Made by a program: the position numbers and the translations under genes. The notes beneath the pieces are model-generated. The model had not been told where the DNA came from. It searched no databases and worked only from the letters and a program-made list of their open reading frames with translations. This document shows positions 1 through 64,000 of a stretch of DNA of 64,000 nucleotides, piece by piece. How positions within the stretch are numbered: position 1 is the first letter of the stretch; each line of letters starts with the position of its first letter. The stretch lies in assembly GCA_964351225.1 (NCBI GenBank), contig CAYGNG010000011.1, positions 886 through 64,885 of the forward strand. The letters are read 5' to 3'. This stretch comes from an uncultured Gammaproteobacteria bacterium. Lineage in GTDB: Bacteria; Pseudomonadota; Gammaproteobacteria; CAYGNG01.

Positions 1-11759: not shown

Positions 11760-12578
11760 CTAATGTTCATGACAGGCCATATTCAAATACACCATCGTTA
11801 GCATCATAAAAATATAAGTCTGCACGCTGATGATGAGAATATGAAACGCTGTCCATAAAAAATTGGGCACCCACAATACATAGAAGGGCAACAACCCAAT
11901 CAAGATAAACACCAACTCGCCAGCAAATAAATTACCATACAATCGCAGCGATAACGAAATGGGCTTAACAATCTCTTCGATGAGTTTTAACACCAGGTTA
12001 ACCGGCAATAAAATAATTTTGAAAATGAGGTTGTTTGCCGTAAACGGGGTGGTGGTAAACTCTTTCAAAACCCCCAAAATCCCCTTGCGGGTAAAGTTAA
12101 AGTAAAGGATCAGTAAAAACACGGTGAAGGACAGGGCAAACGTGGTATTCACATCGGCCGTTGGCACCACTCGTAAATAATGCACCCCAAGATGGCTGGC
12201 AACCCAAGGCAAAAAATCCAACGGCAGCAAATCCATAAAATTCATCAAAAAAATGTACAGTGCTAAAGTCAGCGCCAGCGGCGCCGCTAATTTGCTCTTA
12301 CCATCAAATGTTTCTTTGACACTGTCGTTAATGAAGTCTAAAACCATCTCAACAAACACTTGGAAACGACCAGGGACACCCGGTGTCGCTTGCGACGCGG
12401 CTTTGCAAATAAAAAACCCAATTCCGACTAACAAAAGTGTCGAGAAAAACAATGTGTCGACATTTAACGTATAAAACCCACCTTTATCATCAAAGGTCAT
12501 CGACGTCACATTGAATTTCAAATGTGTCAAATGGTGTTTAACATATTCCGACGCTGTCAAATTACCTTCACCACTCAT
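11760..12578 (-). CDS. atpB: ATP synthase F0 subunit a
   Basis: 272 aa polytopic membrane protein in operon position, with a conserved arginine-containing region (LSLRLYGNLFAGE). Confidence 0.9.
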   Translation of the reverse strand: MSGEGNLTASEYVKHHLTHLKFNVTSMTFDDKGGFYTLNVDTLFFSTLLLVGIGFFICKAASQATPGVPGRFQVFVEMVLDFINDSVKETFDGKSKLAAPLALTLALYIFLMNFMDLLPLDFLPWVASHLGVHYLRVVPTADVNTTFALSFTVFLLILYFNFTRKGILGVLKEFTTTPFTANNLIFKIILLPVNLVLKLIEEIVKPISLSLRLYGNLFAGELVFILIGLLPFYVLWVPNFLWTAFHILIISVQTYIFMMLTMVYLNMACHEH

Positions 12579-12961
12579 ATTACGCGACCCATCTCACTAT
12601 TAAATAAAGGTGTTAACCAATTTGCAAACAATGTTGCAATTAAACCCAGTAAAACCATTAATCCATCGCCCGGAAAATACTTCATGGTCACAAATAAAAA
12701 AAGTGTTGCGCCCAACAGCTTACTCGCTTCAGCGACATATATTTTCGTTACCATGGCTTGCTCAGTCTCTGAGGCGCCCAATGCGATTTTCATAAAAACA
12801 ATATTAGGGATAATAACGATTAACCCACCGATGAACGCTGAACTTGCAGCGACCAAACTTCGAAACAATAATATCACCGATAACAATAAGGCGATAATCA
12901 TTTGGTTGCGGATCACGGCTCTTGCAAATCGAGTCACGTGTTTAACGTTGCGCTTGGCCAT
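12575..12961 (-). CDS. atpI: ATP synthase protein I
   Basis: Small hydrophobic protein at the head of the atp operon. It overlaps the atpB start by 4 nt. Confidence 0.65.
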   Translation of the reverse strand: MAKRNVKHVTRFARAVIRNQMIIALLLSVILLFRSLVAASSAFIGGLIVIIPNIVFMKIALGASETEQAMVTKIYVAEASKLLGATLFLFVTMKYFPGDGLMVLLGLIATLFANWLTPLFNSEMGRVI

Positions 12962-13033
12962 CTGCCGTTTTTAACCCCACATTTAAGGTCGCAAAGTATA
13001 CTGATTATATTGCTATCATGCAATCATTAGGAC

Positions 13034-14101
13034 TTACGATAACCGCGCTATGTGTGCAGCGTGGCGATTACGCATATCTTGCGCTATCGTGCGCGCAAGA
13101 CTGGGTAAATGTGCCCCACACAAGATTGAATTATGATCACAATCTACCCATGTGGTTGTCAGATCCCGTAAAAACTTCTCCCACCCATGTGACTTTCTCT
13201 GCAAAAATAATTTTGAGTGTGGCAAACTGTGCCGCGACTGAAAAGACACGACCGGCTTATGGTAAATTTGATTCCGATGACGCATGAGCAACTTAATGTC
13301 ATTTCGGGTGGCCGCAAGAACGTGTTCCAACATCGGTTGTGGTAATTCACCCAAATAATGGCCAATGCGGTTAGGAAATTCTTGCTGAATACCTTTTAAG
13401 GTAATCATCCTTAAAACATGGCGCAACTGCACGCTGTCGTAACACGGCGTATCCAGCAAATAAATGGCCAATACCGCCTGACCTTCTGCTAAAAATTGTT
13501 GCGCAACTTCCAGCGCTAGTGTGCCGCCATAAGAAAAACCACCCAGAAAATACGGCCCCTCTGGAACCCGCGTTGCGATGTACTTTTTATAGCGCTTCGC
13601 TAATACCGTTAAAAACGGCATAAATTGCTCCCCACTGTATAAATTGTGTGAGTTAACCGCGTAGACCGCTGAATCCGTTTGCAACAGCTGGCTAAGCTCA
13701 CCGTAAACTTCCGCCCCGAATAAACTCGGTGGAAAAAAAATTAATGGTGGCGCACCTGAGCATCCGGCTTGCCATTGAATAATGGGCTCATAAGGAATAT
13801 GCAAATGAGGATGCTTACGCAAGGCAAGCGATTGTTGATAAATTGTCTGATTATGTTGCAGCCAGTCTGCGGGTAATGCTACCTGGAACTGCGCTTCGAT
13901 TCGTTGCTTCAGCCGCCGGCTTTTATCTCTGTCTGGATCAAACTGCGCGAGCGCAACCGTGACGCTATTAATCCGCTGTTGTAGGATTTCGCCCCACAAT
14001 CGGTAAAGCTGATATTCCACTTGATGATACAGCTGAAAACAGGGCGCTTGTAACCATTGCGCTTTATCGAGCGGTTTGCAACGCGCTATCTTTATTTTCA
14101 T
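13034..14101 (-). CDS. Alpha/beta-hydrolase, thioesterase-like (GxSxG), divergent from the megasynthase
   Basis: GFSYGG nucleophile elbow in a lipase/thioesterase-like context. I chose the ATG at 14101 (MKIKIARCK...) over the ORF-track start at 14152, which would overlap the neighbouring gene. Confidence 0.6.
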   Translation of the reverse strand: MKIKIARCKPLDKAQWLQAPCFQLYHQVEYQLYRLWGEILQQRINSVTVALAQFDPDRDKSRRLKQRIEAQFQVALPADWLQHNQTIYQQSLALRKHPHLHIPYEPIIQWQAGCSGAPPLIFFPPSLFGAEVYGELSQLLQTDSAVYAVNSHNLYSGEQFMPFLTVLAKRYKKYIATRVPEGPYFLGGFSYGGTLALEVAQQFLAEGQAVLAIYLLDTPCYDSVQLRHVLRMITLKGIQQEFPNRIGHYLGELPQPMLEHVLAATRNDIKLLMRHRNQIYHKPVVSFQSRHSLPHSKLFLQRKSHGWEKFLRDLTTTWVDCDHNSILCGAHLPSLARTIAQDMRNRHAAHIARLS

Positions 14102-14179
14102 TACCCTTTTCTCACAGTTTATGCTCGCATCGTGGGCGAAACACCCATACAATTCAAGCTCACAACAAAGGTGTTTGTA

Positions 14180-17100
14180 ATGGATAACCTCAAATTTTTC
14201 CCTGAAATTTTATGCCACAAGGCCAATACCTTTGCCAACAATCCGGCTATCACCTTCATCGATAAAGAATCAAAAAAATTTTCAACCTATCGACAGTTAG
14301 CAATCGACGCTACCGCCTTTGCCCAATGGTTTCTTACTCGTAACCTCAAACCAGCACGGGTATTGCTCTTTTTACCACCTGGCATTACCTACCTCAGTGC
14401 CTTTGCCGGCTGCCTCGGTGCCGGCATGATAGCGGTCCCCTGTTATCCGCCGCGCAATAATCACCATTTGCTACGCTTGCAAGCCATCCTTCACGACGCG
14501 AATGCCGATTTTATTATTACCACCGAAAAAATCGCTTCCCGTTTTAACTTTACGCACACGGTGATCATTGCAGAAGAAATTTTAACGCGACAACCCGCCG
14601 TCATGGAACCCTTGTCCTGCCATGCCGATGATATCGCTTTCTTACAATATACCTCTGGCTCCAGCGGCGATCCCAAAGGCGTGATCGTAACCCACGCCAT
14701 GCTCAGTTATAATATCAATGCTTCTATGGCCCAATATGGCGATGAATATTTCCAAACGTGTTGTTCCTGGCTACCCCCCTACCACGACATGGGGTTGCTA
14801 TTGGGGTTATTAGCACCCATCTACGCCGGTGGCCACAGCATCAACATGGCGCCCACCACTTTTTTGTCCCGTCCGGTTTTTTGGTTAGAAACCATCAGCC
14901 ACTATCGCGTTCAATTCAGCATCGCGCCTAATTTTGCTTATGACTATTGCTGGCAAAACACCACCAGCGCGCAAAAGCAAGCGCTGGATTTGACCTGCTG
15001 GAAAGTGGCCGCCAATGGCTCTGAACCCATCAGCGCCAACACCCTACAGCAATTCAGTGCGGCATTTGCTCGCTGTGGTTTTAATGCGCTCGCATTCTGT
15101 CCCAGCTATGGCATGGCCGAAAACACCCTCGGGATCTCCGCTGTCTCCGCCGATGAGCCACCCAAAATTTTGCACGCCAGTCTCGCTGAATTCCAGCGAG
15201 GAAAACTGCGCCTGGTTGAAGATAAGCACCCCCATAACATTGCTTTGGTTTCTTGTGGCAAACCGTTGCGGGGGCAAACCATTCGCATTGTACAACAGGC
15301 CGAAGAAAAGCCGGCTAATTGTTTGGGAGAGATTTGGTTAAAAGGCCCAAGCTGCGCACCGGGATATTGGCAAAACCCCAAATTGTCTGAACAAACCTTT
15401 CATGCGGCATTGTCGCCAAGAGACCAAAACTATTTACGAACCGGTGACCTGGGTTTTCTCGATACCGAAGGGCATCTGTATATCGCCGATCGCCTAACCG
15501 ATAGGTTATCTCGCTATGGGATGCAATATGCGCCATCGCTTATCGAGCAATCGGCAGCGGCTTGCTGCCCGGATTTAATTAAAAACGCCGCTGTTGCTTT
15601 CGCCGTTGAGACACGGCAACAAACGCAATTCATTTTAGTCAGCGAAATCCATCGCCACGCTCCAATCACCGAACAATTGTTTTCTAATATTTTGTCGCAC
15701 ATCGTGGCAGAGCATCAGGTTTTTCTCGATAAAATCATTTTAATTCGCCAAGTCAGCCTGCCCAAAACCTCCAGCGGGAAAGTCCAAAGAAGATTGTGCA
15801 AACACCACTATTTGCGTGGTGACTTGCAGGTGATCGCCAGCTGGGAAGCGCCTACCTTTCATCAAAATCCACAACCCCTGTTTCAACAAGCCCGCCCCCG
15901 CACAGAAACCGATATTTTAACGTGGTTGTCGGCCTGGCTCAAAATCCACTTTGCCCGCAACGTCGACGCGATAAACCCACAACAAAGTTTACATTATTAT
16001 GGCGTAACCTCTATTTCGTTAGCAAAACTCAGCGCCGATTTGCATTTATGGCTCGGGCAAATTATTCAACCGACCCTCTTATTCGAACATCATACCATTG
16101 CCGATCTCACGACCGCATTGATGGCGCTGAGCCAAACAAACCACCCAGCCCGCGTGCCCTCAAAAAAACCCCGCGCGAATGACAACCAATTTGCCATTGT
16201 CGGAATGAATTGTCGCCTCGCTGACATTGAAGATCTCGACGCGTTTTGGCACTTGCTATTAAGCGGCAAAACCACCATCGAAAACAACATACCGTTCCGC
16301 GAAGGCGCTTCGTTAACTGAAATCAACGCCGGCAGCTTTATTCACAACATTGAATTATTTGATGCTCATTTTTTTAATTGCCACGAAAAAGAAGCGATAG
16401 CGCTCGATCCGCAACAACGCTTATTGTTAGAGTGCAGCTGGCGCGCTTTTGAAAACGCGGGCATTGACGTCGCCAGCCTTTCTGGTAGTGGCACCGGCGT
16501 TTTCATCGGGATCAGCACGCATGATTATGGTCAACAACAACAATTTGCCGATCGCCAAACGTTGCCTTATATCAACACCGGTCATGCCCTAAGCACCGCC
16601 GCCGGGCGACTGGCGTATTTTTATAATTTTCTCGGCCCGGCGCTCGCTATTGATACCGCTTGCGCTTCATCCTTAAGCGCCATCGTTGAAGCCTGTTTAC
16701 ACTTACAAGCCACAACCTGTGATTTAGCCGTCGCCGGCGGCGTCAATGTCATTTTATCGCAACAAACCCACCAGGGTTTTGTAGCAGCAAATATGTTGTC
16801 GACAACCGGAGAGTGCGCCCCCTTTGCGCAAACCGCCAATGGCTATGTCCGTGGCGAAGGCTGTGGCGTGATTTTGCTAAAAAGACTGAGTGACGCCATC
16901 GAGGCCGGTGATCGCGTGTTGGCAATTATCACGGGGGTGGCGCAAAATCAAGATGGTTTCAGCAATGGCTTAACCGCCCCTAATGGCAAAGCGCAAGTCG
17001 CGTTGATGCAACACGCCTTGCAACAAGCGCAATGCCAGCCCCATGATATTTCTTTCATTGAAACCCATGGCACCGGCACCCGCTTAGGCGATGCCGTTGA

Positions 17101-19123
17101 AGGTGAAGCAATTGGCAACGCCTATTTGCAAAATAGGCCAAATGCCTTGCCGCTTTATCTTGGTACCCTAAAAGCAACCATCGGTCATTGTGAAGCGGCA
17201 GCCGGTGTCATGAGTGTGATCAAAACCGTTTTAATGTGTCAGCATCGAGCCATTGCGCCGAATCGATCGGTCCGCGTGCTCAATAGCTTTTTGAAACCAT
17301 TCGCCGAAAAATTACTTTTGCCCACTGAAATTACACCATGGCAGCCGCAAGGCGTTCGTTGCGCGGCGATCAGTTGTTTTGGTTTTTCAGGAACCAATGT
17401 CCACTTGATTTTACAAGAAGCCCATATCCCATCTCGCCGAAAACCACTGCCGCCATTGCCTTTTCACCGCGAGAAATACTGGCTAAGCCCACATCGCCCC
17501 CAACCTGTTTTTTCAGTGCCCGCACACGCCACGAGCGCCACCATTGCTGAAATTATTGTGCGTCATTTCGCGCAAAGCTTGCAAATGCCATCCGTTCCGC
17601 TTGATGCCCATTCGCCTTTTGTGGATATGCCGTTGGATTCCATTTTAGTCATTCGCTTATTACAATTTGTCGAGCAATTTTTTAACGTATCGCTATCGAG
17701 CCAAATGCTTTTTAATAAATACCCAACCATCGCTGCGCTTGCCGATTATATTTGGGCCAAGCGCAAGCCACAGCGCCCACCCCGGTCTGAGCGCTCAGCC
17801 ATAACGCGCTTTGTCCAACAATTTCAAGCAAAAACCACCCGCTCACGGCAAGCCGCCCGCCGCCTGCAGCAAGCGGTCGCCGACATGCGCTCCTTCCCGG
17901 CACAAACCCTTTATCGCGAATTGCTGCCAGCCATGTACCCGTTAGTGGCAAGCCGAGCCCAAGGCGCGCATCTGTGGGATTTAGATGATAATCACTATAT
18001 TGATTTATGCCTGGGGTTTGGGGTTCATTTATTTGGGCATAATCCCTTGTTTCTCAATCAAGCCTTGCAACAATCGCTGCAAAACGGTTATCAGCTCGGC
18101 CCTCGCAGTGAGTTAATCGCTGAAGTCGGTGAAAAAATTTGTCGGCTCACGCAACAAGATCGGGTCGCTTTTGCCGTTACCGGAACCGAAGCGATAATGC
18201 TGGCCATTCGGTTAGCCCGTGCCGCTACCGGCAAAAACAAAATTGTCATCTTTGCTGAATGCTACCATGGCCATACCGATACCGTGCAAGCGGTGAATTA
18301 CCAACAACGGGTATCGCCCAAATATCTGGGGATCCCGCCAAGCGCTATCCAAGACACCTTGGTTTTTTCATTGCATAATCCAGCCGCTTGTTATGACTAT
18401 ATTGAAAAACACAGCCACCACATCGCAGCGGTTTTGCTTGAACCCATACCCGCCCGACAACCGGCATTGCAAACCCAAATCGTATGCCAAACGCTGCGTA
18501 ACATCACGGAAAAACACACCATCGCGCTGATTTTCGACGAAATGATCACCGGTTTTCGGGTAGCCCCCGCGGGCGCCCAAAGCCTGTTTGCTATCAAGCC
18601 CGATCTCAGCGTTTATGGCAAAACCTTAGGGGGGGGCTTACCACTGGCGGTGGTGGCCGGTCGGGAAGACTATTTGCGCTTTATTGATGGCGGCCGTATG
18701 GCGCTTGACGACGCCAGCCACCACGGGATCACCCTCTCTGCTGGGACTTTCGGTAAACACCCGCTGGCGTTAGTGCTCGCCAATCGCTTTTTAGAAAAAA
18801 TACAGCAAGAAAGCCCTGCCTTACAACAGCAATTGCATGCGGTAACCGCTTCTTTTGTTAGCCGCTGCAATGGCTTATTACACAGCGCCGAGCTACCCAT
18901 TCAATTACAACACCGCGCATCGATGATGCGGTTCACCCCCCACTCCGGATACGATCTCAGCCTGTTTATCTTGCTGCTCATTTATCATGGCATTTATATT
19001 TGGGAAGGGCAGACCTGCTTCTTAGGAACCAATCACACCCCACAAGACATCAGCCACCTGTTAGAAAAAATTTCCAATTCTATTCAAGCGGTTAAAAACC
19101 TTCAACCGGTTAGGCCCCAGTGA
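14180..19123 (+). CDS. Hybrid megasynthase: fatty acyl-AMP ligase - ACP - ketosynthase - ACP - class III (PLP) aminotransferase
   Basis: FAAL motifs YTSGSSGDPKGV, YRTGDLGF and LPKTSSGKVQRR. First carrier domain around YGVTSISLAKL. KS motifs IVGMNCRLADIEDLDAFW, DTACASSLSA (Cys), ETHGTGTRLGD (His) and IGHCEAAAG (His). Second ACP MPLDSILVIRLL. Aminotransferase III motifs FDEMITGFR and YGKTLGGGLP (PLP lysine). No AT, KR or C/A domain. The start at ATG 14180 follows an AAGGTG RBS. Confidence 0.85.
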   Translation: MDNLKFFPEILCHKANTFANNPAITFIDKESKKFSTYRQLAIDATAFAQWFLTRNLKPARVLLFLPPGITYLSAFAGCLGAGMIAVPCYPPRNNHHLLRLQAILHDANADFIITTEKIASRFNFTHTVIIAEEILTRQPAVMEPLSCHADDIAFLQYTSGSSGDPKGVIVTHAMLSYNINASMAQYGDEYFQTCCSWLPPYHDMGLLLGLLAPIYAGGHSINMAPTTFLSRPVFWLETISHYRVQFSIAPNFAYDYCWQNTTSAQKQALDLTCWKVAANGSEPISANTLQQFSAAFARCGFNALAFCPSYGMAENTLGISAVSADEPPKILHASLAEFQRGKLRLVEDKHPHNIALVSCGKPLRGQTIRIVQQAEEKPANCLGEIWLKGPSCAPGYWQNPKLSEQTFHAALSPRDQNYLRTGDLGFLDTEGHLYIADRLTDRLSRYGMQYAPSLIEQSAAACCPDLIKNAAVAFAVETRQQTQFILVSEIHRHAPITEQLFSNILSHIVAEHQVFLDKIILIRQVSLPKTSSGKVQRRLCKHHYLRGDLQVIASWEAPTFHQNPQPLFQQARPRTETDILTWLSAWLKIHFARNVDAINPQQSLHYYGVTSISLAKLSADLHLWLGQIIQPTLLFEHHTIADLTTALMALSQTNHPARVPSKKPRANDNQFAIVGMNCRLADIEDLDAFWHLLLSGKTTIENNIPFREGASLTEINAGSFIHNIELFDAHFFNCHEKEAIALDPQQRLLLECSWRAFENAGIDVASLSGSGTGVFIGISTHDYGQQQQFADRQTLPYINTGHALSTAAGRLAYFYNFLGPALAIDTACASSLSAIVEACLHLQATTCDLAVAGGVNVILSQQTHQGFVAANMLSTTGECAPFAQTANGYVRGEGCGVILLKRLSDAIEAGDRVLAIITGVAQNQDGFSNGLTAPNGKAQVALMQHALQQAQCQPHDISFIETHGTGTRLGDAVEGEAIGNAYLQNRPNALPLYLGTLKATIGHCEAAAGVMSVIKTVLMCQHRAIAPNRSVRVLNSFLKPFAEKLLLPTEITPWQPQGVRCAAISCFGFSGTNVHLILQEAHIPSRRKPLPPLPFHREKYWLSPHRPQPVFSVPAHATSATIAEIIVRHFAQSLQMPSVPLDAHSPFVDMPLDSILVIRLLQFVEQFFNVSLSSQMLFNKYPTIAALADYIWAKRKPQRPPRSERSAITRFVQQFQAKTTRSRQAARRLQQAVADMRSFPAQTLYRELLPAMYPLVASRAQGAHLWDLDDNHYIDLCLGFGVHLFGHNPLFLNQALQQSLQNGYQLGPRSELIAEVGEKICRLTQQDRVAFAVTGTEAIMLAIRLARAATGKNKIVIFAECYHGHTDTVQAVNYQQRVSPKYLGIPPSAIQDTLVFSLHNPAACYDYIEKHSHHIAAVLLEPIPARQPALQTQIVCQTLRNITEKHTIALIFDEMITGFRVAPAGAQSLFAIKPDLSVYGKTLGGGLPLAVVAGREDYLRFIDGGRMALDDASHHGITLSAGTFGKHPLALVLANRFLEKIQQESPALQQQLHAVTASFVSRCNGLLHSAELPIQLQHRASMMRFTPHSGYDLSLFILLLIYHGIYIWEGQTCFLGTNHTPQDISHLLEKISNSIQAVKNLQPVRPQ

Positions 19124-19185
19124 TAAGGTGGTGTGCTTAATTATTTGCTATACTGATAAGAACGATAATAAGCATTGAGATAACC

Positions 19186-20043
19186 ATGGCATTACCCACG
19201 CCCAGAGACAGTAACAGTGACCTCACAGAACGCACGCGCAGCAACAGTGAACCCGAACCAGTAAAAGCCTCAGAGCAAAAACCTCGCCCTCGCTCATCAA
19301 GCTATGCTAATATTCATCAGACTTTAAAAGCAAACCCACCACAGCCCGACAGTGGACCGCAGCCAGAAATCGCCACCATTGGCACCTCAACGCAACAAAC
19401 TGAAGAAGCGAAAAAGCAACAAACTGACGACGAGAAGAAAAAAGCGGAGGACGCTTTTCAAGCTCAGCTTGCAACTATGGGCACCTCCATTGAGACGGCA
19501 GTACACACCGTGCTTAAAAATTCAAATGACAATGAAGAACTTACAGAAGAAACAAAAAAATCCATCACGATCACCCCAGGGAAAGAAGAAGATGGCAAAG
19601 GAAATGAATTCACGGTGAAGATGCCCAACGAACTTAGTTTTAAAATCACACTCCAAAAAGACGGATCCCTCTCTTGCAACAAGCTTAAGGATCCCGAGGC
19701 GTTAGCGGTATTAATGGAAACGTACAAACAACAAAACCCCGACAAAAAAGGATTTGATATTTTTGGAAAGCAAGATATTGACGCGAATATGGCAATAGTT
19801 GAAGCCGGATTAAAGGCTGGCTTGTTTTATAATGGCAACGATGACAAGATCAATAAAAGAATTAATAGCGACGAGAAGCTCAAGGAAATGCAAGGGAAAT
19901 TAAAAAAAGAAGCAAAAGCGGAAGAAACCACCGCCAACACCGCGACACAACAACACGCGCCTGTGGTGGGGGTGGGGGTGGAGGCGCCACCGCAACCGCA
20001 ACCGCCATCGCAACCGCCATCGCCATCGCCATCGCCTTCGTAA
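19186..20043 (+). CDS. Intrinsically disordered K/E/T-rich protein with a C-terminal (PQ/PS)n repeat
   Basis: 285 aa of low-complexity sequence with no hydrophobic core. It ends PPQPQPPSQPPSPSPSPS, encoded by a GCCATC-type hexanucleotide array. It lies 63 nt after the megasynthase stop on the same strand. Confidence 0.5.
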   Translation: MALPTPRDSNSDLTERTRSNSEPEPVKASEQKPRPRSSSYANIHQTLKANPPQPDSGPQPEIATIGTSTQQTEEAKKQQTDDEKKKAEDAFQAQLATMGTSIETAVHTVLKNSNDNEELTEETKKSITITPGKEEDGKGNEFTVKMPNELSFKITLQKDGSLSCNKLKDPEALAVLMETYKQQNPDKKGFDIFGKQDIDANMAIVEAGLKAGLFYNGNDDKINKRINSDEKLKEMQGKLKKEAKAEETTANTATQQHAPVVGVGVEAPPQPQPPSQPPSPSPSPS

Positions 20044-20059
20044 AAAATCCCACCGGATT

Positions 20060-20086
20060 AGGGTCTGTGGCTAATTGCTTTTTCGG
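20060..20086 (-). repeat. Solo TIR of the MITE-like family, in the parB 3' region
   Basis: agggtctgtggctaattgctttttcgg. Compare agggtctgtttacaattgctttttcgg, the reverse complement of the right TIR. Confidence 0.5.
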
Positions 20087-20182
20087 CTGCGAATCGTCTC
20101 TATTGAATTGAATGATGGCGCGCGCTGCTTTGTTAAAAACGCAACTAACATCGGTTGTTGTAAGTCCTAACGGTGGCAAGCC

Positions 20183-21079
20183 CTACCGCAAGTGATCTAA
20201 AATCCCTTCCAGTTGTTCTAACGAGTGATATTGAATAACGATTTTTCCTTTGCCCTTCGGATGATGCTCAATAGCAACCAATGCGCCTAATGATTCCGAT
20301 AAGCTTTTTTGCAACCGCGAAATATCCGGATCGGATTTCGCTTTGGCGGCAGCTGCTGTTGGTTTCTGTGCGCCTTCTAATCGTTGCCGAAGGTAATTTT
20401 CGGTATCGCGCACCGTCAAATGGCGCTCGACTATGCAATGCGCCGCTTGCAATTGTTGGTTTTTATCCACCAAACCCAAAAGCACTTTGGCGTGCCCCAT
20501 TTCCAAGTCGCCATTCTCAACTAAGCGCAAAACGTCCGTGTCTAAATTTAACACGCGCAACAAGTTGCTAACGCTGACGCGATTTTTACCCAAAGCATCC
20601 GCGGCTTCTTGATGGGTTAAATCAAACTCATTAATCAAGCGTTGGATCGCTCTGGCTTCTTCGATGGGGTTGAGTTGTTCGCGTTGAATGTTTTCGATGA
20701 GCGCCACCGCTAATGCGGCCTGATCCGACACGTCGCGAATAACCGCGGGGACCTCTGCGATACCGGCAATTTGTGCGGCTCGCCAACGGCGCTCACCCGC
20801 GATAATTTCATATTGGTTCTCTGCAAGCGGCCGCAACACAATCGGTTGAATAATCCCTTGATGGCGAATGGATTCGGCCAGCTCCTGCAGCGCTTCGTGA
20901 TCAAAGGCTTTGCGTGGTTGATAGCGACCGGCTTTTATCCATTCAATGGGGATCTGCTTTAATTTTTCTTTGTTAACCGATCCCTCCGTCCCGGCCATCG
21001 GATCCGGTGTTGTGATCTCCGCAGTGCTCAACAATTCCGATAGCCCACGACCTAAACCACTGCGCTTCTTAACCACCAT
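20183..21079 (-). CDS. parB: Chromosome partitioning protein ParB
   Basis: ParB/Spo0J box (GERRWRAA), HTH region, 298 aa. Confidence 0.9.
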   Translation of the reverse strand: MVVKKRSGLGRGLSELLSTAEITTPDPMAGTEGSVNKEKLKQIPIEWIKAGRYQPRKAFDHEALQELAESIRHQGIIQPIVLRPLAENQYEIIAGERRWRAAQIAGIAEVPAVIRDVSDQAALAVALIENIQREQLNPIEEARAIQRLINEFDLTHQEAADALGKNRVSVSNLLRVLNLDTDVLRLVENGDLEMGHAKVLLGLVDKNQQLQAAHCIVERHLTVRDTENYLRQRLEGAQKPTAAAAKAKSDPDISRLQKSLSESLGALVAIEHHPKGKGKIVIQYHSLEQLEGILDHLR

Positions 21080-21089
21080 TTTTTATTCC

Positions 21090-21899
21090 TCATCCCATCT
21101 CAGCAACTGTCGTCGATTCTTGTTGCTTCACAAATTCACCATCGCGTTGTTTTAAAATTTCGGTCGCTAAATCCAGATAAGCTTTAGCGCCGGCGGATTG
21201 CTTATCATACAATATGGCGGGCAAACCAAAACTCGGGGCTTCGGCCAGGCGAACATTTCTCGGAATAACGGTATTGTATACTTTCTTGCCGAAATGTACG
21301 ATGATTTGTTCAGAAACATCATTAGTGAGGCGGTTTCGCGCGTCATACATGGTGCGAACCAACCCTTCTATGGTCAAATTCGGATTAACAGTGGTTTTTA
21401 TTTGCTCGATGGTTTTCACCAAACCGGATAAGCCCTCCAACGCATAGTATTCACATTGCATCGGGATCAACACGCTGTTTGCAGCGACTAAGGCATTAAT
21501 AGTCAACATATTAATGGAAGGCGGGCAATCGATGATAATAAAATCGTAACCATCCCGTACTCTGGCGAGTGCTTGCAATAAGCGATGCTCACGGTGCGTC
21601 TTATTGAGTAATCCCACTTCCGCGGCCACTAAATCACTATTGGTCGGTGCTAAATCATAACCTGCCATCGTACCAACAATGGCTTCTTGAATCTCTACTT
21701 CATCCAATAACACATCCGTCATCGTGATTTCGCGCATTTCTTTATCGATACCACTGCCCATCGTCGCATTCCCTTGTGGATCAATATCCACTAATAAAAC
21801 GCGACGCTGATGACTCGCGATGGATGCTGCAAGATTAATACAAGTCGTTGTTTTACCAACACCGCCTTTTTGATTGGCAACTGCAATAACTTTAGCCAC
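21090..21899 (-). CDS. parA: Chromosome partitioning ATPase ParA
   Basis: Deviant Walker A KGGVGKTT, 269 aa. Confidence 0.9.
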   Translation of the reverse strand: MAKVIAVANQKGGVGKTTTCINLAASIASHQRRVLLVDIDPQGNATMGSGIDKEMREITMTDVLLDEVEIQEAIVGTMAGYDLAPTNSDLVAAEVGLLNKTHREHRLLQALARVRDGYDFIIIDCPPSINMLTINALVAANSVLIPMQCEYYALEGLSGLVKTIEQIKTTVNPNLTIEGLVRTMYDARNRLTNDVSEQIIVHFGKKVYNTVIPRNVRLAEAPSFGLPAILYDKQSAGAKAYLDLATEILKQRDGEFVKQQESTTVAEMG

Positions 21900-22141
21900 A
21901 AATAGCCCCCTCTTGGCTGACAGCGCACAGGCTACCTGATAGCCAAAGCGACAGCAAGTTTTATAGAAACGTAGGGGTGAATTACCCCATCATGGCTAAT
22001 GGAATAATCTTGTCGAGCAAGCTATCCACCATATATAACGGGCAATTGAGTACGTCACCATCGCGTTGCAAATTAGCACCTGAAATCAAAATAGCGAACG
22101 CCGGGTTAAATTTCTCACGAAAAATTTTCTCGTCGTATCGT

Positions 22142-22192
22142 AGGGTCTGTTTGCAATTACTTTTTGGGGCTGCAAATGCCGCTCTCTTTGTC
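22142..22192 (+). repeat. MITE-like element, truncated copy (left TIR plus about 35 bp) fused to the rsmG 3' end
   Basis: agggtctgtttgcaattactttttggggctgcaaatgccgctctctttgtc matches the left end of the full copies. Confidence 0.7.
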
Positions 22193-22849
22193 GCAATCCA
22201 ACCCCAGCTCCAGCAGGACCCGCTCATAATCCCCGTCTGGCAATTGGATGGCGTGCGCTTGCTGTAAAATAATTTCTGGTGGTAATGCCGAAACTTCCTC
22301 CTGCCATTTTTTACTTTTCATGGCATACCATTTGGTCTGCGCCGTCGCGATGTGGCGCGTTTTCGCAATAAATAATGATAACGCCGCAAAGGCTCGTGAC
22401 AAGATGCCATCCATCTTTTGGGCTGGCTGGTAATCTTCAATTTTATTGTGCGCGATGGTGATATTCTCTAAGGCACACTCGATTTTAACTTGCGTCAAAA
22501 AGCGTGTTTTTTTTCCGTTGCTGTCCAACAACACAAAATGCTTGTGCGGTAAGGCAATCGCTAAAGGCACCCCCGGCAAACCGGCGCCTGAGCCCACGTC
22601 AATAAATGCATTTCCCTTTAAATAGGGCAGTATCATCAAACTGTCAATGAGATGTTGCAACACCATTTCATTGGGATCACGAATAGCCGTTAAGTTGTAA
22701 ACACCGTTCCACTTGTCGATCAACGATAGATATTGCCATAATTTATCGATGCGACTATCGGGTCGTGCAATGTTTATTTTGCGAAGGGTCTCGAGCAGTA
22801 AATTCTGTGCCTTTACCGCCGGACTTACTGCTTTTTTCATATGCAACAA
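22157..22849 (-). CDS. rsmG: 16S rRNA m7G527 methyltransferase. The last 11 codons and the stop lie inside a MITE-like repeat.
   Basis: DVGSGAGLPG SAM motif and GidB family length. The C-terminal DKESGICSPKK plus stop is encoded by repeat sequence 22160-22192. Confidence 0.85.
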   Translation of the reverse strand: MLHMKKAVSPAVKAQNLLLETLRKINIARPDSRIDKLWQYLSLIDKWNGVYNLTAIRDPNEMVLQHLIDSLMILPYLKGNAFIDVGSGAGLPGVPLAIALPHKHFVLLDSNGKKTRFLTQVKIECALENITIAHNKIEDYQPAQKMDGILSRAFAALSLFIAKTRHIATAQTKWYAMKSKKWQEEVSALPPEIILQQAHAIQLPDGDYERVLLELGLDCDKESGICSPKK

Positions 22850-22858
22850 CTAATATTA

Positions 22859-23446
22859 TCAATGAAGCATTTTAGGGGCTTCGGGCTCACCATCCAAATG
22901 CGCGTCTTCTTCCCCGGGCTCGAGCCCTTTGGGTTGCGGTTCTTTAGAAAAGAACGAAGATTTTGCCACATCGGCTTTGAAACGCATGGTTTCAAAGAAA
23001 GCTTTTTCTTGGGTGCGGCCGTTGAGCTCCGTCCAAACTTGAGAAGTCATCCGCGCCAAATCATCGACACTGGCAGGATTTTGAATGGCTTCTTGTAATT
23101 GGGTTATTTCGTTATCCACCGCCAAAAATAACTTTTGAATATCGGGATGATGCGCTGTTAAATTGGCATCATGAAGGCGCTTGCTATCGACAACATCTGG
23201 TGCGTATTTATTAAGCCATTGCACCAGCTTTTTGGTGAAATAATCTTGGCTGCTTAAATCAGCGGATTCATCGACAAAACCTATCTCGGCTCGCAAGACG
23301 TTGAGCGCTGCCAACAAGGCGTTTAAATCTGGGTTTTCGTTTTGTTCATCACTGCAAACTTGTTCGAGTAACTGAAAAATGGCTCCCGGGTTAATATTAC
23401 CTTCTTTTGTTGTATACGTCTCGGTTACTCCCAACACGCCGCTCAT
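22859..23446 (-). CDS. Hypothetical acidic protein inserted between mnmG and rsmG
   Basis: 195-aa ORF filling the mnmG-rsmG spacer. No recognisable motif. Confidence 0.45.
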   Translation of the reverse strand: MSGVLGVTETYTTKEGNINPGAIFQLLEQVCSDEQNENPDLNALLAALNVLRAEIGFVDESADLSSQDYFTKKLVQWLNKYAPDVVDSKRLHDANLTAHHPDIQKLFLAVDNEITQLQEAIQNPASVDDLARMTSQVWTELNGRTQEKAFFETMRFKADVAKSSFFSKEPQPKGLEPGEEDAHLDGEPEAPKMLH

Positions 23447-23506
23447 ATGCGCTCCTGTTTTTTTGCTATGACATTCATTCTATAAGGGATTGTTATTGCT
23501 GACAAT

Positions 23507-25399
23507 TCAAGTACAAAAACTTTCCCAACGCTGCTTTTTTAACGCCACCAAAAGTAATGAAATCGCAGCGGGTGTAACACCAGGAATCCGGCTGGCACAG
23601 CCAATGGTAGTTGGTTTAACCGCTAATAATTTTTCGCGCACTTCATTAGACAGCCCCCTGACCACTTGGTAATCAAAACCCTGAGGAATTGGTGTTTGCT
23701 CATGGTTCTTGTGTTTATCAATTTCCGCCTGTTGGCGTGCGATATAACCGGCATACCGCGCACTGATTTCTAATTGTTGAATGGCGCCAGGGTGCGTAAT
23801 GCCAGGTGCTAATCCTTCAAGGGTAACCAGCTGTTGGTACGATAACTCTGTTCTTGCCAGCAAGCTATCGGCACGAACTTCTCGCGAGAGCGGGTGTGGC
23901 AGCAGGGTGGATAATGCTTTCCCGGCGCTGGACTCCGGTTGGATCCAAATTTTGGCTAACCGCTGCTGCTCTTGCTCGAGCACGGTTTTTTTCTCATTAA
24001 AAATAGCCCATTGTGCAGCGCTTACTAAATTCATTTCCCGACCTATGGCGGTTAAACGAATATCCGCATTATCTTCCCGCAATAACAAGCGGTATTCCGC
24101 CCGAGACGTAAACATACGATATGGCTCGGGTGCGCCGTGGGTTATCAAATCATCAATCAAAACACCAATGTACGCTTGCGAACGAGATGGCGTCCAGGCG
24201 GGCAGGGCCGCAACCGCACGCGCCGCATTTAATCCAGCAATTATCCCTTGCGCGGCGGCTTCTTCGTAGCCGGTCGTGCCATTAATTTGCCCCGCAAAAA
24301 ACAAGCCAGAAATAACTTTCGTTTCAAGTGACGGCTTTAAATCGCGCGGATCAAAATAATCATACTCAATGGCATAACCCGGCCTGGTGATATGAACCCG
24401 CTCCAACCCCGGCATCGAGCGCACCAAAGCGGTTTGCACGTCAAACGGTAAGCTGGTCGATAACCCACTGGGGTAAATTTCGCTGGTGGTCAACCCTTCT
24501 GGCTCAATGAAGATCTGATGGCTCACCTTATCGGCAAAACGCACCACTTTATCTTCAATTGAAGGACAATAGCGAGGGCCTACGCCTTCGATATTACCGG
24601 AATACATGGCAGAGCGATGAATATGAGCACGGATGATCTCGTGCGTGTGCTCAGTTGTTTTAGCGATGTGGCAAGGCACTTGTTGCGGCCTGGGCAGATC
24701 ATCGCACGACCACAGTGAAAAACGCGGCAAAGGCTCATCGCCTGGCTGCACGACTAACCGCGAATAATCAATCGTATTCCCGGCAAAACGGGGCGGTGTT
24801 CCAGTCTTTAACCGACCGACTCGTAACGGCAACGCTCGTAATCGCTGAGCCAGCGCATTAGCCGGTGGGTCCCCAGCGCGGCCACCCGCTGATTGTTGAT
24901 CGCCGACATGAATTTTACCCCCAAGAAAAGTACCCACAGTCAACACCACCGCGTGTGCCATGAACCGCAACCCCATCTGCGTGATGACACCGCGCACGGC
25001 ATCATGCTCAACAATGAGATCGTCCACCGCTTGTTGAAAAAGCGTTAAGCGTGGCTCTTTTTCTAAACATTGGCGAATGGCTTGTCGATACAAAACTCTA
25101 TCGGCCTGCGCGCGCGTTGCTTGCACCGCGGGACCTTTTCGGGCATTTAAGATCCGAAAATGGATCCCAGCCAAATCGGTTGCCATGGCCATAATACCAC
25201 CTAGCGCATCTATCTCTTTCACAAGATGACTCTTACCGATCCCCCCGATAGAAGGATTGCAAGACATTTGCCCCAAGGTTTCGATATTATGGGTCAATAA
25301 CAAGGTATCCGCACCAGCACGAGCTGCGGCAAACGCCGCCTCTGTGCCAGCATGGCCACCACCAACCACGATAACATCGTAATGCTTTGCTAAGTCCAT
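23507..25399 (-). CDS. mnmG: tRNA uridine 5-carboxymethylaminomethyl modification enzyme
   Basis: FAD-binding [10 protein letters not shown], 630 aa. Confidence 0.95.
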
Positions 25400-25535
25400 G
25401 ATTTAACAACGTTAACACTGAATGGTGGGTATTATACTCCCACCCCAAAACGGAAACCAGTTAAATCATGACCAACTCGGGAAATTTGCAAACAGCAAGA
25501 CAAACGTTTCATATTTTTCAAGCCGCTCCCATAAA

Positions 25536-26009
25536 TTATGCGCATCGGACTTGGCCACCTTGCCACGCCGCTTCGTTGTTTTTTCTGGAATAGGAGGCAT
25601 TATCAACTACACGATTTAAGTTAATCATTTGTGCTACAAGAAGCTGGATAACATATGCCTTAATGCCATTTCCATATTGCAATGGCCCAGGCATGTCATG
25701 AGGAAACGGGGCTTTAACTTTGCTATCACATGCTGGACATTGTTTTATTTCAACCGCCACGTGCTCTACCGTTTTTTCAAAAATGATATCGATTTTTGTG
25801 CGACGCTCAATGCATTCACAAGCAAAGGCACTTAAATCTTTACCGCATCGGTCACAGGCTAAGACGAGTATAACAGTAACTGTTTCTACCGTCTGCGTAA
25901 CAGTTATGGTGCTGCAGGAAAAACTCGAAAACAACGTGAAAAAAGCTGGCAAGTTCTTTTTAAAAAATATTTTATGCGTCTGATCGCTATCTCCGCTGCC
26001 ATGCATCAT
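25536..26009 (-). pseudogene. IS66-family transposase (TnpC-like) N-terminal zinc-finger fragment. A degraded remnant.
   Basis: CDRCGKDL...VEIKQCPACDSKVKAPFP...GIKAYVIQLLVAQ matches the IS66 zinc-finger pattern C-CG..L...KY-C--C....AP-P...G...A.V.V-KY. It then diverges after about 150 aa against an expected ~500 aa. Confidence 0.5.
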
Positions 26010-26088
26010 TTGAAGGTTGTTTTTAATTTAATTTTGAGGCGTTTTTTTTTGATAACGCGTTGCAGCAGCAACACGAGGTCTTGTTATT

Positions 26089-27810
26089 TCAAAAAAACGA
26101 CGGAATAATTTCCTCTATGGGCTTAGGTATTGAAAAAACAAACCCCTGGAGCATCATACACCCCAGGCGCGCTAAGATCGCTTGCTGTTCCGCGGTTTCA
26201 ACCCCTTCCGCGATAACCTCTATATTAAGGTTTTGACATAAGTCTATAATTGAACGAACAACCGCTTGTTTTTTGGGGTTTTGAACCATGTCACTAATGA
26301 GACTATCGTCTATTTTAATTTGTTTAATTGGTAATTCCGCAATTTTACTCAATGCGGTATAACCTTCACCGAAATCATCAATACTTAACTTAAAACCCAT
26401 GCCATCAAGAACCGCTAGGGCTTTAACTTCATTTTCAGATAATTCGCGACAAACCGCTGACTCACGGATCTCCAAACAGATATTACCGGGCTTAACCTTC
26501 GCGGCAACCACCGCATCATACAGATCAGTAATAAATTTTTTATTGTCCAAATGCAGTGACGACAAATTGAATGACAAACAAATATCGGTGTGTGGTAACG
26601 GTTGAATGTGCTTTTTATAGTCCGCTAAAATGCGACTAACCACCCATAAGGTGAAGTTTTTCATTATCCCTATTTCTTCAGCAATCGCAATAAACACATC
26701 CGGCATAACCAAACCTATTTTATGATGGCGCCATCGCAGCAAGGCCTCTAAGGCAGTGGCCTTTTGCTTTTTTAAATCATAGATTGGTTGATACTCAATA
26801 AAGAGCTCTTTATTATCAATCGCCAATTGCAACGCTTCCTCTAGCATAATCCTTTTTAAATGCTCACTGTGTCGTTCTTTCGAATAATACTGATATTGTT
26901 TTTTACCCATAGACTTAGCATAAATAACAGCAATATCGGCATTTTGCATTAAATCATGGTGACTGCAAGGTTGACTGGGGTTAAACATAGAAATCCCAAT
27001 GCTTATTGATGTTTTAAATTTGTGCCCCCCGTCCATCACCACCTCATCCACGTGCGAGATAAGTTTTGCAGCAATTCGCCCAGCATCGGTTTCATAACGG
27101 ACATTACTTAAAATTACGGCAAACTCATCGCCACCAATTCGGGCAACGACATCACCACGGCGAATGTTTTCAGTAAGTGCCTCCGCTACTTTTTGTAATA
27201 ATCGGTCCCCGGCGGGGTGACCATAACGATCATTAGCCAACTTAAAATCATCGACATCAATAAACAAAAGCGCCATCAGCTGTCTTTGCCGTCGTGCATT
27301 AGCAACATAACGCTGACTCAAGTCTTCAAAAGCACGCCGATTGTAAAGCTGTGTTAAATCATCATGAAAAGCAAGATTCATCAGGCGCTCATCTTTTATT
27401 TGCTTTTTCCGAATTTGATCGTGTTTTTTGATCGCATTTATTATGTGCATTTCTAAAAATTGCGCGGTGACATCGCGCTTCACCACATAATCCGAGACGC
27501 CTTGTGAGAGAGCGGAAACCGCAACATACTCATCTCCCTCTCCAGTCAACATGATCACCGGGGGCAACTTTTCAGCAAACTCTTTTGCGAGCGCATTAAA
27601 AAGCGTGAGACCATCCACTTCTGGTAATAGATAATCTAAAAGGATGCAGTCAAACTCCTGTTGGCGAAGAATTGCGGACACCTCGCCTGGCTTGTGAACA
27701 CCCACTGTGTCAATCTTTACGTGCCGACCATGCTCAAGCATGCGCTTGTATTGCATGTAATCAATCTCATCATCATCAATAATTAGCACCCGCAAACCAT
27801 TTTTGGACAT
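26089..27810 (-). CDS. Response-regulator receiver - GGDEF - EAL protein (c-di-GMP metabolism)
   Basis: N-terminal receiver LIIDDDEID...D. GGDEF at RIGGDEFAVIL. EAL at EALLRWRH plus downstream EAL-domain motifs. 573 aa. Confidence 0.9.
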   Translation of the reverse strand: MSKNGLRVLIIDDDEIDYMQYKRMLEHGRHVKIDTVGVHKPGEVSAILRQQEFDCILLDYLLPEVDGLTLFNALAKEFAEKLPPVIMLTGEGDEYVAVSALSQGVSDYVVKRDVTAQFLEMHIINAIKKHDQIRKKQIKDERLMNLAFHDDLTQLYNRRAFEDLSQRYVANARRQRQLMALLFIDVDDFKLANDRYGHPAGDRLLQKVAEALTENIRRGDVVARIGGDEFAVILSNVRYETDAGRIAAKLISHVDEVVMDGGHKFKTSISIGISMFNPSQPCSHHDLMQNADIAVIYAKSMGKKQYQYYSKERHSEHLKRIMLEEALQLAIDNKELFIEYQPIYDLKKQKATALEALLRWRHHKIGLVMPDVFIAIAEEIGIMKNFTLWVVSRILADYKKHIQPLPHTDICLSFNLSSLHLDNKKFITDLYDAVVAAKVKPGNICLEIRESAVCRELSENEVKALAVLDGMGFKLSIDDFGEGYTALSKIAELPIKQIKIDDSLISDMVQNPKKQAVVRSIIDLCQNLNIEVIAEGVETAEQQAILARLGCMMLQGFVFSIPKPIEEIIPSFF

Positions 27811-27814
27811 CGTG

Positions 27815-29071
27815 TCACCCTTGAGTTATGTCACACCCGGCAAGATGCGGTTTTAAATAAAGCAGCAACACCACACCCGGAACAGCCAGCACAATCGTCA
27901 TTATAAAGAAATTAATCCACCCAAACCAATGGATCATTGCGCCACCAATAGGGCCAGAAAAAACCCGACCAAGTGCTGCGACCGCAGAAAGCAGCGCGTA
28001 TTGCGTGGCAGTAAAGCGTTTGTTGCATAAGGACATTAAAAAAGCGATGAAGGCCGCTGTCACCAGCCCGCTGGTGAAATTTTCAATAAATACCGATGCG
28101 GCCATCGTCCATAACCGCTTGCCAGTTAATGCCACAAAAAGAAAAGCCGCATTCGATGCGCCTTGTAAAACCCCAAACCATAACAACGCCGTGAACAAAC
28201 GAACGCGGGACAGAATAACCCCACCGACAAAAACACCAGACAAAATTGCAACCAACCCAACGCCTTTATTAACAACCCCAACTTCTGTTAACGTAAAACC
28301 AAGCTCACGAATAAAAAAGGTTGTGGTCAGCCCGCTTGCTGCATTGGTGAAAGCATCTCCCAGCTTAAACAACACAATAAAAAGCAGCAACAACCCTCCT
28401 TTTTCACGAGAGAGAAACTCGCGAAAAGGCTCAACCACCGCTTGCCGTAAAGTTTGAGGCGACACCAACTCTGAACTTGGTTCCGGCGCCAAACAGATAG
28501 CGACAATCCCAACCGCCATAAAGGCCGCAAGAAAATAAAAAGTCGCTCGCCACCCCAAGTAATCCGCCAACACCAGCGCAACCCCACCGGATAGCAGCAT
28601 TGCAAGGCGATACCCACCGGAATACATCGCCACCCCCAGGCCTCGCTCTGTGGGGGTTAATAAATCAGTTTGGTAGGCATCAATAGCAATATCTTGCGAA
28701 GCCGAACAGAAGGCAACCAGCAAAGCAAAACCCGCTGTCCACCACGGGTAGTGTGCCGGCGAGGCCGATCCTAATAGAAAAATGCTCCCGCATAACAGCA
28801 CCTGCATCAGCAAAACCCAAGCGCGACGCCGGGTTAACCACGGCAGCGTAAAACGATCAAAGAAAGGCGCCCATAGAAATTTATACACATAGGGTTGTGA
28901 CGCCAAACTTAAAAAACCAATGGTAATAATATCCACCCCGGATACCGCATACCACGCCTGCAGCGTTGAGCCAGAGAGCGCCAAGGGTAAACCCGCTGAA
29001 AACCCTAAAAACAAAATGGTGAGCATGTGGCTTTTATTGACGGCCGCTTTAATAAACATGGAAAATATCAC
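27815..29071 (-). CDS. ampG: MFS permease, AmpG-like muropeptide transporter
   Basis: About 12 predicted transmembrane segments and AmpG-like family length. Only 4 nt separate it from the upstream GGDEF-EAL gene. Confidence 0.7.
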   Translation of the reverse strand: MIFSMFIKAAVNKSHMLTILFLGFSAGLPLALSGSTLQAWYAVSGVDIITIGFLSLASQPYVYKFLWAPFFDRFTLPWLTRRRAWVLLMQVLLCGSIFLLGSASPAHYPWWTAGFALLVAFCSASQDIAIDAYQTDLLTPTERGLGVAMYSGGYRLAMLLSGGVALVLADYLGWRATFYFLAAFMAVGIVAICLAPEPSSELVSPQTLRQAVVEPFREFLSREKGGLLLLFIVLFKLGDAFTNAASGLTTTFFIRELGFTLTEVGVVNKGVGLVAILSGVFVGGVILSRVRLFTALLWFGVLQGASNAAFLFVALTGKRLWTMAASVFIENFTSGLVTAAFIAFLMSLCNKRFTATQYALLSAVAALGRVFSGPIGGAMIHWFGWINFFIMTIVLAVPGVVLLLYLKPHLAGCDITQG

Positions 29072-29304
29072 TCATGCGCTTTCAATCAATCAGACCAGAT
29101 ATTCTTACTTAAAGCAAGTTTATTGCGGGCCGGCTATCTGAGATCACGCGCGAACAGACCCTAATTTACAGAACCCAAAAGGTGTGATAAAAATTAAGTA
29201 ATAAGCGCTTACGGGGCTGCTCACGACAAATAAAACCAAAGTAACGATTCCGCTTTTCTACTGAATAGTTACAAACCAAACTCATTACAACAATAAGGAT
29301 TTTT

Positions 29305-30534
29305 ATGCTATCTCATTTCCATCAGCCGTCGCCCACCCCAAGACAACAGCTGCTCTTACAAAACCTAGCGAAAAAACTTGGGTATGTTTGGTCAGAGGAC
29401 AGCAAGCCCTTGCTTATCGATATCGAGCAAACACTCAAAAAAAACATTGTCGACCTCTATCAAATTGAAGTCGCCAAAGTGGCGCGGCAAAACGTACCTG
29501 CGTTAACCCCGGAACAACAAAAAGCCTATCGCAACCTCAACCTCTGGATTGGCTGGATGACACGACACCGCGACATCATGATCGACTTAAAAAGCTATTT
29601 TACCCGATTTTTTAACAACCACCCCGGGGGGGCTTTATTGGGGGAGCATCTGCTTTTTGTAACCATCCTCGGGGTTTGGGGTAACCACAAATCAATTAAT
29701 CAGGATCCCGAACAGCAAACAGAGCCTCTGCGATACTATCAACCCAATATCCCATTACGTGTTTATAGAAACACCCCCCCGCAACTCATTGATCAACACA
29801 CAAAAACCTACTTTTTAACACAACAGAATTTGCGTCATTATGACAACATGGTCGCTGCAATCTTGGCGCGGCTCCGACCAAAAATCCAACAACTGCCTGT
29901 TGTTATCCTGCAATCAAAAAACCCACGGACTTTGGCGGCTTGCTATCACATTGATGAGACCGCGCGCACTTTGGTCGAAATCCGACAAAACACCAACGCA
30001 CTGCCTTCTTGTGATGAAAAAGAAAAAACGATAGCGCTTTATGAGATAATTCTTGACATCATAGCAACCGCCACTGAAAGTTACCCACAAAATGAAAATG
30101 AAGGCAATAAAGCCTATATTTACCAGCTCGCTATTTGGCGCGTGGCGCCTGAGCTCGCCTATTTGTTCGTACAATACGAGGTGATAAAACAGCTCTCACG
30201 CGCCCACCCGCTGCCCCAAAAGCCCAATCCATTGTATGCGGATTTAAAACAACGCCTTACTTTTGGAGAAGTTTCGGCAAAAGGGTATCATGAAGGCATT
30301 GCCGCACTACCAATAACACAACTATTAACCCTAAAAGCATTTCAGCCTTTACAACAACCCACCGAACACAAACGATCGAGAAAAGAGCTACCCACTCCCG
30401 AAAATAAACTTGGCACCGTAAAAAAATCGAAGAGACCGCCCCACGAACACCATCGTGAGGCAATCGAAAAGGATCAGCAACGGATTAACAAAACGCCGGG
30501 GAAGAAGTGCTTGCGGATAATTGCCGCCCCATAG
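29305..30534 (+). CDS. Hypothetical protein (409 aa). Its 3' end overlaps the convergent 1025-aa gene.
   Basis: Long ORF with no recognisable domains. Confidence 0.45.
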   Translation: MLSHFHQPSPTPRQQLLLQNLAKKLGYVWSEDSKPLLIDIEQTLKKNIVDLYQIEVAKVARQNVPALTPEQQKAYRNLNLWIGWMTRHRDIMIDLKSYFTRFFNNHPGGALLGEHLLFVTILGVWGNHKSINQDPEQQTEPLRYYQPNIPLRVYRNTPPQLIDQHTKTYFLTQQNLRHYDNMVAAILARLRPKIQQLPVVILQSKNPRTLAACYHIDETARTLVEIRQNTNALPSCDEKEKTIALYEIILDIIATATESYPQNENEGNKAYIYQLAIWRVAPELAYLFVQYEVIKQLSRAHPLPQKPNPLYADLKQRLTFGEVSAKGYHEGIAALPITQLLTLKAFQPLQQPTEHKRSRKELPTPENKLGTVKKSKRPPHEHHREAIEKDQQRINKTPGKKCLRIIAAP

Positions 30535-33500
30535 AAGACACCAACGACTCCTTCAGTGCTACATCACCAGACTGTGTGGCGTATTCCGTTACGTGTTGGC
30601 ACACGCTAGAATAAGCACCGTGTCTTATTGAATCGAGTGCCGATTCTAATTGTTGCAGCGGTATGGTGGCTAACAGTTGTTTAAGCTTAGCGGTGTTGGT
30701 TGGATTAACCGCGAACTTGCCGTTCTTAATCCATGTTGCAACGGCATCAAACCCCTTGGCAATAAACTTGCTCGCGTCATCCATTAATTGATTCGGTGCG
30801 GATCGCGCGGCATTCCGTCCGCTTTGGCTAAACATTCCCATGGTATTACCAAGCGATCCCATAAAATCAAAACCAGACATCTCGGGTTCCGATTTCGCTT
30901 CGCTGGCAACCGAATTAGCTGAGCGTTGCTCACGCCATTTGCCAAGAATATATTGTAAATATCCAGGGTTATCTGCTCGTAACAACACTTGCAACAGATT
31001 CAATCCGCCGATACCTTGATTCACATACACCTCTTCACATGAAAAATTCCAAACCGGATTTTTAAGTAAGTATTGCTCTTCCAATAAGGCCTTGAAACTC
31101 GCGAAATCAACCGTTGTTACTTTACCTTGGGCGTTAGTCACCAGGGTTCCTGAAATTAAGCGAATGAGGTTGCTTGGAATATCAATGCGGCTGTCAACGT
31201 GATCATATGCTCTATATAAAGGCCCATTCCCTCTCAGAGCGCCCTCAGCAAGCAACATGGCTCTCAATACGTCGTATTCCGGATTTTTATCCTTATAAAT
31301 TTCCAGAAAATCTAAAGCGGTATACCGATAACCATTAATCCTCGCTGTCACCGTATTCACATGATAGCCACCCAAGACCAACAACGTAAATAATTCTTCG
31401 GGGGAAACACCTCGAGCAAGGGCTTCATGAATTGGGGTAAGCCCAAATTGGTTCGTGAAAAACCGTAAGACTTTCATGCCTGGGCGAGAAAAAATCCAAA
31501 CCAATTCCGGCATGGGTATCTTCGTTAAATGATAAGTCACCCAATTTGCTAAGGTTTCTAACTTATGCACTCTCCCATCGAATAAAATTTGTGTAACTAA
31601 GGCTGGGTTTTTTTCTAAAAATGGCCGCCATTCGTGTACATTTACCCCTCGCGCTAAATTATCATAAAAGGTTTCAATTTCTGGCGATTGAACATGAGGA
31701 TCATACCCAGACACCAAGCCGGCAAACCGACCGGCTTGCCCATCTTGTAATTGGGCGACGCTTGCGGCTATCTTCCTCCGGTTTTTTTCAATATGCCTTT
31801 TAAACGCCAGTGGGCCGATTTTTAAGGTGATCATCAACACCGGGATTTTTACTTTCTTATCGCCTTGCTCATACACTTTGTGGCTGTCGGTCTTGATGAT
31901 CCGAATAACATCCGCGGACAACGCGAGTGTTTTACACACTAAATCCACCAGCGTTTTTGCTTCTTGGCTCTCCGTTGTCACTTTATCGTCACTTACTGGG
32001 ATCACGACTTTTAAATCACCAAATTGCTCAATCACACAACTTGGCATTTGATCCAAGGTTTGTAACATCTCTCTGACGCCTTGTAAGGCTTGTGTTGAAT
32101 CGGAAGCGTGCTCTAGCAAATCACGCGCCGAAGGTGCGCCACTGAAATGCTTATAGGCGACTCGTTCAGGCTTACCTTGGATGACCGCAGGCAATCGCGC
32201 CAGCGCAGAGGATTTTTTAGGGTGGTAATCAAATACCGCTTGGACTTGTGCCAACACGTGTGCTGTCGCCCCCGGCTGCCAACGAATGCAAACCGGTGGT
32301 AATTTGCCAAACCCTGGTGCGCCCTCCACCGGAGAGGCTTCACCATACATCTCTGCTTTTAAAGAATTTTCGCGTGTTTTATCGCGCGGACGAACTTCAT
32401 TGCATGGCACGGTAATCCGACGACGCATCCCGCCATTACCCTGGCGAACCGCCATGAGGGGTGCTGTTTTGTATCGTTGCGCAAGAGAATCCATCTCCTC
32501 ACCTTCTTTTTTAACCATGGCACCTAAGGCAAGTTTTGGATTTTGGCTTTGTAACAACGCTGGTTGGTTTTCCAAAAAGGTTTTCACCTGGTGTCTCCTA
32601 GCAAAAGGTAGGATACCGAAATTAACCTTGTCTTGTTGGTAAAAGTCACGCACGGCTGGCGCGGTATATTGATGCTCAAGAATATACAGTAAGCCAAAGT
32701 TGCGTAATTGCTTTCTGGTCAAGATTACTTCCGTGGTGTGCAGTAATTCACACACTCGCTCGACATCCACCTCTCCCGTTTCTTTTCGGTAACACGCGTT
32801 CCCTTGATCCCATTGGTTAAATAATTGCAACAATAATTCATCCACATCCAAATCGGGGCCACCAAATGCGCTATCTTCGCCTAAAGGAATGGCATGGGCA
32901 CGATAATAGCGCTCCATCATATGTAACAACATCCCTTGCAGATTTAACGCGGGACCAGCCAAAAAGTTAAATCGGTCTTCATCCACTTTTTGATCATCTT
33001 CCCCTTTCGCGAAAGGGCACCACGCGTGCATGCTTTGTACAGCGCCCGTTGCTAACAACTGTTCTAACTGTGTAATAAAAATCCCAACGGATTCATCTGA
33101 TTTATAGTGCGGACGAAAAACCTCTTGGGTTATGGTGCCTAACTCCGGCGTGATGTTTTTTTCTAACTTAAGCTCACTGTCCGCTGCTTGTTCCGCACTA
33201 ACCGGTTTAAAACGAAAATCCAATGAACCATAAGAAGAAAGCTCACCACCTCCCGTTAACACTTTGGCATTGGTGGCCAGCGCAATTCGAAACGCTTGGG
33301 CTTTTTGACCAACTGTTAACGAAAACATTAATTCTTGGAGTATCGGGTCCTCTTTTTTATCTTCTTGTGGCGCAACATACGCTGCGGACGCTTGGCTGAT
33401 GGGACGAGCCGCTCGCGGTGGCGCACCTTCTTCCTGATCCGAGTCATCATCGTGCTCATATTGTTGCAGATTCAGCGGCTGGCCTTCAATTTGGGCTGCA

Positions 33501-33562
33501 TCTAAATCTTGGATGGTAGAACCGGTATCTGGGTACATAAAAAACACTCCTTTTGTTGTCAC
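30485..33562 (-). CDS. Large hypothetical protein (about 1025 aa), candidate secreted effector
   Basis: Uninterrupted 3 kb ORF with an acidic N-terminal region and no recognisable catalytic motif. The alternative start MYPDTGS is 8 codons downstream. Confidence 0.55.
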   Translation of the reverse strand: MTTKGVFFMYPDTGSTIQDLDAAQIEGQPLNLQQYEHDDDSDQEEGAPPRAARPISQASAAYVAPQEDKKEDPILQELMFSLTVGQKAQAFRIALATNAKVLTGGGELSSYGSLDFRFKPVSAEQAADSELKLEKNITPELGTITQEVFRPHYKSDESVGIFITQLEQLLATGAVQSMHAWCPFAKGEDDQKVDEDRFNFLAGPALNLQGMLLHMMERYYRAHAIPLGEDSAFGGPDLDVDELLLQLFNQWDQGNACYRKETGEVDVERVCELLHTTEVILTRKQLRNFGLLYILEHQYTAPAVRDFYQQDKVNFGILPFARRHQVKTFLENQPALLQSQNPKLALGAMVKKEGEEMDSLAQRYKTAPLMAVRQGNGGMRRRITVPCNEVRPRDKTRENSLKAEMYGEASPVEGAPGFGKLPPVCIRWQPGATAHVLAQVQAVFDYHPKKSSALARLPAVIQGKPERVAYKHFSGAPSARDLLEHASDSTQALQGVREMLQTLDQMPSCVIEQFGDLKVVIPVSDDKVTTESQEAKTLVDLVCKTLALSADVIRIIKTDSHKVYEQGDKKVKIPVLMITLKIGPLAFKRHIEKNRRKIAASVAQLQDGQAGRFAGLVSGYDPHVQSPEIETFYDNLARGVNVHEWRPFLEKNPALVTQILFDGRVHKLETLANWVTYHLTKIPMPELVWIFSRPGMKVLRFFTNQFGLTPIHEALARGVSPEELFTLLVLGGYHVNTVTARINGYRYTALDFLEIYKDKNPEYDVLRAMLLAEGALRGNGPLYRAYDHVDSRIDIPSNLIRLISGTLVTNAQGKVTTVDFASFKALLEEQYLLKNPVWNFSCEEVYVNQGIGGLNLLQVLLRADNPGYLQYILGKWREQRSANSVASEAKSEPEMSGFDFMGSLGNTMGMFSQSGRNAARSAPNQLMDDASKFIAKGFDAVATWIKNGKFAVNPTNTAKLKQLLATIPLQQLESALDSIRHGAYSSVCQHVTEYATQSGDVALKESLVSSMGRQLSASTSSPAFC

Positions 33563-33685
33563 TTTTTATTGTAAAAAGCATTCTACGGAAACAGGCAAGC
33601 ACAGAGCTAAACAATTTTAGTTTATGGAAAGTTAAACTCCGGTTTTGACGCCGGGCAAGCTTGGGGTGAATCGTTACAAAATTTT

Positions 33686-35032
33686 TTATTTTCCAATGCA
33701 AAAAGCTGAAAAAATTCTAGTGAGTAAATCTTCACTGGTAAATTGTCCGGTGATTTCACCAAGCGCTCGTTGTGCAAAAGAAAGCTCCTCTGCCAGTAAT
33801 TCACCAGCACCCTCGTTTTGCAGGCACGCCAATCCTTGCTGTAACGCTTTTTCTGCGGTATTTAAGGCTTCAATATGCCGTCGACGCGCGATAAAAGGGG
33901 AATCCATGTTTTCAGCCACCCCTAGGATTGTTTTTAAATGTTGCTTTAGTAAATCCACCCCCCGATCGGCCTTAAGCGAAATATAAATTTCATTTGGGAT
34001 GGTGTGTGTTTTTATGTGTGTACAGTAGTTGTGTGTTAAATCAATTTTATTATACACAATGGTTGTTTTACTGGGATCAATCGTTTCAGGTAATAATGAC
34101 CAATCGATGGTGTCGTCTTGTGCCAAATCAACTAACATTAACACATGATCGGCTTCTTTAATGGTTTTTAGTGTGCGTCGCATACCCTCTTGCTCGACCA
34201 CATCCCGGGTTTCGCGCAAGCCGGCGGTATCCATTATATGTAAAGGAATACCGTCAAGTTGTATGGATTCCTTTATAACATCGCGCGTGGTGCCGGCAAT
34301 ATCGGTGACAATAGCGCTATCATAGCCACTGAGCTTGTTGAGTAAACTCGATTTTCCCGCATTGGGTTTCCCCACAATGGCAATCGTCATCCCTTCTCTT
34401 AATAATTGTCCGTGTTTGGCTTGCGTTTTGATGGCTTCGATTTGGGAGATCAACACCTGCAGTTGTCTAAGCACTTTGCCATCAGAAAAGAAATCAATGT
34501 CTTCTTCGGCAAAATCCATGGCCGCCTCAACATACATCCGCAAATGGATTAATGCGTCAACGAGCTGGGTAATTTGTGAAGAAAACTCGCCTTGCAGTGA
34601 ACGCAGTGCGCTTTGCGCCGCTTGTGTGGTTTGGGCGTCAATCAGATCGGCGATGGCTTCAGCTTGCGCTAAATCAATCTTATCGTTTAAAAAAGCGCGT
34701 AATGAAAATTCACCCGGTTTTGCAAATCGCGCCCCCAGCGAAACCACCCGCTGTAATAAACGTTCGACCACCAGTGGTCCACCATGACAATGCAACTCCA
34801 AAACATCTTCCCCGGTAAAAGAATGCGGCGCAGGGAAAAACAAGGCTAAGCCTTCATCAATGACCTCGCCCGGTACCTCAGCGAGGAAGCGGCGAAATTC
34901 CGCCATTCTCGGCCTGGGCTTTTTTGCTAAAATTTGTTCGGCGATGGTTATTACGAGCGGCCCAGATACCCGAACAATCGCCACACCGCCCCGCCCAGGC
35001 GGTGTGGCTCGCGCCGCAATGGTTTCAGCCAT
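33686..35032 (-). CDS. mnmE: tRNA modification GTPase
   Basis: GKPNAGKSSLLN G1 motif, DTAGLRE G3 motif, C-terminal CIGK. Confidence 0.95.
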   Translation of the reverse strand: MAETIAARATPPGRGGVAIVRVSGPLVITIAEQILAKKPRPRMAEFRRFLAEVPGEVIDEGLALFFPAPHSFTGEDVLELHCHGGPLVVERLLQRVVSLGARFAKPGEFSLRAFLNDKIDLAQAEAIADLIDAQTTQAAQSALRSLQGEFSSQITQLVDALIHLRMYVEAAMDFAEEDIDFFSDGKVLRQLQVLISQIEAIKTQAKHGQLLREGMTIAIVGKPNAGKSSLLNKLSGYDSAIVTDIAGTTRDVIKESIQLDGIPLHIMDTAGLRETRDVVEQEGMRRTLKTIKEADHVLMLVDLAQDDTIDWSLLPETIDPSKTTIVYNKIDLTHNYCTHIKTHTIPNEIYISLKADRGVDLLKQHLKTILGVAENMDSPFIARRRHIEALNTAEKALQQGLACLQNEGAGELLAEELSFAQRALGEITGQFTSEDLLTRIFSAFCIGK

Positions 35033-35041
35033 GAAACTGTC

Positions 35042-36706
35042 TCATCGCATTAACCATTTGGGTTTGCTGTTTTTATTTTTTTGCGGTTTCGTTTTAACTT
35101 CTTTTTTGCTATCAAATGTTTTAATAATCCACCATTGCTGCAGCATGGATAACACGTTATTGGTAAACCAATATAACACCAGCCCTGAAGGGAAATTCAT
35201 GAATAACCCGGTAAATAATATCGGCATAAACATCATAACTTTCGCCTGCATGGGATCGGGCGGGGCCGGGCTCATGCGCTGTTGTAAAAACATCGAAGCC
35301 CCCATAAGTATTGGTAATATGTAAAAGGGATCTTTAACGGAAAGATCGTGGATCCAAAAAATAAACGGTGCTTGTCTTAATTGCACGCTTTCGACGATAA
35401 CCCAATATAACGCTAAGAATACCGGGATTTGCGGGATAATCGCCAAACAACCACCAAAAGGGCTTACGGCTTCATCGCGGTAAAGCTTCATAGTGGCTTC
35501 GGTTAATTGTTGTTTGTCATGCCCAAATTGTTCTTTGATGGCTTCTAAGCGCGGGTGCAATTCTCGCAATCTTGCCATGGAGCGATAGCTGGATTCGGAT
35601 AGTTTATAAAACAACAGCTTGATTGATAAGGTCACAAAAATAATTGCCCAGCCCCAATTACCAAAAAGCACATAAAATTGTTTCATTAACCAAAATATTG
35701 CTTCTGAGATAAACCATAAATGACCATAATCCACCGCCAATTTTAAATACGGTGCGGCTTGTTTTAATCTATCGGACTCGGTAGGGCCTGAATAAAATTT
35801 TGTTCCGATTGTTTGGCTGCTATTAGCCGGAACAGAAAAAACACCACTGGCAAAACCAATTGTGTAAAGATCATTTTTTGCTTTGGTATAAAAATGTGTT
35901 TTGTGGCTTTGCGAGGGGATCCACGCGCTTAAGAAATAATGTTGCAACATTGCAGCCCAACCACCCACAATCGTGCGTGAAAGATTGGCTTTCTCCATGT
36001 CTGAAAAACTCAATTTTTCAAAGTGTTGTTCCGGGCTTGAGAGCGCTGCGCCCGTATACGTGGAAGCTGCAAAGCGTTGACTGGCTTGAATCGGTGGTTT
36101 TCTGGTAATTTCATTGTAATAATAACCATCCCATGGTTTGTTTTGCTTGTTGTTCACCACAAAATCGACAGCAACCAAATACTGGTTTCGATAAAAAGTA
36201 AATACTTTATCAATGGCTAGTCCACCCGTTATGGGTGCTTTTAATCGGACTTCCACTTTGTCGTCGTTGTGTTTCAAGGCGTACGATTGACTATCTGTTT
36301 TGAATTGAATAAGCGCGGTATTGTCTGCGCCATTGCTCGCAACCATTGAGCTATTGGCCACATAATATTCCTCTGGTTTGGGATTTAATAACGTGACTTT
36401 CGCGGAGTTTTTTTGCAACGTTTCGGGATATTGTAATAACTGGGTTTGCGTGATTTTGCCACCCAAGGTATCAATGGTAACCGATAACACATCGGTATCA
36501 ACCTGGATCAGTCGATTTTCAGGATGGCTCTCGGGGATAACGGTCGCATGGTTTAACGACAGCGCCGGTTCTGGTAATGTGTCTAAACCCGTTTGCGCCG
36601 TAACGGGCGCATTTGAAGACACACCGTAATCACGCTCCCACGCATTCCATAATAAAAAAGTAACCATGAATAACGCTGCTAATAATAATGACCGTTGTGC
36701 TTCCAT
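35042..36706 (-). CDS. yidC: Membrane protein insertase YidC
   Basis: 554 aa, with a large periplasmic domain and the conserved C-terminal five-transmembrane core. Confidence 0.95.
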   Translation of the reverse strand: MEAQRSLLLAALFMVTFLLWNAWERDYGVSSNAPVTAQTGLDTLPEPALSLNHATVIPESHPENRLIQVDTDVLSVTIDTLGGKITQTQLLQYPETLQKNSAKVTLLNPKPEEYYVANSSMVASNGADNTALIQFKTDSQSYALKHNDDKVEVRLKAPITGGLAIDKVFTFYRNQYLVAVDFVVNNKQNKPWDGYYYNEITRKPPIQASQRFAASTYTGAALSSPEQHFEKLSFSDMEKANLSRTIVGGWAAMLQHYFLSAWIPSQSHKTHFYTKAKNDLYTIGFASGVFSVPANSSQTIGTKFYSGPTESDRLKQAAPYLKLAVDYGHLWFISEAIFWLMKQFYVLFGNWGWAIIFVTLSIKLLFYKLSESSYRSMARLRELHPRLEAIKEQFGHDKQQLTEATMKLYRDEAVSPFGGCLAIIPQIPVFLALYWVIVESVQLRQAPFIFWIHDLSVKDPFYILPILMGASMFLQQRMSPAPPDPMQAKVMMFMPILFTGLFMNFPSGLVLYWFTNNVLSMLQQWWIIKTFDSKKEVKTKPQKNKNSKPKWLMR

Positions 36707-36726
36707 TTTATAACCATACCCTTCAT

Positions 36727-36987
36727 TTATTTGTCTTTTGTTGTAGGAAGCGGATCATAGCCCCCTATATGCCACGGATGGCATTTACGTAATCGTTGAA
36801 GTGTTAATACGATACCTGTTCGGATCCCATATTCGCGAATAGCCGCTGCTGAATAATGCGAGCAGGTTGGGTAAAATCGGCAATGCACTGGGAGGAAAGC
36901 CGAAAAGATGAGTTGATATGCGCGTATCAACCCGAGTAACACGCTTTTAATCCCTGAGGTAACCGATTTCACTGGCTTATTTCCCAT
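36727..36987 (-). CDS. yidD: Membrane protein insertion efficiency factor YidD
   Basis: 86 aa, with YQ..FS....CRF.P.CS.Y cysteine motifs. Confidence 0.8.
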   Translation of the reverse strand: MGNKPVKSVTSGIKSVLLGLIRAYQLIFSAFLPVHCRFYPTCSHYSAAAIREYGIRTGIVLTLQRLRKCHPWHIGGYDPLPTTKDK

Positions 36988-37313
36988 AGTTTCCGCTCGA
37001 CTTGCGCTTTCAATTGCTTGGAATCTATTTTTTCAGTTCCTTTGGATACTAAAATAACGATATCGTGTCCAGCCAATGCGTGTTGATGACAACGGAAATT
37101 TTCTCGAATAATTCGCCGCACTCGATTCCGCCACGCGGCCTTTTTTATGTTTTTTTTGGCTATAATAATACCAATTCGGGCAAATGCTAATTGGTTCGCG
37201 CGATGCAATAAGAGAAAATTCCTCGAGTGGACGCGTTTGGCGTCAGCAAATACCGCGGTAAAACCATCCGATGTAAGACGAAGCTTGCGCCCAAAAGACA
37301 GGTCAGAGGTATT
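36969..37313 (-). CDS. rnpA: RNase P protein component. The 5' end is uncertain and probably a non-ATG start.
   Basis: RNase P RNR-like motif IAKKNIKKAAWRNRVRRIIRE. The ORF-track version (201 aa) is over-extended across rpmH. Confidence 0.75.
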   Translation of the reverse strand, partial: NTSDLSFGRKLRLTSDGFTAVFADAKRVHSRNFLLLHRANQLAFARIGIIIAKKNIKKAAWRNRVRRIIRENFRCHQHALAGHDIVILVSKGTEKIDSKQLKAQVERKLWEISQ

Positions 37314-37318
37314 TAAAC

Positions 37319-37453
37319 TCAGGCACTCAACCGTTTCCGGCCTTTCGCGCGGCGATGATTGATTATTTTCCTTCCGTTTTTGGTGCTCATTCGCTTGCGA
37401 AACCCGTGATCCCGTTTTCGCTTCAGATTGCTGGGTTGAAAAGTTCTTTTCAT
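37319..37453 (-). CDS. rpmH: 50S ribosomal protein L34
   Basis: I translated this by hand: [44 protein letters not shown], 44 aa. It is missing from the ORF track because it is under 60 aa and in a different frame from the over-extended rnpA ORF. Confidence 0.9.
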
Positions 37454-37600
37454 TATATTTCACCGATGTCATTGATTTATAAAGGTTGACGCAAAGAGAC
37501 GGGATCCTATGTGATAGGCGGGGATTTGTCAAATAAAAGTTCATAGCCTTTTTTCCTTCTTTCATCATTAACATATCTTAATATTTTATTTTTTTATGAT

Positions 37601-37706
37601 GGTTATTAGTCGCGTTTTTATGAGGATAAGGTTTTTTTTGTTATTTTTATCAAACGGTTATGATATGAATAAAAAACCCATTTGGGTTGGGTGTGTTTGT
37701 GGATAA
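37601..37706. promoter_or_regulatory. Second DnaA-box cluster (TGAGGATAA at 37601-37609, perfect TGTGGATAA at 37698-37706) in an AT-rich tract just downstream of rpmH
   Basis: Consensus matches as seen in the sequence. A T-rich region lies at 37560-37690. Confidence 0.5.
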
Positions 37707-37815
37707 AATTGTAACGTGGTGGTGGTGTGTTTACGATTTTAACGATACAGTAAAAAACGCCATTTTTATCACAAGGTCATTTGCAGATTACTCACAACTT
37801 TACAGGGTTATTCGA

Positions 37816-38979
37816 ATGAGGGAAAAATACGCACTTCTGGTTTTTTTATTGGTTTGCTCGCTTTCTGCTTATGCGCAAAGTGACGACAGATTTTTAATCG
37901 TGGTTGATGCCGGCAGCCGTGGTACGCGATTGCACCTCTATTCTCTTCACTATTCGCTAGGCAACCTATTAATTATCAATGAATTATCAGATCCCAACCG
38001 CCTGCAAACGGGTAATATTGATGCTTTTGCAGAGGATCCTCATCAAGCAGGCCAACAGGTAAAGCCACTTTTTGCGCTGGCTAGTGCCATGATCGAAAAA
38101 GAAGGTGGTGATCCGAAACAAGTTTCAGCCTATTTCTACGCAACAGCCGGAATGCGCTTATTGGAGCAAAAAAATCCAATAAAAGCGCGCACCATCTATC
38201 AAAGCATTCGTTTGCAGATGCAAAAATATTTTCAGGTAAAAGCGGTTCGTACTTTATCCGGGGTATGGGAGGGTATTTATAATTGGATTGGTATTAACTA
38301 CCTATTAGGTCGGTTACAAGACCCCAAAAAAACAGTTGCGGCATTAGATATGGGAGGCGCCTCGACGCAAATTACTTATTCGGTGGAAAGCCATCAAGCG
38401 GCTGATCTTATCCCGGTCCGAGTGGGGCATTATAAATACAATGTGTTGTCACACTCTTTTTTAGGTTTGGGACAAAACCAAGCGGAACAAAATGTGGGTT
38501 TTGTCGCTGCCTGCTATCCCCAAAACGCATTGCCTGGATCCGAAACGGCTTTTGTTTTCCAACCGTGCGCCATGCGTCTTACCGCTTTGCTCGATAAATA
38601 TCACATAGCGAACGCGTTTAAGCACAAAATTGAAGCGGATGAACAGTTTCTAGGGGTCTCCGGGTATTATTACGTGGGCGATTTTTTTGGGATTTCAGAC
38701 AAAAGCTATCCAATACAAGCGCTGCATGATCAGATCGTGGCGGTTTGTTCACAACCGTATCGTCGGATCCAACAACAACATCCGCAAATCGATCCCAAAT
38801 ACCTCGCGCATTATTGCTTCCAAGGCGTTTATCAATACGTCTTGTTGACACAGGGTTACGGACTATCGGAGGCATCTACCGCGGAGCGCTATAATATCCT
38901 CAATGCGGTTACCACCGCCCGCGGCACCGTAATTCCGTCGTGGAGTCTCGGCGTAGCGGTTTCGCAAGGAATGCCTTAA
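37816..38979 (+). CDS. Secreted GDA1/CD39-family nucleoside triphosphate diphosphohydrolase (apyrase), eukaryotic-like
   Basis: Apyrase conserved regions VVDAGSRGTRLHLY (ACR1), YATAGMRLL (ACR2) and LDMGGASTQITY (ACR4). Signal peptide MREKYALLVFLLVCSLSAYA when started at ATG 37816. Confidence 0.8.
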   Translation: MREKYALLVFLLVCSLSAYAQSDDRFLIVVDAGSRGTRLHLYSLHYSLGNLLIINELSDPNRLQTGNIDAFAEDPHQAGQQVKPLFALASAMIEKEGGDPKQVSAYFYATAGMRLLEQKNPIKARTIYQSIRLQMQKYFQVKAVRTLSGVWEGIYNWIGINYLLGRLQDPKKTVAALDMGGASTQITYSVESHQAADLIPVRVGHYKYNVLSHSFLGLGQNQAEQNVGFVAACYPQNALPGSETAFVFQPCAMRLTALLDKYHIANAFKHKIEADEQFLGVSGYYYVGDFFGISDKSYPIQALHDQIVAVCSQPYRRIQQQHPQIDPKYLAHYCFQGVYQYVLLTQGYGLSEASTAERYNILNAVTTARGTVIPSWSLGVAVSQGMP

Positions 38980-39068
38980 CCCCCCGTTATTGCGTTTTGC
39001 GCCCGGAATTAGCGCTGCGTTGGGGTTTCGGGTGCCGCGGTTAATCTACCCCCGTGTTTTATCTCGCA

Positions 39069-39184
39069 ATTATTATAAATATATATATTTTTATTTGGTT
39101 GTTATTATTAATCGCGTTTTAATCCGAATATCTGTTATTTTGTTATTTAAATCAATTAGTTGCTTATTAAAAATCAGTGGATAA
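39069..39184. promoter_or_regulatory. AT-rich candidate DNA-unwinding element plus a near-consensus DnaA box (AGTGGATAA, 39176-39184). Probable oriC core.
   Basis: About 100 bp of more than 80% A+T (attattataaatatatatatttttattt...) directly upstream of a cluster of DnaA boxes (39176-39184 and 39303-39311, plus TTATACACA at 39256-39264). Confidence 0.55.
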
Positions 39185-39302
39185 CTCTCTGAACAACTTT
39201 TCTCTCTGTGTCGTAAACTTTTATTATAATGTGAACAACCCGCGCTTCCTCCTTGTTATACACAACATAAAGGCAGGAGGAGGGTGCGTTTTCCCTAATA
39301 TG

Positions 39303-39311
39303 TGTGGATAA
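39303..39311 (+). promoter_or_regulatory. Perfect DnaA box (TGTGGATAA) 39 bp upstream of dnaA
   Basis: Exact reverse complement of the TTATCCACA consensus. Confidence 0.7.
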
Positions 39312-39349
39312 CTCAAGCCCCTCAAGGTAAACTCAACGGCTAAGTAAGA

Positions 39350-40780
39350 TTGACGGAAAAACCGTATTTTGAGGAGAAGCGCTTGGCCGAGTCGTCAGCA
39401 ATTTGGGAAAATTGCTTAGAAAAGCTGCAGGATGAAATTTCCCAACAACAATTTAATACCTGGTTACGGCCGCTACAAGCCGAAGAACGCGACAACAAGC
39501 TGTGGTTATTTGCTCCGAATCGTTTTGTGCTGGATTGGATTAGTGATAAATTTTTACCACGAATTAATGATGTGTTGCGAATGATTTGTCACGACAAATC
39601 ACCCCCGGTCGTCGTTCTTGAAATAGGAAGCAAGAGCGATGGTGCGTTAGGGCGTTTTTCAACACCAGAAACGCGGGACGCCGCAGTGGTTCGAACGAAC
39701 AACGCCCCGACCCCCATTGGGGATCTGGTTTCCGCCCCCGGCGGGGGGGGGGAAGCGCATCGCAGCAACATCAATCGAACCTTTACCTTTGAGAATTTTG
39801 TAGAAGGCAAATCGAACCAGCTGGCACGAGCGGCTTCTATGCAAGTGGCGGAAAATCCTGGCGCGGCTTACAATCCCTTGTTTCTTTACGGTGGTGTCGG
39901 GTTGGGTAAAACGCACTTAATGCACGCGGTGGGTAACTTAATTATAGAACACAAACCCAATGCGAAGGTCTTGTATTTGCACTCGGAGCGTTTTGTTGCC
40001 GACATGGTAAAAGCGCTGCAGACTAATCGCATGAACGATTTTAAGCGGTATTACCGGTCAGTGGATGCGTTATTAATCGATGACATCCAGTTTTTTGCGG
40101 GTAAAGATCGGTCGCAAGAAGAGTTTTTCCATACGTTTAATGCGCTGCTGGAAGGGCAGCAACAAGTCATCCTAACGTGTGACCGCTATCCCAAAGAAAT
40201 AAAAGGCCTAGAAGAAAGATTAAAATCTCGATTTGGATGGGGGTTGACGGTTGCCGTTGAACCACCAGAGTTGGAAACGCGCGTTGCCATTTTAATCTCG
40301 AAAGCACAACAGTCAAACATCGAATTACCCCACGAAGTGGCTTTCTTTGTTGCTAAGCGGATCCGCTCAAACGTTCGAGAGCTGGAAGGCGCCCTAAAAA
40401 GAATCATTGCAAATGCTCATTTTACCGGGAAGCCCATCACGATAGATTTTGTCAGAGAAGCACTAAAAGATTTATTAAGCTTACAAGACAAGCTTATCAC
40501 GATAGAGAACATCCAAAAAACCGTGGCGGAATATTACAAAATTCGCGTATCCGATTTATTATCGAAACGACGCAGTCGTTCAGTTGCCAGGCCAAGGCAA
40601 ACAGCAATGGCACTCGCAAAAGAATTAACGAACCATAGCCTTCCTGAAATCGGGGATGCTTTCAATGGGCGTGACCATACCACGGTGTTGCATGCTTGCC
40701 GCACAATCAAGACATTGCGCGAATCCAATGTTGATCTTGAGCAAGATTTTATGAATTTGTTGCGAATATTAAGCACATAG
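39350..40780 (+). CDS. dnaA: Chromosomal replication initiator DnaA
   Basis: AAA+ [10 protein letters not shown], DnaA signature, C-terminal DNA-binding domain. TTG start as given by the ORF track. Confidence 0.95.
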
Positions 40781-40989
40781 CGCTTCTGGTTTTGACGCCG
40801 GAGGGCACCAAGAGCCTTGTCTGGGGCTTGTGGCGCCTAAGGAGCCGGTTGTTTTGATGTTTCAGCACGGTTGGGGTGGATAGTTACGGTTATTTAGGAC
40901 TTACGATAAACGATGCTAGGCGAGTTTTTAATAAAATATCGCTCGTTTTGCGCAAGTCCTATTATTTTAAGATAGGTCTGGATGCTGCG

Positions 40990-42093
40990 ATGGAATTTAG
41001 CATACAACGCGAGTTGTTTTTAAAAGTGTTGCAACCGATAGTTGGCGTTGTGGAAAAGCGACAATCCCAGCCGATTCTAGGGAATGTGTTGCTGTCCGTG
41101 GCGGGCCAACAATTATCGCTAACAGCGACCGATCTGGAAGTTGAATTGGTCGGATATGTGGATATCCATGATAGTACCGTGAGTGGCGATGTGACCGTTC
41201 CTGCGAGAAAACTTTTAGATATTTGTAAAAATCAGCCGGAAAACACAAGAATAAACTTTTGCCTAGATAAAAATAAGGCTATCTTGCGGACCAAGCGTGG
41301 ACGGTATTCGCTTTCTACTTTACCGGCAACCGAATACCCTAATGTTGAAGACAGCCTGGGTCTTTTGGAATTCTCCATGGCGCAAAAAGATTTGCGTTTT
41401 TTAATTGAGCGAACGCATTTTGCGATGGCTCATCAGGATGTTCGTTATTACCTCAATGGTATTCTATTAGACGTGGAAAAAAACCACATTCGTTGTGTGG
41501 CGACCGATGGCCACCGTCTGGCCTTTTCTTCTGTGGCACTGGGTAATGATTATGAAAAGCATCAAGTCATTATTCCGCGCAAAGGCATCATGGAGCTGTT
41601 GCGGCTCATCCAGGACTCAGACGAGAAAGTGTCTATTACGTTGAGTAGAAACCATATTTTATTGCGGATGAATGATTTCCTGTTTCGTTCAAAGTTGATT
41701 GATGGTCGGTTCCCGGAGTTTGAGAAGGTCATCCCCAAGCGGTGCGATAAGAAATTTACCATTGACCGCGATGTGATCCGCGACGCTTTGGTTCGGGTTT
41801 CGGTTTTGTGCAACGAAAAATTCAAAGGGGTTCACCTGCAGCTCAAGGGCGGGCAGGTTAAATTATGCGCTAGCAACCCAGAGCATGAAGAAGCGGAGGA
41901 ATTCGTTGAATTGACCGGTTACGATGGGGAAGATTTGGAAATCGGTTTCAACGTGAAATATTTATTGGAAGTATTAAATACCTTAGCCCCTGGTGAGGTG
42001 CGGTTTTCCATGGTGGATCCCAGTAGTAGCATCCTTTTAGAGGAAGTGTCCGGGATCCCGTGTCGATATGTCATTATGCCGATGCGGTTATAA
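40990..42093 (+). CDS. dnaN: DNA polymerase III beta sliding clamp
   Basis: The MEFSIQRELFLKVLQ N-terminus is typical of DnaN. I trimmed the ORF-track start (40876) to the ATG at 40990. Confidence 0.93.
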   Translation: MEFSIQRELFLKVLQPIVGVVEKRQSQPILGNVLLSVAGQQLSLTATDLEVELVGYVDIHDSTVSGDVTVPARKLLDICKNQPENTRINFCLDKNKAILRTKRGRYSLSTLPATEYPNVEDSLGLLEFSMAQKDLRFLIERTHFAMAHQDVRYYLNGILLDVEKNHIRCVATDGHRLAFSSVALGNDYEKHQVIIPRKGIMELLRLIQDSDEKVSITLSRNHILLRMNDFLFRSKLIDGRFPEFEKVIPKRCDKKFTIDRDVIRDALVRVSVLCNEKFKGVHLQLKGGQVKLCASNPEHEEAEEFVELTGYDGEDLEIGFNVKYLLEVLNTLAPGEVRFSMVDPSSSILLEEVSGIPCRYVIMPMRL

Positions 42094-42117
42094 GCGACAT
42101 GAACAGCTTTAGAAATA

Positions 42118-43227
42118 ATGGGTTATATGGGATTCCTGGTTGTTAAGGCATTAAATTTTCGTAATTTCACGTCTTTTTCCATTACGCCGTCGGCATCATT
42201 AAATATTATTACCGGACAAAACGGCAGCGGTAAAACGAGCCTTTTAGAATCACTCTATGTCTTAGGAATGGGAAAATCTTTCCGAAACAAAGCCATTAGC
42301 CGGGTTGTACAGCATGAAAAGCAACAGCTGTCGCTATTTGCTCACTTTCAAAGCGCAACCGGAAGGACCCTGGCTATCGGGGTGGAAAAATCGAAGCAAG
42401 AGGGACAAACCATTCGAATAGACGGTGAAAACGCCAATTCGATTGCTGAGGTCACCCAGTATCTACCCATACAACTGATTAATCCCGATGGTTATAAATT
42501 ATTAGAGTCTGGCCCCAAGTATCGGCGACAATTTATGGATTGGGGGGTGTTCCACGTGGAACATTGCTTTTATGATAAGTGGAAACGGTTACAGCGTTGC
42601 CTCGCGCAACGCAACGCGGCGTTAAAAGATCCGACACAAAGAGCCCTTGCTAAAAGCTGGGATCCGGAGTTTATTCGACTAGCAGATGACATTGATGCCA
42701 TGCGGCAGCGCTATGTGGCACAGTTTTCTGTCATTTTCCAAGATATTTTGCGACAGCTTATCGATATCCCAGGGGTGGCGATGCAATATGCCCGAGGGTG
42801 GCAGGAACAGCAGCCTTTGGAAGCGGTGCTCAAGACGTCGTTTTCCAAAGATCTGGCGTATGGCTACACCCTTTACGGACCACAACGCGCCGATTTAATT
42901 TTGACGGTGGCGGGCCGCTCGGTATTGGATGTGTTGTCTCGAGGCCAACAGAAAATACTAATTTGTGCTTTGCGGTTGGCCCAAGGGTTATTATTAAAAC
43001 AGAGTAATGGTAAAAACTGTATTTATTTACTGGACGATCTGGCTTCCGAGCTGGATGATAAGCGGCGTGGGCAGATTTTCCATTATTTGTCGCAACTGCA
43101 AGCACAAGTATTTGTAACCGGGATAGAAAGAAGGGATCTTCAGCCGTTAATCGATTTATATCCGCATAAGTTGTTCCACGTGGAACAAGGCGACATTCGC
43201 GAGCTGGCTGCAACGCCCGCCGATTAA
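42118..43227 (+). CDS. recF: DNA replication and repair protein RecF. The true start is probably the ATG at 42127.
   Basis: GQNGSGKTSLLE Walker A. LLDDLASELD signature / Walker B. Confidence 0.93.
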   Translation: MGYMGFLVVKALNFRNFTSFSITPSASLNIITGQNGSGKTSLLESLYVLGMGKSFRNKAISRVVQHEKQQLSLFAHFQSATGRTLAIGVEKSKQEGQTIRIDGENANSIAEVTQYLPIQLINPDGYKLLESGPKYRRQFMDWGVFHVEHCFYDKWKRLQRCLAQRNAALKDPTQRALAKSWDPEFIRLADDIDAMRQRYVAQFSVIFQDILRQLIDIPGVAMQYARGWQEQQPLEAVLKTSFSKDLAYGYTLYGPQRADLILTVAGRSVLDVLSRGQQKILICALRLAQGLLLKQSNGKNCIYLLDDLASELDDKRRGQIFHYLSQLQAQVFVTGIERRDLQPLIDLYPHKLFHVEQGDIRELAATPAD

Positions 43228-43313
43228 AAAAAGTGGCTAATTCGGGCTGACAACAGACCTTAAGGCAAGCAATGTAGTCTATACTTTTATGGTCGGTCTT
43301 AACGTTCGCGAGG

Positions 43314-44324
43314 ATGGATCAAGTGGGCGAAGAAGAAAATAAATATCATTCGTTTCTGCAACAACAACTACAAGAGGCTGGGCTTCTAAACCCAAATCAG
43401 CTGCCAAGCGCAACCCAATGGCGCGCGTTTCTCGCCCGCGTTGATAGTACGTATCTCGATTACGATCGTGAAAAACACCTAAATAAACAGTCAATTGAGG
43501 TGTCGACTCGGGAAATGCACGATCTTTATAGTAAACTAAGAAGCGACCGCGATAAGTTACAGTCCTTGACGGAAGAGCTGCAATTAAACGAAGTGGCATT
43601 AAAACACAACACCCAACAATTACAAAAAAGCAATGAATATCTCGAGCAATTTGCTTTTATTGCGTCGCACGACTTAAAAGAACCCTTACGAAAGATTGAA
43701 ACCTTTGCCTCACTCCTTGTGGAAGAGTGTGGTAGTCAGTTGAACGACGATGGCAAAGAAATGATTGCGCGGCTACAACAGGCGGTACAGCGGATGCGGG
43801 GGTTAATCGAAGGATTGCTTTCCTTTTCCCGAATATCTCGCAGCAAAGATCCTTTGGTTCCGGTGGATCTTAATCTGGTCCTCAATGTGGTAAAAGAGGA
43901 TTTGGCGGTGGGTATTTTAGAGAAAAATGCGACGCTGACGATTGCCCCTGATTTACCCGTTATCCCAGGGACAGAGGCTCAGCTGCACCAATTGTTTTTA
44001 AATTTAATTGCCAATGCCATTAAGTTTACGCCGGAAGATCGGTTGCCGGAGGTGAAAGTTTATTATCAACTTCTTCCGGAGTCCAATAAGGTCAAGATCA
44101 CCGTTGAAGACAACGGGATAGGGATTGACCCTCAGTACCACGATCAAATTTTCCAAATATTCAAGAGACTGCATGGCAGAACCCGTTATGAAGGGCATGG
44201 TATTGGTTTGGCGCTGTGCCAAGAAATCGTGACTCGCCACGCGGGTTGTATTCAAGTCGAGAGCAAGCTCGATCACGGCACCCAGTTTCATATTCTTTTA
44301 CCACTGGAAAGGAAGCAACCATAA
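43314..44324 (+). CDS. Soluble (no transmembrane segment) histidine kinase: coiled-coil - HisKA - HATPase_c
   Basis: H-box FIASHDLKEPLRKI. N-box LIANAIKFT. G-boxes DNGIGI and GHGIGL. No hydrophobic segment and no receiver domain. Confidence 0.85.
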   Translation: MDQVGEEENKYHSFLQQQLQEAGLLNPNQLPSATQWRAFLARVDSTYLDYDREKHLNKQSIEVSTREMHDLYSKLRSDRDKLQSLTEELQLNEVALKHNTQQLQKSNEYLEQFAFIASHDLKEPLRKIETFASLLVEECGSQLNDDGKEMIARLQQAVQRMRGLIEGLLSFSRISRSKDPLVPVDLNLVLNVVKEDLAVGILEKNATLTIAPDLPVIPGTEAQLHQLFLNLIANAIKFTPEDRLPEVKVYYQLLPESNKVKITVEDNGIGIDPQYHDQIFQIFKRLHGRTRYEGHGIGLALCQEIVTRHAGCIQVESKLDHGTQFHILLPLERKQP

Positions 44325-44414
44325 CCACTGTTCTTTTTTAAACCAACCCGACGGTGCGTAAGGAATGGGTTGCTTTTAGGATTTTGACGCCGGGCAAGAC
44401 AAAGCCTTCGCCTT

Positions 44415-44579
44415 CGCGCCTATTTACAATTACTTTTTGGGGCTGCAAATGCCGCTCTCTTTGTCTCTCAGTCATCGTTTGATCTCGTCAAATAGGAGTC
44501 ACTATTCTCCTCGCTCAAACGATGATTGCGACAAATTATCGACATTTTCGCTCCGGAAAAGCAATTGTAAACAGACCCT
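44415..44579 (+). repeat. MITE-like element, full copy 1 (about 165 bp, about 27-bp TIRs)
   Basis: Near-identical to 49898-50059. The ends ...tatttacaattactttttgggg and gcaattgtaaacagaccct are imperfect inverted repeats of each other. Confidence 0.75.
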
Positions 44580-44711
44580 AATTAATCAAACAAAGTTTGG
44601 ATTTGGTGGTATAATATCTAGCACTTTATTACTGTTTTTTGTCATCGCATTTGTCTGGCTAAAAACAAATTTTTTACCAAGATAAAGACCTTGCACCAGC
44701 ATGTGGAGTAA

Positions 44712-47132
<2,421 letters not shown>

Positions 47133-47209
47133 TGGTGTTACTTGTTTCACTGCCGTCATGATCGCGTCATCGCGCCGAGCGCCACTTTCATCATGGCGAG
47201 AAGCGAAGT

Positions 47210-47247
47210 GACGCGGTAATCCAGCCCAAGGCATGGATTGCCGCGTC
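47210..47247. terminator. 13-bp stem hairpin between the convergent genes gyrB and the 2H phosphoesterase gene
   Basis: gacgcggtaatcc / ggattgccgcgtc (one mismatch) with a 12-nt loop. There is no U-tract, so it may be a REP-like element or a bidirectional terminator. Confidence 0.35.
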
Positions 47248-47311
47248 GCGCTGCGCACGCCTCGCAATGACAGAGAGGGCATTGCGTCCGCGCGCATAAA
47301 AACAACCGGCT

Positions 47312-48022
47312 TTAAGGCTTCATTCCTGACGCAGAATCGTTGGTTGTCGTGTAGAGATATTTCGTTGCCACTGCGGCGATAGCGACAAGGCCAGCAGCGG
47401 TAGCAAAGAACAAGGATTTGTTGGTGAAAGTTGGTGATACGGTGCTTTTCGCGACTTCCTGTTTTTCCTGGCTTTGTTGATTGAGATCAATTTTTAAGAG
47501 CGGATCGGCCCGTCCGGTTGGTTTATAGTCAATGCGCTTAACGCGAATCGTTTCCCCAACTAACCTTTCAGCCAGCTCGCGGGCTTGTTCGGTTTTACCA
47601 ACCGTAACATGTGCGATAGTTCTTTGAATCGGCGTGTTTTGTTCGTTGGTCGTGGCTTCGCCTTCTGGGTGCGCGAAATGGTATATAATGCCATTTTGTT
47701 CAGCGGTGGTGATGCCATCCAGCAGGCGGCTTAATTGGCTGCGACAATCTCCTTTTATTTCGAGCTCTAGACCAAATAAAGTGCCACCTGCAAGTTTTGC
47801 AACACCGCTGACGGTAAACTCGGCATTTTGCGAACAGATAATACGTTGCAAATCGGGTAATATTTTCTCAACCGCAGCGGTTTGATCCGTGTCAGTGCAC
47901 GCGAGAGTAAAGTGTGCATGATCTTTCACTGCAGCAATTTCCGCCCCGACTTTGGTTTCCGGATCCACTAAACAGCGCAGGGTGTGAGTCGGCGGCATCG
48001 GCATCGGTTCTTTAAACGACAT
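47312..48022 (-). CDS. 2H phosphoesterase (LigT / cyclic phosphodiesterase-like) with a C-terminal transmembrane anchor
   Basis: Two H-x-T-x motifs (HFTLAC and HVTVGK) about 105 aa apart. C-terminal hydrophobic helix LFFATAAGLVAIAAVATKYLY. The start at ATG 48022 (MSFKEPMP) is preferred over the upstream ORF-track start at 48202. Confidence 0.6.
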   Translation of the reverse strand: MSFKEPMPMPPTHTLRCLVDPETKVGAEIAAVKDHAHFTLACTDTDQTAAVEKILPDLQRIICSQNAEFTVSGVAKLAGGTLFGLELEIKGDCRSQLSRLLDGITTAEQNGIIYHFAHPEGEATTNEQNTPIQRTIAHVTVGKTEQARELAERLVGETIRVKRIDYKPTGRADPLLKIDLNQQSQEKQEVAKSTVSPTFTNKSLFFATAAGLVAIAAVATKYLYTTTNDSASGMKP

Positions 48023-48221
48023 ATGTTTTTTCCTTTTACAAAATTTACAAAAACGAAGTAACGCGGCGTATTCGTCGTGAATTTGTCCGCGCAATAGACA
48101 CTCAGGTTGTAAGCTCCGGGTTGAGCACGTGTGTGCCTTGAAAAGAGGAGTATATCTATTATGAACCAGGTTTGTTAGTATTTCTGTAATTATTTGCTTC
48201 ATTTTTATTACGGAGTGATGA

Positions 48222-48908
48222 ATGTCTCAATACGATTCGGATCCGCCAGAGACGCCTGATGAAGAAGTTAACGTTTGGTTGAATATCTGGAATGAGCCAA
48301 GCGCAGTCTTTGAAAAGTTAATGTATGAAATGAAGATAATGCCCATCTTTATTATTATCTTGTCCTATGGGTCGGCGTTGTACATCAATAAAATGTGCAA
48401 AGCCTTTTTTATTGAGATGAGTGGCGTGCCCGCTGCCGCGCTTAATGAAAGCGTGAATCAAATTGCCTTAGATGTTGCTCTAGCCAGCGCGGCTGGGTTT
48501 GGCGGTATGGTGGTGTTTACGTTGGTGGCTTCTGCGCTGGTAAAATTTATCTCTGGGCTGTTAGGGGGCGAGGCCTCCTATCAAAAAATCCATACAGTTG
48601 TCACCGTTTCTTATATTCCACAAATTTATTTGCTCTTATTTACGGCAATTTATTATTGTGTCGTTAGCGAGTTTACCAATGGCGCTGCCGTAGCGGCCGA
48701 TTTTTTATTACATCCGGAAAATATTTTTGGCCACTTTTTCCTATTAATGCTGTGGGTGGGGGTCGCTTTGTTTCGCTTTGTGGTGCTCTGCATCGGAATA
48801 ACGATTGCCAATGAGTTTAATAATAACCTATACGGCTTTATTACCATCGCGGGTGCGACCATGATTTCATGGATTGGTGTTTCTACGGTTGCGGTTTTGT
48901 TCCAATGA
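48222..48908 (+). CDS. Polytopic membrane protein, Yip1-like (paralog 1)
   Basis: Five hydrophobic helices. It shares the N-terminal motif W(L)NIW..P.AVFEK with the next gene. Confidence 0.55.
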   Translation: MSQYDSDPPETPDEEVNVWLNIWNEPSAVFEKLMYEMKIMPIFIIILSYGSALYINKMCKAFFIEMSGVPAAALNESVNQIALDVALASAAGFGGMVVFTLVASALVKFISGLLGGEASYQKIHTVVTVSYIPQIYLLLFTAIYYCVVSEFTNGAAVAADFLLHPENIFGHFFLLMLWVGVALFRFVVLCIGITIANEFNNNLYGFITIAGATMISWIGVSTVAVLFQ

Positions 48909-48963
48909 TACCAGGGGTGGTGGATTGCTTGTTTGCGAACAATAGATTAAGTTTTCCAAAGGG

Positions 48964-49740
48964 GTGCCGAAAAAAAGGAAATGGGGGAAGCAACCGGTAG
49001 CGGTTGTTTTAAAGCCAATGACGAGCAAGGAGGGGGATCCAATGGAGCCCGACAAATCGCAAACGGAAAAAAAATCTTGTTGTAATATGGTGTGCGCCAA
49101 AGAATGTAAGTGGCTGTCTATTTGGGTGAAGCCGCGCGCGGTATTTGAAAAAATAAATCAAGAAGGCAATTGGAAGCATTTTTGGAAAATCGCTTTGGTT
49201 TATTTGGTGGTGCTGTGTGTGTACACACTGTGTATGGCCCATTTCGGGAAAGCCGCGGATGGCGATCACGATAAATACCAAATGATGCTGGAGTCATTTT
49301 CTAGTATCGTTATGATAGCGATGGCCTTGCTCCTTTTCCTGGTAACCCTTGCGATGTGGACAATTAACGCAGCCTGTTTGATGATGACAGGGCGCTGGTT
49401 GGGTGGTCGTGCCAGCTATCTCAAAAATGCATTAGTGGTTGCGGTTAGCACCATCCCGTACGTCGAAATGATGTTGTTAGAAGCGCTGTTAGTAACACTT
49501 GCGACATGGCTTGGTGTTTCGGCCATTGTTGGGATGGTGAGTCTGTTTGCGTTTTTAGCAAACGTGTATGTGTTTGTTTTCACGATTGTTGCCATCTCCA
49601 AAGGGTTAGCCGTTATTAATGATTACCCCTCGGCTTGGCGCGGTTTCGGCAATTATTTGTTAGGGTTTGTTTTCTTTGCCTTGATTTTTATCGTGCTTGG
49701 CGTGATCAGCGCGATGATTATTCCTTCTTTTATTCACTAG
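48964..49740 (+). CDS. Polytopic membrane protein, Yip1-like (paralog 2). The start is uncertain.
   Basis: CKWLSIWVKPRAVFEKI is shared with paralog 1. Multiple transmembrane helices. Confidence 0.55.
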   Translation: MPKKRKWGKQPVAVVLKPMTSKEGDPMEPDKSQTEKKSCCNMVCAKECKWLSIWVKPRAVFEKINQEGNWKHFWKIALVYLVVLCVYTLCMAHFGKAADGDHDKYQMMLESFSSIVMIAMALLLFLVTLAMWTINAACLMMTGRWLGGRASYLKNALVVAVSTIPYVEMMLLEALLVTLATWLGVSAIVGMVSLFAFLANVYVFVFTIVAISKGLAVINDYPSAWRGFGNYLLGFVFFALIFIVLGVISAMIIPSFIH

Positions 49741-49897
49741 GGATTGGTTGACATTTGCAGCCGAAAAAGCAAGTGGCAACAGGCCCTCATCGTCTTGGAG
49801 TGGGTTTGCGTTTATAGCGCGAATCCACTTTCATTATGAGCCAGGCTTTGTTTTGAAAATAGACACACGGTGTTGCTTTTTTGTTATTGCGTTGTTA

Positions 49898-50059
49898 GGA
49901 TCTGTCTACAATTACTTTTTGGGGCTGCAAATGCCGCTCTCTTTGTCTCAATCATCGTTTGATCTCGTCAAATAGGAGTCACTATTCTCCTCGCGCAAAC
50001 GATGATTGCGACAACTTATCGACATTTTCGCTCCGAAAAAGCAATTGTAAACAGACCCT
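49898..50059 (+). repeat. MITE-like element, full copy 2
   Basis: aggatctgtctacaattactttttggggctgcaaatgccgctctctttgtc ... gcaattgtaaacagaccct. About 90% identical to copy 1. Confidence 0.75.
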
Positions 50060-50213
50060 ATCTTTCATCACACGTTTGCTAGTAAATTCTTACAGGAGAA
50101 AAAATGTTACCCAACGACGCGCCTAAAAATAATAGTGACTCAGCTGGTGTTGATGAAGACATTAAGCTGCTTAATCAGCCTACGATCGTTCGTTTGACAA
50201 TGACGACCATGAA

Positions 50214-50616
50214 GCCAATGACGGGTATGAAGCGCAACTGGTGCAAATGATTAACACGGAGCGCTTCCGTCGCGATCAGCTTACGGGTCATAATTTGAGA
50301 TTATTGCAACACATGGCTGCTATTAAAAAAATGCTGTCCTTAAGCGGTGGGCAGGAGATTACGTTTTGCACATGGGTTCGCTTACCTTTACATCACGGGG
50401 CAGGGGGCCAGAGGTTGCCGCCGGGCTGTTTGATAGAGTTTCAAGGGAGATGATGAAAAAACAACTTCTTCAAGCGAGCAATAATGATGAAGAAGCAAAA
50501 AGCGCTGCTTCTGCATCAGCAGATAGCGCTTCTTTTTCCTGATACTCCCCCACACGCTTGGGGCCCCACCCATCGTTCGTTGTGCGATGCGTGGGGCTAT
50601 ATAGATTAAGGCCTAG
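50214..50616 (+). repeat. Direct repeat A (403 bp) flanking the ATPase cassette. It carries a pair of small overlapping ORFs and a hairpin.
   Basis: Near-identical to 52503-52902, with a few substitutions and a 3-nt indel. Contains a 70-aa ORF, then an ATGA-overlapped ~30-aa acidic/Ser-rich ORF (MMKKQLLQASNNDEEAK...), then the stem ccccacccatcg / cgatgcgtgggg. Confidence 0.8.
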
Positions 50617-50865
50617 CACCCTGTTAAAAAGTTTTTGTGCCTTGATTAATTAGGAGAAAATGAGAGAATACTCACTTTTTGAATAAGTAAGTATCAATGA
50701 GCGGAAATGGAATTCAAATTCGGTTAACGAAAAAAGATTTATTGGTAATCAAAGAATATTTAAAGTACTAAGCGCCTCGGGTGATTAGAAGATGTAATAT
50801 TTTAAATGCACTTAATCTTGGGTATGGGGTTATTGAAGATATTGACCGTGATTTTTAATCCAGCA

Positions 50866-52308
50866 TCACCATCGGCTTTCTAAAAGTTCGGAAAAATCAA
50901 TTACCTTAAAAAAATAATTTTTGTCAAGAACAGCATCCTGTACACCGTTAACATGTATTAATACAGGAAGACAGGAAAAACCTCGGGGAAGACTTAAGTT
51001 AGATAATTTTTTTTTCATTTCATTAATGATATCAAGCTTTATCTCATTTCTACTGAACTTAATCTCACAGGCATATAAGGTTGCTGTTTTGGTTTGGACA
51101 AGATAATCAATTTGGCATCCTTTTGTTTTGGTTGTGGATCTTTGAAAAAAAGGACCATCTATTTCAACATCGTCATGATCGATATTTAAAATGCCATGAA
51201 TAATTTCTCTGTTAGATAGGACTAAATTTTCAAATTGCAAGCCTATAATACTAGACCAGCCTACGAGATTAGAAAGAGAGGAGACCTTATGCTTTCTGAT
51301 TTTTATTGTATTTATATGTGTTTTAATATATTTAAGATAAAATCTCATGTAATTATCAGATAATCTATAGCGACTTAACTTAGATGTTTTTTTATTTTTA
51401 ATATGCCATGTATAATCTCGAGTAATAAAACCGGCTGAAATTAAGTTATCAAGATACTCACTAAAGTCCCCGCCGGGCACTCTCTTTAGCTTTTCGGCAA
51501 TTTCTTGCCTTTCCATTGGTGAACGAATCAAGGCTACTACAATTTTCTTATAAATGTCTGCTTCAGATGAGATTGAATCATAAAATATTTGATCAAACTC
51601 ATTAAACAATATACCGCTTTCATGAAAACACATTTTATTGATATTATTATCAATACTGGTATTTTCTTGCCATTCTTCTAAATATCTTGGTATGCCCCCA
51701 CATATAGCTAAGAATTTAAATTTATCATATGAAGACAGTTGAGATGATCTTTCATTAAAGAATTGGTCACACCTATTTAATGGAAGCTCGTTTAAGGTAA
51801 TCTGTAAAGAAATTCGTCCGACAAACCCAGTATTGGATAATATATTTTTCTGTATCCAGATGGATACGGAACCACATAGTATCAGAATCAATTCGTTATT
51901 TTTTTTAAAACAAGTATCCCATACCGTTTTTAGTTTTCCTAGAAAATCTGGGTCTTTAGACCCCATCCATGATATTTCATCAAATAATATAATTGCCCTT
52001 CCTTTTTTTGTTCTTTCCGCAAGAAACCATAGCATATCCCACCAATCATTGCTTTCAATGTTGGTTTTTTTGAAATGTTTAGTTAGTTGTTTCAGGAAGG
52101 CGTTCCTTTCTGACATGTCAGAGGTTTTTTCATGGGGCGGAATCCCTGAAAAACTATAGAAGGAATGCTTTTTAGCGAATTCTTCCACTAGACGACTTTT
52201 CCCTATTCGCCGCCGTCCTTTTATAACAACCAAGCTCGCAGATTTTTTGGCAAGCAAACTATTCAATATTTTTAATTCATATTCACGGCCTATAAAATCT
52301 GGCATCAC
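50866..52308 (-). CDS. AAA+ ATPase of the archaeal-ATPase / DUF4143 (DUF234)-like family, in a low-GC insert
   Basis: Walker A GRRRIGKS, Walker B ILFDEISW, 480 aa. The local sequence looks markedly more AT-rich (roughly 30-35% GC) than the flanks. Confidence 0.8.
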   Translation of the reverse strand: MMPDFIGREYELKILNSLLAKKSASLVVIKGRRRIGKSRLVEEFAKKHSFYSFSGIPPHEKTSDMSERNAFLKQLTKHFKKTNIESNDWWDMLWFLAERTKKGRAIILFDEISWMGSKDPDFLGKLKTVWDTCFKKNNELILILCGSVSIWIQKNILSNTGFVGRISLQITLNELPLNRCDQFFNERSSQLSSYDKFKFLAICGGIPRYLEEWQENTSIDNNINKMCFHESGILFNEFDQIFYDSISSEADIYKKIVVALIRSPMERQEIAEKLKRVPGGDFSEYLDNLISAGFITRDYTWHIKNKKTSKLSRYRLSDNYMRFYLKYIKTHINTIKIRKHKVSSLSNLVGWSSIIGLQFENLVLSNREIIHGILNIDHDDVEIDGPFFQRSTTKTKGCQIDYLVQTKTATLYACEIKFSRNEIKLDIINEMKKKLSNLSLPRGFSCLPVLIHVNGVQDAVLDKNYFFKVIDFSELLESRW

Positions 52309-52502
52309 ATAATCCTCATAAGTCCCCGATAACAGAACAATATCTTTTTGCGGGGGCTTATGTCAAGTGTCGTGTCTTTGCTGTAGGGGCTGTGCGATAT
52401 AAAAGTAAGTAGCGTAACGCTCTGCTTTTTCATCATGCATTTTTTCTTTTTAGCAATGGTAACTACTCGGGCCCTTTGGGCGCTAAGGCATTGCCAGCAA
52501 GT

Positions 52503-52902
52503 GCCAATGACGGGTATGAAGCGCAACTGGTGCAAATGATTAACACGGGGCGCTTCCGTCGCGATCAGCTTACGGGTCATAATTTGAGATTATTGCAACA
52601 CATGGCTGCTATTAAAAAAATGCTGTCCTTAAGCGGTGGGCAGGAGATTACGTTTTGCACATGGGTTCGCTTACCTTTACATCACGGGGCAGGGGGCCAG
52701 AGGTTGCCGCCGGGCTGTTTGATAGAGTTTCAAGGGAGATGATGAAAAAACAACTTCTTCAAGCGAGCAATAATGATGAAGAAGCAAAAAGCGCTGCTTC
52801 TGCATCAGCGGATAGCGCTTCTTTTTCCTGATACTCCCCCACACGCTAGCCCCACCCATCGTTCGTTGTGCGATGCGTGGGGCTATATAGATTAAGGCCT
52901 AG
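52503..52902 (+). repeat. Direct repeat B (400 bp)
   Basis: See repeat A. It carries an 88-aa version of the first small ORF (52476-52742). The stop codon of the convergent 512-aa gene (cta 52899-52901) lies in its last bases. Confidence 0.8.
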
Positions 52903-54437
52903 TTTTTGGAACAGGAAGGGGCTGATGTTTTTTCTTCTGCTGCGGGCTTGGGCTCTGGTGCGACAACAACAGGCGGGTTATACGCCAGTTGCAAACACTG
53001 CGGTGGTTGCGGTAGTGCGAGTTGTCGATGGCGCTGTGCGCTCTCAGATTGAATATTGGCGGCAGCGGAGTTTGAGGCGGTATTAGCACCGAGAAGCGAT
53101 GAAAAAAACGATGACCACGATGGGCGAGCCGCTTGCTGTTGCGCCGCACTTTCAGTTGCCGATGAACCATAAAGCAATCGCTCCATTTGGTCGGCGGTAA
53201 ATTCGACTTTTTGAGGCAGTAACGATATCGTTATGTTGGGCATTGGGGCCGGCAAATGCAGCGTTTTCTTTCCCCCGTCGATATCAGAGAGACAAGTGAG
53301 ATATACGCAGTCCAAACCGCTGCCTTGTTTTTCGTGCGCCTCATAAGCGGTTAGCGCTTCTTTATGAAACTCATTGGAGCATATATCGCCGAATAAACCA
53401 TCTTGGGCAAAAGGATTTTGCGGCGAGTTCAGATAGACCAGCAGAGGAAGTATCATTTGAAGCTTCGAATCTTGTTCAGCGGTTAAATCAATGCTTTCTT
53501 CGCGCTCGGTTGTTTGGCGACGGATCCCTACTTTGTTTGCAAGATAGTCTTCTATTTTCTTATAGAGCAGCGCGCTGAGATGCCTCTGATGCCAAACCGT
53601 AGCGGCATCGTCCTCGCCCTTTTGGGGGGCGTAAGGGTAACCGGAAAAAGGGGGGAGGTATCGCTCTAAAAAAGCAAGCAGGTCGTTGCGAAAATCACCT
53701 TCCTCAAAATGATTGATGATGTCGACAACGCGATAGACAAAGCTGGGGTAGAGATCAAATTCTTCATATTCAGCGGGCATGGTTTTTTGATTTTCACCGA
53801 TCAACGCATTCAGTTGGCTTAAGAGATTGTTGTAGAGAATGAATAGGGGTGTATCGGGGATGGCTGCTTGTTGCCGTTGTTGGAAAAAATCGCGCCGTAG
53901 GTGAGCAATCTCAACCATGATATCGTGCTTGACGAGATAGGCTCGGCCTTGGTCTTGTGAGCCCGCTATTCTCGTGAAATATTCTTGGACTTCCCAGGTT
54001 TGTATGCTACGAGTCGCGCATTCAAAGATTGCCACGGGGTTAATTGTTGAAAGCATAACCGGAATATGCCCGGTTTTAAGAAGTTTTTCGGTCATTTCAT
54101 TGACGTCGGAATATGAATGGCCGCAACTAAAAGAGCGATTCATTTTTTCTACTGCAAGAGAGAATTTTTTTAGCCGGTCTGATATCTTGCGGGTATCGAG
54201 ATGCGTAGAAAAATCGGCGCATGTTTTCTCGGCAGTCGCGCTAAAAGCATTGATTTTGGGCATGAGGTCGCTTATCGGCATGCCAAAGGTTTCTCGGTTG
54301 CCGGCTTTGCTACCGGAAAAATAAGTAAAAGCGTCGCTTCGGGTGTGTATAAAACCGATTTCTTCAGGTGCATATACGGTGGTGGAAATGGCGTGCTTGG
54401 TTTCTTCGGCGTCTGAGTGCTGGTTTGTGTGCCACAT
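52899..54437 (-). CDS. Hypothetical protein (512 aa), candidate effector
   Basis: Long ORF with no recognisable motif and a C-terminal low-complexity Ala/Pro/Ser region. Confidence 0.5.
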   Translation of the reverse strand: MWHTNQHSDAEETKHAISTTVYAPEEIGFIHTRSDAFTYFSGSKAGNRETFGMPISDLMPKINAFSATAEKTCADFSTHLDTRKISDRLKKFSLAVEKMNRSFSCGHSYSDVNEMTEKLLKTGHIPVMLSTINPVAIFECATRSIQTWEVQEYFTRIAGSQDQGRAYLVKHDIMVEIAHLRRDFFQQRQQAAIPDTPLFILYNNLLSQLNALIGENQKTMPAEYEEFDLYPSFVYRVVDIINHFEEGDFRNDLLAFLERYLPPFSGYPYAPQKGEDDAATVWHQRHLSALLYKKIEDYLANKVGIRRQTTEREESIDLTAEQDSKLQMILPLLVYLNSPQNPFAQDGLFGDICSNEFHKEALTAYEAHEKQGSGLDCVYLTCLSDIDGGKKTLHLPAPMPNITISLLPQKVEFTADQMERLLYGSSATESAAQQQAARPSWSSFFSSLLGANTASNSAAANIQSESAQRHRQLALPQPPQCLQLAYNPPVVVAPEPKPAAEEKTSAPSCSKN

Positions 54438-54485
54438 GGGTTTTTCCTCGTTTAATATTGTAATTGTCGGTACGGGTTATTTTTT

Positions 54486-55502
54486 TCAAGATGGCCGCGT
54501 TATCTTTGCCCTAGGGCCACGACCATCATTGGCGGAGGTTGATGATGGTGCCGGCCTTGTGAAAATTGTGCTGCCGTTATTAAAATAGTAGCTCGCGGCT
54601 CCACTATCAGAGAGCACTGTTTTCGCTAGACTTATTTCGGCCCATTGCTTTTTGCTGTTTTCCGATTGGCTTTTATCTGGGTGGCATGTTACCGCTATTT
54701 TTCGAAAAACGCTTTCAACCCGACGGGGTGTTAATGCTGGGCTAGGCTGTAAGCCTAACGCGGCGAATAAATCAAGTTGTTGCGTAATGGCTTGACCTGC
54801 CAGTCGCATCGGCTCGGAGGCGGTGGCTGGCTGAGGGTCTTTGCCGGGAGGCCGTTTCAGTCGTGGCTTGCGGGCTTGACCCGTTGTGTTATTGTCACGC
54901 GCCAGGTTGTCTTGGGTTGTATGCTCTGTCGGGTTATACCAGGGTAAATGGCGATATAGGTCAAAAATTTTATCGCAAAGCCTATCAACAGCCCAAGAAA
55001 AAGGACTGACACAGAGGTTGCTTATCCGAATAAAAACGTAAGCGACCATATAGGGGATCGCGCCCAAGAGAAAACCAAAGATGGTCTCCAGCTCCTTTGG
55101 CGGAATGCCGAAAGTGGCCACGAAAGGAAGAAAAACAATTGGCGGAAGAAGCAAGCTATTTTTTTTGTACTTCCCCCTTTTCCCGTGTAATAAAACGGCT
55201 ATGGGCTTATCAATAAAATTGTGCCCGACAGCAGAAGGAATATTGAAGAGCACTTGTAGAATGAAGCCGATTGCCATGCCAACAAGCAGTGGCGGCGCAC
55301 CGCAGATAAGACCCAAAGGCCCGTTGAAATGGTTTTCTTTCGGTTTATGTATTTTGCCATCTAGCCCTACTAACAGGGTATCTAAAACATGAGCAACACC
55401 TGCCGGGATAAAACTAAATAATCGGCCGAAAGGGTATCGTAATCCTGATTTACTTGCTTCATCGAGAAAATATATGGAGTAATCTTTATAGCTTTTGCTC
55501 AC
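54486..55502 (-). CDS. Membrane protein with a C-terminal J-domain (DnaJ-like, HPD motif)
   Basis: VFRKIAVTCHPDKSQSENSKKQWAEISLAKTVL is a J-domain helix II-HPD-helix III pattern. N-terminal hydrophobic helices (LICGAPPLLVGMAIGFILQVLF, IVFLPFVATFGIPP). Confidence 0.6.
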   Translation of the reverse strand: MSKSYKDYSIYFLDEASKSGLRYPFGRLFSFIPAGVAHVLDTLLVGLDGKIHKPKENHFNGPLGLICGAPPLLVGMAIGFILQVLFNIPSAVGHNFIDKPIAVLLHGKRGKYKKNSLLLPPIVFLPFVATFGIPPKELETIFGFLLGAIPYMVAYVFIRISNLCVSPFSWAVDRLCDKIFDLYRHLPWYNPTEHTTQDNLARDNNTTGQARKPRLKRPPGKDPQPATASEPMRLAGQAITQQLDLFAALGLQPSPALTPRRVESVFRKIAVTCHPDKSQSENSKKQWAEISLAKTVLSDSGAASYYFNNGSTIFTRPAPSSTSANDGRGPRAKITRPS

Positions 55503-55630
55503 AATTAGACCCTCTGCCGTTTTTATGGCTTAGCCTATCACATGCGCTGGAAGGAAATACAGTTTTGCAGAGAAGGACGGTTAAAAAAAGAACCAATCAG
55601 ATTGAAGGTTGATCACCTATCGCCGCTGCG

Positions 55631-57631
55631 TTAGAGCATATCCACCGGATCGACATCGACTGACCAGCGGACTTGCCGAGTTAGTCGGTTATCTTCTATG
55701 GCATTGAGGATGGCTTTGACGGCTTGATGCAGCGCTTTGCGATTTACGGATTGCAATAAGAGTTGCGCGCGGAAGCGGCCTGCGCGTTTTTCCATGGGCG
55801 CCGGGACGGGACCAAGAATGAAAACAGCAGCCGGCTTTTTGACGTGCGCACGGACTTGTTGCAAGAATTGTAAACTGATCCCACGTTTGGTGGCTTCAGC
55901 ACGAAATAAAACGTGAAAACTAAAAGGAGGTAGTGTTGTGCTCTGTCTTTCGGCTAATCCCATGGCAATAAATTGCTGATAATCATTTTGTAAAACCAAT
56001 TGCATGAGTGGATGATCTGGGTGATACGTCTGGATGAAGACATGGCCAGGCTTCTCAGCGCGACCGGCGCGGCCAGCTACTTGCATAATCATTTGTGCGG
56101 TGCGTTCACAAGCGCGGTAGTCGACACTAAACAAACCCTGATCGGCATTGAGGACCCCAACCAGGGTCACGTTAGGGAAATGGTGCCCTTTCGCGAGCAT
56201 TTGCGTGCCAATTAAGATTTGTTTCTCACCGTGTTGAATGGCATGCAGTATTTGTTGCAACGCGCCTTTGCGCTGTGTGGTATCGCGATCAAGGCGCGCA
56301 AGCGCGTGATTGGGGAATAATTGGGTGATGGTTGCTTCGATGCGTTCGGTACCATCTCCGAGCTCAATCAGGGTTGAAAGTTTGCAGTTTTCACAAATCG
56401 TGGGGACGCGATGCGAGGCGGTGCAATGATGGCAACGCAAGACGTGCGGATTTTTATGCAGCGTTAAGCGCGCATCGCAGTGTTGACAATGCGCCATCCA
56501 GCCACATTCTGGGCACAGCAAGGTGGGGGCAAACCCTCGCCGATTGATAAACAACATGACTTGCTCTTGACGGTCAAGGTGTTCTTTCATCATGGCGATT
56601 AAGGTGGGCGTTAAGCCATTTTCCATGACGATATGACGGCAATCTAATAAATGGAATGTTGGGGTTGTTGCCGCTCCGGCGCGGTTGGGCAGTTTGAGGG
56701 CGGTATATTTTTGTGAAATCGCGTGATAAGTGCTCTCAAAAGAAGGCGTTGCCGAGCCTAACACGATGGGTATCTTTAACCTGCTGGCACGCAGGATCGC
56801 AAGATCACGAGCACAATAGCGCAACCCTTCTTGCTGTTTGAAAGAGGGATCGTGTTCTTCATCAACGATGATGAGTGCTAAATTCGGCATGGGGGTAAAA
56901 ATAGCAGAACGCGTTCCGATAACAATGCGGGCGTGATGAATTTTGGCTTGCCACCAAGCGCGCATCCGCTCGGTGTCATTAAGGCCAGAGTGTATGAGCG
57001 CGATGGGTGTTGAGAAACGATCCGTGAAGCGCGCTACCATTTGTGGTGTGAGGGAAATCTCAGGGACTAACACCAAGATTTGCTTATTTTGTTCGGAGAG
57101 GAGTGCTGCAATCAATGCGAGATAGACTTCGGTTTTGCCGCTGCCGGTGATCCCGTCTAGCAGGAAAGCGTGGTAGGTATGGCGGTATTCTAAGATGGTT
57201 GCGACGGCTTGTCGTTGCGCTTCATTTAAGACATGAGGTGGCGAGAGGGCGCTTGTGGGAGCGTGGGGTGGTTTTAATTTGGCTTGGTTTAGCGCTTTTC
57301 CTTGCCGTAAAGCCGTCGGGATGGCGTTTAGCAGTGTTTCACCGAGCGGATGATGATAGTAGCCACTGGCCCATTGGCATAACGCCATCAATTCGGCATC
57401 GATAAGGGGCTCATCATCCAAAATGGATATCGCCTGTTTGATTTTGTTTTTAGGGCAACTGCTGCCAGCGCTGATGCCGATAATAATGCCGGTGATGGGT
57501 TTATTGCGGAAAGGCACTTGCACCCTAAGCCCGACTTTAACTTTTTCTGCTGGGAAATCATCTGGCGGGAGATAATCAAAGTGTTGGTATAATGGGGCAT
57601 TGACGACGACTTGTAAGTAGAAAATTTGCAT
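55631..57631 (-). CDS. priA: Primosomal protein N' (replication restart helicase)
   Basis: Walker A GITGSGKTEVY, DEEH box, Cys-rich zinc-finger insertion CPECGWMAHCQHC...CHHC...CENC. 666 aa. Confidence 0.9.
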   Translation of the reverse strand: MQIFYLQVVVNAPLYQHFDYLPPDDFPAEKVKVGLRVQVPFRNKPITGIIIGISAGSSCPKNKIKQAISILDDEPLIDAELMALCQWASGYYHHPLGETLLNAIPTALRQGKALNQAKLKPPHAPTSALSPPHVLNEAQRQAVATILEYRHTYHAFLLDGITGSGKTEVYLALIAALLSEQNKQILVLVPEISLTPQMVARFTDRFSTPIALIHSGLNDTERMRAWWQAKIHHARIVIGTRSAIFTPMPNLALIIVDEEHDPSFKQQEGLRYCARDLAILRASRLKIPIVLGSATPSFESTYHAISQKYTALKLPNRAGAATTPTFHLLDCRHIVMENGLTPTLIAMMKEHLDRQEQVMLFINRRGFAPTLLCPECGWMAHCQHCDARLTLHKNPHVLRCHHCTASHRVPTICENCKLSTLIELGDGTERIEATITQLFPNHALARLDRDTTQRKGALQQILHAIQHGEKQILIGTQMLAKGHHFPNVTLVGVLNADQGLFSVDYRACERTAQMIMQVAGRAGRAEKPGHVFIQTYHPDHPLMQLVLQNDYQQFIAMGLAERQSTTLPPFSFHVLFRAEATKRGISLQFLQQVRAHVKKPAAVFILGPVPAPMEKRAGRFRAQLLLQSVNRKALHQAVKAILNAIEDNRLTRQVRWSVDVDPVDML

Positions 57632-57743
57632 GGTAAGGATTGATTCATGGCACAGTTTGGCAACAAGACGTAATTATTCAGGAAAAACCCCCGGGGTGCC
57701 AGTTTTTTTGCACAAGCCGTAGCACGACACCCCCAAAGCCGGT

Positions 57744-58184
57744 TTATTCAACACGAATATCAATTTGTTTGCCACGCGCCGGGTTAACTTTAGGAATAAC
57801 AATTTCCAACACACCATTTAAATGTTTTGCTGAAATGCCTTCAATGTCTGCGGTGTCTGGCAGGGTGAATTGGCTTTCGAATTTACCATAAACTTTCTCG
57901 GCTCGAGTAAATTTTTTGGTTTTTTCTTCGCTTTCGCTTTTCCGCTCACCGCCAATAGAAAGCACATGATCGTGCATCGCAATTTTGATGTCTTCTTTTG
58001 CGATACCAGGCAAATCAGCCGAAATAACAAAGCGGTTTTCTTCCTCATGGACATCGACAGAGGGGATCCAATTGGCGGTAGCCACAGCCGACGTGTCATC
58101 GCTAAAGCGAGCCGGCCTATTGGGGTAAAAGGCTTTGTTTAATTCATCTAATAAACGCCAAGGTTCGTATCGTGTTAAACTCAT
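57744..58184 (-). CDS. Small heat-shock protein (Hsp20 / alpha-crystallin family)
   Basis: 146 aa. The alpha-crystallin domain pattern (VDVHEEENRFVISADLPGI...GVLEIVIPK) resembles IbpA. Confidence 0.85.
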   Translation of the reverse strand: MSLTRYEPWRLLDELNKAFYPNRPARFSDDTSAVATANWIPSVDVHEEENRFVISADLPGIAKEDIKIAMHDHVLSIGGERKSESEEKTKKFTRAEKVYGKFESQFTLPDTADIEGISAKHLNGVLEIVIPKVNPARGKQIDIRVE

Positions 58185-58286
58185 CGTGCAGTCCTCCTAA
58201 TTGATTGTTACCATTAACATGGTGGTTGCGGTCTGAATTTCAAGGCGCGCAACAGGTTGAATTAATTCTATCGTTGGAGGTGGCGT

Positions 58287-58946
58287 GTGGGGCAACAAAC
58301 AATGAAACAAAATGTGGCCAAGGCGGCTTTGGCGCATTTGGTCGAAGATGAAGTTATCGGTATAGGCACTGGCTCGACCGTGAATTGCTTCATTGAGTTA
58401 TTATCCGCGTATCGCAATAAGATCGAAGGGGCCGTCACCACCTCCCACGTCAGCGCTGAGAAGTTAAAAGCGGCGGGTATTCGCATCGTGGATCTAAATT
58501 CCGTCGTGCAGGTGCCGGTTTATTTCGATGGCGCAGATGAAGTAAATCCCCATAAACAAATGATTAAAGGTGGGGGCGGGGCACTCACGCAAGAAAAAAT
58601 TGTCGCGAGCGCTTCTAAAAAATTTATTTGCATGATTGATGAATCCAAGCAAGTAACCGTGCTATCTGAAAAACACCCGGTACCGATAGAAGTCATCCCT
58701 TGTGCCCGAAGTTTCGTTGCCAGAGCGATCCGTCAGCTTGGCGGTGATCCGGAGTATCGCGAGAGTTTTGTCACCGATAATGGCAATGTCATTTTAGATA
58801 TTTATCACTTTGAGATCCAAGAACCCATTAAAATGGAAGAATTACTGAACCAAATCCCGGGCGTGGTGAGCAATGGCATATTTGCGAAAAGACCGGCGGA
58901 TGTGGTGCTGGTCGCCAGTAAAAATGGGGTGGTTACGACACAGTAA
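58287..58946 (+). CDS. rpiA: Ribose-5-phosphate isomerase A
   Basis: GIGTGST motif, DGADEV, KGGGGALTQEK. 219 aa. Confidence 0.9.
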   Translation: MGQQTMKQNVAKAALAHLVEDEVIGIGTGSTVNCFIELLSAYRNKIEGAVTTSHVSAEKLKAAGIRIVDLNSVVQVPVYFDGADEVNPHKQMIKGGGGALTQEKIVASASKKFICMIDESKQVTVLSEKHPVPIEVIPCARSFVARAIRQLGGDPEYRESFVTDNGNVILDIYHFEIQEPIKMEELLNQIPGVVSNGIFAKRPADVVLVASKNGVVTTQ

Positions 58947-59005
58947 CGACACAAAGTGTTACAAACCGTTACCGGCATGAAATCATTGCGAAACCGCCGC
59001 CCTTT

Positions 59006-60661
59006 ATGATTCTTGTTGTCACAAGCACAAAGGAGCGAACAGCGATGTTATCAAGCCAAATTCTTTCCGATGAAGAATATCAACCGAATCCACTGTTTCA
59101 GCCGGTAAAAGGCACGGAAAAACTTAAAGCAACACAGCAGCGTGCGGCACCAGGCAGGGACAATAGCGCGATGAACTTGGTTCCTGATGCATATTATATT
59201 CAGCCAAATGCTAACGATGAAGCAGACATTGCGCGTCTGGTAAATCCACCACCCAATCAACAAGGGTTTGTTTATAAGGCCTTAGGATGGTTAGCGACTT
59301 TATTCGTGGCGGCGACCGGAGTAGGGTTAATCTATTTGTTGTTTAAAGTTACTTTCATTCCGCAAGGAAAATTAGGCTATGTCACTTACAATGGCAGCCC
59401 CAGAATTTTGGAGCCGGGTTGGCATTGGCTCAGGCACCCTTTCTCGTTGTTACAAAGTGAAATTAATTTAAATGAGATGTCTTTTCGGCAGATACCGCTG
59501 ACGCTGGTGACGATTGATCAAGGTGAGTATGGTTTGGTAATGGATAATGGCCACCCTAAAATATTATTGCCAGGGCGTCATTTGAGCTTGTCCCCAACCT
59601 TTCAATGGAAGGATAGCTGTCGCGTGGATATGGAATCCGCCTATCAAAGTTCCGGTATTGCCAGGCTTGGGCCCATTAAATTTATTTATGTGCGACCGAG
59701 TGCGGTTCGCCCCGTTTACAATGGGACTGAACTGTTAATTTTGCCACCTGGTTATCACAGCTTTGATAAAGTGACGCACCGGGTATTGCCGGAAATCTCA
59801 ATGGCGGAAACCGTCATGCCGTTTGAGCAAGTTGAAGTGTCAACCAATGAACCGACGCCGTTGAAAGCGCAAGTTTTAATACGTTACAAGGTGACCGATC
59901 CGGAAAAGCTGGTTAAAAACATGGGCCCTGAAAACCTTCAGCAAGCATTGAATAATGAAACCCATGCCGTGACGCGAGATGTGATTTCACGATATAGTTT
60001 ACAAGAAATTTTTGTTAACAGCCTGGGTAAAGCGAGAGAAGGCCATGAAGCGAAAGAAGCAGATGAAATGAATGCTTCAGCATCGGTTAGTAGTATTTTC
60101 ACCGATAAAAAACAGCATACGGGCGTTTATGATGTCATTGCCAAAGAGATCACGGATATTGTTAAACCAACAGCGGCGCAGTGGGGGGTCGAGGTAGAGA
60201 GTGTGGTCTTAGAATCGTTGATCATCTCCGATCCAAAGTTAAAACAAAGTTTGGAGCAAGCCACACTCGTTCCCGCGCAAGAAAATCAAAAATTAAGAGC
60301 ACAGCGGGCCGTTAATGAGCGATTACTTTCGGAAGCACACAATAACGTGTTGCTACAGCAAGAGGAAAATAAACGGATCATCTCAAAAGCAGAAGCAGAA
60401 GCCCAAGCGGCACAAATGCTCTCCGAGCAACCGCTGGCACAGCAACAAGCCTTATTGAAATCCTTGGCCGAAGTTGTTAGCCAATTCCGCTTGGAGGGGA
60501 CGTTGGTAACCGATAGCGGTGCTCTTCCGTTGGCGAAATTAATGCAGCTATTTAAATCACCAGCACTCGTTGAAGCGCGTGGCGCGGTGAGAGAAGTAAA
60601 GGCCGAGCAAGAAGCGCCAGCCGCTGCTACCAGCGCGCGCTCTAATCACGGCTCTAGCTGA
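59006..60661 (+). CDS. SPFH/band-7 (flotillin-like) membrane protein with a C-terminal coiled coil
   Basis: One N-terminal transmembrane helix (GWLATLFVAATGVGLIYLLF). A central region of band-7 type. A C-terminal charged heptad-like segment (QENQKLRAQRAVNERLLSEAHNN...AEAEAQAAQ). This assignment is an inference. Confidence 0.5.
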   Translation: MILVVTSTKERTAMLSSQILSDEEYQPNPLFQPVKGTEKLKATQQRAAPGRDNSAMNLVPDAYYIQPNANDEADIARLVNPPPNQQGFVYKALGWLATLFVAATGVGLIYLLFKVTFIPQGKLGYVTYNGSPRILEPGWHWLRHPFSLLQSEINLNEMSFRQIPLTLVTIDQGEYGLVMDNGHPKILLPGRHLSLSPTFQWKDSCRVDMESAYQSSGIARLGPIKFIYVRPSAVRPVYNGTELLILPPGYHSFDKVTHRVLPEISMAETVMPFEQVEVSTNEPTPLKAQVLIRYKVTDPEKLVKNMGPENLQQALNNETHAVTRDVISRYSLQEIFVNSLGKAREGHEAKEADEMNASASVSSIFTDKKQHTGVYDVIAKEITDIVKPTAAQWGVEVESVVLESLIISDPKLKQSLEQATLVPAQENQKLRAQRAVNERLLSEAHNNVLLQQEENKRIISKAEAEAQAAQMLSEQPLAQQQALLKSLAEVVSQFRLEGTLVTDSGALPLAKLMQLFKSPALVEARGAVREVKAEQEAPAAATSARSNHGSS

Positions 60662-60692
60662 AGAAGAACCGGCGGCGGGTAATGATATGAAA

Positions 60693-61133
60693 TTATCCGC
60701 CGGGTGGTTTTGGTGAAAGAGAGGATTGTTGTGCTGGTGGAAGGAGCGCAGTCGATAGTGAGTTGGCATGCTTTTCGAGTATTTCGATTTCTCGGGTTGA
60801 CAAAGACCTCAATTCGGCGGAGGTTTTGTTGGCAATGGTTTTGGCGGCAATCTGTTTAATTTCGGTTGCGGTTGCCTGAGCGGTGCCGTTGAATGAGTCA
60901 ATGGTGTGTTGTGTCAGAATTTCGATTTTAAGCTGTTTTAAAAGTGTTGTATCCTCCCTGATGGTATTTATCAGGTGTTTCCAAGCTATCGCTGGGCCCG
61001 ATTCCTTGAGGTTTGCAAAGAATTGCTCGAGCGGCGATTGATGAGCGTGGTTATTGAAAAATCCGTTTGTTCTGTCTTTAAAAAAGCGCATGGCACAATC
61101 CTGTTTAATATTCGCATATATTAACTCTAGCAA
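60693..61133 (-). CDS. Hypothetical protein (146 aa)
   Basis: Only a plausible ORF. No motifs. Confidence 0.3.
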   Translation of the reverse strand: MLELIYANIKQDCAMRFFKDRTNGFFNNHAHQSPLEQFFANLKESGPAIAWKHLINTIREDTTLLKQLKIEILTQHTIDSFNGTAQATATEIKQIAAKTIANKTSAELRSLSTREIEILEKHANSLSTALLPPAQQSSLSPKPPGG

Positions 61134-61278
61134 CCAAACCTTAACACTTCCTTAATAAATCGCGAATGAAATTTCATTAATAACCAATAGCGTAACATAA
61201 AATTTTAGAAAATCAGAGAGCTGGATAGGCAGGATTTTACCCATGACCATGGGTAGTATAATGGCTTTCTAGTGCATA

Positions 61279-61319
61279 CCATCTGGCAAAGCGGCCACTT
61301 TGCCAGATGGTTTGGTGTT
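61279..61319. terminator. Perfect 13-bp stem / 6-nt loop hairpin followed by TTTGGTGTT
   Basis: ccatctggcaaag cggcca ctttgccagatgg tttggtgtt. It sits directly at the stop of the minus-strand 360-aa gene. The U-tract is on the plus strand. Confidence 0.5.
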
Positions 61320-62400
61320 ATCCGTGGCCAGAGTTACCACCCAAGGTGACCGTGGCATACGAATACGATGCAGGAAGGGGTGGCTTTTTTTGCTCTGATA
61401 TGGCGCCAGACAAGAAGCCAATTGTCGGATATCGGAGGCTATCCGCGTTTACTGCCGGCGGTGATTTCTTTCTGATAGCAATCAATTGCGTATTGAGCGC
61501 GTTTTGAATGGCCTTAAATGAAGCGTCATCGGCATGGGATAAATATCCGCGCTTATTATTAATGAATGCTTGGATCTCGTTCCATACTGCTCGTGTTTCG
61601 GTGCGCGCAATAAATTTTAAAATGGCCGGAACAATAATCCGTGAGCGGTAGCTAGCAAAATGTTCCCACGCCGGATCGGCTTTGGAGGTATGTTTGGTTG
61701 CAATTAAGTTACCAATTTGTTCGACAGTTAGTGCGTTTAAAAACTTATCGGTTTTCAATAGTTGGAAATGCGGCTCGGACAATTGGTTTTTTGCCACGAT
61801 GGCTAAAATTCTGAGGATATTTAATTCTTCTTTTGTCATCAATGCGGTTAATTCGGTGACCGATTCCGAGCAATAGTCTTCTTGCTTTTGTTCAGGCTGC
61901 GGATTGCAAACTGAAATCGTCTTTTCGATTAAAGCGGTTTCGATTAAGTGATAAGAATGGCTGCAGGTGGTTCCTGCGCTATCCCTCCAGGTGGATGCGC
62001 CAGAATAACTCCGTAAATAATCATCATGGAAATGAACCAAGCGAGCGACGCGGTCACAGCCTGCTTCACCAGTGACTCGTGTTATTACGTTTAAAATGGC
62101 CTCCCGGATCATTTCTCGATAAGCTGTGAAATGAGTCCAGCTGCTATCGGTTCGGTCTTTTTTTGCTTGGATTAAGTCCGCGATATTCTCCGCGGATAAA
62201 GTAGCCAGAAAAGCCGGTGTTTTGAGGAGTGTTATATGTGCGGCACTGATTTGATTTTCTTGGATGACAGCCAGTGCGCTAGCGAAATTGATTTCTGTTT
62301 GAGTATGTTTTTGCAATTGTACGAAATCGTTAGATTTTTCTTGTGTTCCCGATAAGAAAGAAAACATAAGCACCTCCAAATTGTTATTGTGAAATTTCAT
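61318..62400 (-). CDS. Hypothetical protein with an internal tandem duplication, candidate effector
   Basis: Two about 55-aa repeats: ITLLKTPAFLATLSAENIADLIQAKKDRTDSSWTHFTAYREMIREAILNVITRVT and FQLLKTDKFLNALTVEQIGNLIATKHTSKADPAWEHFASYRSRIIVPAILKFIARTE. Confidence 0.5.
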   Translation of the reverse strand: MKFHNNNLEVLMFSFLSGTQEKSNDFVQLQKHTQTEINFASALAVIQENQISAAHITLLKTPAFLATLSAENIADLIQAKKDRTDSSWTHFTAYREMIREAILNVITRVTGEAGCDRVARLVHFHDDYLRSYSGASTWRDSAGTTCSHSYHLIETALIEKTISVCNPQPEQKQEDYCSESVTELTALMTKEELNILRILAIVAKNQLSEPHFQLLKTDKFLNALTVEQIGNLIATKHTSKADPAWEHFASYRSRIIVPAILKFIARTETRAVWNEIQAFINNKRGYLSHADDASFKAIQNALNTQLIAIRKKSPPAVNADSLRYPTIGFLSGAISEQKKPPLPASYSYATVTLGGNSGHG

Positions 62401-62541
62401 TGAACAGACACAACCGATTGTAGCAACCGCGATTTAAAAAAGATATGATGTTGTAAATAAAAGAAAAAACAGATGCATTTTACTGTGTCTCGAGGGCGGC
62501 TTACGCAATTTTTTTTGAAAACAACGCAAGGAAAATCATTC

Positions 62542-63171
62542 ATGCACCGTCATCGCGTGGGATTTTTATTGTTTGATCAATTTGAAGATCTCGATTTTTT
62601 TGGGCCGTGGGAAATTTTTGCAATTTGGCGCGATCATTTCAATGGCCCCAACGAATTGCTATTGCTTAGTGAGGGCGGTGGTTGGGTAACGAGCGCCAAA
62701 GGATTAACGCTACAAGTTACGAGTGATTTGTCATCGTGTCCCGCATTAGATTATTTATTAATCCCCGGCGGCCTTGGTACCCGCAAAGCCGTGGAGAACC
62801 CCTCTATCCTGCAATTTATTCAAGCGCAAGCGCTGCGATGCCGACATATTTTATCGGTGTGTACCGGAGCGTTTCTGTTACAAGCCGCGGGTTTATTAGC
62901 GAATAGACAAGCAACCACACATTGGGAGTCTGTGGCGCGCTTAGCGCATTTTCCGGAAGTGACGGTGACCGCGACACGCTATACGCGTGATGATAACCTC
63001 TGGACCGCTGCCGGCGTTTCCGCGGGGATTGATATGGCGCTGGCTTTTGTCGCCGCCGTAGCGGGCGAACAAACGGCTGGCGATATTCAACTCTACGCCG
63101 AATATTATCCCGCCCCAACCATCTACCCAAATCGGCAAAATATTTTACCAAAATACGTAGTCGAAAAATAA
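62542..63171 (+). CDS. DJ-1/PfpI (ThiJ) family protein
   Basis: Nucleophile-elbow cysteine in ILSVCTGAFLLQAAG. I trimmed the start to the ATG at 62542 (MHRHRVGFLLFDQFEDLD). Confidence 0.8.
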   Translation: MHRHRVGFLLFDQFEDLDFFGPWEIFAIWRDHFNGPNELLLLSEGGGWVTSAKGLTLQVTSDLSSCPALDYLLIPGGLGTRKAVENPSILQFIQAQALRCRHILSVCTGAFLLQAAGLLANRQATTHWESVARLAHFPEVTVTATRYTRDDNLWTAAGVSAGIDMALAFVAAVAGEQTAGDIQLYAEYYPAPTIYPNRQNILPKYVVEK

Positions 63172-63278
63172 GGGGCGAGAGGGTCTCGTGGCAAGCCGAG
63201 AAAGCCAGATTGAAATGCCATCGGCTTTTGATGCGGGTTAAAATCATGCGGAATGCTAAGGGCTCAATCAAAGCGCAT

Positions 63279-64000: not shown

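Follow-up and report, generated by a model that had tools for sequence, protein, structure and literature searches.

A putative minimal 3-amino fatty acid synthase on an inserted three-gene island of a Legionella-like gammaproteobacterium

The stretch of DNA analysed here (64 kb, hereafter the window) originates from an uncultured Legionella-like (Legionellales-like) gammaproteobacterium with traits of an intracellular, effector-rich host of this kind. Between the atp operon and parAB, as the initial annotation had placed them, lie a megasynthase and a divergent thioesterase (TE) which, together with an orphan ORF (ORF3), form an island of three genes and ~7.1 kb (Table 1). The parB-atpI junction is otherwise tight, with a median of 594 bp in 58 relatives versus 7605 bp here, and the three genes are an insertion into this junction, bounded by a 27-nt inverted repeat. 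Its arms are complementary at 22 of 27 positions, and their local score of 17 was reached by none of 2000 dinucleotide shuffles (8.4 +/- 1.3). GC and GC3 of the island are near those of the host genes, which, together with the lack of a frameshift in 4.9 kb, argues for long residence under selection. All three genes were singletons in the database and cluster search. The two divergent genes are 78 bp apart, and no consensus sigma-70 site was called within this intergenic region.

Table 1. Positions of the island genes, their domains and the flanking features, counted from the first letter of the window
Feature	Position	Strand	Basis or remark
atpIBEFHAGDC	7957-12961	-	island flank
Left arm, 27-nt imperfect inverted repeat	13019..13045	.	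overlaps thioesterase stop codon
Thioesterase protein, 355 aa	13034..14101	-	Pfam, PDB, relatives P0245/P0246
Divergent intergenic region, 78 bp	14102..14179	.	Shine-Dalgarno-like sequences for both genes
Megasynthase FAAL-ACP1-KS-ACP2-AMT, 1647 aa	14180..19123	+	ORF, Pfam, NCBIfam, PDB, motifs
Fatty acyl-AMP ligase (FAAL) domain, aa 1-556	14180..15847	+	Pfam, NCBIfam, PDB
ACP1, aa ~575-650, Ser611 in GVTS	15902..16129	+	Pfam PP-binding (one of two), motif
Ketosynthase (KS), aa 668-1081, Cys828/His963/His1003	16181..17422	+	Pfam, motifs
Post-AT linker motif LPPLPFHREKYWL, aa 1090-1102	17447..17485	+	P0004 alignment break, motif in relatives
ACP2, aa 1122-1191, Ser1154 in LDSI	17543..17752	+	Pfam PP-binding 1126-1191; aligned to MycA ACP2 in 6kfu
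PLP aminotransferase (AMT), aa 1204-1637, Lys1481	17789..19090	+	Pfam, MycA AMT structures
Orphan ORF3, 285 aa	19186..20043	+	strand shared with megasynthase; part of inserted segment
Right arm, 27-nt inverted repeat	20152..20178	.	between ORF3 stop and parB stop
parB/parA	20183-21899	-	other island flank

The megasynthase starts with an ATG at 14180 preceded by a good Shine-Dalgarno sequence (AAAGGTG), and the gene call was identical in an independent Logan assembly, in agreement with the 1647-aa protein ending at 19123 that had been described before. Pfam searches reproduced the annotated domain order FAAL-ACP-KS-ACP-AMT, with both KS and AMT recovered, and contained no Acyl_transf_1 (PF00698), KR, Condensation or second AMP-binding domain, in line with the reported lack of AT, KR and NRPS C/A domains. 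These matches are very strong and, at the level of sequence, not due to chance. The catalytic residues are all present (GVTS611 in ACP1; DTAC828, H963GTGT and IGH1003 in the KS; LDS1154 in ACP2; YGK1481 in the AMT), and a motif check found the KS triad and the AMT lysine unsubstituted, as had been claimed. The gene is not a fragment, because its stop codon lies 10 residues past the end of a complete AMT alignment and the contig runs on at both sides. Its nearest relatives are 36-38% identical, and every one of them carries an AT or C domain.

The N-terminal ligase matched Pfam AMP-binding at aa 13-397 (E 1.6e-57), followed by a DIP2/FAAL-type C-terminal subdomain (442-553), and its top adenylation-domain matches in NCBIfam were FAAL families. 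The first 15 PDB matches were FAAL-type ligases, some deposited as acyl-CoA synthase, with adenylation domains only after them; 7r7f (E 6e-115) scored best, and the L. pneumophila FAAL 3kxw (E 6e-101), FadD32/23/28 and EcFAAL 3pbk were also among the 15. The alignment is gap-free from YGMAE (311) to SCGKP (357), which we interpret as the region of the FAAL insertion.

The KS matched both parts of Pfam ketoacyl-synt (N part 672-906, E 4e-73; C part 914-1030, E 2e-36) and resembled structures of the cis-AT type (CurL 2e-107, Pks13, DEBS ~1e-91) more than those of trans-AT systems (PksJ 6e-84, 'AT-less PKS' 4qyr 9e-78). Only eight residues separate its end (A1081) from LPPLPFHREKYWL, a post-AT linker motif shared with P0002, P0003, P0004, P0013, P0032 and the AT-less P0008; therefore, the whole KS-AT linker domain is missing together with the AT. 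A BLAST alignment with P0004 breaks at query 1098/subject 1105 and resumes at 1130/1591, placing the absence of ~485 aa at this motif, and the KAsynt_C_assoc match of the megasynthase spans only profile positions 11-53 of 111. The megasynthase appears to descend from a FAAL-PKS-AMT of the cis-AT type that cleanly lost its AT along with the KS-AT linker domain. Classification as a trans-AT PKS module was rejected given the cis-AT-like KS, the lack of a KS flanking/linker subdomain and the absence of an AT in the 64-kb window.

The AMT matched Pfam Aminotran_3 at aa 1254-1579 (E 1e-44) and, in the PDB, the MycA AMT structures (6kfm, E 3.5e-95; 6kfu, E 1.2e-99; 39.5% identity over 428 aa), with Lys1481 in YGKTLGGG aligned to YGKIIGGG of MycA; HemL-type glutamate-1-semialdehyde aminomutases in the PDB were much weaker (~1e-45). 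In MycA, ACP1 receives the fatty acid, FenF charges ACP2 with malonyl, and the AMT introduces the amino group at the beta position, for which glutamine is the donor (PMC3039948, PMC3870968). The megasynthase shares with the lipo-initiation parts of MycA, ItuA and BmyA the order acyl-AMP ligase-ACP1-KS-ACP2-AMT: an N-terminal FAAL, two carriers whose serines flank a Cys-His-His KS, a lysine-bearing AMT after ACP2, and no cis AT in either. ACP2-AMT is directly homologous, and the same chemistry would be expected, in which a fatty acid and malonyl yield a 3-oxoacyl and then a 3-aminoacyl thioester (PMC3039948, PMC3870968). The likeness to the MycA loading portion that had been noticed at first is thus substantiated by the MycA ACP-AMT structures and by the published MycA/FenF biochemistry. 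On the other hand, the megasynthase ends after the AMT, whereas MycA goes on to a C-A-PCP module and two more NRPS proteins; discrete transacylases (FenF/ItuD/BmyD) are encoded in the operons of MycA, ItuA and BmyA while no FenF-like neighbour is found here; release is left to a separate thioesterase; and the host is a Legionellales-like gammaproteobacterium instead of Bacillus. MycA was not among the best 120 full-length relatives, and the direct sequence comparison with it covered ACP2-AMT. The locus is a stripped-down, stand-alone version of an iturin-type lipopeptide starter module with every part but malonyl loading.

On balance, it is somewhat likely that the locus, carried by the 7.1 kb insertion, is a functional minimal synthase of 3-amino (beta-amino) fatty acids. 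By homology to characterised FAALs and MycA, the FAAL would adenylate a free fatty acid and load it onto Ser611 of ACP1, from where the acyl chain would pass to Cys828 of the KS. Malonyl might be loaded onto Ser1154 of ACP2 by an acyltransferase from another locus, with the housekeeping FabD as the simplest candidate, and decarboxylative condensation would then give a 3-oxoacyl-S-ACP2 two carbons longer. The PLP domain (Lys1481) would transaminate C3 to 3-aminoacyl-S-ACP2, as shown biochemically for the MycA domain with glutamine as donor. AT-less PKS loci are known from Legionella, where the FAS malonyl transferase is the only one in the genome (PMC5640695). No trans-AT was found in the 64-kb window, in which Acyl_transf_1 was sought in the island and 20 other ORFs, and this absence is also what would be expected if the KS never met malonyl-ACP2 and the enzyme used another substrate, e.g. 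a pre-formed 3-oxo acid entering via the FAAL, as proposed for myxofacyclines (PMC9298251), with a product as long as its starter. We regard such a lack of chain extension as very improbable, as the Cys-His-His residues of condensing enzymes are all present in the KS, condensation is the only known way for the chain to get from ACP1 to ACP2, and the homologous MycA does extend with malonyl loaded in trans (PMC3039948).

The product of the divergent gene, initially described as a GxSxG alpha/beta hydrolase, matched Pfam Thioesterase PF00975 at aa 119-341 (E 3e-22; nucleophile motif GFS190YGG). Its nearest solved structures are terminal NRPS/PKS TE domains (AB3403 4zxh, NocB TE, tautomycetin TE, EntF), and its only database relatives, P0245 and P0246, are PCP-TE (A-PCP-TE) ends of NRPSs with 30-33% identity and an invariant Ser190/Asp217/His323 triad. 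Type II (editing) TEs such as SrfAD and RifR are stand-alone proteins of ~240-260 aa; the island protein is stand-alone like these, but with 355 aa and an extra N-terminal domain it is longer, and its best PDB hits belong to TE domains of type I. By its sequence it is probably a type I thioesterase. The N-terminus (~25-100) shows a weak carrier-domain match, with PP-binding as the sole Pfam family seen at a sub-threshold E of 0.17 and an hhalign alignment in the same register (E 0.008, probability only 5%), while the position of the phosphopantetheine serine is taken by Arg58. This carrier-like part is probably a remnant, with a docking or structural role, of the PCP-TE end of an NRPS. Since no condensation domain follows the AMT, the thioesterase would take the chain off ACP2 in trans, either by hydrolysis to a free 3-amino fatty acid or by transfer to some nucleophile.

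The best full-length relatives of the megasynthase are fused FAAL-ACP-KS-AT-ACP-AMT-TE genes (P0004 of Melittangium boletus, P0003, P0013), to which it is 36-38% identical in the FAAL-ACP-KS portion and 38% identical in the ACP-AMT portion. In these, the TE directly follows the amination step within the same protein, in contrast to the separate divergent gene found here, and unlike the megasynthase they possess a cis AT and linker domain (~485 aa; subject 1105-1590 skipped in the alignment). The island TE had no significant BLAST similarity to P0004 (best E 0.49). The P0004 and P0013 loci are free-standing without NRPS neighbours, as is the island, and the existence of such fused AMT-TE genes suggests that release by a TE right after amination is a recurring design. 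The AT-less FAAL-ACP-KS-ACP-AMT-C subunits P0008 and P0021 likewise lack an AT between KS and ACP2 and arrange their domains in the same way as far as the AMT; however, they retain ~100-200 aa of KS-flanking linker (KAsynt_C_assoc near full length, CurL-like PKS_C), and a condensation domain comes right after their AMT. FAAL-led type I PKSs share 38-42% identity with the megasynthase in the FAAL-ACP-KS front end, both those from cyanobacteria (olefin synthase type, FAAL-ACP-KS-AT-KR-ACP-ST-TE) and those from Legionella (FAAL-ACP-KS-AT-KR-ACP-C), several of which occur in Legionella species (P0028, P0032, P0049, P0070, P0075). These all carry a cis AT, reduce the 3-oxo group by a KR and end in a sulfotransferase-TE or C domain, and none has an aminotransferase.

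Homologs occur both outside and within NRPS assembly lines: P0004 and P0013 stand outside them, while P0008, the AT-less relative whose locus was inspected, belongs to a large NRPS/PKS cluster with PPTase, MbtH and type II TE. The latter setting, together with the C domain of P0008 and P0021 and the NRPS origin of the nearest TE relatives, is consistent with a split lipopeptide or N-acyl pathway, in which the megasynthase would serve lipo-initiation only, the ACP2-bound chain would pass to a C-domain protein or NRPS elsewhere in the genome, and the TE would act in that line or in editing. Legionella clusters have been described as dispersed lone-domain systems, some of whose parts lie at other genomic sites (PMC5640695), and the window covers 64 kb of the genome. 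Yet the island and the other window ORFs scanned revealed neither a C or A domain nor a functional PCP, the serine is missing from the PCP-like part of the TE protein, the island is compact, repeat-bounded and limited to three genes, and the fused relatives show direct release to be viable. We consider a split pathway unlikely on this evidence. While the sequence-level claims of the initial annotation held, the product that it proposed, a 3-amino fatty acid either free or transferred and not a lipopeptide, is still one that we infer.

Against a working synthase stand the lack of an AT, PPTase and transporter in the island and a KS devoid of the flanking linker domain that even AT-less P0008 and P0021 keep. 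Among the 20 other window ORFs scanned, no PPTase was found, and the only transporter was one MFS gene 8 kb away. The missing AT and linker, the serine-less carrier relic of the orphan TE, which could reflect decay, the three singleton genes, the inverted-repeat boundaries suggestive of an old mobile insertion and the intracellular, effector-rich character of the host might indicate a decaying remnant of an iturin-like hybrid cluster that has lost its AT, linker domain and C-A module and no longer makes a defined product. Such decay seems improbable to us in view of 1647 codons without stop or frameshift, intact catalytic residues in all five domains, an intact TE triad, Shine-Dalgarno sequences on both genes and host-like composition. 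The uninterrupted 4.9 kb ORF with its full domain set, the close divergent arrangement and the triad that the TE shares with its only relatives instead favour a working synthase, whose KS is predicted to function without the linker domain. The serine-less TE N-terminus, the loss of the KS-AT linker, the repeat-bounded insertion and the fused AMT-TE genes in databases are additions to the initial annotation.

A more far-reaching version of this reading is possible but tentative. The locus would be a minimal synthase that makes free long-chain 3-amino fatty acids self-sufficiently, and it would be the first MycA-like module to stand alone, its KS working without AT or linker and the dead carrier of the TE serving as docking piece. 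It would have been acquired as a mobile cassette beside the replication origin of this intracellular Legionellales-like bacterium, with an aminolipid that acts on either the membrane or the host. If active, the 1647-aa protein and its thioesterase would be, to our knowledge, the smallest natural unit leading from a fatty acid to a 3-amino fatty acid and could offer a compact candidate part for beta-amino fatty acid production or lipo-initiation engineering. A type I KS working with neither AT nor KS-AT linker would also bear on the change from cis-AT to AT-less modules, and an aminolipid-type pathway would be added to a little-sampled, effector-rich Legionellales-like lineage. Moreover, we found no published description of the products of fused FAAL-KS-AT-ACP-AMT-TE synthases, and the comparison flags these genes of myxobacteria and metagenomes as an unstudied group.

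ORF3 had no match in Pfam, NCBIfam, PADLOC or PDB and no NRPS similarity, and its cluster is a singleton. The protein is of low complexity and rich in Lys and Glu with a Pro/Ser-rich tail, and a 24-nt tandem repeat lies within the gene at 19389-19436.

The locus is a free-standing lipo-initiation module of the MycA kind, without an AT or a linker domain, located on a repeat-bounded island beside the replication origin. The reading frame reported for the megasynthase is real: AAAGGTG precedes its ATG, and run ERR3534985, assembled independently in Logan, yields an identical gene call. Its domains are present, intact and homologous to characterised enzymes. Pfam and motif searches recovered both the KS and the aminotransferase (AMT) with their catalytic residues unsubstituted, while Pfam found no AT, KR, DH, C or second A domain in the protein. 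By homology, the N-terminal domain is best classed as a fatty acyl-AMP ligase (FAAL), and neither as a CoA ligase nor as an amino-acid A domain. FAAL models headed its NCBIfam adenylation-domain matches, and the first 15 matches of a PDB search were FAAL-type ligases, part of them deposited under the name acyl-CoA synthase, with adenylation domains ranking below (7r7f, 6e-115; L. pneumophila FAAL 3kxw, 6e-101; FadD32/23/28; EcFAAL 3pbk). The FAAL alignment is gapless across the stretch from YGMAE (311) to SCGKP (357), which we take to be the approximate FAAL insertion region.

Features of the megasynthase, its island, the surrounding window and related loci
Feature	Position	Detail
Megasynthase ORF	14180-19123 (+)	1647 aa from ATG 14180
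AMP-binding	aa 13-397 of megasynthase	Pfam
DIP2/FAAL-type C-terminal subdomain	aa 442-553 of megasynthase	Pfam
PP-binding, two stretches in megasynthase		Pfam
ketoacyl-synt N	aa 672-906 of megasynthase	Pfam
ketoacyl-synt C	aa 914-1030 of megasynthase	Pfam
KAsynt_C_assoc, partial	aa 1043-1088 of megasynthase	Pfam
Aminotran_3	aa 1254-1579 of megasynthase	Pfam
ACP1 of megasynthase	Ser611 (GVTS)	motif search
KS of megasynthase	Cys828 (DTAC), His963 (HGTGT), His1003 (IGH)	motif search
ACP2 of megasynthase	Ser1154 (LDSI)	motif search
AMT of megasynthase	Lys1481 (YGKTLGGG)	motif search
Post-AT motif in P0002		LPTYPFQRQRCW
Post-AT motif in P0003 and P0004		LPTYAFQRRRFWL
Post-AT motif in P0013		LPTYPFRRERFWL
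Post-AT motif in P0032 (Legionella rowbothamii)		LPTYAFQHQSYWL
Corresponding motif in AT-less P0008		FPGYPFQRRPHWF
Thioesterase (TE) gene	14101..13034 (-)	355 aa
ORF3	19186-20043 (+)	285 aa
Tandem repeat in ORF3	19389-19436	24 nt
Imperfect inverted repeat	13019-13045 and 20152-20178	27 nt, 22/27 complementary
GDA1/CD39-family ecto-NTPDase	37687-38979 (+)	Pfam E 3.5e-56
DOT1-like histone methyltransferase domain protein	884-1585 (+)	Pfam E 9e-16
ORF without Pfam family	30485-33562 (-)
ORF without Pfam family	29305-30534 (+)
ORF without Pfam family	3478-4593 (-)
ORF without Pfam family	52899-54437 (-)
ORF without Pfam family	47312-48202 (-)
ORF without Pfam family	61318-62400 (-)
ORF without Pfam family	25536-26009 (-)
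Low-GC stretch	50001-52000	GC 0.36 vs ~0.46
ATPase_2/AAA-type ATPase ORF	50866-52308 (-)
Yip1-domain membrane proteins, tandem pair	48222-49740 (+)	Pfam E 4e-5 and 3e-10
J-domain protein	54486-55502 (-)	338 aa; DnaJ at 244-300
AsdA	39887-39967 (-)	Rfam, 54.5 vs gathering threshold 52 bits
Fused FAAL-ACP-KS-AT-ACP-AMT-TE gene, L101	10001-17164	Melittangium boletus CP185340.1
Fused FAAL-ACP-KS-AT-ACP-AMT-TE gene, L102	10001-17419

The initial annotation had likened the protein to the loading portion of MycA. In a PDB search its C-terminal 547 aa matched the crystal structure of the MycA ACP-AMT didomain (6kfu, E 1.2e-99) and that of the MycA AMT alone (6kfm, E 3.5e-95), followed by glutamate-1-semialdehyde aminomutases at ~1e-45, and the two AMTs share 39.5% identity over 428 aligned residues. 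In MycA, the ligase puts a free fatty acid on ACP1, FenF puts malonyl on ACP2 in trans (PMC3039948), and the AMT aminates the ACP-bound beta-keto thioester, taking the amino group from Gln (PMC3039948, PMC3870968). The structural matches and this published chemistry therefore bear out the analogy as far as domains and homology go.

On the way from KS to ACP2, the KS core terminates at HLILQEA (A1081), and only 8 residues (HIPSRRKP) separate it from LPPLPFHREKYWL (1090-1102), the counterpart of a motif that is located after the AT in relatives (see table). A BLAST alignment with P0004, a relative from Melittangium boletus, covers FAAL-ACP-KS, breaks off after query residue 1098 and restarts at 1130, bypassing P0004 residues 1105-1590, i.e. 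the KS-AT linker domain and the AT. Two AMT-bearing relatives without an AT, P0008 and P0021, have kept a linker domain of ~100-200 aa next to the KS, whereas the megasynthase has none. Moreover, its KS matches cis-AT structures (CurL, 2e-107; Pks13 and DEBS, ~1e-91) better than trans-AT ones (PksJ, 6e-84; 4qyr, 9e-78). From these alignments we infer that linker domain and AT were lost secondarily and cleanly from an ancestor of the cis-AT type.

With modest confidence we favour a four-step reading. The FAAL would load a fatty acid onto ACP1, and the KS would join the acyl chain with malonyl-ACP2, the malonyl being supplied to ACP2 by an AT acting in trans, most simply FabD. The AMT would then yield 3-aminoacyl-ACP2, and the separate TE would set the 3-amino fatty acid free or pass it to an acceptor. 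Legionella offers a precedent, with AT-less PKS loci in a genome that has a single FAS malonyl transferase (PMC5640695). A route in which the chain is not extended seems very improbable. The initial proposal of a pathway to a free or transferred 3-amino fatty acid held at every testable point; its product stays a prediction, as do the AT partner, chain length, amine donor and release chemistry.

The TE gene is divergent, 78 bp separating its start from that of the megasynthase, and its product carries PF00975 at residues 119-341 (Pfam). Ser190 (GFSYGG), Asp217 and His323 are invariant in its sole database relatives, P0245 and P0246 (30-33% identity), the terminal PCP-TE and A-PCP-TE portions of larger NRPS proteins, with P0245 truncated by a contig end. 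The nearest solved structures are likewise terminal NRPS/PKS TE domains (AB3403, NocB, tautomycetin, EntF). Over the N-terminal 100 residues, similarity to carrier domains is weak: PP-binding is the lone Pfam family there, at a sub-threshold E of 0.17 (residues 63-88 against profile positions 36-61), hhalign against three PCPs gave the identical register with E 0.008 and a probability of just 5%, and the 4zxh alignment begins within the last PCP helix. In this weak register Arg58 occupies the position of the phosphopantetheine serine, which is suggestive of a carrier relic without its serine. A single-sequence AlphaFold (AF2) model made without an alignment was unusable (mean pLDDT 36). A simple split of a fused gene was rejected as the origin of the TE, since in a BLAST comparison it did not resemble the TE fused into P0004. 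The MycA-like module is thus paired with a TE that may bear such a relic. The whole island could also be a decaying remnant, which the lost domains and the putative dead carrier would fit; however, catalytic residues are intact throughout the 4.9 kb ORF, and we regard decay as improbable.

The island interrupts a conserved junction. Among 80 metagenomic loci with a ParB 46-60% identical, 58 contained both parB and atpB, at a distance from parB end to atpB of 479-1444 bp (median 594; <800 in 57), compared with 7605 bp in the window. None of the 58 carried a PKS, a TE of the window type or ORF3, which makes the three genes of the island (TE, megasynthase, ORF3) an insertion. An inverted repeat frames the island precisely, one arm at each end, with an alignment score of 17 against 8.4 +/- 1.3 in shuffles (0/2000 reached 17); its exact 11-mer core, TTAGGACTTAC, occurs once more at 40894. 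The repeat may be what is left of a mobile cassette's terminal repeats. The tRNA scan and the window ORF list gave no tRNA, integrase or transposase near the island, and by PADLOC, the tRNA scan and Rfam the locus is free of defence systems, tRNA integration sites and RNA elements. On composition, we rejected a recent horizontal transfer: GC3 of the megasynthase (0.53) is near that of host genes (0.41-0.52), so the insertion is not recent. Directly downstream of the megasynthase, ORF3 encodes a low-complexity, Lys/Glu-rich protein with a PPQPQPPSQPPSPSPSPS tail and an internal tandem repeat. It had no match in Pfam, NCBIfam, PADLOC or PDB and could be a secreted effector or unrelated cargo.

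In a search of 5.8 billion proteins the megasynthase formed its own cluster, the next matches being 36-38% identical over ~2/3 of the query. No ~1650-aa protein of the same architecture was among the matches listed, where it would score near the top, with the word pre-filter of the search as a caveat on this absence. A representative search with KS-ACP2-AMT gave no relative within 50% identity among the best 150 matches, all giant multi-KS synthases whose additive scores make architecture uninformative, and a genome-contig collection yielded only HemL-like genes (27-32% identity). According to precomputed Pfam lists, all AMT-bearing matches listed except P0008 and P0021 have an AT. About half of those listed end in a TE (e.g. 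P0003, P0004, P0012-P0017, P0022, P0025) and the rest in a C domain. As a rival to the four-step reading, transfer of the chain to a C-domain or NRPS partner lying elsewhere in the genome appears unlikely to us.

The fused FAAL-KS-AT-ACP-AMT-TE genes P0004 and P0013 (the latter metagenomic) stand alone without NRPS genes, so that a design of one module, amination and release already exists. Such fused genes appear to be a family of putative single-gene beta-amino fatty acid synthases. The Melittangium locus has a fatty acid desaturase upstream and an alpha/beta hydrolase downstream, and the L102 gene is followed by an AMP-binding (acyl-CoA-synthetase-like) gene. We found no description of free-standing FAAL-KS-ACP-AMT or fused AMT-TE genes in the literature; the myxofacycline pathway was set aside as a relative, its AMT lying inside a non-canonical NRPS module, a different architecture. 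The chemistry implied by the locus is already known from iturin-family synthetases, and the locus is a neat minimal system in which the loss of AT and linker can be tested.

The host, an unsampled gammaproteobacterium, stands close to Legionellales. No database protein is more than 72% identical to its GyrB; the best named match is a Legionellales MAG, and many Legionella species come next (69-71%). The origin region lies within the window, with a GC-skew minimum at ~36 kb beside dnaA, dnaN, recF and gyrB. Eukaryote-like genes such as DOT1-like methyltransferases and GDA1/CD39 NTPDases are typical of Legionellales effector repertoires. Here, a DOT1-like protein is encoded in a bacterial core region, and a eukaryote-type NTPDase, reminiscent of the Legionella Lpg1905-type effector, is inserted between rnpA and dnaA at the origin. 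For seven ORFs of considerable size (157 to 1025 aa), Pfam gave no family at E <1e-4. Such a share of orphans is unusually high in a core region near an origin and fits an intracellular lineage rich in effectors. A low-GC stretch with an AAA-type ATPase ORF may be a separate recent insertion. The AsdA match (antisense RNA of dnaA mRNA) inside the dnaA coding region may reflect only conservation of dnaA. We also noted a tandem pair of Yip1-domain membrane proteins, and a protein whose sole recognisable part is a J domain in an atypical, C-terminal position.

Follow-up and report, generated by a model that had tools for sequence, protein, structure and literature searches.

Two paralogous origin-type units bracket an NTPDase gene between rpmH and dnaA: a possible tandemly duplicated origin in a Legionella-like bacterium

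The region between rpmH and dnaA of an uncultured Legionella-like bacterium is tentatively read here as a tandemly duplicated chromosomal origin, in which two oriC-type units of the same orientation bracket the gene of a putatively secreted NTPDase (probability about 0.45). The window, meaning the whole stretch of DNA that was analysed, comprises 64 kb. Each unit has an AT-rich element ending in TTATTA(G/A) and a CG cluster. An R1-type DnaA box that faces this element lies 11 bp from TTATTA(G/A), and beyond it are an IHF consensus site, whose C is 21-22 nt past the box, and further boxes; this layout is that of the unwinding half of a gammaproteobacterial oriC. The origin unit appears to have been duplicated, rather than one origin split, since each spacer holds a full paralogous unit of the oriC type.

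Gene order at the locus

On the minus strand, the left of the locus carries mnmE, yidC, yidD, rnpA and rpmH. The rpmH gene (37319-37453, minus strand) encodes ribosomal protein L34, as judged from the open reading frame list and the Pfam match to Ribosomal_L34 (E = 9e-25), and is the final gene of this leftward rpmH-rnpA-yidD-yidC-mnmE block. Rightward of it follow a 362-bp spacer, the NTPDase gene (37816-38979, plus strand), a second spacer and, on the plus strand, dnaA, dnaN, recF and gyrB. The earlier note had described a CD39-type NTPDase gene in the rpmH-dnaA spacer with DnaA-box clusters on either side, and the coordinates, the Pfam match and the box positions agree with this. It had also called rpmH-dnaA adjacency with oriC in between the common arrangement. 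The adjacency is indeed common, being present in 72 of the 80 gammaproteobacterial DnaA loci fetched, but the location of oriC is not so uniform: in the E. coli group oriC lies at mnmG-mioC, and Pseudomonas has two origins.

The dnaA gene (39383-40780, plus strand; Pfam DnaA_N, Bac_DnaA and Bac_DnaA_C) most likely starts with the TTG at 39383. The mechanical open reading frame starts at 39350, and this start had been adopted earlier; the TTG fits better because GAGGAG lies 6 nt upstream and because it agrees with the 465-aa database version. The dnaA promoter is probably located within 39230-39311. A promoter scan gave no convincing promoter for the NTPDase gene or dnaA. For rpmH, a candidate sigma-70-like promoter, TTGACA-17-TAGGAT (37504-37532, minus strand), is proposed from a consensus match only (10/12), and it would direct transcription away from the left AT-rich element. 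Rfam families and tRNAs were looked for in the region, and none was found.

The left and right units

DnaA boxes occur at all five positions reported earlier, namely TGAGGATAA at 37621, TGTGGATAA at 37698, AGTGGATAA at 39176, TTATACACA at 39256 and TGTGGATAA at 39303. Only two perfect boxes exist in the 64 kb, one per flanking spacer. With up to one mismatch allowed, 33 boxes are present in the window, and shuffles give 14.9 +/- 3.6. The density of relaxed boxes is 13.8 per kb in the left spacer and 10.8 per kb in the right, compared with 2.5 per kb window-wide; the left spacer has five and the right four, and the probability of reaching these counts or more in shuffles of each spacer is 0.009 for the left and 0.015 for the right. 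No box cluster was found elsewhere in the window. The IHF consensus WATCAANNNNTTR has nine matches in the 64 kb, two of which lie at the equivalent place in the two units. GATC clustering of the Dam/SeqA type is absent from the region.

The left unit spans about 37549-37796. Its AT-rich unwinding-type element, DUE-L (37549-37609, plus strand), is delimited by stability, simplified SIDD and the four-unit alignment, and holds the third least stable 60-bp stretch of the 64 kb. Simplified single-bubble SIDD, the positive control of which selects the E. coli 13-mer region, gives it a P(open) of 0.87-0.96 at a sigma of -0.05 to -0.06 in a 2.5-kb context. DUE-L terminates in GAT GGT TAT TAG, a series of trio-like triplets that includes TTATTAG. 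It is followed by a TCGCG cluster, 6 bp and the R1-type box TGAGGATAA (together 37610-37629, plus strand; sequence and box scan). This box, at 37621-37629, is in reverse orientation with one mismatch and lies 11 bp from TTATTAG. The candidate IHF site TATCAAACGGTTA (37648-37660, plus strand) is an exact match to the consensus, with its conserved C 22 nt past the R1-type box. In the stretch 37664-37706 (plus strand), box and hairpin scans then give the relaxed box TATGAATAA at 37664 and the perfect box TGTGGATAA at 37698-37706; an insertion of about 24 nt that is specific to the window also lies here and contains the hairpin AACCCATTTGGGTT (37675-37688). Two forward relaxed boxes from the relaxed-box scan, TTTATCACA (37765) and TTACTCACA (37788), complete the unit (37765-37796, plus strand), and TTACTCACA lies just 5' of the NTPDase start. 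The 24-nt insertion breaks the spacing of this unit, which has only two consecutive trio-like triplets; both features speak against a duplicated origin.

The right unit, on the side of dnaA, spans about 39063-39311. Its AT-rich unwinding-type element, DUE-R (39063-39116, plus strand; stability, simplified SIDD and A+T content), holds the second least stable 60-bp stretch of the 64 kb, and its P(open) rises to 0.99 over 39063-39114 in the same simplified single-bubble model. When both units are placed in one 5-kb domain, DUE-R opens first. The A+T content is 91% over 39069-39113 and 83.2% over 39069-39175, in keeping with the stretch of over 80% described earlier; only one other site in the window has at least 80% A+T over 107 bp. 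That description, real as far as it went, was incomplete in that it overlooked the second AT-rich stretch at about 37549-37609. DUE-R terminates in TGT TAT TAT TAA, with three consecutive NAN triplets (39103-39111), and then TCGCG (39112-39116). The box at the R1 position, TCCGAATAT (39123-39131, plus strand; sequence and four-way alignment), lies 11 bp past TTATTAA and is degenerate, with four mismatches to TGTGGATAA and three to the relaxed consensus. Further on lie the candidate IHF site AATCAATTAGTTG (39150-39162, plus strand; consensus scan), whose C is 22 nt past the R1-position box, and the twin reverse boxes AGTGGATAA and TCTGAACAA, separated by 3 bp (39176-39196, plus strand; box scan and comparison with a relative). 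Box scans place the reverse TGTGAACAA at 39230, the forward TTATACACA at 39256 and the perfect reverse TGTGGATAA at 39303 (together 39230-39311, plus strand).

Paralogy and conservation of the units

A paralogous unit of about 135 nt is present in both spacers, collinear and in equal orientation. The local alignment of the left and right copies scores 49; dinucleotide shuffles score 21.3 +/- 2.7, and none of 500 reaches 49 (z = 10.3). The NTPDase gene had earlier been said to split the origin region, a description that does not hold for spacers of which each contains a full paralogous unit. A metagenomic relative, L001, has the same arrangement, and its left and right copies align with z = 3.8. 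An nhmmer profile built from the four copies recovers only those four sites in the window and in all loci then fetched.

Spacing is shared as well as sequence. TTATTA(G/A), 11 bp and a box are present in all four copies. The gap between the box and the IHF C is 21 bp (C at nt 22) in both window units and in the right unit of L001, and 20 bp in the left unit of L001. From TTATTAR to the strong box, the distance is 88 nt in the left unit of the window and 64, 64 and 63 nt in the other three copies; the 64 nt to the box at the AGTGGATAA position are common to the right units of both genomes. These distances were taken from explicit alignment, which was used instead of a rigid scanner (box, 40-48 bp, box) that missed the window units and the E. 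coli R5M.

The DnaA of L001 is 77% and its NTPDase 41% identical to those of the window, and the proteins overall are only 34-84% identical. The cargo between the units is one gene in the window and four genes (4.5 kb) in L001, where the gene upstream of the right unit is an MFS transporter. Between the two genomes, which are the only ones carrying the arrangement and thus provide a single comparison, the left units (z = 7.3), the right units (z = 6.3) and the rpmH-proximal flank (z = 5.9) are conserved, whereas the NTPDase-proximal flank (z = 0.5) and the post-cargo flank (z = -0.1) are at shuffle level. The best conserved block is the junction of TTATTAG and the R1-type box in the left unit; the L001 counterpart of this box is TGGGGATAA, with the 11-bp spacing kept. 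TTACTCACA is also kept in L001 (1553). In the right unit, the twin boxes belong to a conserved 20-nt block, GTGGATAACTYTCTGRAYAA, which in L001 reads GGTGGATAA, 3 bp, TCTGGATAA, and the distance from the forward TTATACACA to the perfect TGTGGATAA is 47 bp in the window and 48 bp in L001. The L001 equivalent of the right R1-position box is GGAGGATAT, with three mismatches. This box is therefore degenerate in both genomes (3-4 mismatches), which weighs against a duplicated origin.

Neither cluster looks like a decaying relic, because both units are conserved in L001 and the adjacent non-coding DNA is randomised. Both may have been retained by selection since the common ancestor with L001. The earlier note had offered either a bipartite oriC or one relic cluster. 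The bipartite option is nearer to the evidence, and the relic does not agree with z values of 6.3-7.3 beside flanks at shuffle level. It is very improbable that one cluster is a neutral insertion relic, or that a mobile element brought in the NTPDase gene and left the direct repeats behind as att-type scars. Direct repeats around cargo of differing length, one gene in the window and four in L001, do resemble the outcome of an integration. However, both repeats are conserved while neutral non-coding DNA is randomised, integrase, transposase and tRNA are absent in or beside the cargo of both genomes, the repeats are built from DnaA boxes, an IHF site and an unwinding element spaced as in an origin, and the composition of the cargo has fully converged on that of its neighbours. 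An integrated mobile element with att repeats was rejected on these grounds. Conserved DnaA boxes and IHF sites could also serve transcription control or DnaA titration without firing, a point to be set against a duplicated origin.

The units may go back to a single old duplication followed by some homogenisation, or their history may be more complex. In the four-way alignment, nine informative sites group left with left and right with right, and nine group the two window copies and the two L001 copies. The duplication and the capture of the NTPDase gene would date back at least to the common ancestor of this genome and the L001 lineage. A DnaA-based genome scan (80 loci) and a DnaA protein search gave no further case of the arrangement. 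Further DnaA contigs included L145, with 84 bp upstream, and L144, which is 60% identical and has an internally duplicated DnaA. Sister lineages (DnaA 73-76% identical) were rejected as a guide to the ancestral state, since polA or DUF4383, not rpmH, lies upstream of dnaA.

The NTPDase gene

The gene between the origin-type units (37816-38979, plus strand) encodes a putatively secreted GDA1/CD39 NTPDase of 387 aa and is classed as a passenger from Pfam, structures, synteny and composition. The protein matches Pfam GDA1_CD39 (PF01150) with 191.8 bits (gathering cut-off 24.9, E = 2e-56) and the solved structures of rat NTPDase1 (3zx3, 2e-32) and L. pneumophila Lpg1905 (3aap, 2e-28). All five apyrase conserved regions, ACR1-ACR5, are readable in the translation as IVVDAGSRGTRL, YATAGMRLL, GVWEGIYNWIGINYLLG, LDMGGASTQ and HSFLGLGQNQA, and the alignment with rat NTPDase1 spans them. 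Judged by eye, the N-terminus MREKYALLVFLLVCSLSAYA|QS resembles a Sec signal and ends in AYA|Q. Read from its sequence, the NTPDase is an ordinary Lpg1905-like apyrase, probably secreted, and a passenger outside the initiation machinery. Hairpins after the gene are no better than in shuffles (z = -0.47).

Among 5.8 billion proteins, the sole close homologue is P0002 (41% identity), which adjoins rpmH in L001 and is thus syntenic; no other homologue from the protein search exceeds 37% identity. A metagenome scan with a two-sequence NTPDase profile returned 61 loci, none with rpmH, dnaA or their neighbours beside the NTPDase gene; these have at most 34% identity over most of the protein, with short segments of up to 37%. 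Neither P0003 nor any of 55 other metagenomic NTPDase loci adjoins rpmH or dnaA.

Judged by synteny and composition, the NTPDase gene is not a recent insertion between rpmH and dnaA, since its nearest homologue is found next to rpmH in L001 and its GC and GC3 are the same as those of the neighbouring genes. The word "inserted" is therefore inappropriate if meant in a recent sense. A gene ancestral at this site, combined with an oriC entirely on the dnaA-proximal side, had been named earlier as evidence that would count against the insertion reading. The first half of this is borne out by the synteny in L001, but the second conflicts with units on both sides.

Which unit would unwind

By analogy with E. 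coli, DnaA and IHF would assemble on both units, and one unit, or either, would open for helicase loading. The other might add DnaA-loading capacity and control the flanking promoters, those of rpmH and the NTPDase gene on the left and that of dnaA on the right. The left unit fits the formal oriC rules better; the right unit melts more easily and has more boxes. As the unwinding unit, the left is tentatively the first choice, the right is less probable, and use of either is less probable again.

In E. coli, R1, IHF and R5M have defined roles, and the spacing between the unwinding element and R1 is strict (PMC5716108). Published oriC criteria make it mandatory that a reverse R1-type box of the consensus TGTGNAWAA lies at a distance of about two helical turns from the unwinding element, and place the conserved C of the IHF site 21 bp downstream of R1; in all confirmed origins, the upstream gene is reported to be transcribed away from the unwinding element (10.1101/2025.08.05.668638). 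Simplified single-bubble SIDD yields a superhelicity-dependent unwinding element in both units, and both have the IHF C at the stated spacing. Compared with TGTGNAWAA, the left box TGAGGATAA has one mismatch and qualifies, but the right box TCCGAATAT has three and does not. On the left, the upstream gene rpmH is on the minus strand and points away from the unwinding element; on the right, the NTPDase gene is on the plus strand and points towards it, and the same is true of L001. This transcription towards the right unwinding element breaks the reported rule and is a further observation against a duplicated origin. The basal unwinding system has been defined as a box with up to two mismatches that is separated by 0-16 bp from a run of three or more NAN triplets (PMC8287927). 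In the left unit, the box and the spacer of 11 bp fit, but the run of triplets is limited to TAT TAG (GAT is one triplet off); the right unit has TAT TAT TAA and an 11-bp spacer, but a box with four mismatches.

A single origin on the rpmH side is a rather unlikely alternative. The left unit would then be oriC, and the right unit would be the dnaA promoter or autoregulatory region, which kept its origin-like shape after duplication. Its support comes from the left unwinding element with a reverse R1-type box (one mismatch) at the right distance and an exact IHF site at +22, from rpmH being transcribed away with a promoter-like site 20-40 bp off, from the order of reverse and then forward boxes, and from the switch in gene orientation, which coincides with the left spacer. 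The left unit is also the sole site in the window that passes a strict R1-plus-IHF scan with an AT-rich upstream flank; the strict R1-plus-IHF scan is specific but insensitive, with five or six matches among the 72 rpmH-dnaA spacers. The degenerate R1 box of the right unit and the gene facing its unwinding element point the same way. Against this reading, the right unit melts more easily, has twin close boxes typical of DnaA oligomer arrays, and retains the TTATTAR-CG junction together with identical spacings of 11 bp and 64 nt in both genomes, for which a promoter or autoregulatory region would have no need.

Somewhat less probable still is a single origin on the dnaA side, with the right unit as oriC and the left as a non-firing DnaA/IHF regulatory site, acting on the rpmH operon and/or the NTPDase gene, or as a site of DnaA titration of the datA/DARS type. 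The most AT-rich element (91% over 45 nt) belongs to the right unit and wins the melting competition in both genomes; this unit also has three consecutive trio-like triplets, more boxes (four in the window and six in L001) and a geometry conserved at 64 nt in both genomes, and the geometry of the left unit of the window is broken by the 24-nt insertion. Yet the left unit retains the junction of unwinding element and R1 as the best conserved block between the genomes, and the right unit breaks the flanking-gene rule and is without a near-consensus R1 box.

Under the preferred reading, that of a tandemly duplicated origin, both units might themselves be active origins 1.5 kb apart (4.5 kb in L001), working in alternation or as one DnaA/IHF-looped complex with a virulence-type NTPDase gene trapped inside; this stronger version is doubtful.

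Position of the origin in the chromosome

The cumulative GC skew of the 64-kb window is flat at about 35.0-39.5 kb, with its minimum at 35750, and rises afterwards. The GC-skew sign change thus falls between 35 and 39.5 kb. The plateau takes in both units and is coarse on a 64-kb fragment; at fine scale, GC, AT, RY and MK skews do not separate the two spacers, which are 1.5 kb apart.

That the true origin lies elsewhere, with both clusters being purely transcription-regulatory, is hardly likely. In its favour are the coarseness of the skew and the Legionella-like metagenome-assembled genome L004, which has a long rpmH-dnaA spacer without consensus boxes, so that origins in this group may vary. 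On the other side stand the skew sign change in this region, the full oriC-type anatomy of both units and the lack of any other box cluster in the window. The mnmG side is empty: mnmG lies at 23510-25402 of the window, and the 690-bp region upstream of it contains no DnaA box with up to one mismatch.

Significance

Bacterial chromosomes are taken to have a single origin, the accepted exceptions being Bacillus and Helicobacter, where dnaA splits the origin, and Pseudomonas, where two origins occupy different intergenic regions. The duplicated origin proposed here would add a third layout, in which a complete unwinding unit occurs as a tandem pair that encloses unrelated cargo, both copies being kept across a divergence at which neutral DNA was scrambled. 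If both were active, the locus would be a case of a tandem origin duplication maintained naturally by a bacterial chromosome, and would offer a natural experiment on the coordination of two origins of identical type at such a short distance. It would test how strict the rule of a gene transcribed away from the unwinding element is, imply that origin regions can host passenger genes, and tie the copy number of the NTPDase gene and its DnaA-box-bearing promoter region to replication initiation. If only one fires, the other would be a worked example of an origin copy turned into a DnaA/IHF regulatory site. Annotation tools that choose one intergenic region per genome would capture half of the structure.

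Comparison with known origins and NTPDases

Like the window protein, Lpg1905 and Lpg0971 of Legionella pneumophila belong to GDA1/CD39 and have five apyrase conserved regions and an N-terminal secretion signal (PMC7542358). Unlike these ecto-NTPDases, the window NTPDase sits inside an origin region, and it is only about 30-37% identical to its best non-syntenic homologues.

The window units share the order and orientation of the unwinding half of the E. coli oriC, that is, DUE, R1, IHF and R5M (PMC5716108). The E. coli oriC reads TTATTAG, 13 bp, R1, ATCAA at nt 20 and R5M 46 bp on. The distance from TTATTAG, at the end of the T-rich strand, to the reverse R1-type box is 11 bp in the window and 13 bp in E. 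coli; the IHF core ATCAA lies 20 nt past the box in both, and the next box of the same orientation follows 43-44 bp on in the window units and 46 bp on in E. coli. In contrast to E. coli, the window has two copies, located at rpmH/dnaA and not at mnmG-mioC, without GATC 13-mers or GATC clustering, with fewer boxes and with a weak right R1.

Pseudomonas aeruginosa also has two oriC-type regions a few kb apart near dnaA, oriC1 (rpmH-dnaA) and oriC2 (mnmG side), each with an unwinding element, R1 and an IHF site (10.1101/2025.08.05.668638). A dual origin of this type was rejected in view of the box-free mnmG side of the window. The window units are instead tandem paralogues inside a former rpmH-dnaA spacer, with cargo unrelated to replication between them and a rightward gene upstream of the right unit.

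Bacillus subtilis and Helicobacter pylori, with their oriC1-dnaA-oriC2 arrangement, likewise have two box clusters about 1.5 kb apart with a gene in between (PMC8235120, PMC4403523). There, the intervening gene is dnaA and only one sub-origin carries an unwinding element. A bipartite origin of this type was rejected for the window, where the clusters are separated by the NTPDase gene (four genes in L001) and each has its own unwinding element and R1-IHF core.

Gene organisation of the dnaA locus

In the ORF list and Pfam scan, mnmE (33686-35032), then yidC, yidD and rnpA, and then rpmH (37319-37453) lie on the minus strand. After a left spacer of 362 bp they are followed by a plus-strand gene (37816-38979) for a GDA1/CD39 NTPDase of 387 aa (PF01150, E = 2e-56). 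A second, right spacer separates this gene from dnaA, dnaN, recF and gyrB, all on the plus strand. The most likely dnaA start is TTG 39383 rather than TTG 39350, where the mechanical ORF begins: GAGGAG lies 6 nt upstream of it, the usual DnaA N-terminus results, and the 465-aa database version of the protein (P0124) agrees.

Pseudomonas-type gene orders have mnmG adjoining mnmE. Here, mnmG (23510-25402) is parted from mnmE by an 8-kb block with a GGDEF/EAL response regulator, an MFS transporter and two unknown ORFs. An ORF of 1025 aa within this block (30485-33562, minus strand), between mnmE and the MFS transporter gene, had no match in the Pfam scan; its product may be effector-like. Elsewhere in the window, a hybrid megasynthase of 1689 aa (14054-19120, plus strand) carries AMP-binding, ketosynthase, carrier-protein and class-III aminotransferase domains. 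A probable horizontal acquisition is a low-GC island (50000-52400; GC ~0.36-0.38 versus 0.46 for the window), which includes a 498-aa PF01637 ATPase_2 gene (50869-52362, minus strand) and, at 51300-51343, the DNA of lowest stability in the window.

The NTPDase as a passenger

The NTPDase sequence shows all five apyrase conserved regions, and its N-terminus reads as signal-like, ending AYA|Q. Solved structures that the protein matches include rat NTPDase1 (3zx3, 2e-32) and, from L. pneumophila, Lpg1905 (3aap, 2e-28). Among 5.8 billion proteins searched, the sole homologue above 37% identity is P0002 (41%), encoded on L001, an 8.6-kb metagenomic contig of a relative. The gene order of L001 is yidC, yidD, rnpA, rpmH, NTPDase, short-chain dehydrogenase, LysR (minus strand), MFS transporter, dnaA, dnaN, and the two syntenic NTPDases are mutual closest relatives. 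As the position is the same and identities to the window are 77% for DnaA, 65% for DnaN, 84% for RpmH and 34% for RnpA, the NTPDase stands beside rpmH in two deeply diverged lineages. Its GC (0.460) and GC3 (0.441) equal those of neighbour genes. No NTPDase was found at the 80 other dnaA loci from Gammaproteobacteria, and neither rpmH nor dnaA adjoins the NTPDase at the 55 other loci from metagenomes or at that of a further homologue, P0003. The earlier note had described the gene as inserted between rpmH and dnaA. The location is correct, but a recent event is at odds with the synteny in L001 and the neighbour-like composition, which argue for a long-standing passenger.

The region 5' of dnaA is evidently rearrangement-prone in this group. 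In four sister loci (L146-L148 and L002; DnaA 73-76% identical), polA or DUF4383 takes the place of rpmH: an oppositely oriented polA lies 5' of dnaA, accompanied in some cases by the gene for a small DUF4383 membrane protein, so the rpmH-dnaA linkage was lost independently there. In L004, a MAG labelled Legionella sp., the rpmH-dnaA spacer (6104-7351; 1.25 kb, 72% A+T) lacks a long ORF as well as any DnaA box matching the consensus at up to one mismatch; its origin, if located there, would use divergent boxes. L144, a 6.8-kb contig of GCA_029782595.1 (an assembly of >63,000 contigs), encodes a 673-aa DnaA (3961-5982) with an internally repeated DnaA_N + ATPase segment, and its rpmH-dnaA spacer carries a 120-bp direct repeat. 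Misassembly is the probable explanation, or else the contig stems from a symbiont and was taken up in a eukaryote assembly.

Origin-type signals in both spacers

The earlier note had placed DnaA boxes on both sides of the NTPDase gene, and a box scan recovers them. Perfect TTATCCACA boxes occur at 37698 and 39303, one in each spacer and nowhere else in the 64 kb. At up to one mismatch, 33 boxes are observed versus 14.9 +/- 3.6 in shuffles; with the relaxed consensus TTWTNCACA (up to one mismatch), the left spacer has 5 (13.8/kb) and the right 4 (10.8/kb), against 2.5/kb window-wide. The A+T-rich stretch at 39069-39175 is likewise real (83.2% A+T), and just one further place in the window reaches at least 80% over 107 bp. 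GC skew, proposed as a check, switches sign in this region; the cumulative curve is flat over ~35.0-39.5 kb, with its minimum at 35750, and does not separate the two spacers. The region 5' of mnmG contains no DnaA boxes, and thus there is no E. coli-type or Pseudomonas oriC2-type origin on that side. GATC is over-represented window-wide (246 versus 196 +/- 13.5 in shuffles) but nearly missing from these spacers, of which the left has a single site (37503) and the right lacks it; since no GATC clustering was found, control of the Dam/SeqA type would not be expected.

A collinear segment recurs, identically oriented, in both spacers. The local alignment of left versus right scores 49 in the window, compared with 21.3 +/- 2.7 for dinucleotide shuffles (z = 10.3, 0/500), and z = 3.8 in L001. 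A profile of the four copies, searched against the window and all loci fetched by then, matched those four sites alone; the unit is therefore no dispersed repeat. On the plus strand, each unit consists of ~45-60 nt of AT-rich DNA, TTATTA(G/A), a CG cluster (TCGCG, GCGCG or TCGAC), a reverse DnaA box at the R1 position, an IHF consensus and a strong reverse box. The distance from TTATTA(G/A) to the R1-position box is exactly 11 bp in every unit, and the conserved C of the IHF site is nt 22 after that box (nt 21 in the L001 left unit).

In the window, the left unit has the R1-position box TGAGGATAA at 37621 (1 mismatch) and an exact IHF site at 37648, the right unit TCCGAATAT at 39123 (4 mismatches) and an exact IHF site at 39150. 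In L001, the boxes are TGGGGATAA at 1387 (left, 1 mismatch) and GGAGGATAT at 5899 (right, 3 mismatches), each with an IHF site of one mismatch. TTATTA(G/A) and the strong box are 64 nt apart in both right units, 63 nt in the L001 left unit and 88 nt in the window left unit, the last because of a 24-nt insertion absent from the other three, which carries a palindromic hairpin AACCCATTTGGGTT (37675-37692) with T-runs on both strands. This anatomy points to an origin unit that was duplicated, not split.

When the 60-bp stretches of the 64 kb are ranked from the least stable upward, numbers two and three fall in the two AT-rich parts. In a simplified single-bubble SIDD model with 2.5-kb contexts, which selects the 13-mer region of E. 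coli as a positive control, 37549-37609 opens with P up to 0.96 and 39063-39114 with P up to 0.99, and the open region ends at the TTATTA(G/A) junction in both units. With both units in one 5-kb domain, the right opens before the left in the window; in L001 the two are tied at low stress, and the right is ahead at higher stress. Both AT-rich parts are thus predicted to behave as unwinding elements.

Conservation and history of the units

Between the window and L001, segment comparison gives z = 7.3 for the left unit, 6.3 for the right and 5.9 for the rpmH promoter/5' flank, versus 0.5 for the NTPDase-proximal flank and -0.1 for the post-cargo flank. At this divergence, then, neutral non-coding DNA has been scrambled but the units have kept their similarity, which suggests that both are under selection. 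Conserved on the right only are a 20-nt block, GTGGATAACTYTCTGRAYAA, with twin boxes separated by 3 bp, and a forward box followed 47-48 bp on by a perfect reverse box; conserved on the left only are the string ATGGTTATTAG(T/G)CGCGTT...ATG(A/G)GGATAA and a forward box, TTACTCACA, directly 5' of the NTPDase start.

By parsimony, the duplication would be older than the split of the two lineages, because both hold both copies at matching places and their right copies share an extra TTA. Among informative sites of the four copies, nine group left with left and right with right, nine group within genomes and two are crossed; within each genome, the copies also seem to have been homogenised to some extent or to have changed in parallel. 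Speculatively, single-crossover integration of a circular DNA bearing a copy of the origin core could have left direct origin repeats around its cargo.

Which unit would fire

Judged by explicit oriC criteria (10.1101/2025.08.05.668638), the left unit appears the better candidate. It combines an unwinding element, a near-consensus R1, an exact IHF site and boxes in reverse-then-forward order; rpmH, upstream of the unit, reads away from it and has a promoter-like site at 37504-37532, and the gene-orientation switch is located in the left spacer. The right unit departs on two points, an R1 with 3-4 mismatches and an upstream gene transcribed toward the unwinding element. It is ahead in A+T and ease of melting, in three consecutive trio-like triplets (TAT TAT TAA), in its twin boxes and larger box total, and in a geometry perfectly conserved with L001, where the window left unit has its insertion. 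Firing from the left unit is the leading reading, at a little under one in two; the right unit is distinctly less probable, and use of either one slightly less so again.

Comparison with known systems

The E. coli oriC sequence has the same order of elements. Its R 13-mer ends TTATTAG, 13 bp from R1 TGTGGATAA as against 11 bp in the units of the window and L001; the IHF core ATCAA begins 20 nt past R1, and R5M lies 46 bp past R1. The minimal unwinding unit of E. coli is made up of R1, IHF and R5M, with strict spacing between unwinding element and R1 (PMC5716108). According to a 2025 preprint (10.1101/2025.08.05.668638), the IHF C of gammaproteobacterial origins lies "almost invariably" 21 bp past R1 on its downstream side, an offset that our own scan also found in the rpmH-dnaA spacers of Halomonas, Chromohalobacter and Marinobacter. 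An Rfam search of the region matched no family.

A mobile-element scar was rejected, as neither an integrase nor a tRNA is present and the repeats are conserved. Of the alternatives left by the earlier note, a bipartite origin comes nearer to the evidence than a relic cluster, both units being conserved with L001. The bipartite type of B. subtilis and H. pylori does not apply, as a gene other than dnaA lies between the clusters and each half contains an unwinding element; nor does the dual arrangement of P. aeruginosa, given the lack of an mnmG-side origin and the position of both units within the former rpmH-dnaA spacer. The comparison of two genomes instead argues that the entire origin unit was duplicated in tandem, that a long-resident passenger gene lies between the copies and that both copies have been conserved; the origin core probably functions in the manner of the E. 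coli or Pseudomonas type.

Follow-up and report, generated by a model that had tools for sequence, protein, structure and literature searches.

In the present study, a gene for an ATPase fused to a nuclease domain, foreign by its composition and by its close copies elsewhere, was found between two direct copies of a 400-bp segment in the DNA of an uncultured gammaproteobacterium, probably a Legionellales/Coxiellaceae-like organism. The window, i.e. the whole stretch of DNA that was analysed, is 64 kb long. The repeats are duplicated host DNA and no component of a mobile element. We propose that the gene entered by a single RecA-type crossover (a 'Campbell' integration) of a circle made of the insert and one repeat, a route to which we give about an even chance. 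The features of the locus are listed in Table 1.

Table 1. Features of the repeat-bracketed ATPase locus (positions of the window)
Feature	Position	Strand	Description
MITE-like 165-nt element	49896..50060	.	~41-nt terminal inverted repeats; 153 nt left of R_A; context only
ORF0, 48 aa	50104..50250	+	AGGAG Shine-Dalgarno; last 37 nt within R_A; stop overlaps ORF1 ATG at 50247 (ATGA)
Direct repeat copy A (R_A)	50214..50616	+	403 nt, GC 0.49, host sequence
ORF1, 68 aa from ATG (70 aa from GTG at 50241)	50247..50453	+	orphan
ORF2, 30-aa acidic peptide	50450..50542	+	start overlaps ORF1 stop (ATGA)
Hairpin / imperfect palindrome in R_A	50563..50597	.	7+6 bp stem, one mismatch
Low-GC segment 3' of ATPase gene	50617..50835	-	GC 0.315; absent from closest homolog loci
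ATPase gene (479/480 aa)	50866..52308	-	STAND/ORC-like AAA+ ATPase, winged helix, C-terminal PD-(D/E)xK nuclease domain; PADLOC PDC-S27 family
Own sigma-70-type promoter (TTGACA / TATTGT) overlapping imperfect palindrome (CATAAGcCCCCG...CGGGGaCTTATG)	52316..52366	-	kept in homolog loci of other genomes
GC-rich 44-nt segment	52459..52502	.	GC 0.57; between end of relatives' homology and R_B
Direct repeat copy B (R_B)	52503..52902	+	400 nt; without start and promoter side of ORF0; contains 512-aa gene stop codon
Hairpin copy in R_B	52849..52883	.	
Native orphan 512-aa gene	52899..54437	-	convergent with small-ORF operon; stop codon in R_B

Results

The original prediction had described direct repeats of about 400 bp with more than 98% identity, and our alignment of the two copies gave 98.5%. 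All differences between R_A and R_B are four: 50260A/52549G, 50521A/52810G, a 3-nt deletion (50559-61) and 50562G/52848A. Counting of the 400-bp unit, proposed at that time as a check, returned two copies in the 64-kb window, and the 35-nt hairpin core of the repeat gave two matches where none was expected by chance. The GC content of the repeat is 0.494, against 0.338 in the insert and 0.458 in the window. The repeat is made up of the 3' portion of a very small operon of three ORFs, the hairpin, and the 512-aa gene's stop codon (52899-52901), the last of which had been placed correctly inside repeat B. A reading frame crosses each outer boundary and runs on into unique sequence, that of ORF0 at the left end and that of the 512-aa gene at the right; since ORF0 spans the left limit of R_A, the left flank and R_A form a native continuity. 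No inverted termini were found on the repeat, and an Rfam scan of it returned sub-threshold snoRNA noise only. These findings support the earlier suggestion that a small local module had been duplicated.

The same observations bear on another explanation, in which the repeat is a dispersed or mobile element of this genome, unrelated to the ATPase, and the gene landed between two of its copies. Dispersed small elements do exist here, since the MITE-like one beside R_A has a second full copy at 44416-44580 (94% identical) and a fragment at 22141-~22215, and our count of the repeat covers 64 kb of the genome. The repeat, however, is present only twice in the window, has no inverted termini and is bounded by frames that continue into unique sequence on both sides. 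Moreover, the ORF1 protein forms one cluster in 5.8 billion, from a single contig (self match P0121), and the Logan contig described below passes through the repeat unbroken. We consider this explanation scarcely credible.

Each repeat had been predicted to hold two translationally coupled small ORFs followed by a hairpin. The ATGA overlap and the acidic peptide of about 30 aa were present, but copy A has three such ORFs and not two, ORF0 being the extra one. The hairpin was confirmed in each repeat; the 74-77-nt segment that contains it folds at about -26 to -28 kcal/mol, and its palindrome has no occurrence in the window outside the two repeats. A canonical intrinsic terminator was ruled out at this place, as there is no T-tract on either strand. 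For ORF0 neither homologs nor a family were found, and for ORF2 no family. The HMMER search of ORF1 against 1.84 billion representatives returned its self match and two spurious matches, which were translated repeat sequences. By codon-usage likelihood, the small ORFs rank among the bottom 5-7% of windows from real genes, with a scarcely lower score for the antisense frame. No support was found for the addiction module that had been speculated on; the small ORFs are orphans of unproven coding status. The 512-aa gene has a single homolog (P0123, 34% identity) in a different context, so that homologs for an empty-site comparison amounted to this one and the self match of ORF1. For the same comparison, a metagenome scan yielded five loci only, and the GTDB species representatives do not include this genome.

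The insert between the repeats (50617-52502) is 1,886 bp long and has a GC content of 34% against 46% in the window, which agrees with the predicted AT-rich insert of 1.9 kb (30-35% against about 45%). It has one ORF, the ATPase gene, which is intact. A profile of GC and codon usage, also proposed earlier, set this gene clearly apart: its GC is 0.328 and its GC3 0.280, compared with 0.467±0.025 and 0.472±0.030 for the 30 other long ORFs of the window, i.e. about 5.6 and 6.4 SD under their means. Copies with 93-96% DNA identity are present in other low-GC MAGs (~38-40% GC) in unrelated contexts. Judged by this composition and by these copies, the gene is foreign and was acquired horizontally. 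Homology with its nearest relatives stops at window positions 52458 and 50836. Outside these limits lie the low-GC segment 3' of the gene, presumably a flank brought along from the donor, and the GC-rich 44-nt segment, which has no further copy in the window and resembles the corresponding upstream region of the homologous locus L001 to about 54% (by eye).

No terminal inverted repeats were found at the insert ends, and the sole ORF of the insert is neither a transposase nor an integrase. The ends of the insert vary between homolog loci. A transposon or insertion sequence was ruled out by the missing transposase, the missing inverted repeats at the ends, the 400-bp duplication and the variable ends. 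No recombinase was present among the proteins scanned from ~43 to 61 kb or in the precomputed Pfam table of the Logan contig (52.9-64 kb), and no tRNA or tmRNA was found in 40-64 kb. On plasmids and phages only distant relatives were seen (<=43.5% identity on plasmids; 28% in a Wolbachia WO record), and no vector was found. The seven homologous loci of the ATPase gene that were examined are without bracketing repeats, and therefore the repeats belong to the insertion event here and not to the gene family. The earlier idea of a recently acquired foreign cassette is supported by the composition and by the 93-96% identical copies in different contexts, but not as a dedicated mobile cassette: the undefined ends, the absence of transposase, integrase and tRNA, and the seven repeat-free loci argue for homologous (Campbell-type) or duplicative insertion.

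In integrase-mediated islands, the direct repeats at the ends typically rebuild the 3' end of the target gene. The two repeats might be read in this sense as attL and attR of a decayed or trans-mobilised island (CIME-like), with the hairpin as recombinase site and the integrase located elsewhere. The repeat does end in a strong imperfect palindrome, and it does supply the 512-aa gene with its stop codon again. On the other hand, 400 bp of identity far exceeds att cores, the palindrome is confined to the two repeats, the scanned regions gave no integrase, tRNA or tmRNA, and the seven other loci have neither flanking repeats nor conserved ends. Site-specific recombination is thus very improbable.

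The profile matches bear out the predicted 480-aa Walker A/B ATPase of the archaeal-ATPase family. Two starts are available, a GTG (480 aa) and an ATG at 52305 (479 aa), of which the latter is better spaced from the Shine-Dalgarno sequence and is used in the NCBI-sourced protein P0125. The protein matches Pfam ATPase_2 (PF01637) over residues 5-212 with 57.3 bits, where the cut-off is 33.2. In an alignment of 58 sequences (the window protein and 57 close homologs), the Walker A residues G31, G36, K37 and S38 and the Walker B residues D110 and E111 are invariant, and the nuclease residues D401/E415/K417 are invariant or nearly so. The C-terminal domain, on which Pfam gave no match, has the fold of the PD-(D/E)xK superfamily and is fused to the ATPase. 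In the structure models (pLDDT 89-90), the first 350 residues can be superposed on ATPases of STAND/ORC type (Foldseek E 1e-10; target-normalised TM-score 0.63-0.65 for 2qen and 2fna); a sequence search against solved structures and an NCBIfam search gave no match. The additional label 'DUF4143-like' received no HMM support, and an identity as AAA_14 plus DUF4143 was rejected, as AAA_14 matched weakly (31 bits) and DUF4143 (PF13635) did not match at E <= 10; a genuine AAA_14+DUF4143 protein is present in the homolog locus L012 for comparison. Its fold and conserved residues point to a DNA nuclease that oligomerises and depends on NTP. The four closest loci with which the window was compared have kept both promoter and palindrome. 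The gene moves along with these two elements of its own, and the ATPase may be autoregulated at the palindrome.

The closest named family is PDC-S27, a very common family of candidate status in phage defence, with the PADLOC profile PDLC04984 matched at E 1.3e-88 (residues 2-437 against profile positions 1-433 of 474). The architecture of this family is an ATPase with a PD-(D/E)xK domain (PMC12988326). PDCs are candidate systems and are often solitary (bioRxiv 10.1101/2024.01.29.577857). One PDC-S27 representative lay outside the four candidates which protected E. coli B against T4, T5 or T7. Among the neighbours in the window, PADLOC matched nothing besides a marginal histidine kinase (E 8e-4). 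No defence system lies beside the close homologs (L001/L002, L003, L004, L011 and L012), whose neighbours are housekeeping genes, transporters, a Fic protein, an RCC1-repeat protein and an AAA_14+DUF4143 ATPase. The search for defence islands, which had been recommended with the original prediction, was thus negative at this locus and at the five close-homolog loci. As for the role in defence or abortive infection that had been speculated on, the PDC-S27 match to a candidate family supports it weakly, while the representative outside the protecting candidates and the missing defence neighbours speak against it; the ATPase could act as such an effector.

The locus was also found in a second assembly (Logan, run ERR3534985), which is very probably made from the same reads as the deposited contig and confirms junctions, not linear order. 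Its contig L009 is 100% identical to window positions 50587-52902, and its two 30-nt ends are the same, which makes it a 2,286-bp graph cycle of the insert and R_B, although a tandem arrangement would give the same graph. Both new junctions (repeat end to insert, and insert to repeat start) are contained in this contiguous sequence at 100% identity. L009 continues without a break across the left edge of R_B and has the B-type form at all three variant sites. A second contig, L005, corresponds to 52873-63975 and ends exactly 30 nt inside the repeat. The junction of the left flank with R_A is present in the deposited contig only, and look-ups of ORF1, the Yip1-domain protein and ORF0 gave no recorded genes of the left flank in the Logan assembly.

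These contigs might be explained by an artefact of the assembly or the population, in which an empty chromosome coexists with a separate circular or tandem unit of insert and repeat, or two strains are mixed, and the cycle was threaded once into the deposited contig. The closed cycle, the stop of the chromosomal L005 at the repeat boundary and the restriction of the left junction to one assembly are consistent with this, and an unbroken L009 with all three B-type variants would agree with a raised copy number of this unit. The continuity of L009 may, however, result from graph-simplification heuristics near the multicopy MITE-like element. A 2.3-kb circle without a replication gene is bound to be lost unless an integrated copy keeps on releasing it by excision. 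Furthermore, repeat sequence of host type is joined to foreign DNA on both sides within one contiguous contig at 100% identity, and two distinct repeat alleles were resolved in the deposited assembly. We therefore judge an artefact improbable.

Discussion

We infer the route of insertion from the arrangement of host and foreign DNA at this locus. In the Campbell-type integration preferred here, a circle would have carried the foreign segment together with one copy of the 400-bp host segment, and its recombination with the chromosomal copy would have produced the flanking duplication. By this crossover, the left operon would retain ORF0-ORF2 and the hairpin, and the 512-aa gene would retain its stop codon and a hairpin. 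Recombination of repeat with repeat would then loop out a circle of 2,286-2,289 bp and restore the empty site. The Campbell model presupposes a molecule in which foreign DNA was already joined to the repeat, and this first illegitimate joining is left unexplained by it.

Duplicative end-joining in one step would dispense with a homology-carrying circle. Here the foreign DNA and some filler would be captured between sister chromatids or at a staggered break with ends about 400 bp apart. Unlike the Campbell model, this would account for the first event. It would also suit a foreign segment without defined ends and with extra donor flank (50617-50835), a left repeat boundary at an 18-nt imperfect tandem motif (CAATGACGnnnATGAAG) and the presence at one junction of a GC-rich 44-nt segment, typical of filler DNA. 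The process, however, needs two breaks and a capture, is rare in bacteria and relies on putative Ku/LigD. In addition, all four differences between the copies would have to postdate the event in spite of likely gene conversion, and the right-hand junctions have no obvious microhomology. We hold end-joining to be unlikely. The 44-nt segment by itself fits end-joining filler at least as well as the Campbell route.

If Campbell-type integration is correct, the locus would be a clean natural case of a solitary candidate defence gene that entered a genome with no dedicated mobility enzyme, leaving both neighbouring genes intact and the insertion still reversible. This would bear on the spread of single-gene 'defence candidates' among intracellular bacteria poor in mobile elements. 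For the PDC-S27 family, it can be added that the window member and its 57 close homologs have a STAND/ORC-like ATPase, a winged helix and a PD-(D/E)xK nuclease, with ATPase and nuclease motifs conserved. The locus is a tidy example, a single one from a metagenome-derived contig, and neither a new kind of element nor a new class of system. In a bolder and decidedly improbable version of the proposal, the 2.3-kb unit would be a recombinase-free 'homology-armed minicircle'. With host RecA and its captured piece of the target locus as sole means, it would carry a candidate defence gene into the chromosome and out again, and from strain to strain where several strains of an intracellular or amoeba-associated gammaproteobacterium live together. 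Copies of the B-type unit that really had been excised or amplified would then account for its higher apparent continuity in the raw-read graph. Still more speculative is the thought that the nuclease-ATPase drives its own insertion or excision.

Compared with PDC-S27 and its ATPase_2 domain, the window protein is alike in the near full-length profile match, the Walker A/B motifs, the C-terminal PD-(D/E)xK domain and the solitary position. It differs in that the family was proposed from defence association, whereas the window gene adjoins no defence system, and in that the window copy is bracketed by repeats, unlike those at the seven other loci. The N-terminal 350 residues are also like those of the Avs/STAND antiviral NTPases and the archaeal STAND-like proteins (PAB2304, 2qen; SSO1545, 2fna). 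In contrast to Avs/STAND, the window protein has no C-terminal repeat or sensor domain, its nuclease is C-terminal and not N-terminal, its length is just 480 aa, and it has no membership at the sequence level.

In its arrangement, the locus resembles a Campbell integrant, with foreign DNA inside a direct duplication of host sequence, outer junctions of native continuity and a 2,286-bp graph cycle of the insert and one repeat. Campbell integration is known mainly from the laboratory or from plasmids, whereas at this locus neither a vector nor a replicon nor any source of the circle can be seen; our literature search returned no paper specific to a natural integrant of such a kind and no match for the run accession. 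An integrase island or CIME shares with the locus the target at the 3' end of a gene, but here the scanned regions gave no recombinase and the repeat is far longer than an att core. The translocatable units and pseudo-compound transposons of IS26 type are similar in their order of repeat, cargo and repeat in direct orientation, and in a cargo that can circulate with one repeat. The repeat of the present locus differs from theirs in being a 400-bp host sequence with no transposase and no terminal inverted repeats, so that movement of this unit would need host homologous recombination.

Results

The ATPase gene is the only substantial ORF of the 1,886-bp insert (50617-52502). Compared with the GTG start in the table, the ATG at 52305 has a better Shine-Dalgarno spacing, and it is also the start of a 479-aa NCBI-sourced protein (P0125). 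In the Pfam search, the N-terminal half matched ATPase_2 (PF01637; 57 bits, cut-off 33), with weaker matches to AAA_14, AAA_22 and AAA_16; the original prediction had called the protein DUF4143-like, a label not supported here, as no DUF4143 match was obtained. In PADLOC-DB the protein corresponds over nearly its full length to the single-gene candidate PDC-S27 (E 1.3e-88). The search scored over 7,600 homologs. When the protein was aligned with 57 of these, its Walker A (G31, G36, K37, S38) and Walker B (D110, E111) residues and the D401...E415-x-K417 motif were invariant or nearly so. The AlphaFold model (pLDDT 89) superposed over ~350 residues on STAND/ORC-type ATPases, namely 6mfv, PAB2304 (2qen), SSO1545 (2fna), plant NLRs, Apaf-1 and Cdc6/ORC. 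PDC-S27 is described in the literature as a fusion of an ATPase with a PD-(D/E)xK domain (PMC12988326), and the modelled architecture agrees with this description. By profile, motifs and nuclease domain, the protein belongs to the very large ATPase_2/PDC-S27 family.

Coordinates of the features in the window and of the promoter in homolog loci
Feature	Position	Strand	Description
ATPase ORF	50866-52308	-	480 aa from GTG
R_A	50214-50616		direct repeat, left copy, 403 nt
R_B	52503-52902		direct repeat, right copy, 400 nt
Promoter	52316-52366	-	sigma-70-type, TTGACA/TATTGT, overlapping an imperfect palindrome; within the ~65-nt upstream piece
Promoter/palindrome, homolog loci	L001 ~5085-5150; L003 ~9940-10000; L004 ~1745-1800; L019 ~3363-3412
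GC-rich piece	52459-52502		44 nt, adjoins R_B
MITE-like element	49896-50060; 44416-44580; 22141-~22215		~165 nt; two full copies and a left-end fragment
Motif (A/G)CCAATGACGnnnATGAAG	50194-50231; 49012-49032; 52501-52521		18-21 nt
Lineage-specific neighbourhood	47312-49740; 52899-55502
ORF0	50104-50250		putative, 48 aa
ORF1	50247 (ATG) or 50241 (GTG) to 50453		putative, 68 or 70 aa
ORF2	50450-50542		putative, 30 aa, acidic, Ala/Ser-rich

Exact comparison of the repeats, predicted as ~400 bp and more than 98% identical, gave 98.5% identity with four differences in total (50260A/52549G, 50521A/52810G, a 3-nt deletion in B at 50559-61, and 50562G/52848A). One smaller rival explanation takes R, the duplicated segment, for a dispersed repeat. 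The self-comparison suggested earlier found no R-like sequence in the 64-kb window besides these two copies, and the 35-nt hairpin core of R occurs there twice, with none expected by chance. The hairpin itself was present, with a 7+6-bp stem and one mismatch; a 12-bp stem had been predicted. The 74-77-nt segment containing it folds at about -26 to -28 kcal/mol; a T-tract is absent, so it was rejected as a canonical intrinsic terminator. R is host sequence. Its left boundary lies 37 nt ahead of the ORF0 stop, so that left flank and R_A together are a single native unit; at the right end, R_B and the 512-aa gene form another, and the stop codon of that gene (52899-52901) falls within R_B, as had been noticed. 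These two native outer junctions lie on different copies of R, giving a target-duplication topology around the insert.

Another smaller rival is an artefact of assembly or of a mixed population. The NCBI contig that contains the window is 64,885 bp long, and a second assembly was available from Logan (run ERR3534985), most probably from the same reads. One Logan contig (L005) covers 52873-63975, and its end falls exactly 30 nt (k-1) within the right end of the repeat. The other (L009) covers 50587-52902 at 100% identity, contains all three B-type variants, and has identical first and last 30 nt, which implies a 2,286-bp graph cycle of insert plus R_B. It shows host-type R joined to foreign DNA on both sides, and one assembler alone cannot be responsible for the duplication of R. 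Both a tandem arrangement in integrated form and a circle alongside an empty site would give this cycle. The junction of the left flank with R_A is seen in the deposited contig only, and L009 is unbroken at the left R boundary. This could reflect a higher copy number of the insert-R unit or, equally, pruning of the graph at the left flank, a short stretch of 153 nt beside the multicopy MITE-like element.

The predicted AT-richness was reproduced: GC was 0.338 in the insert, 0.494 in R and 0.458 in the window. GC and GC3 of the ATPase gene (0.328 and 0.280) were ~5.6 and ~6.4 SD below those of the window's 30 other long ORFs, in line with the proposed codon-usage check. The closest gene copies were found in other MAGs (about 38-40% GC), where its GC content is likewise below that of the flanking DNA; plasmids and phage records gave distant relatives only. 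Copies in 'Gammaproteobacteria bacterium OFTM122' (L001/L010), L019 and L021 share 92-96% DNA identity with the window gene, and this homology ends at 52458 (5' side) and 50836 (3' side). L001 and L019 have a further 197 nt upstream in common and then diverge, indicating different contexts. Copies ~80% identical, between unrelated housekeeping genes (L003, L004), share with the window only the coding sequence and ~65 nt upstream. The gene thus moves as promoter plus ORF, with ragged, unconserved ends; in the window, a further 219 nt of low-GC flank (50617-50835) presumably came with it. The promoter and palindrome (GTCCCCG-N23-CGGGGAC, in the window extended to CATAAG...CTTATG) are conserved upstream of homologs in different genomes, and a second, degenerate copy lies ~300 nt further upstream in L001 and L019. 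The protein's winged-helix domain may use the palindrome as an operator. In the OFTM122-like genome, the NCBI and Logan assemblies both break in the 3' part of the gene (L001/L002 ends, codon ~430-434), which suggests several diverged copies or strain variation in that sample.

The two full MITE-like copies are 94% identical, with ~41-nt terminal inverted repeats (TAGGrTCTGTyTACAATTACTTTTTGGGGCTGCAAATGCCG and its reverse complement). One lies just upstream of gyrB and the other 153 nt left of R_A, and the element probably breaks short-read assemblies near the insert. The (A/G)CCAATGACGnnnATGAAG motif is in tandem exactly at the left R_A boundary, where one frame encodes NDDHEA-NDGYEA, and recurs within the upstream Yip1-domain gene; it may have given microhomology at the duplication boundary. 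The neighbourhood comprises two Yip1-domain membrane proteins in tandem, a 296-aa orphan, a 338-aa protein with a DnaJ domain and the 512-aa orphan. They resemble effector-type genes such as an intracellular bacterium would carry. The DnaJ-domain and 512-aa-like pair is conserved (34% identity) in a single other gammaproteobacterial MAG (GCA_031291175.1, L006/L007), followed by a further 510-aa ORF.

Two coupled small ORFs had been predicted in each repeat. The coupling was seen, but copy A has three (ORF0-ORF1-ORF2), preceded by a strong Shine-Dalgarno sequence (AGGAG) and joined by ATGA overlaps at both junctions. None gave a protein-family match, and neither of two large protein searches found relatives of ORF1; two weak extra matches were dismissed as translations of repeat sequences. 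All three ORFs are thus orphans. On codon usage they score among the lowest 5-7% of windows from real genes, with the antisense frame little lower. They may represent a genuine micro-operon or have arisen by chance.

Discussion

No transposase, integrase, terminal inverted repeats or tRNA target was found at the insert (recombinase search among proteins of about 43-61 kb and in a Pfam table for the Logan contig over 52.9-64 kb; tRNA scan of 40-64 kb), and comparison with the homolog loci found no conserved cassette ends. Transposition is therefore excluded and an integrase-mediated insertion is unlikely; trans-acting site-specific recombination is a smaller rival. Bracketing direct repeats were absent from the seven other homolog loci examinable on both sides. 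The best-supported route, to which we give about an even chance, is Campbell-type integration. A circular molecule carrying the insert and one copy of R would recombine with the chromosomal R by a single homologous crossover, producing the observed topology; the four differences would be expected if its R came from a slightly diverged sister strain, and the reverse crossover would loop out a 2,286-2,289-bp circle. This leaves the initial joining of foreign DNA to R unexplained. The main rival, in which end-joining with captured DNA and filler would produce a duplicative insertion in a single step, accounts for that joining and for the 44-nt segment, but it requires two breaks.

Two 400-bp copies lying 2.3 kb from each other should not be stable where RecA is active, so on general grounds the event was presumably a recent one, or selection acts on the gene, or both apply. 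That a recombinase-free, homology-armed minicircle shuttles a candidate defence gene seems to us improbable.

A defence role had been raised earlier as speculation. PDCs are untested candidates proposed from 'guilt by embedding' (bioRxiv 10.1101/2024.01.29.577857). One PDC-S27 representative, assayed in E. coli B against T4, T5 and T7, was outside the four protecting candidates (bioRxiv 10.1101/2024.09.26.614923). The suggested neighbourhood analysis found mostly housekeeping or transport genes beside the homologs and no real PADLOC match among the window neighbours. The family is not established as a defence system. In a Coxiellaceae MAG, a genuine AAA_14 + DUF4143 ATPase (L012:3268-4422) lies ~1.6 kb from a PDC-S27 homolog and is separated from it by an RCC1-repeat protein, so that two different solitary ATPase families stand side by side.

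The finding is real and neatly structured, a single instance in one metagenome-derived contig, and of kinds already known. The ATPase resembles STAND/Avs proteins in that a predicted oligomerising NTPase is paired with a nuclease; a sensor repeat domain is missing, and the protein falls outside that group. The flanking architecture works in the same way as that of a Campbell integrant or of an IS26-type translocatable unit; the repeat here is plain host DNA without a transposase.
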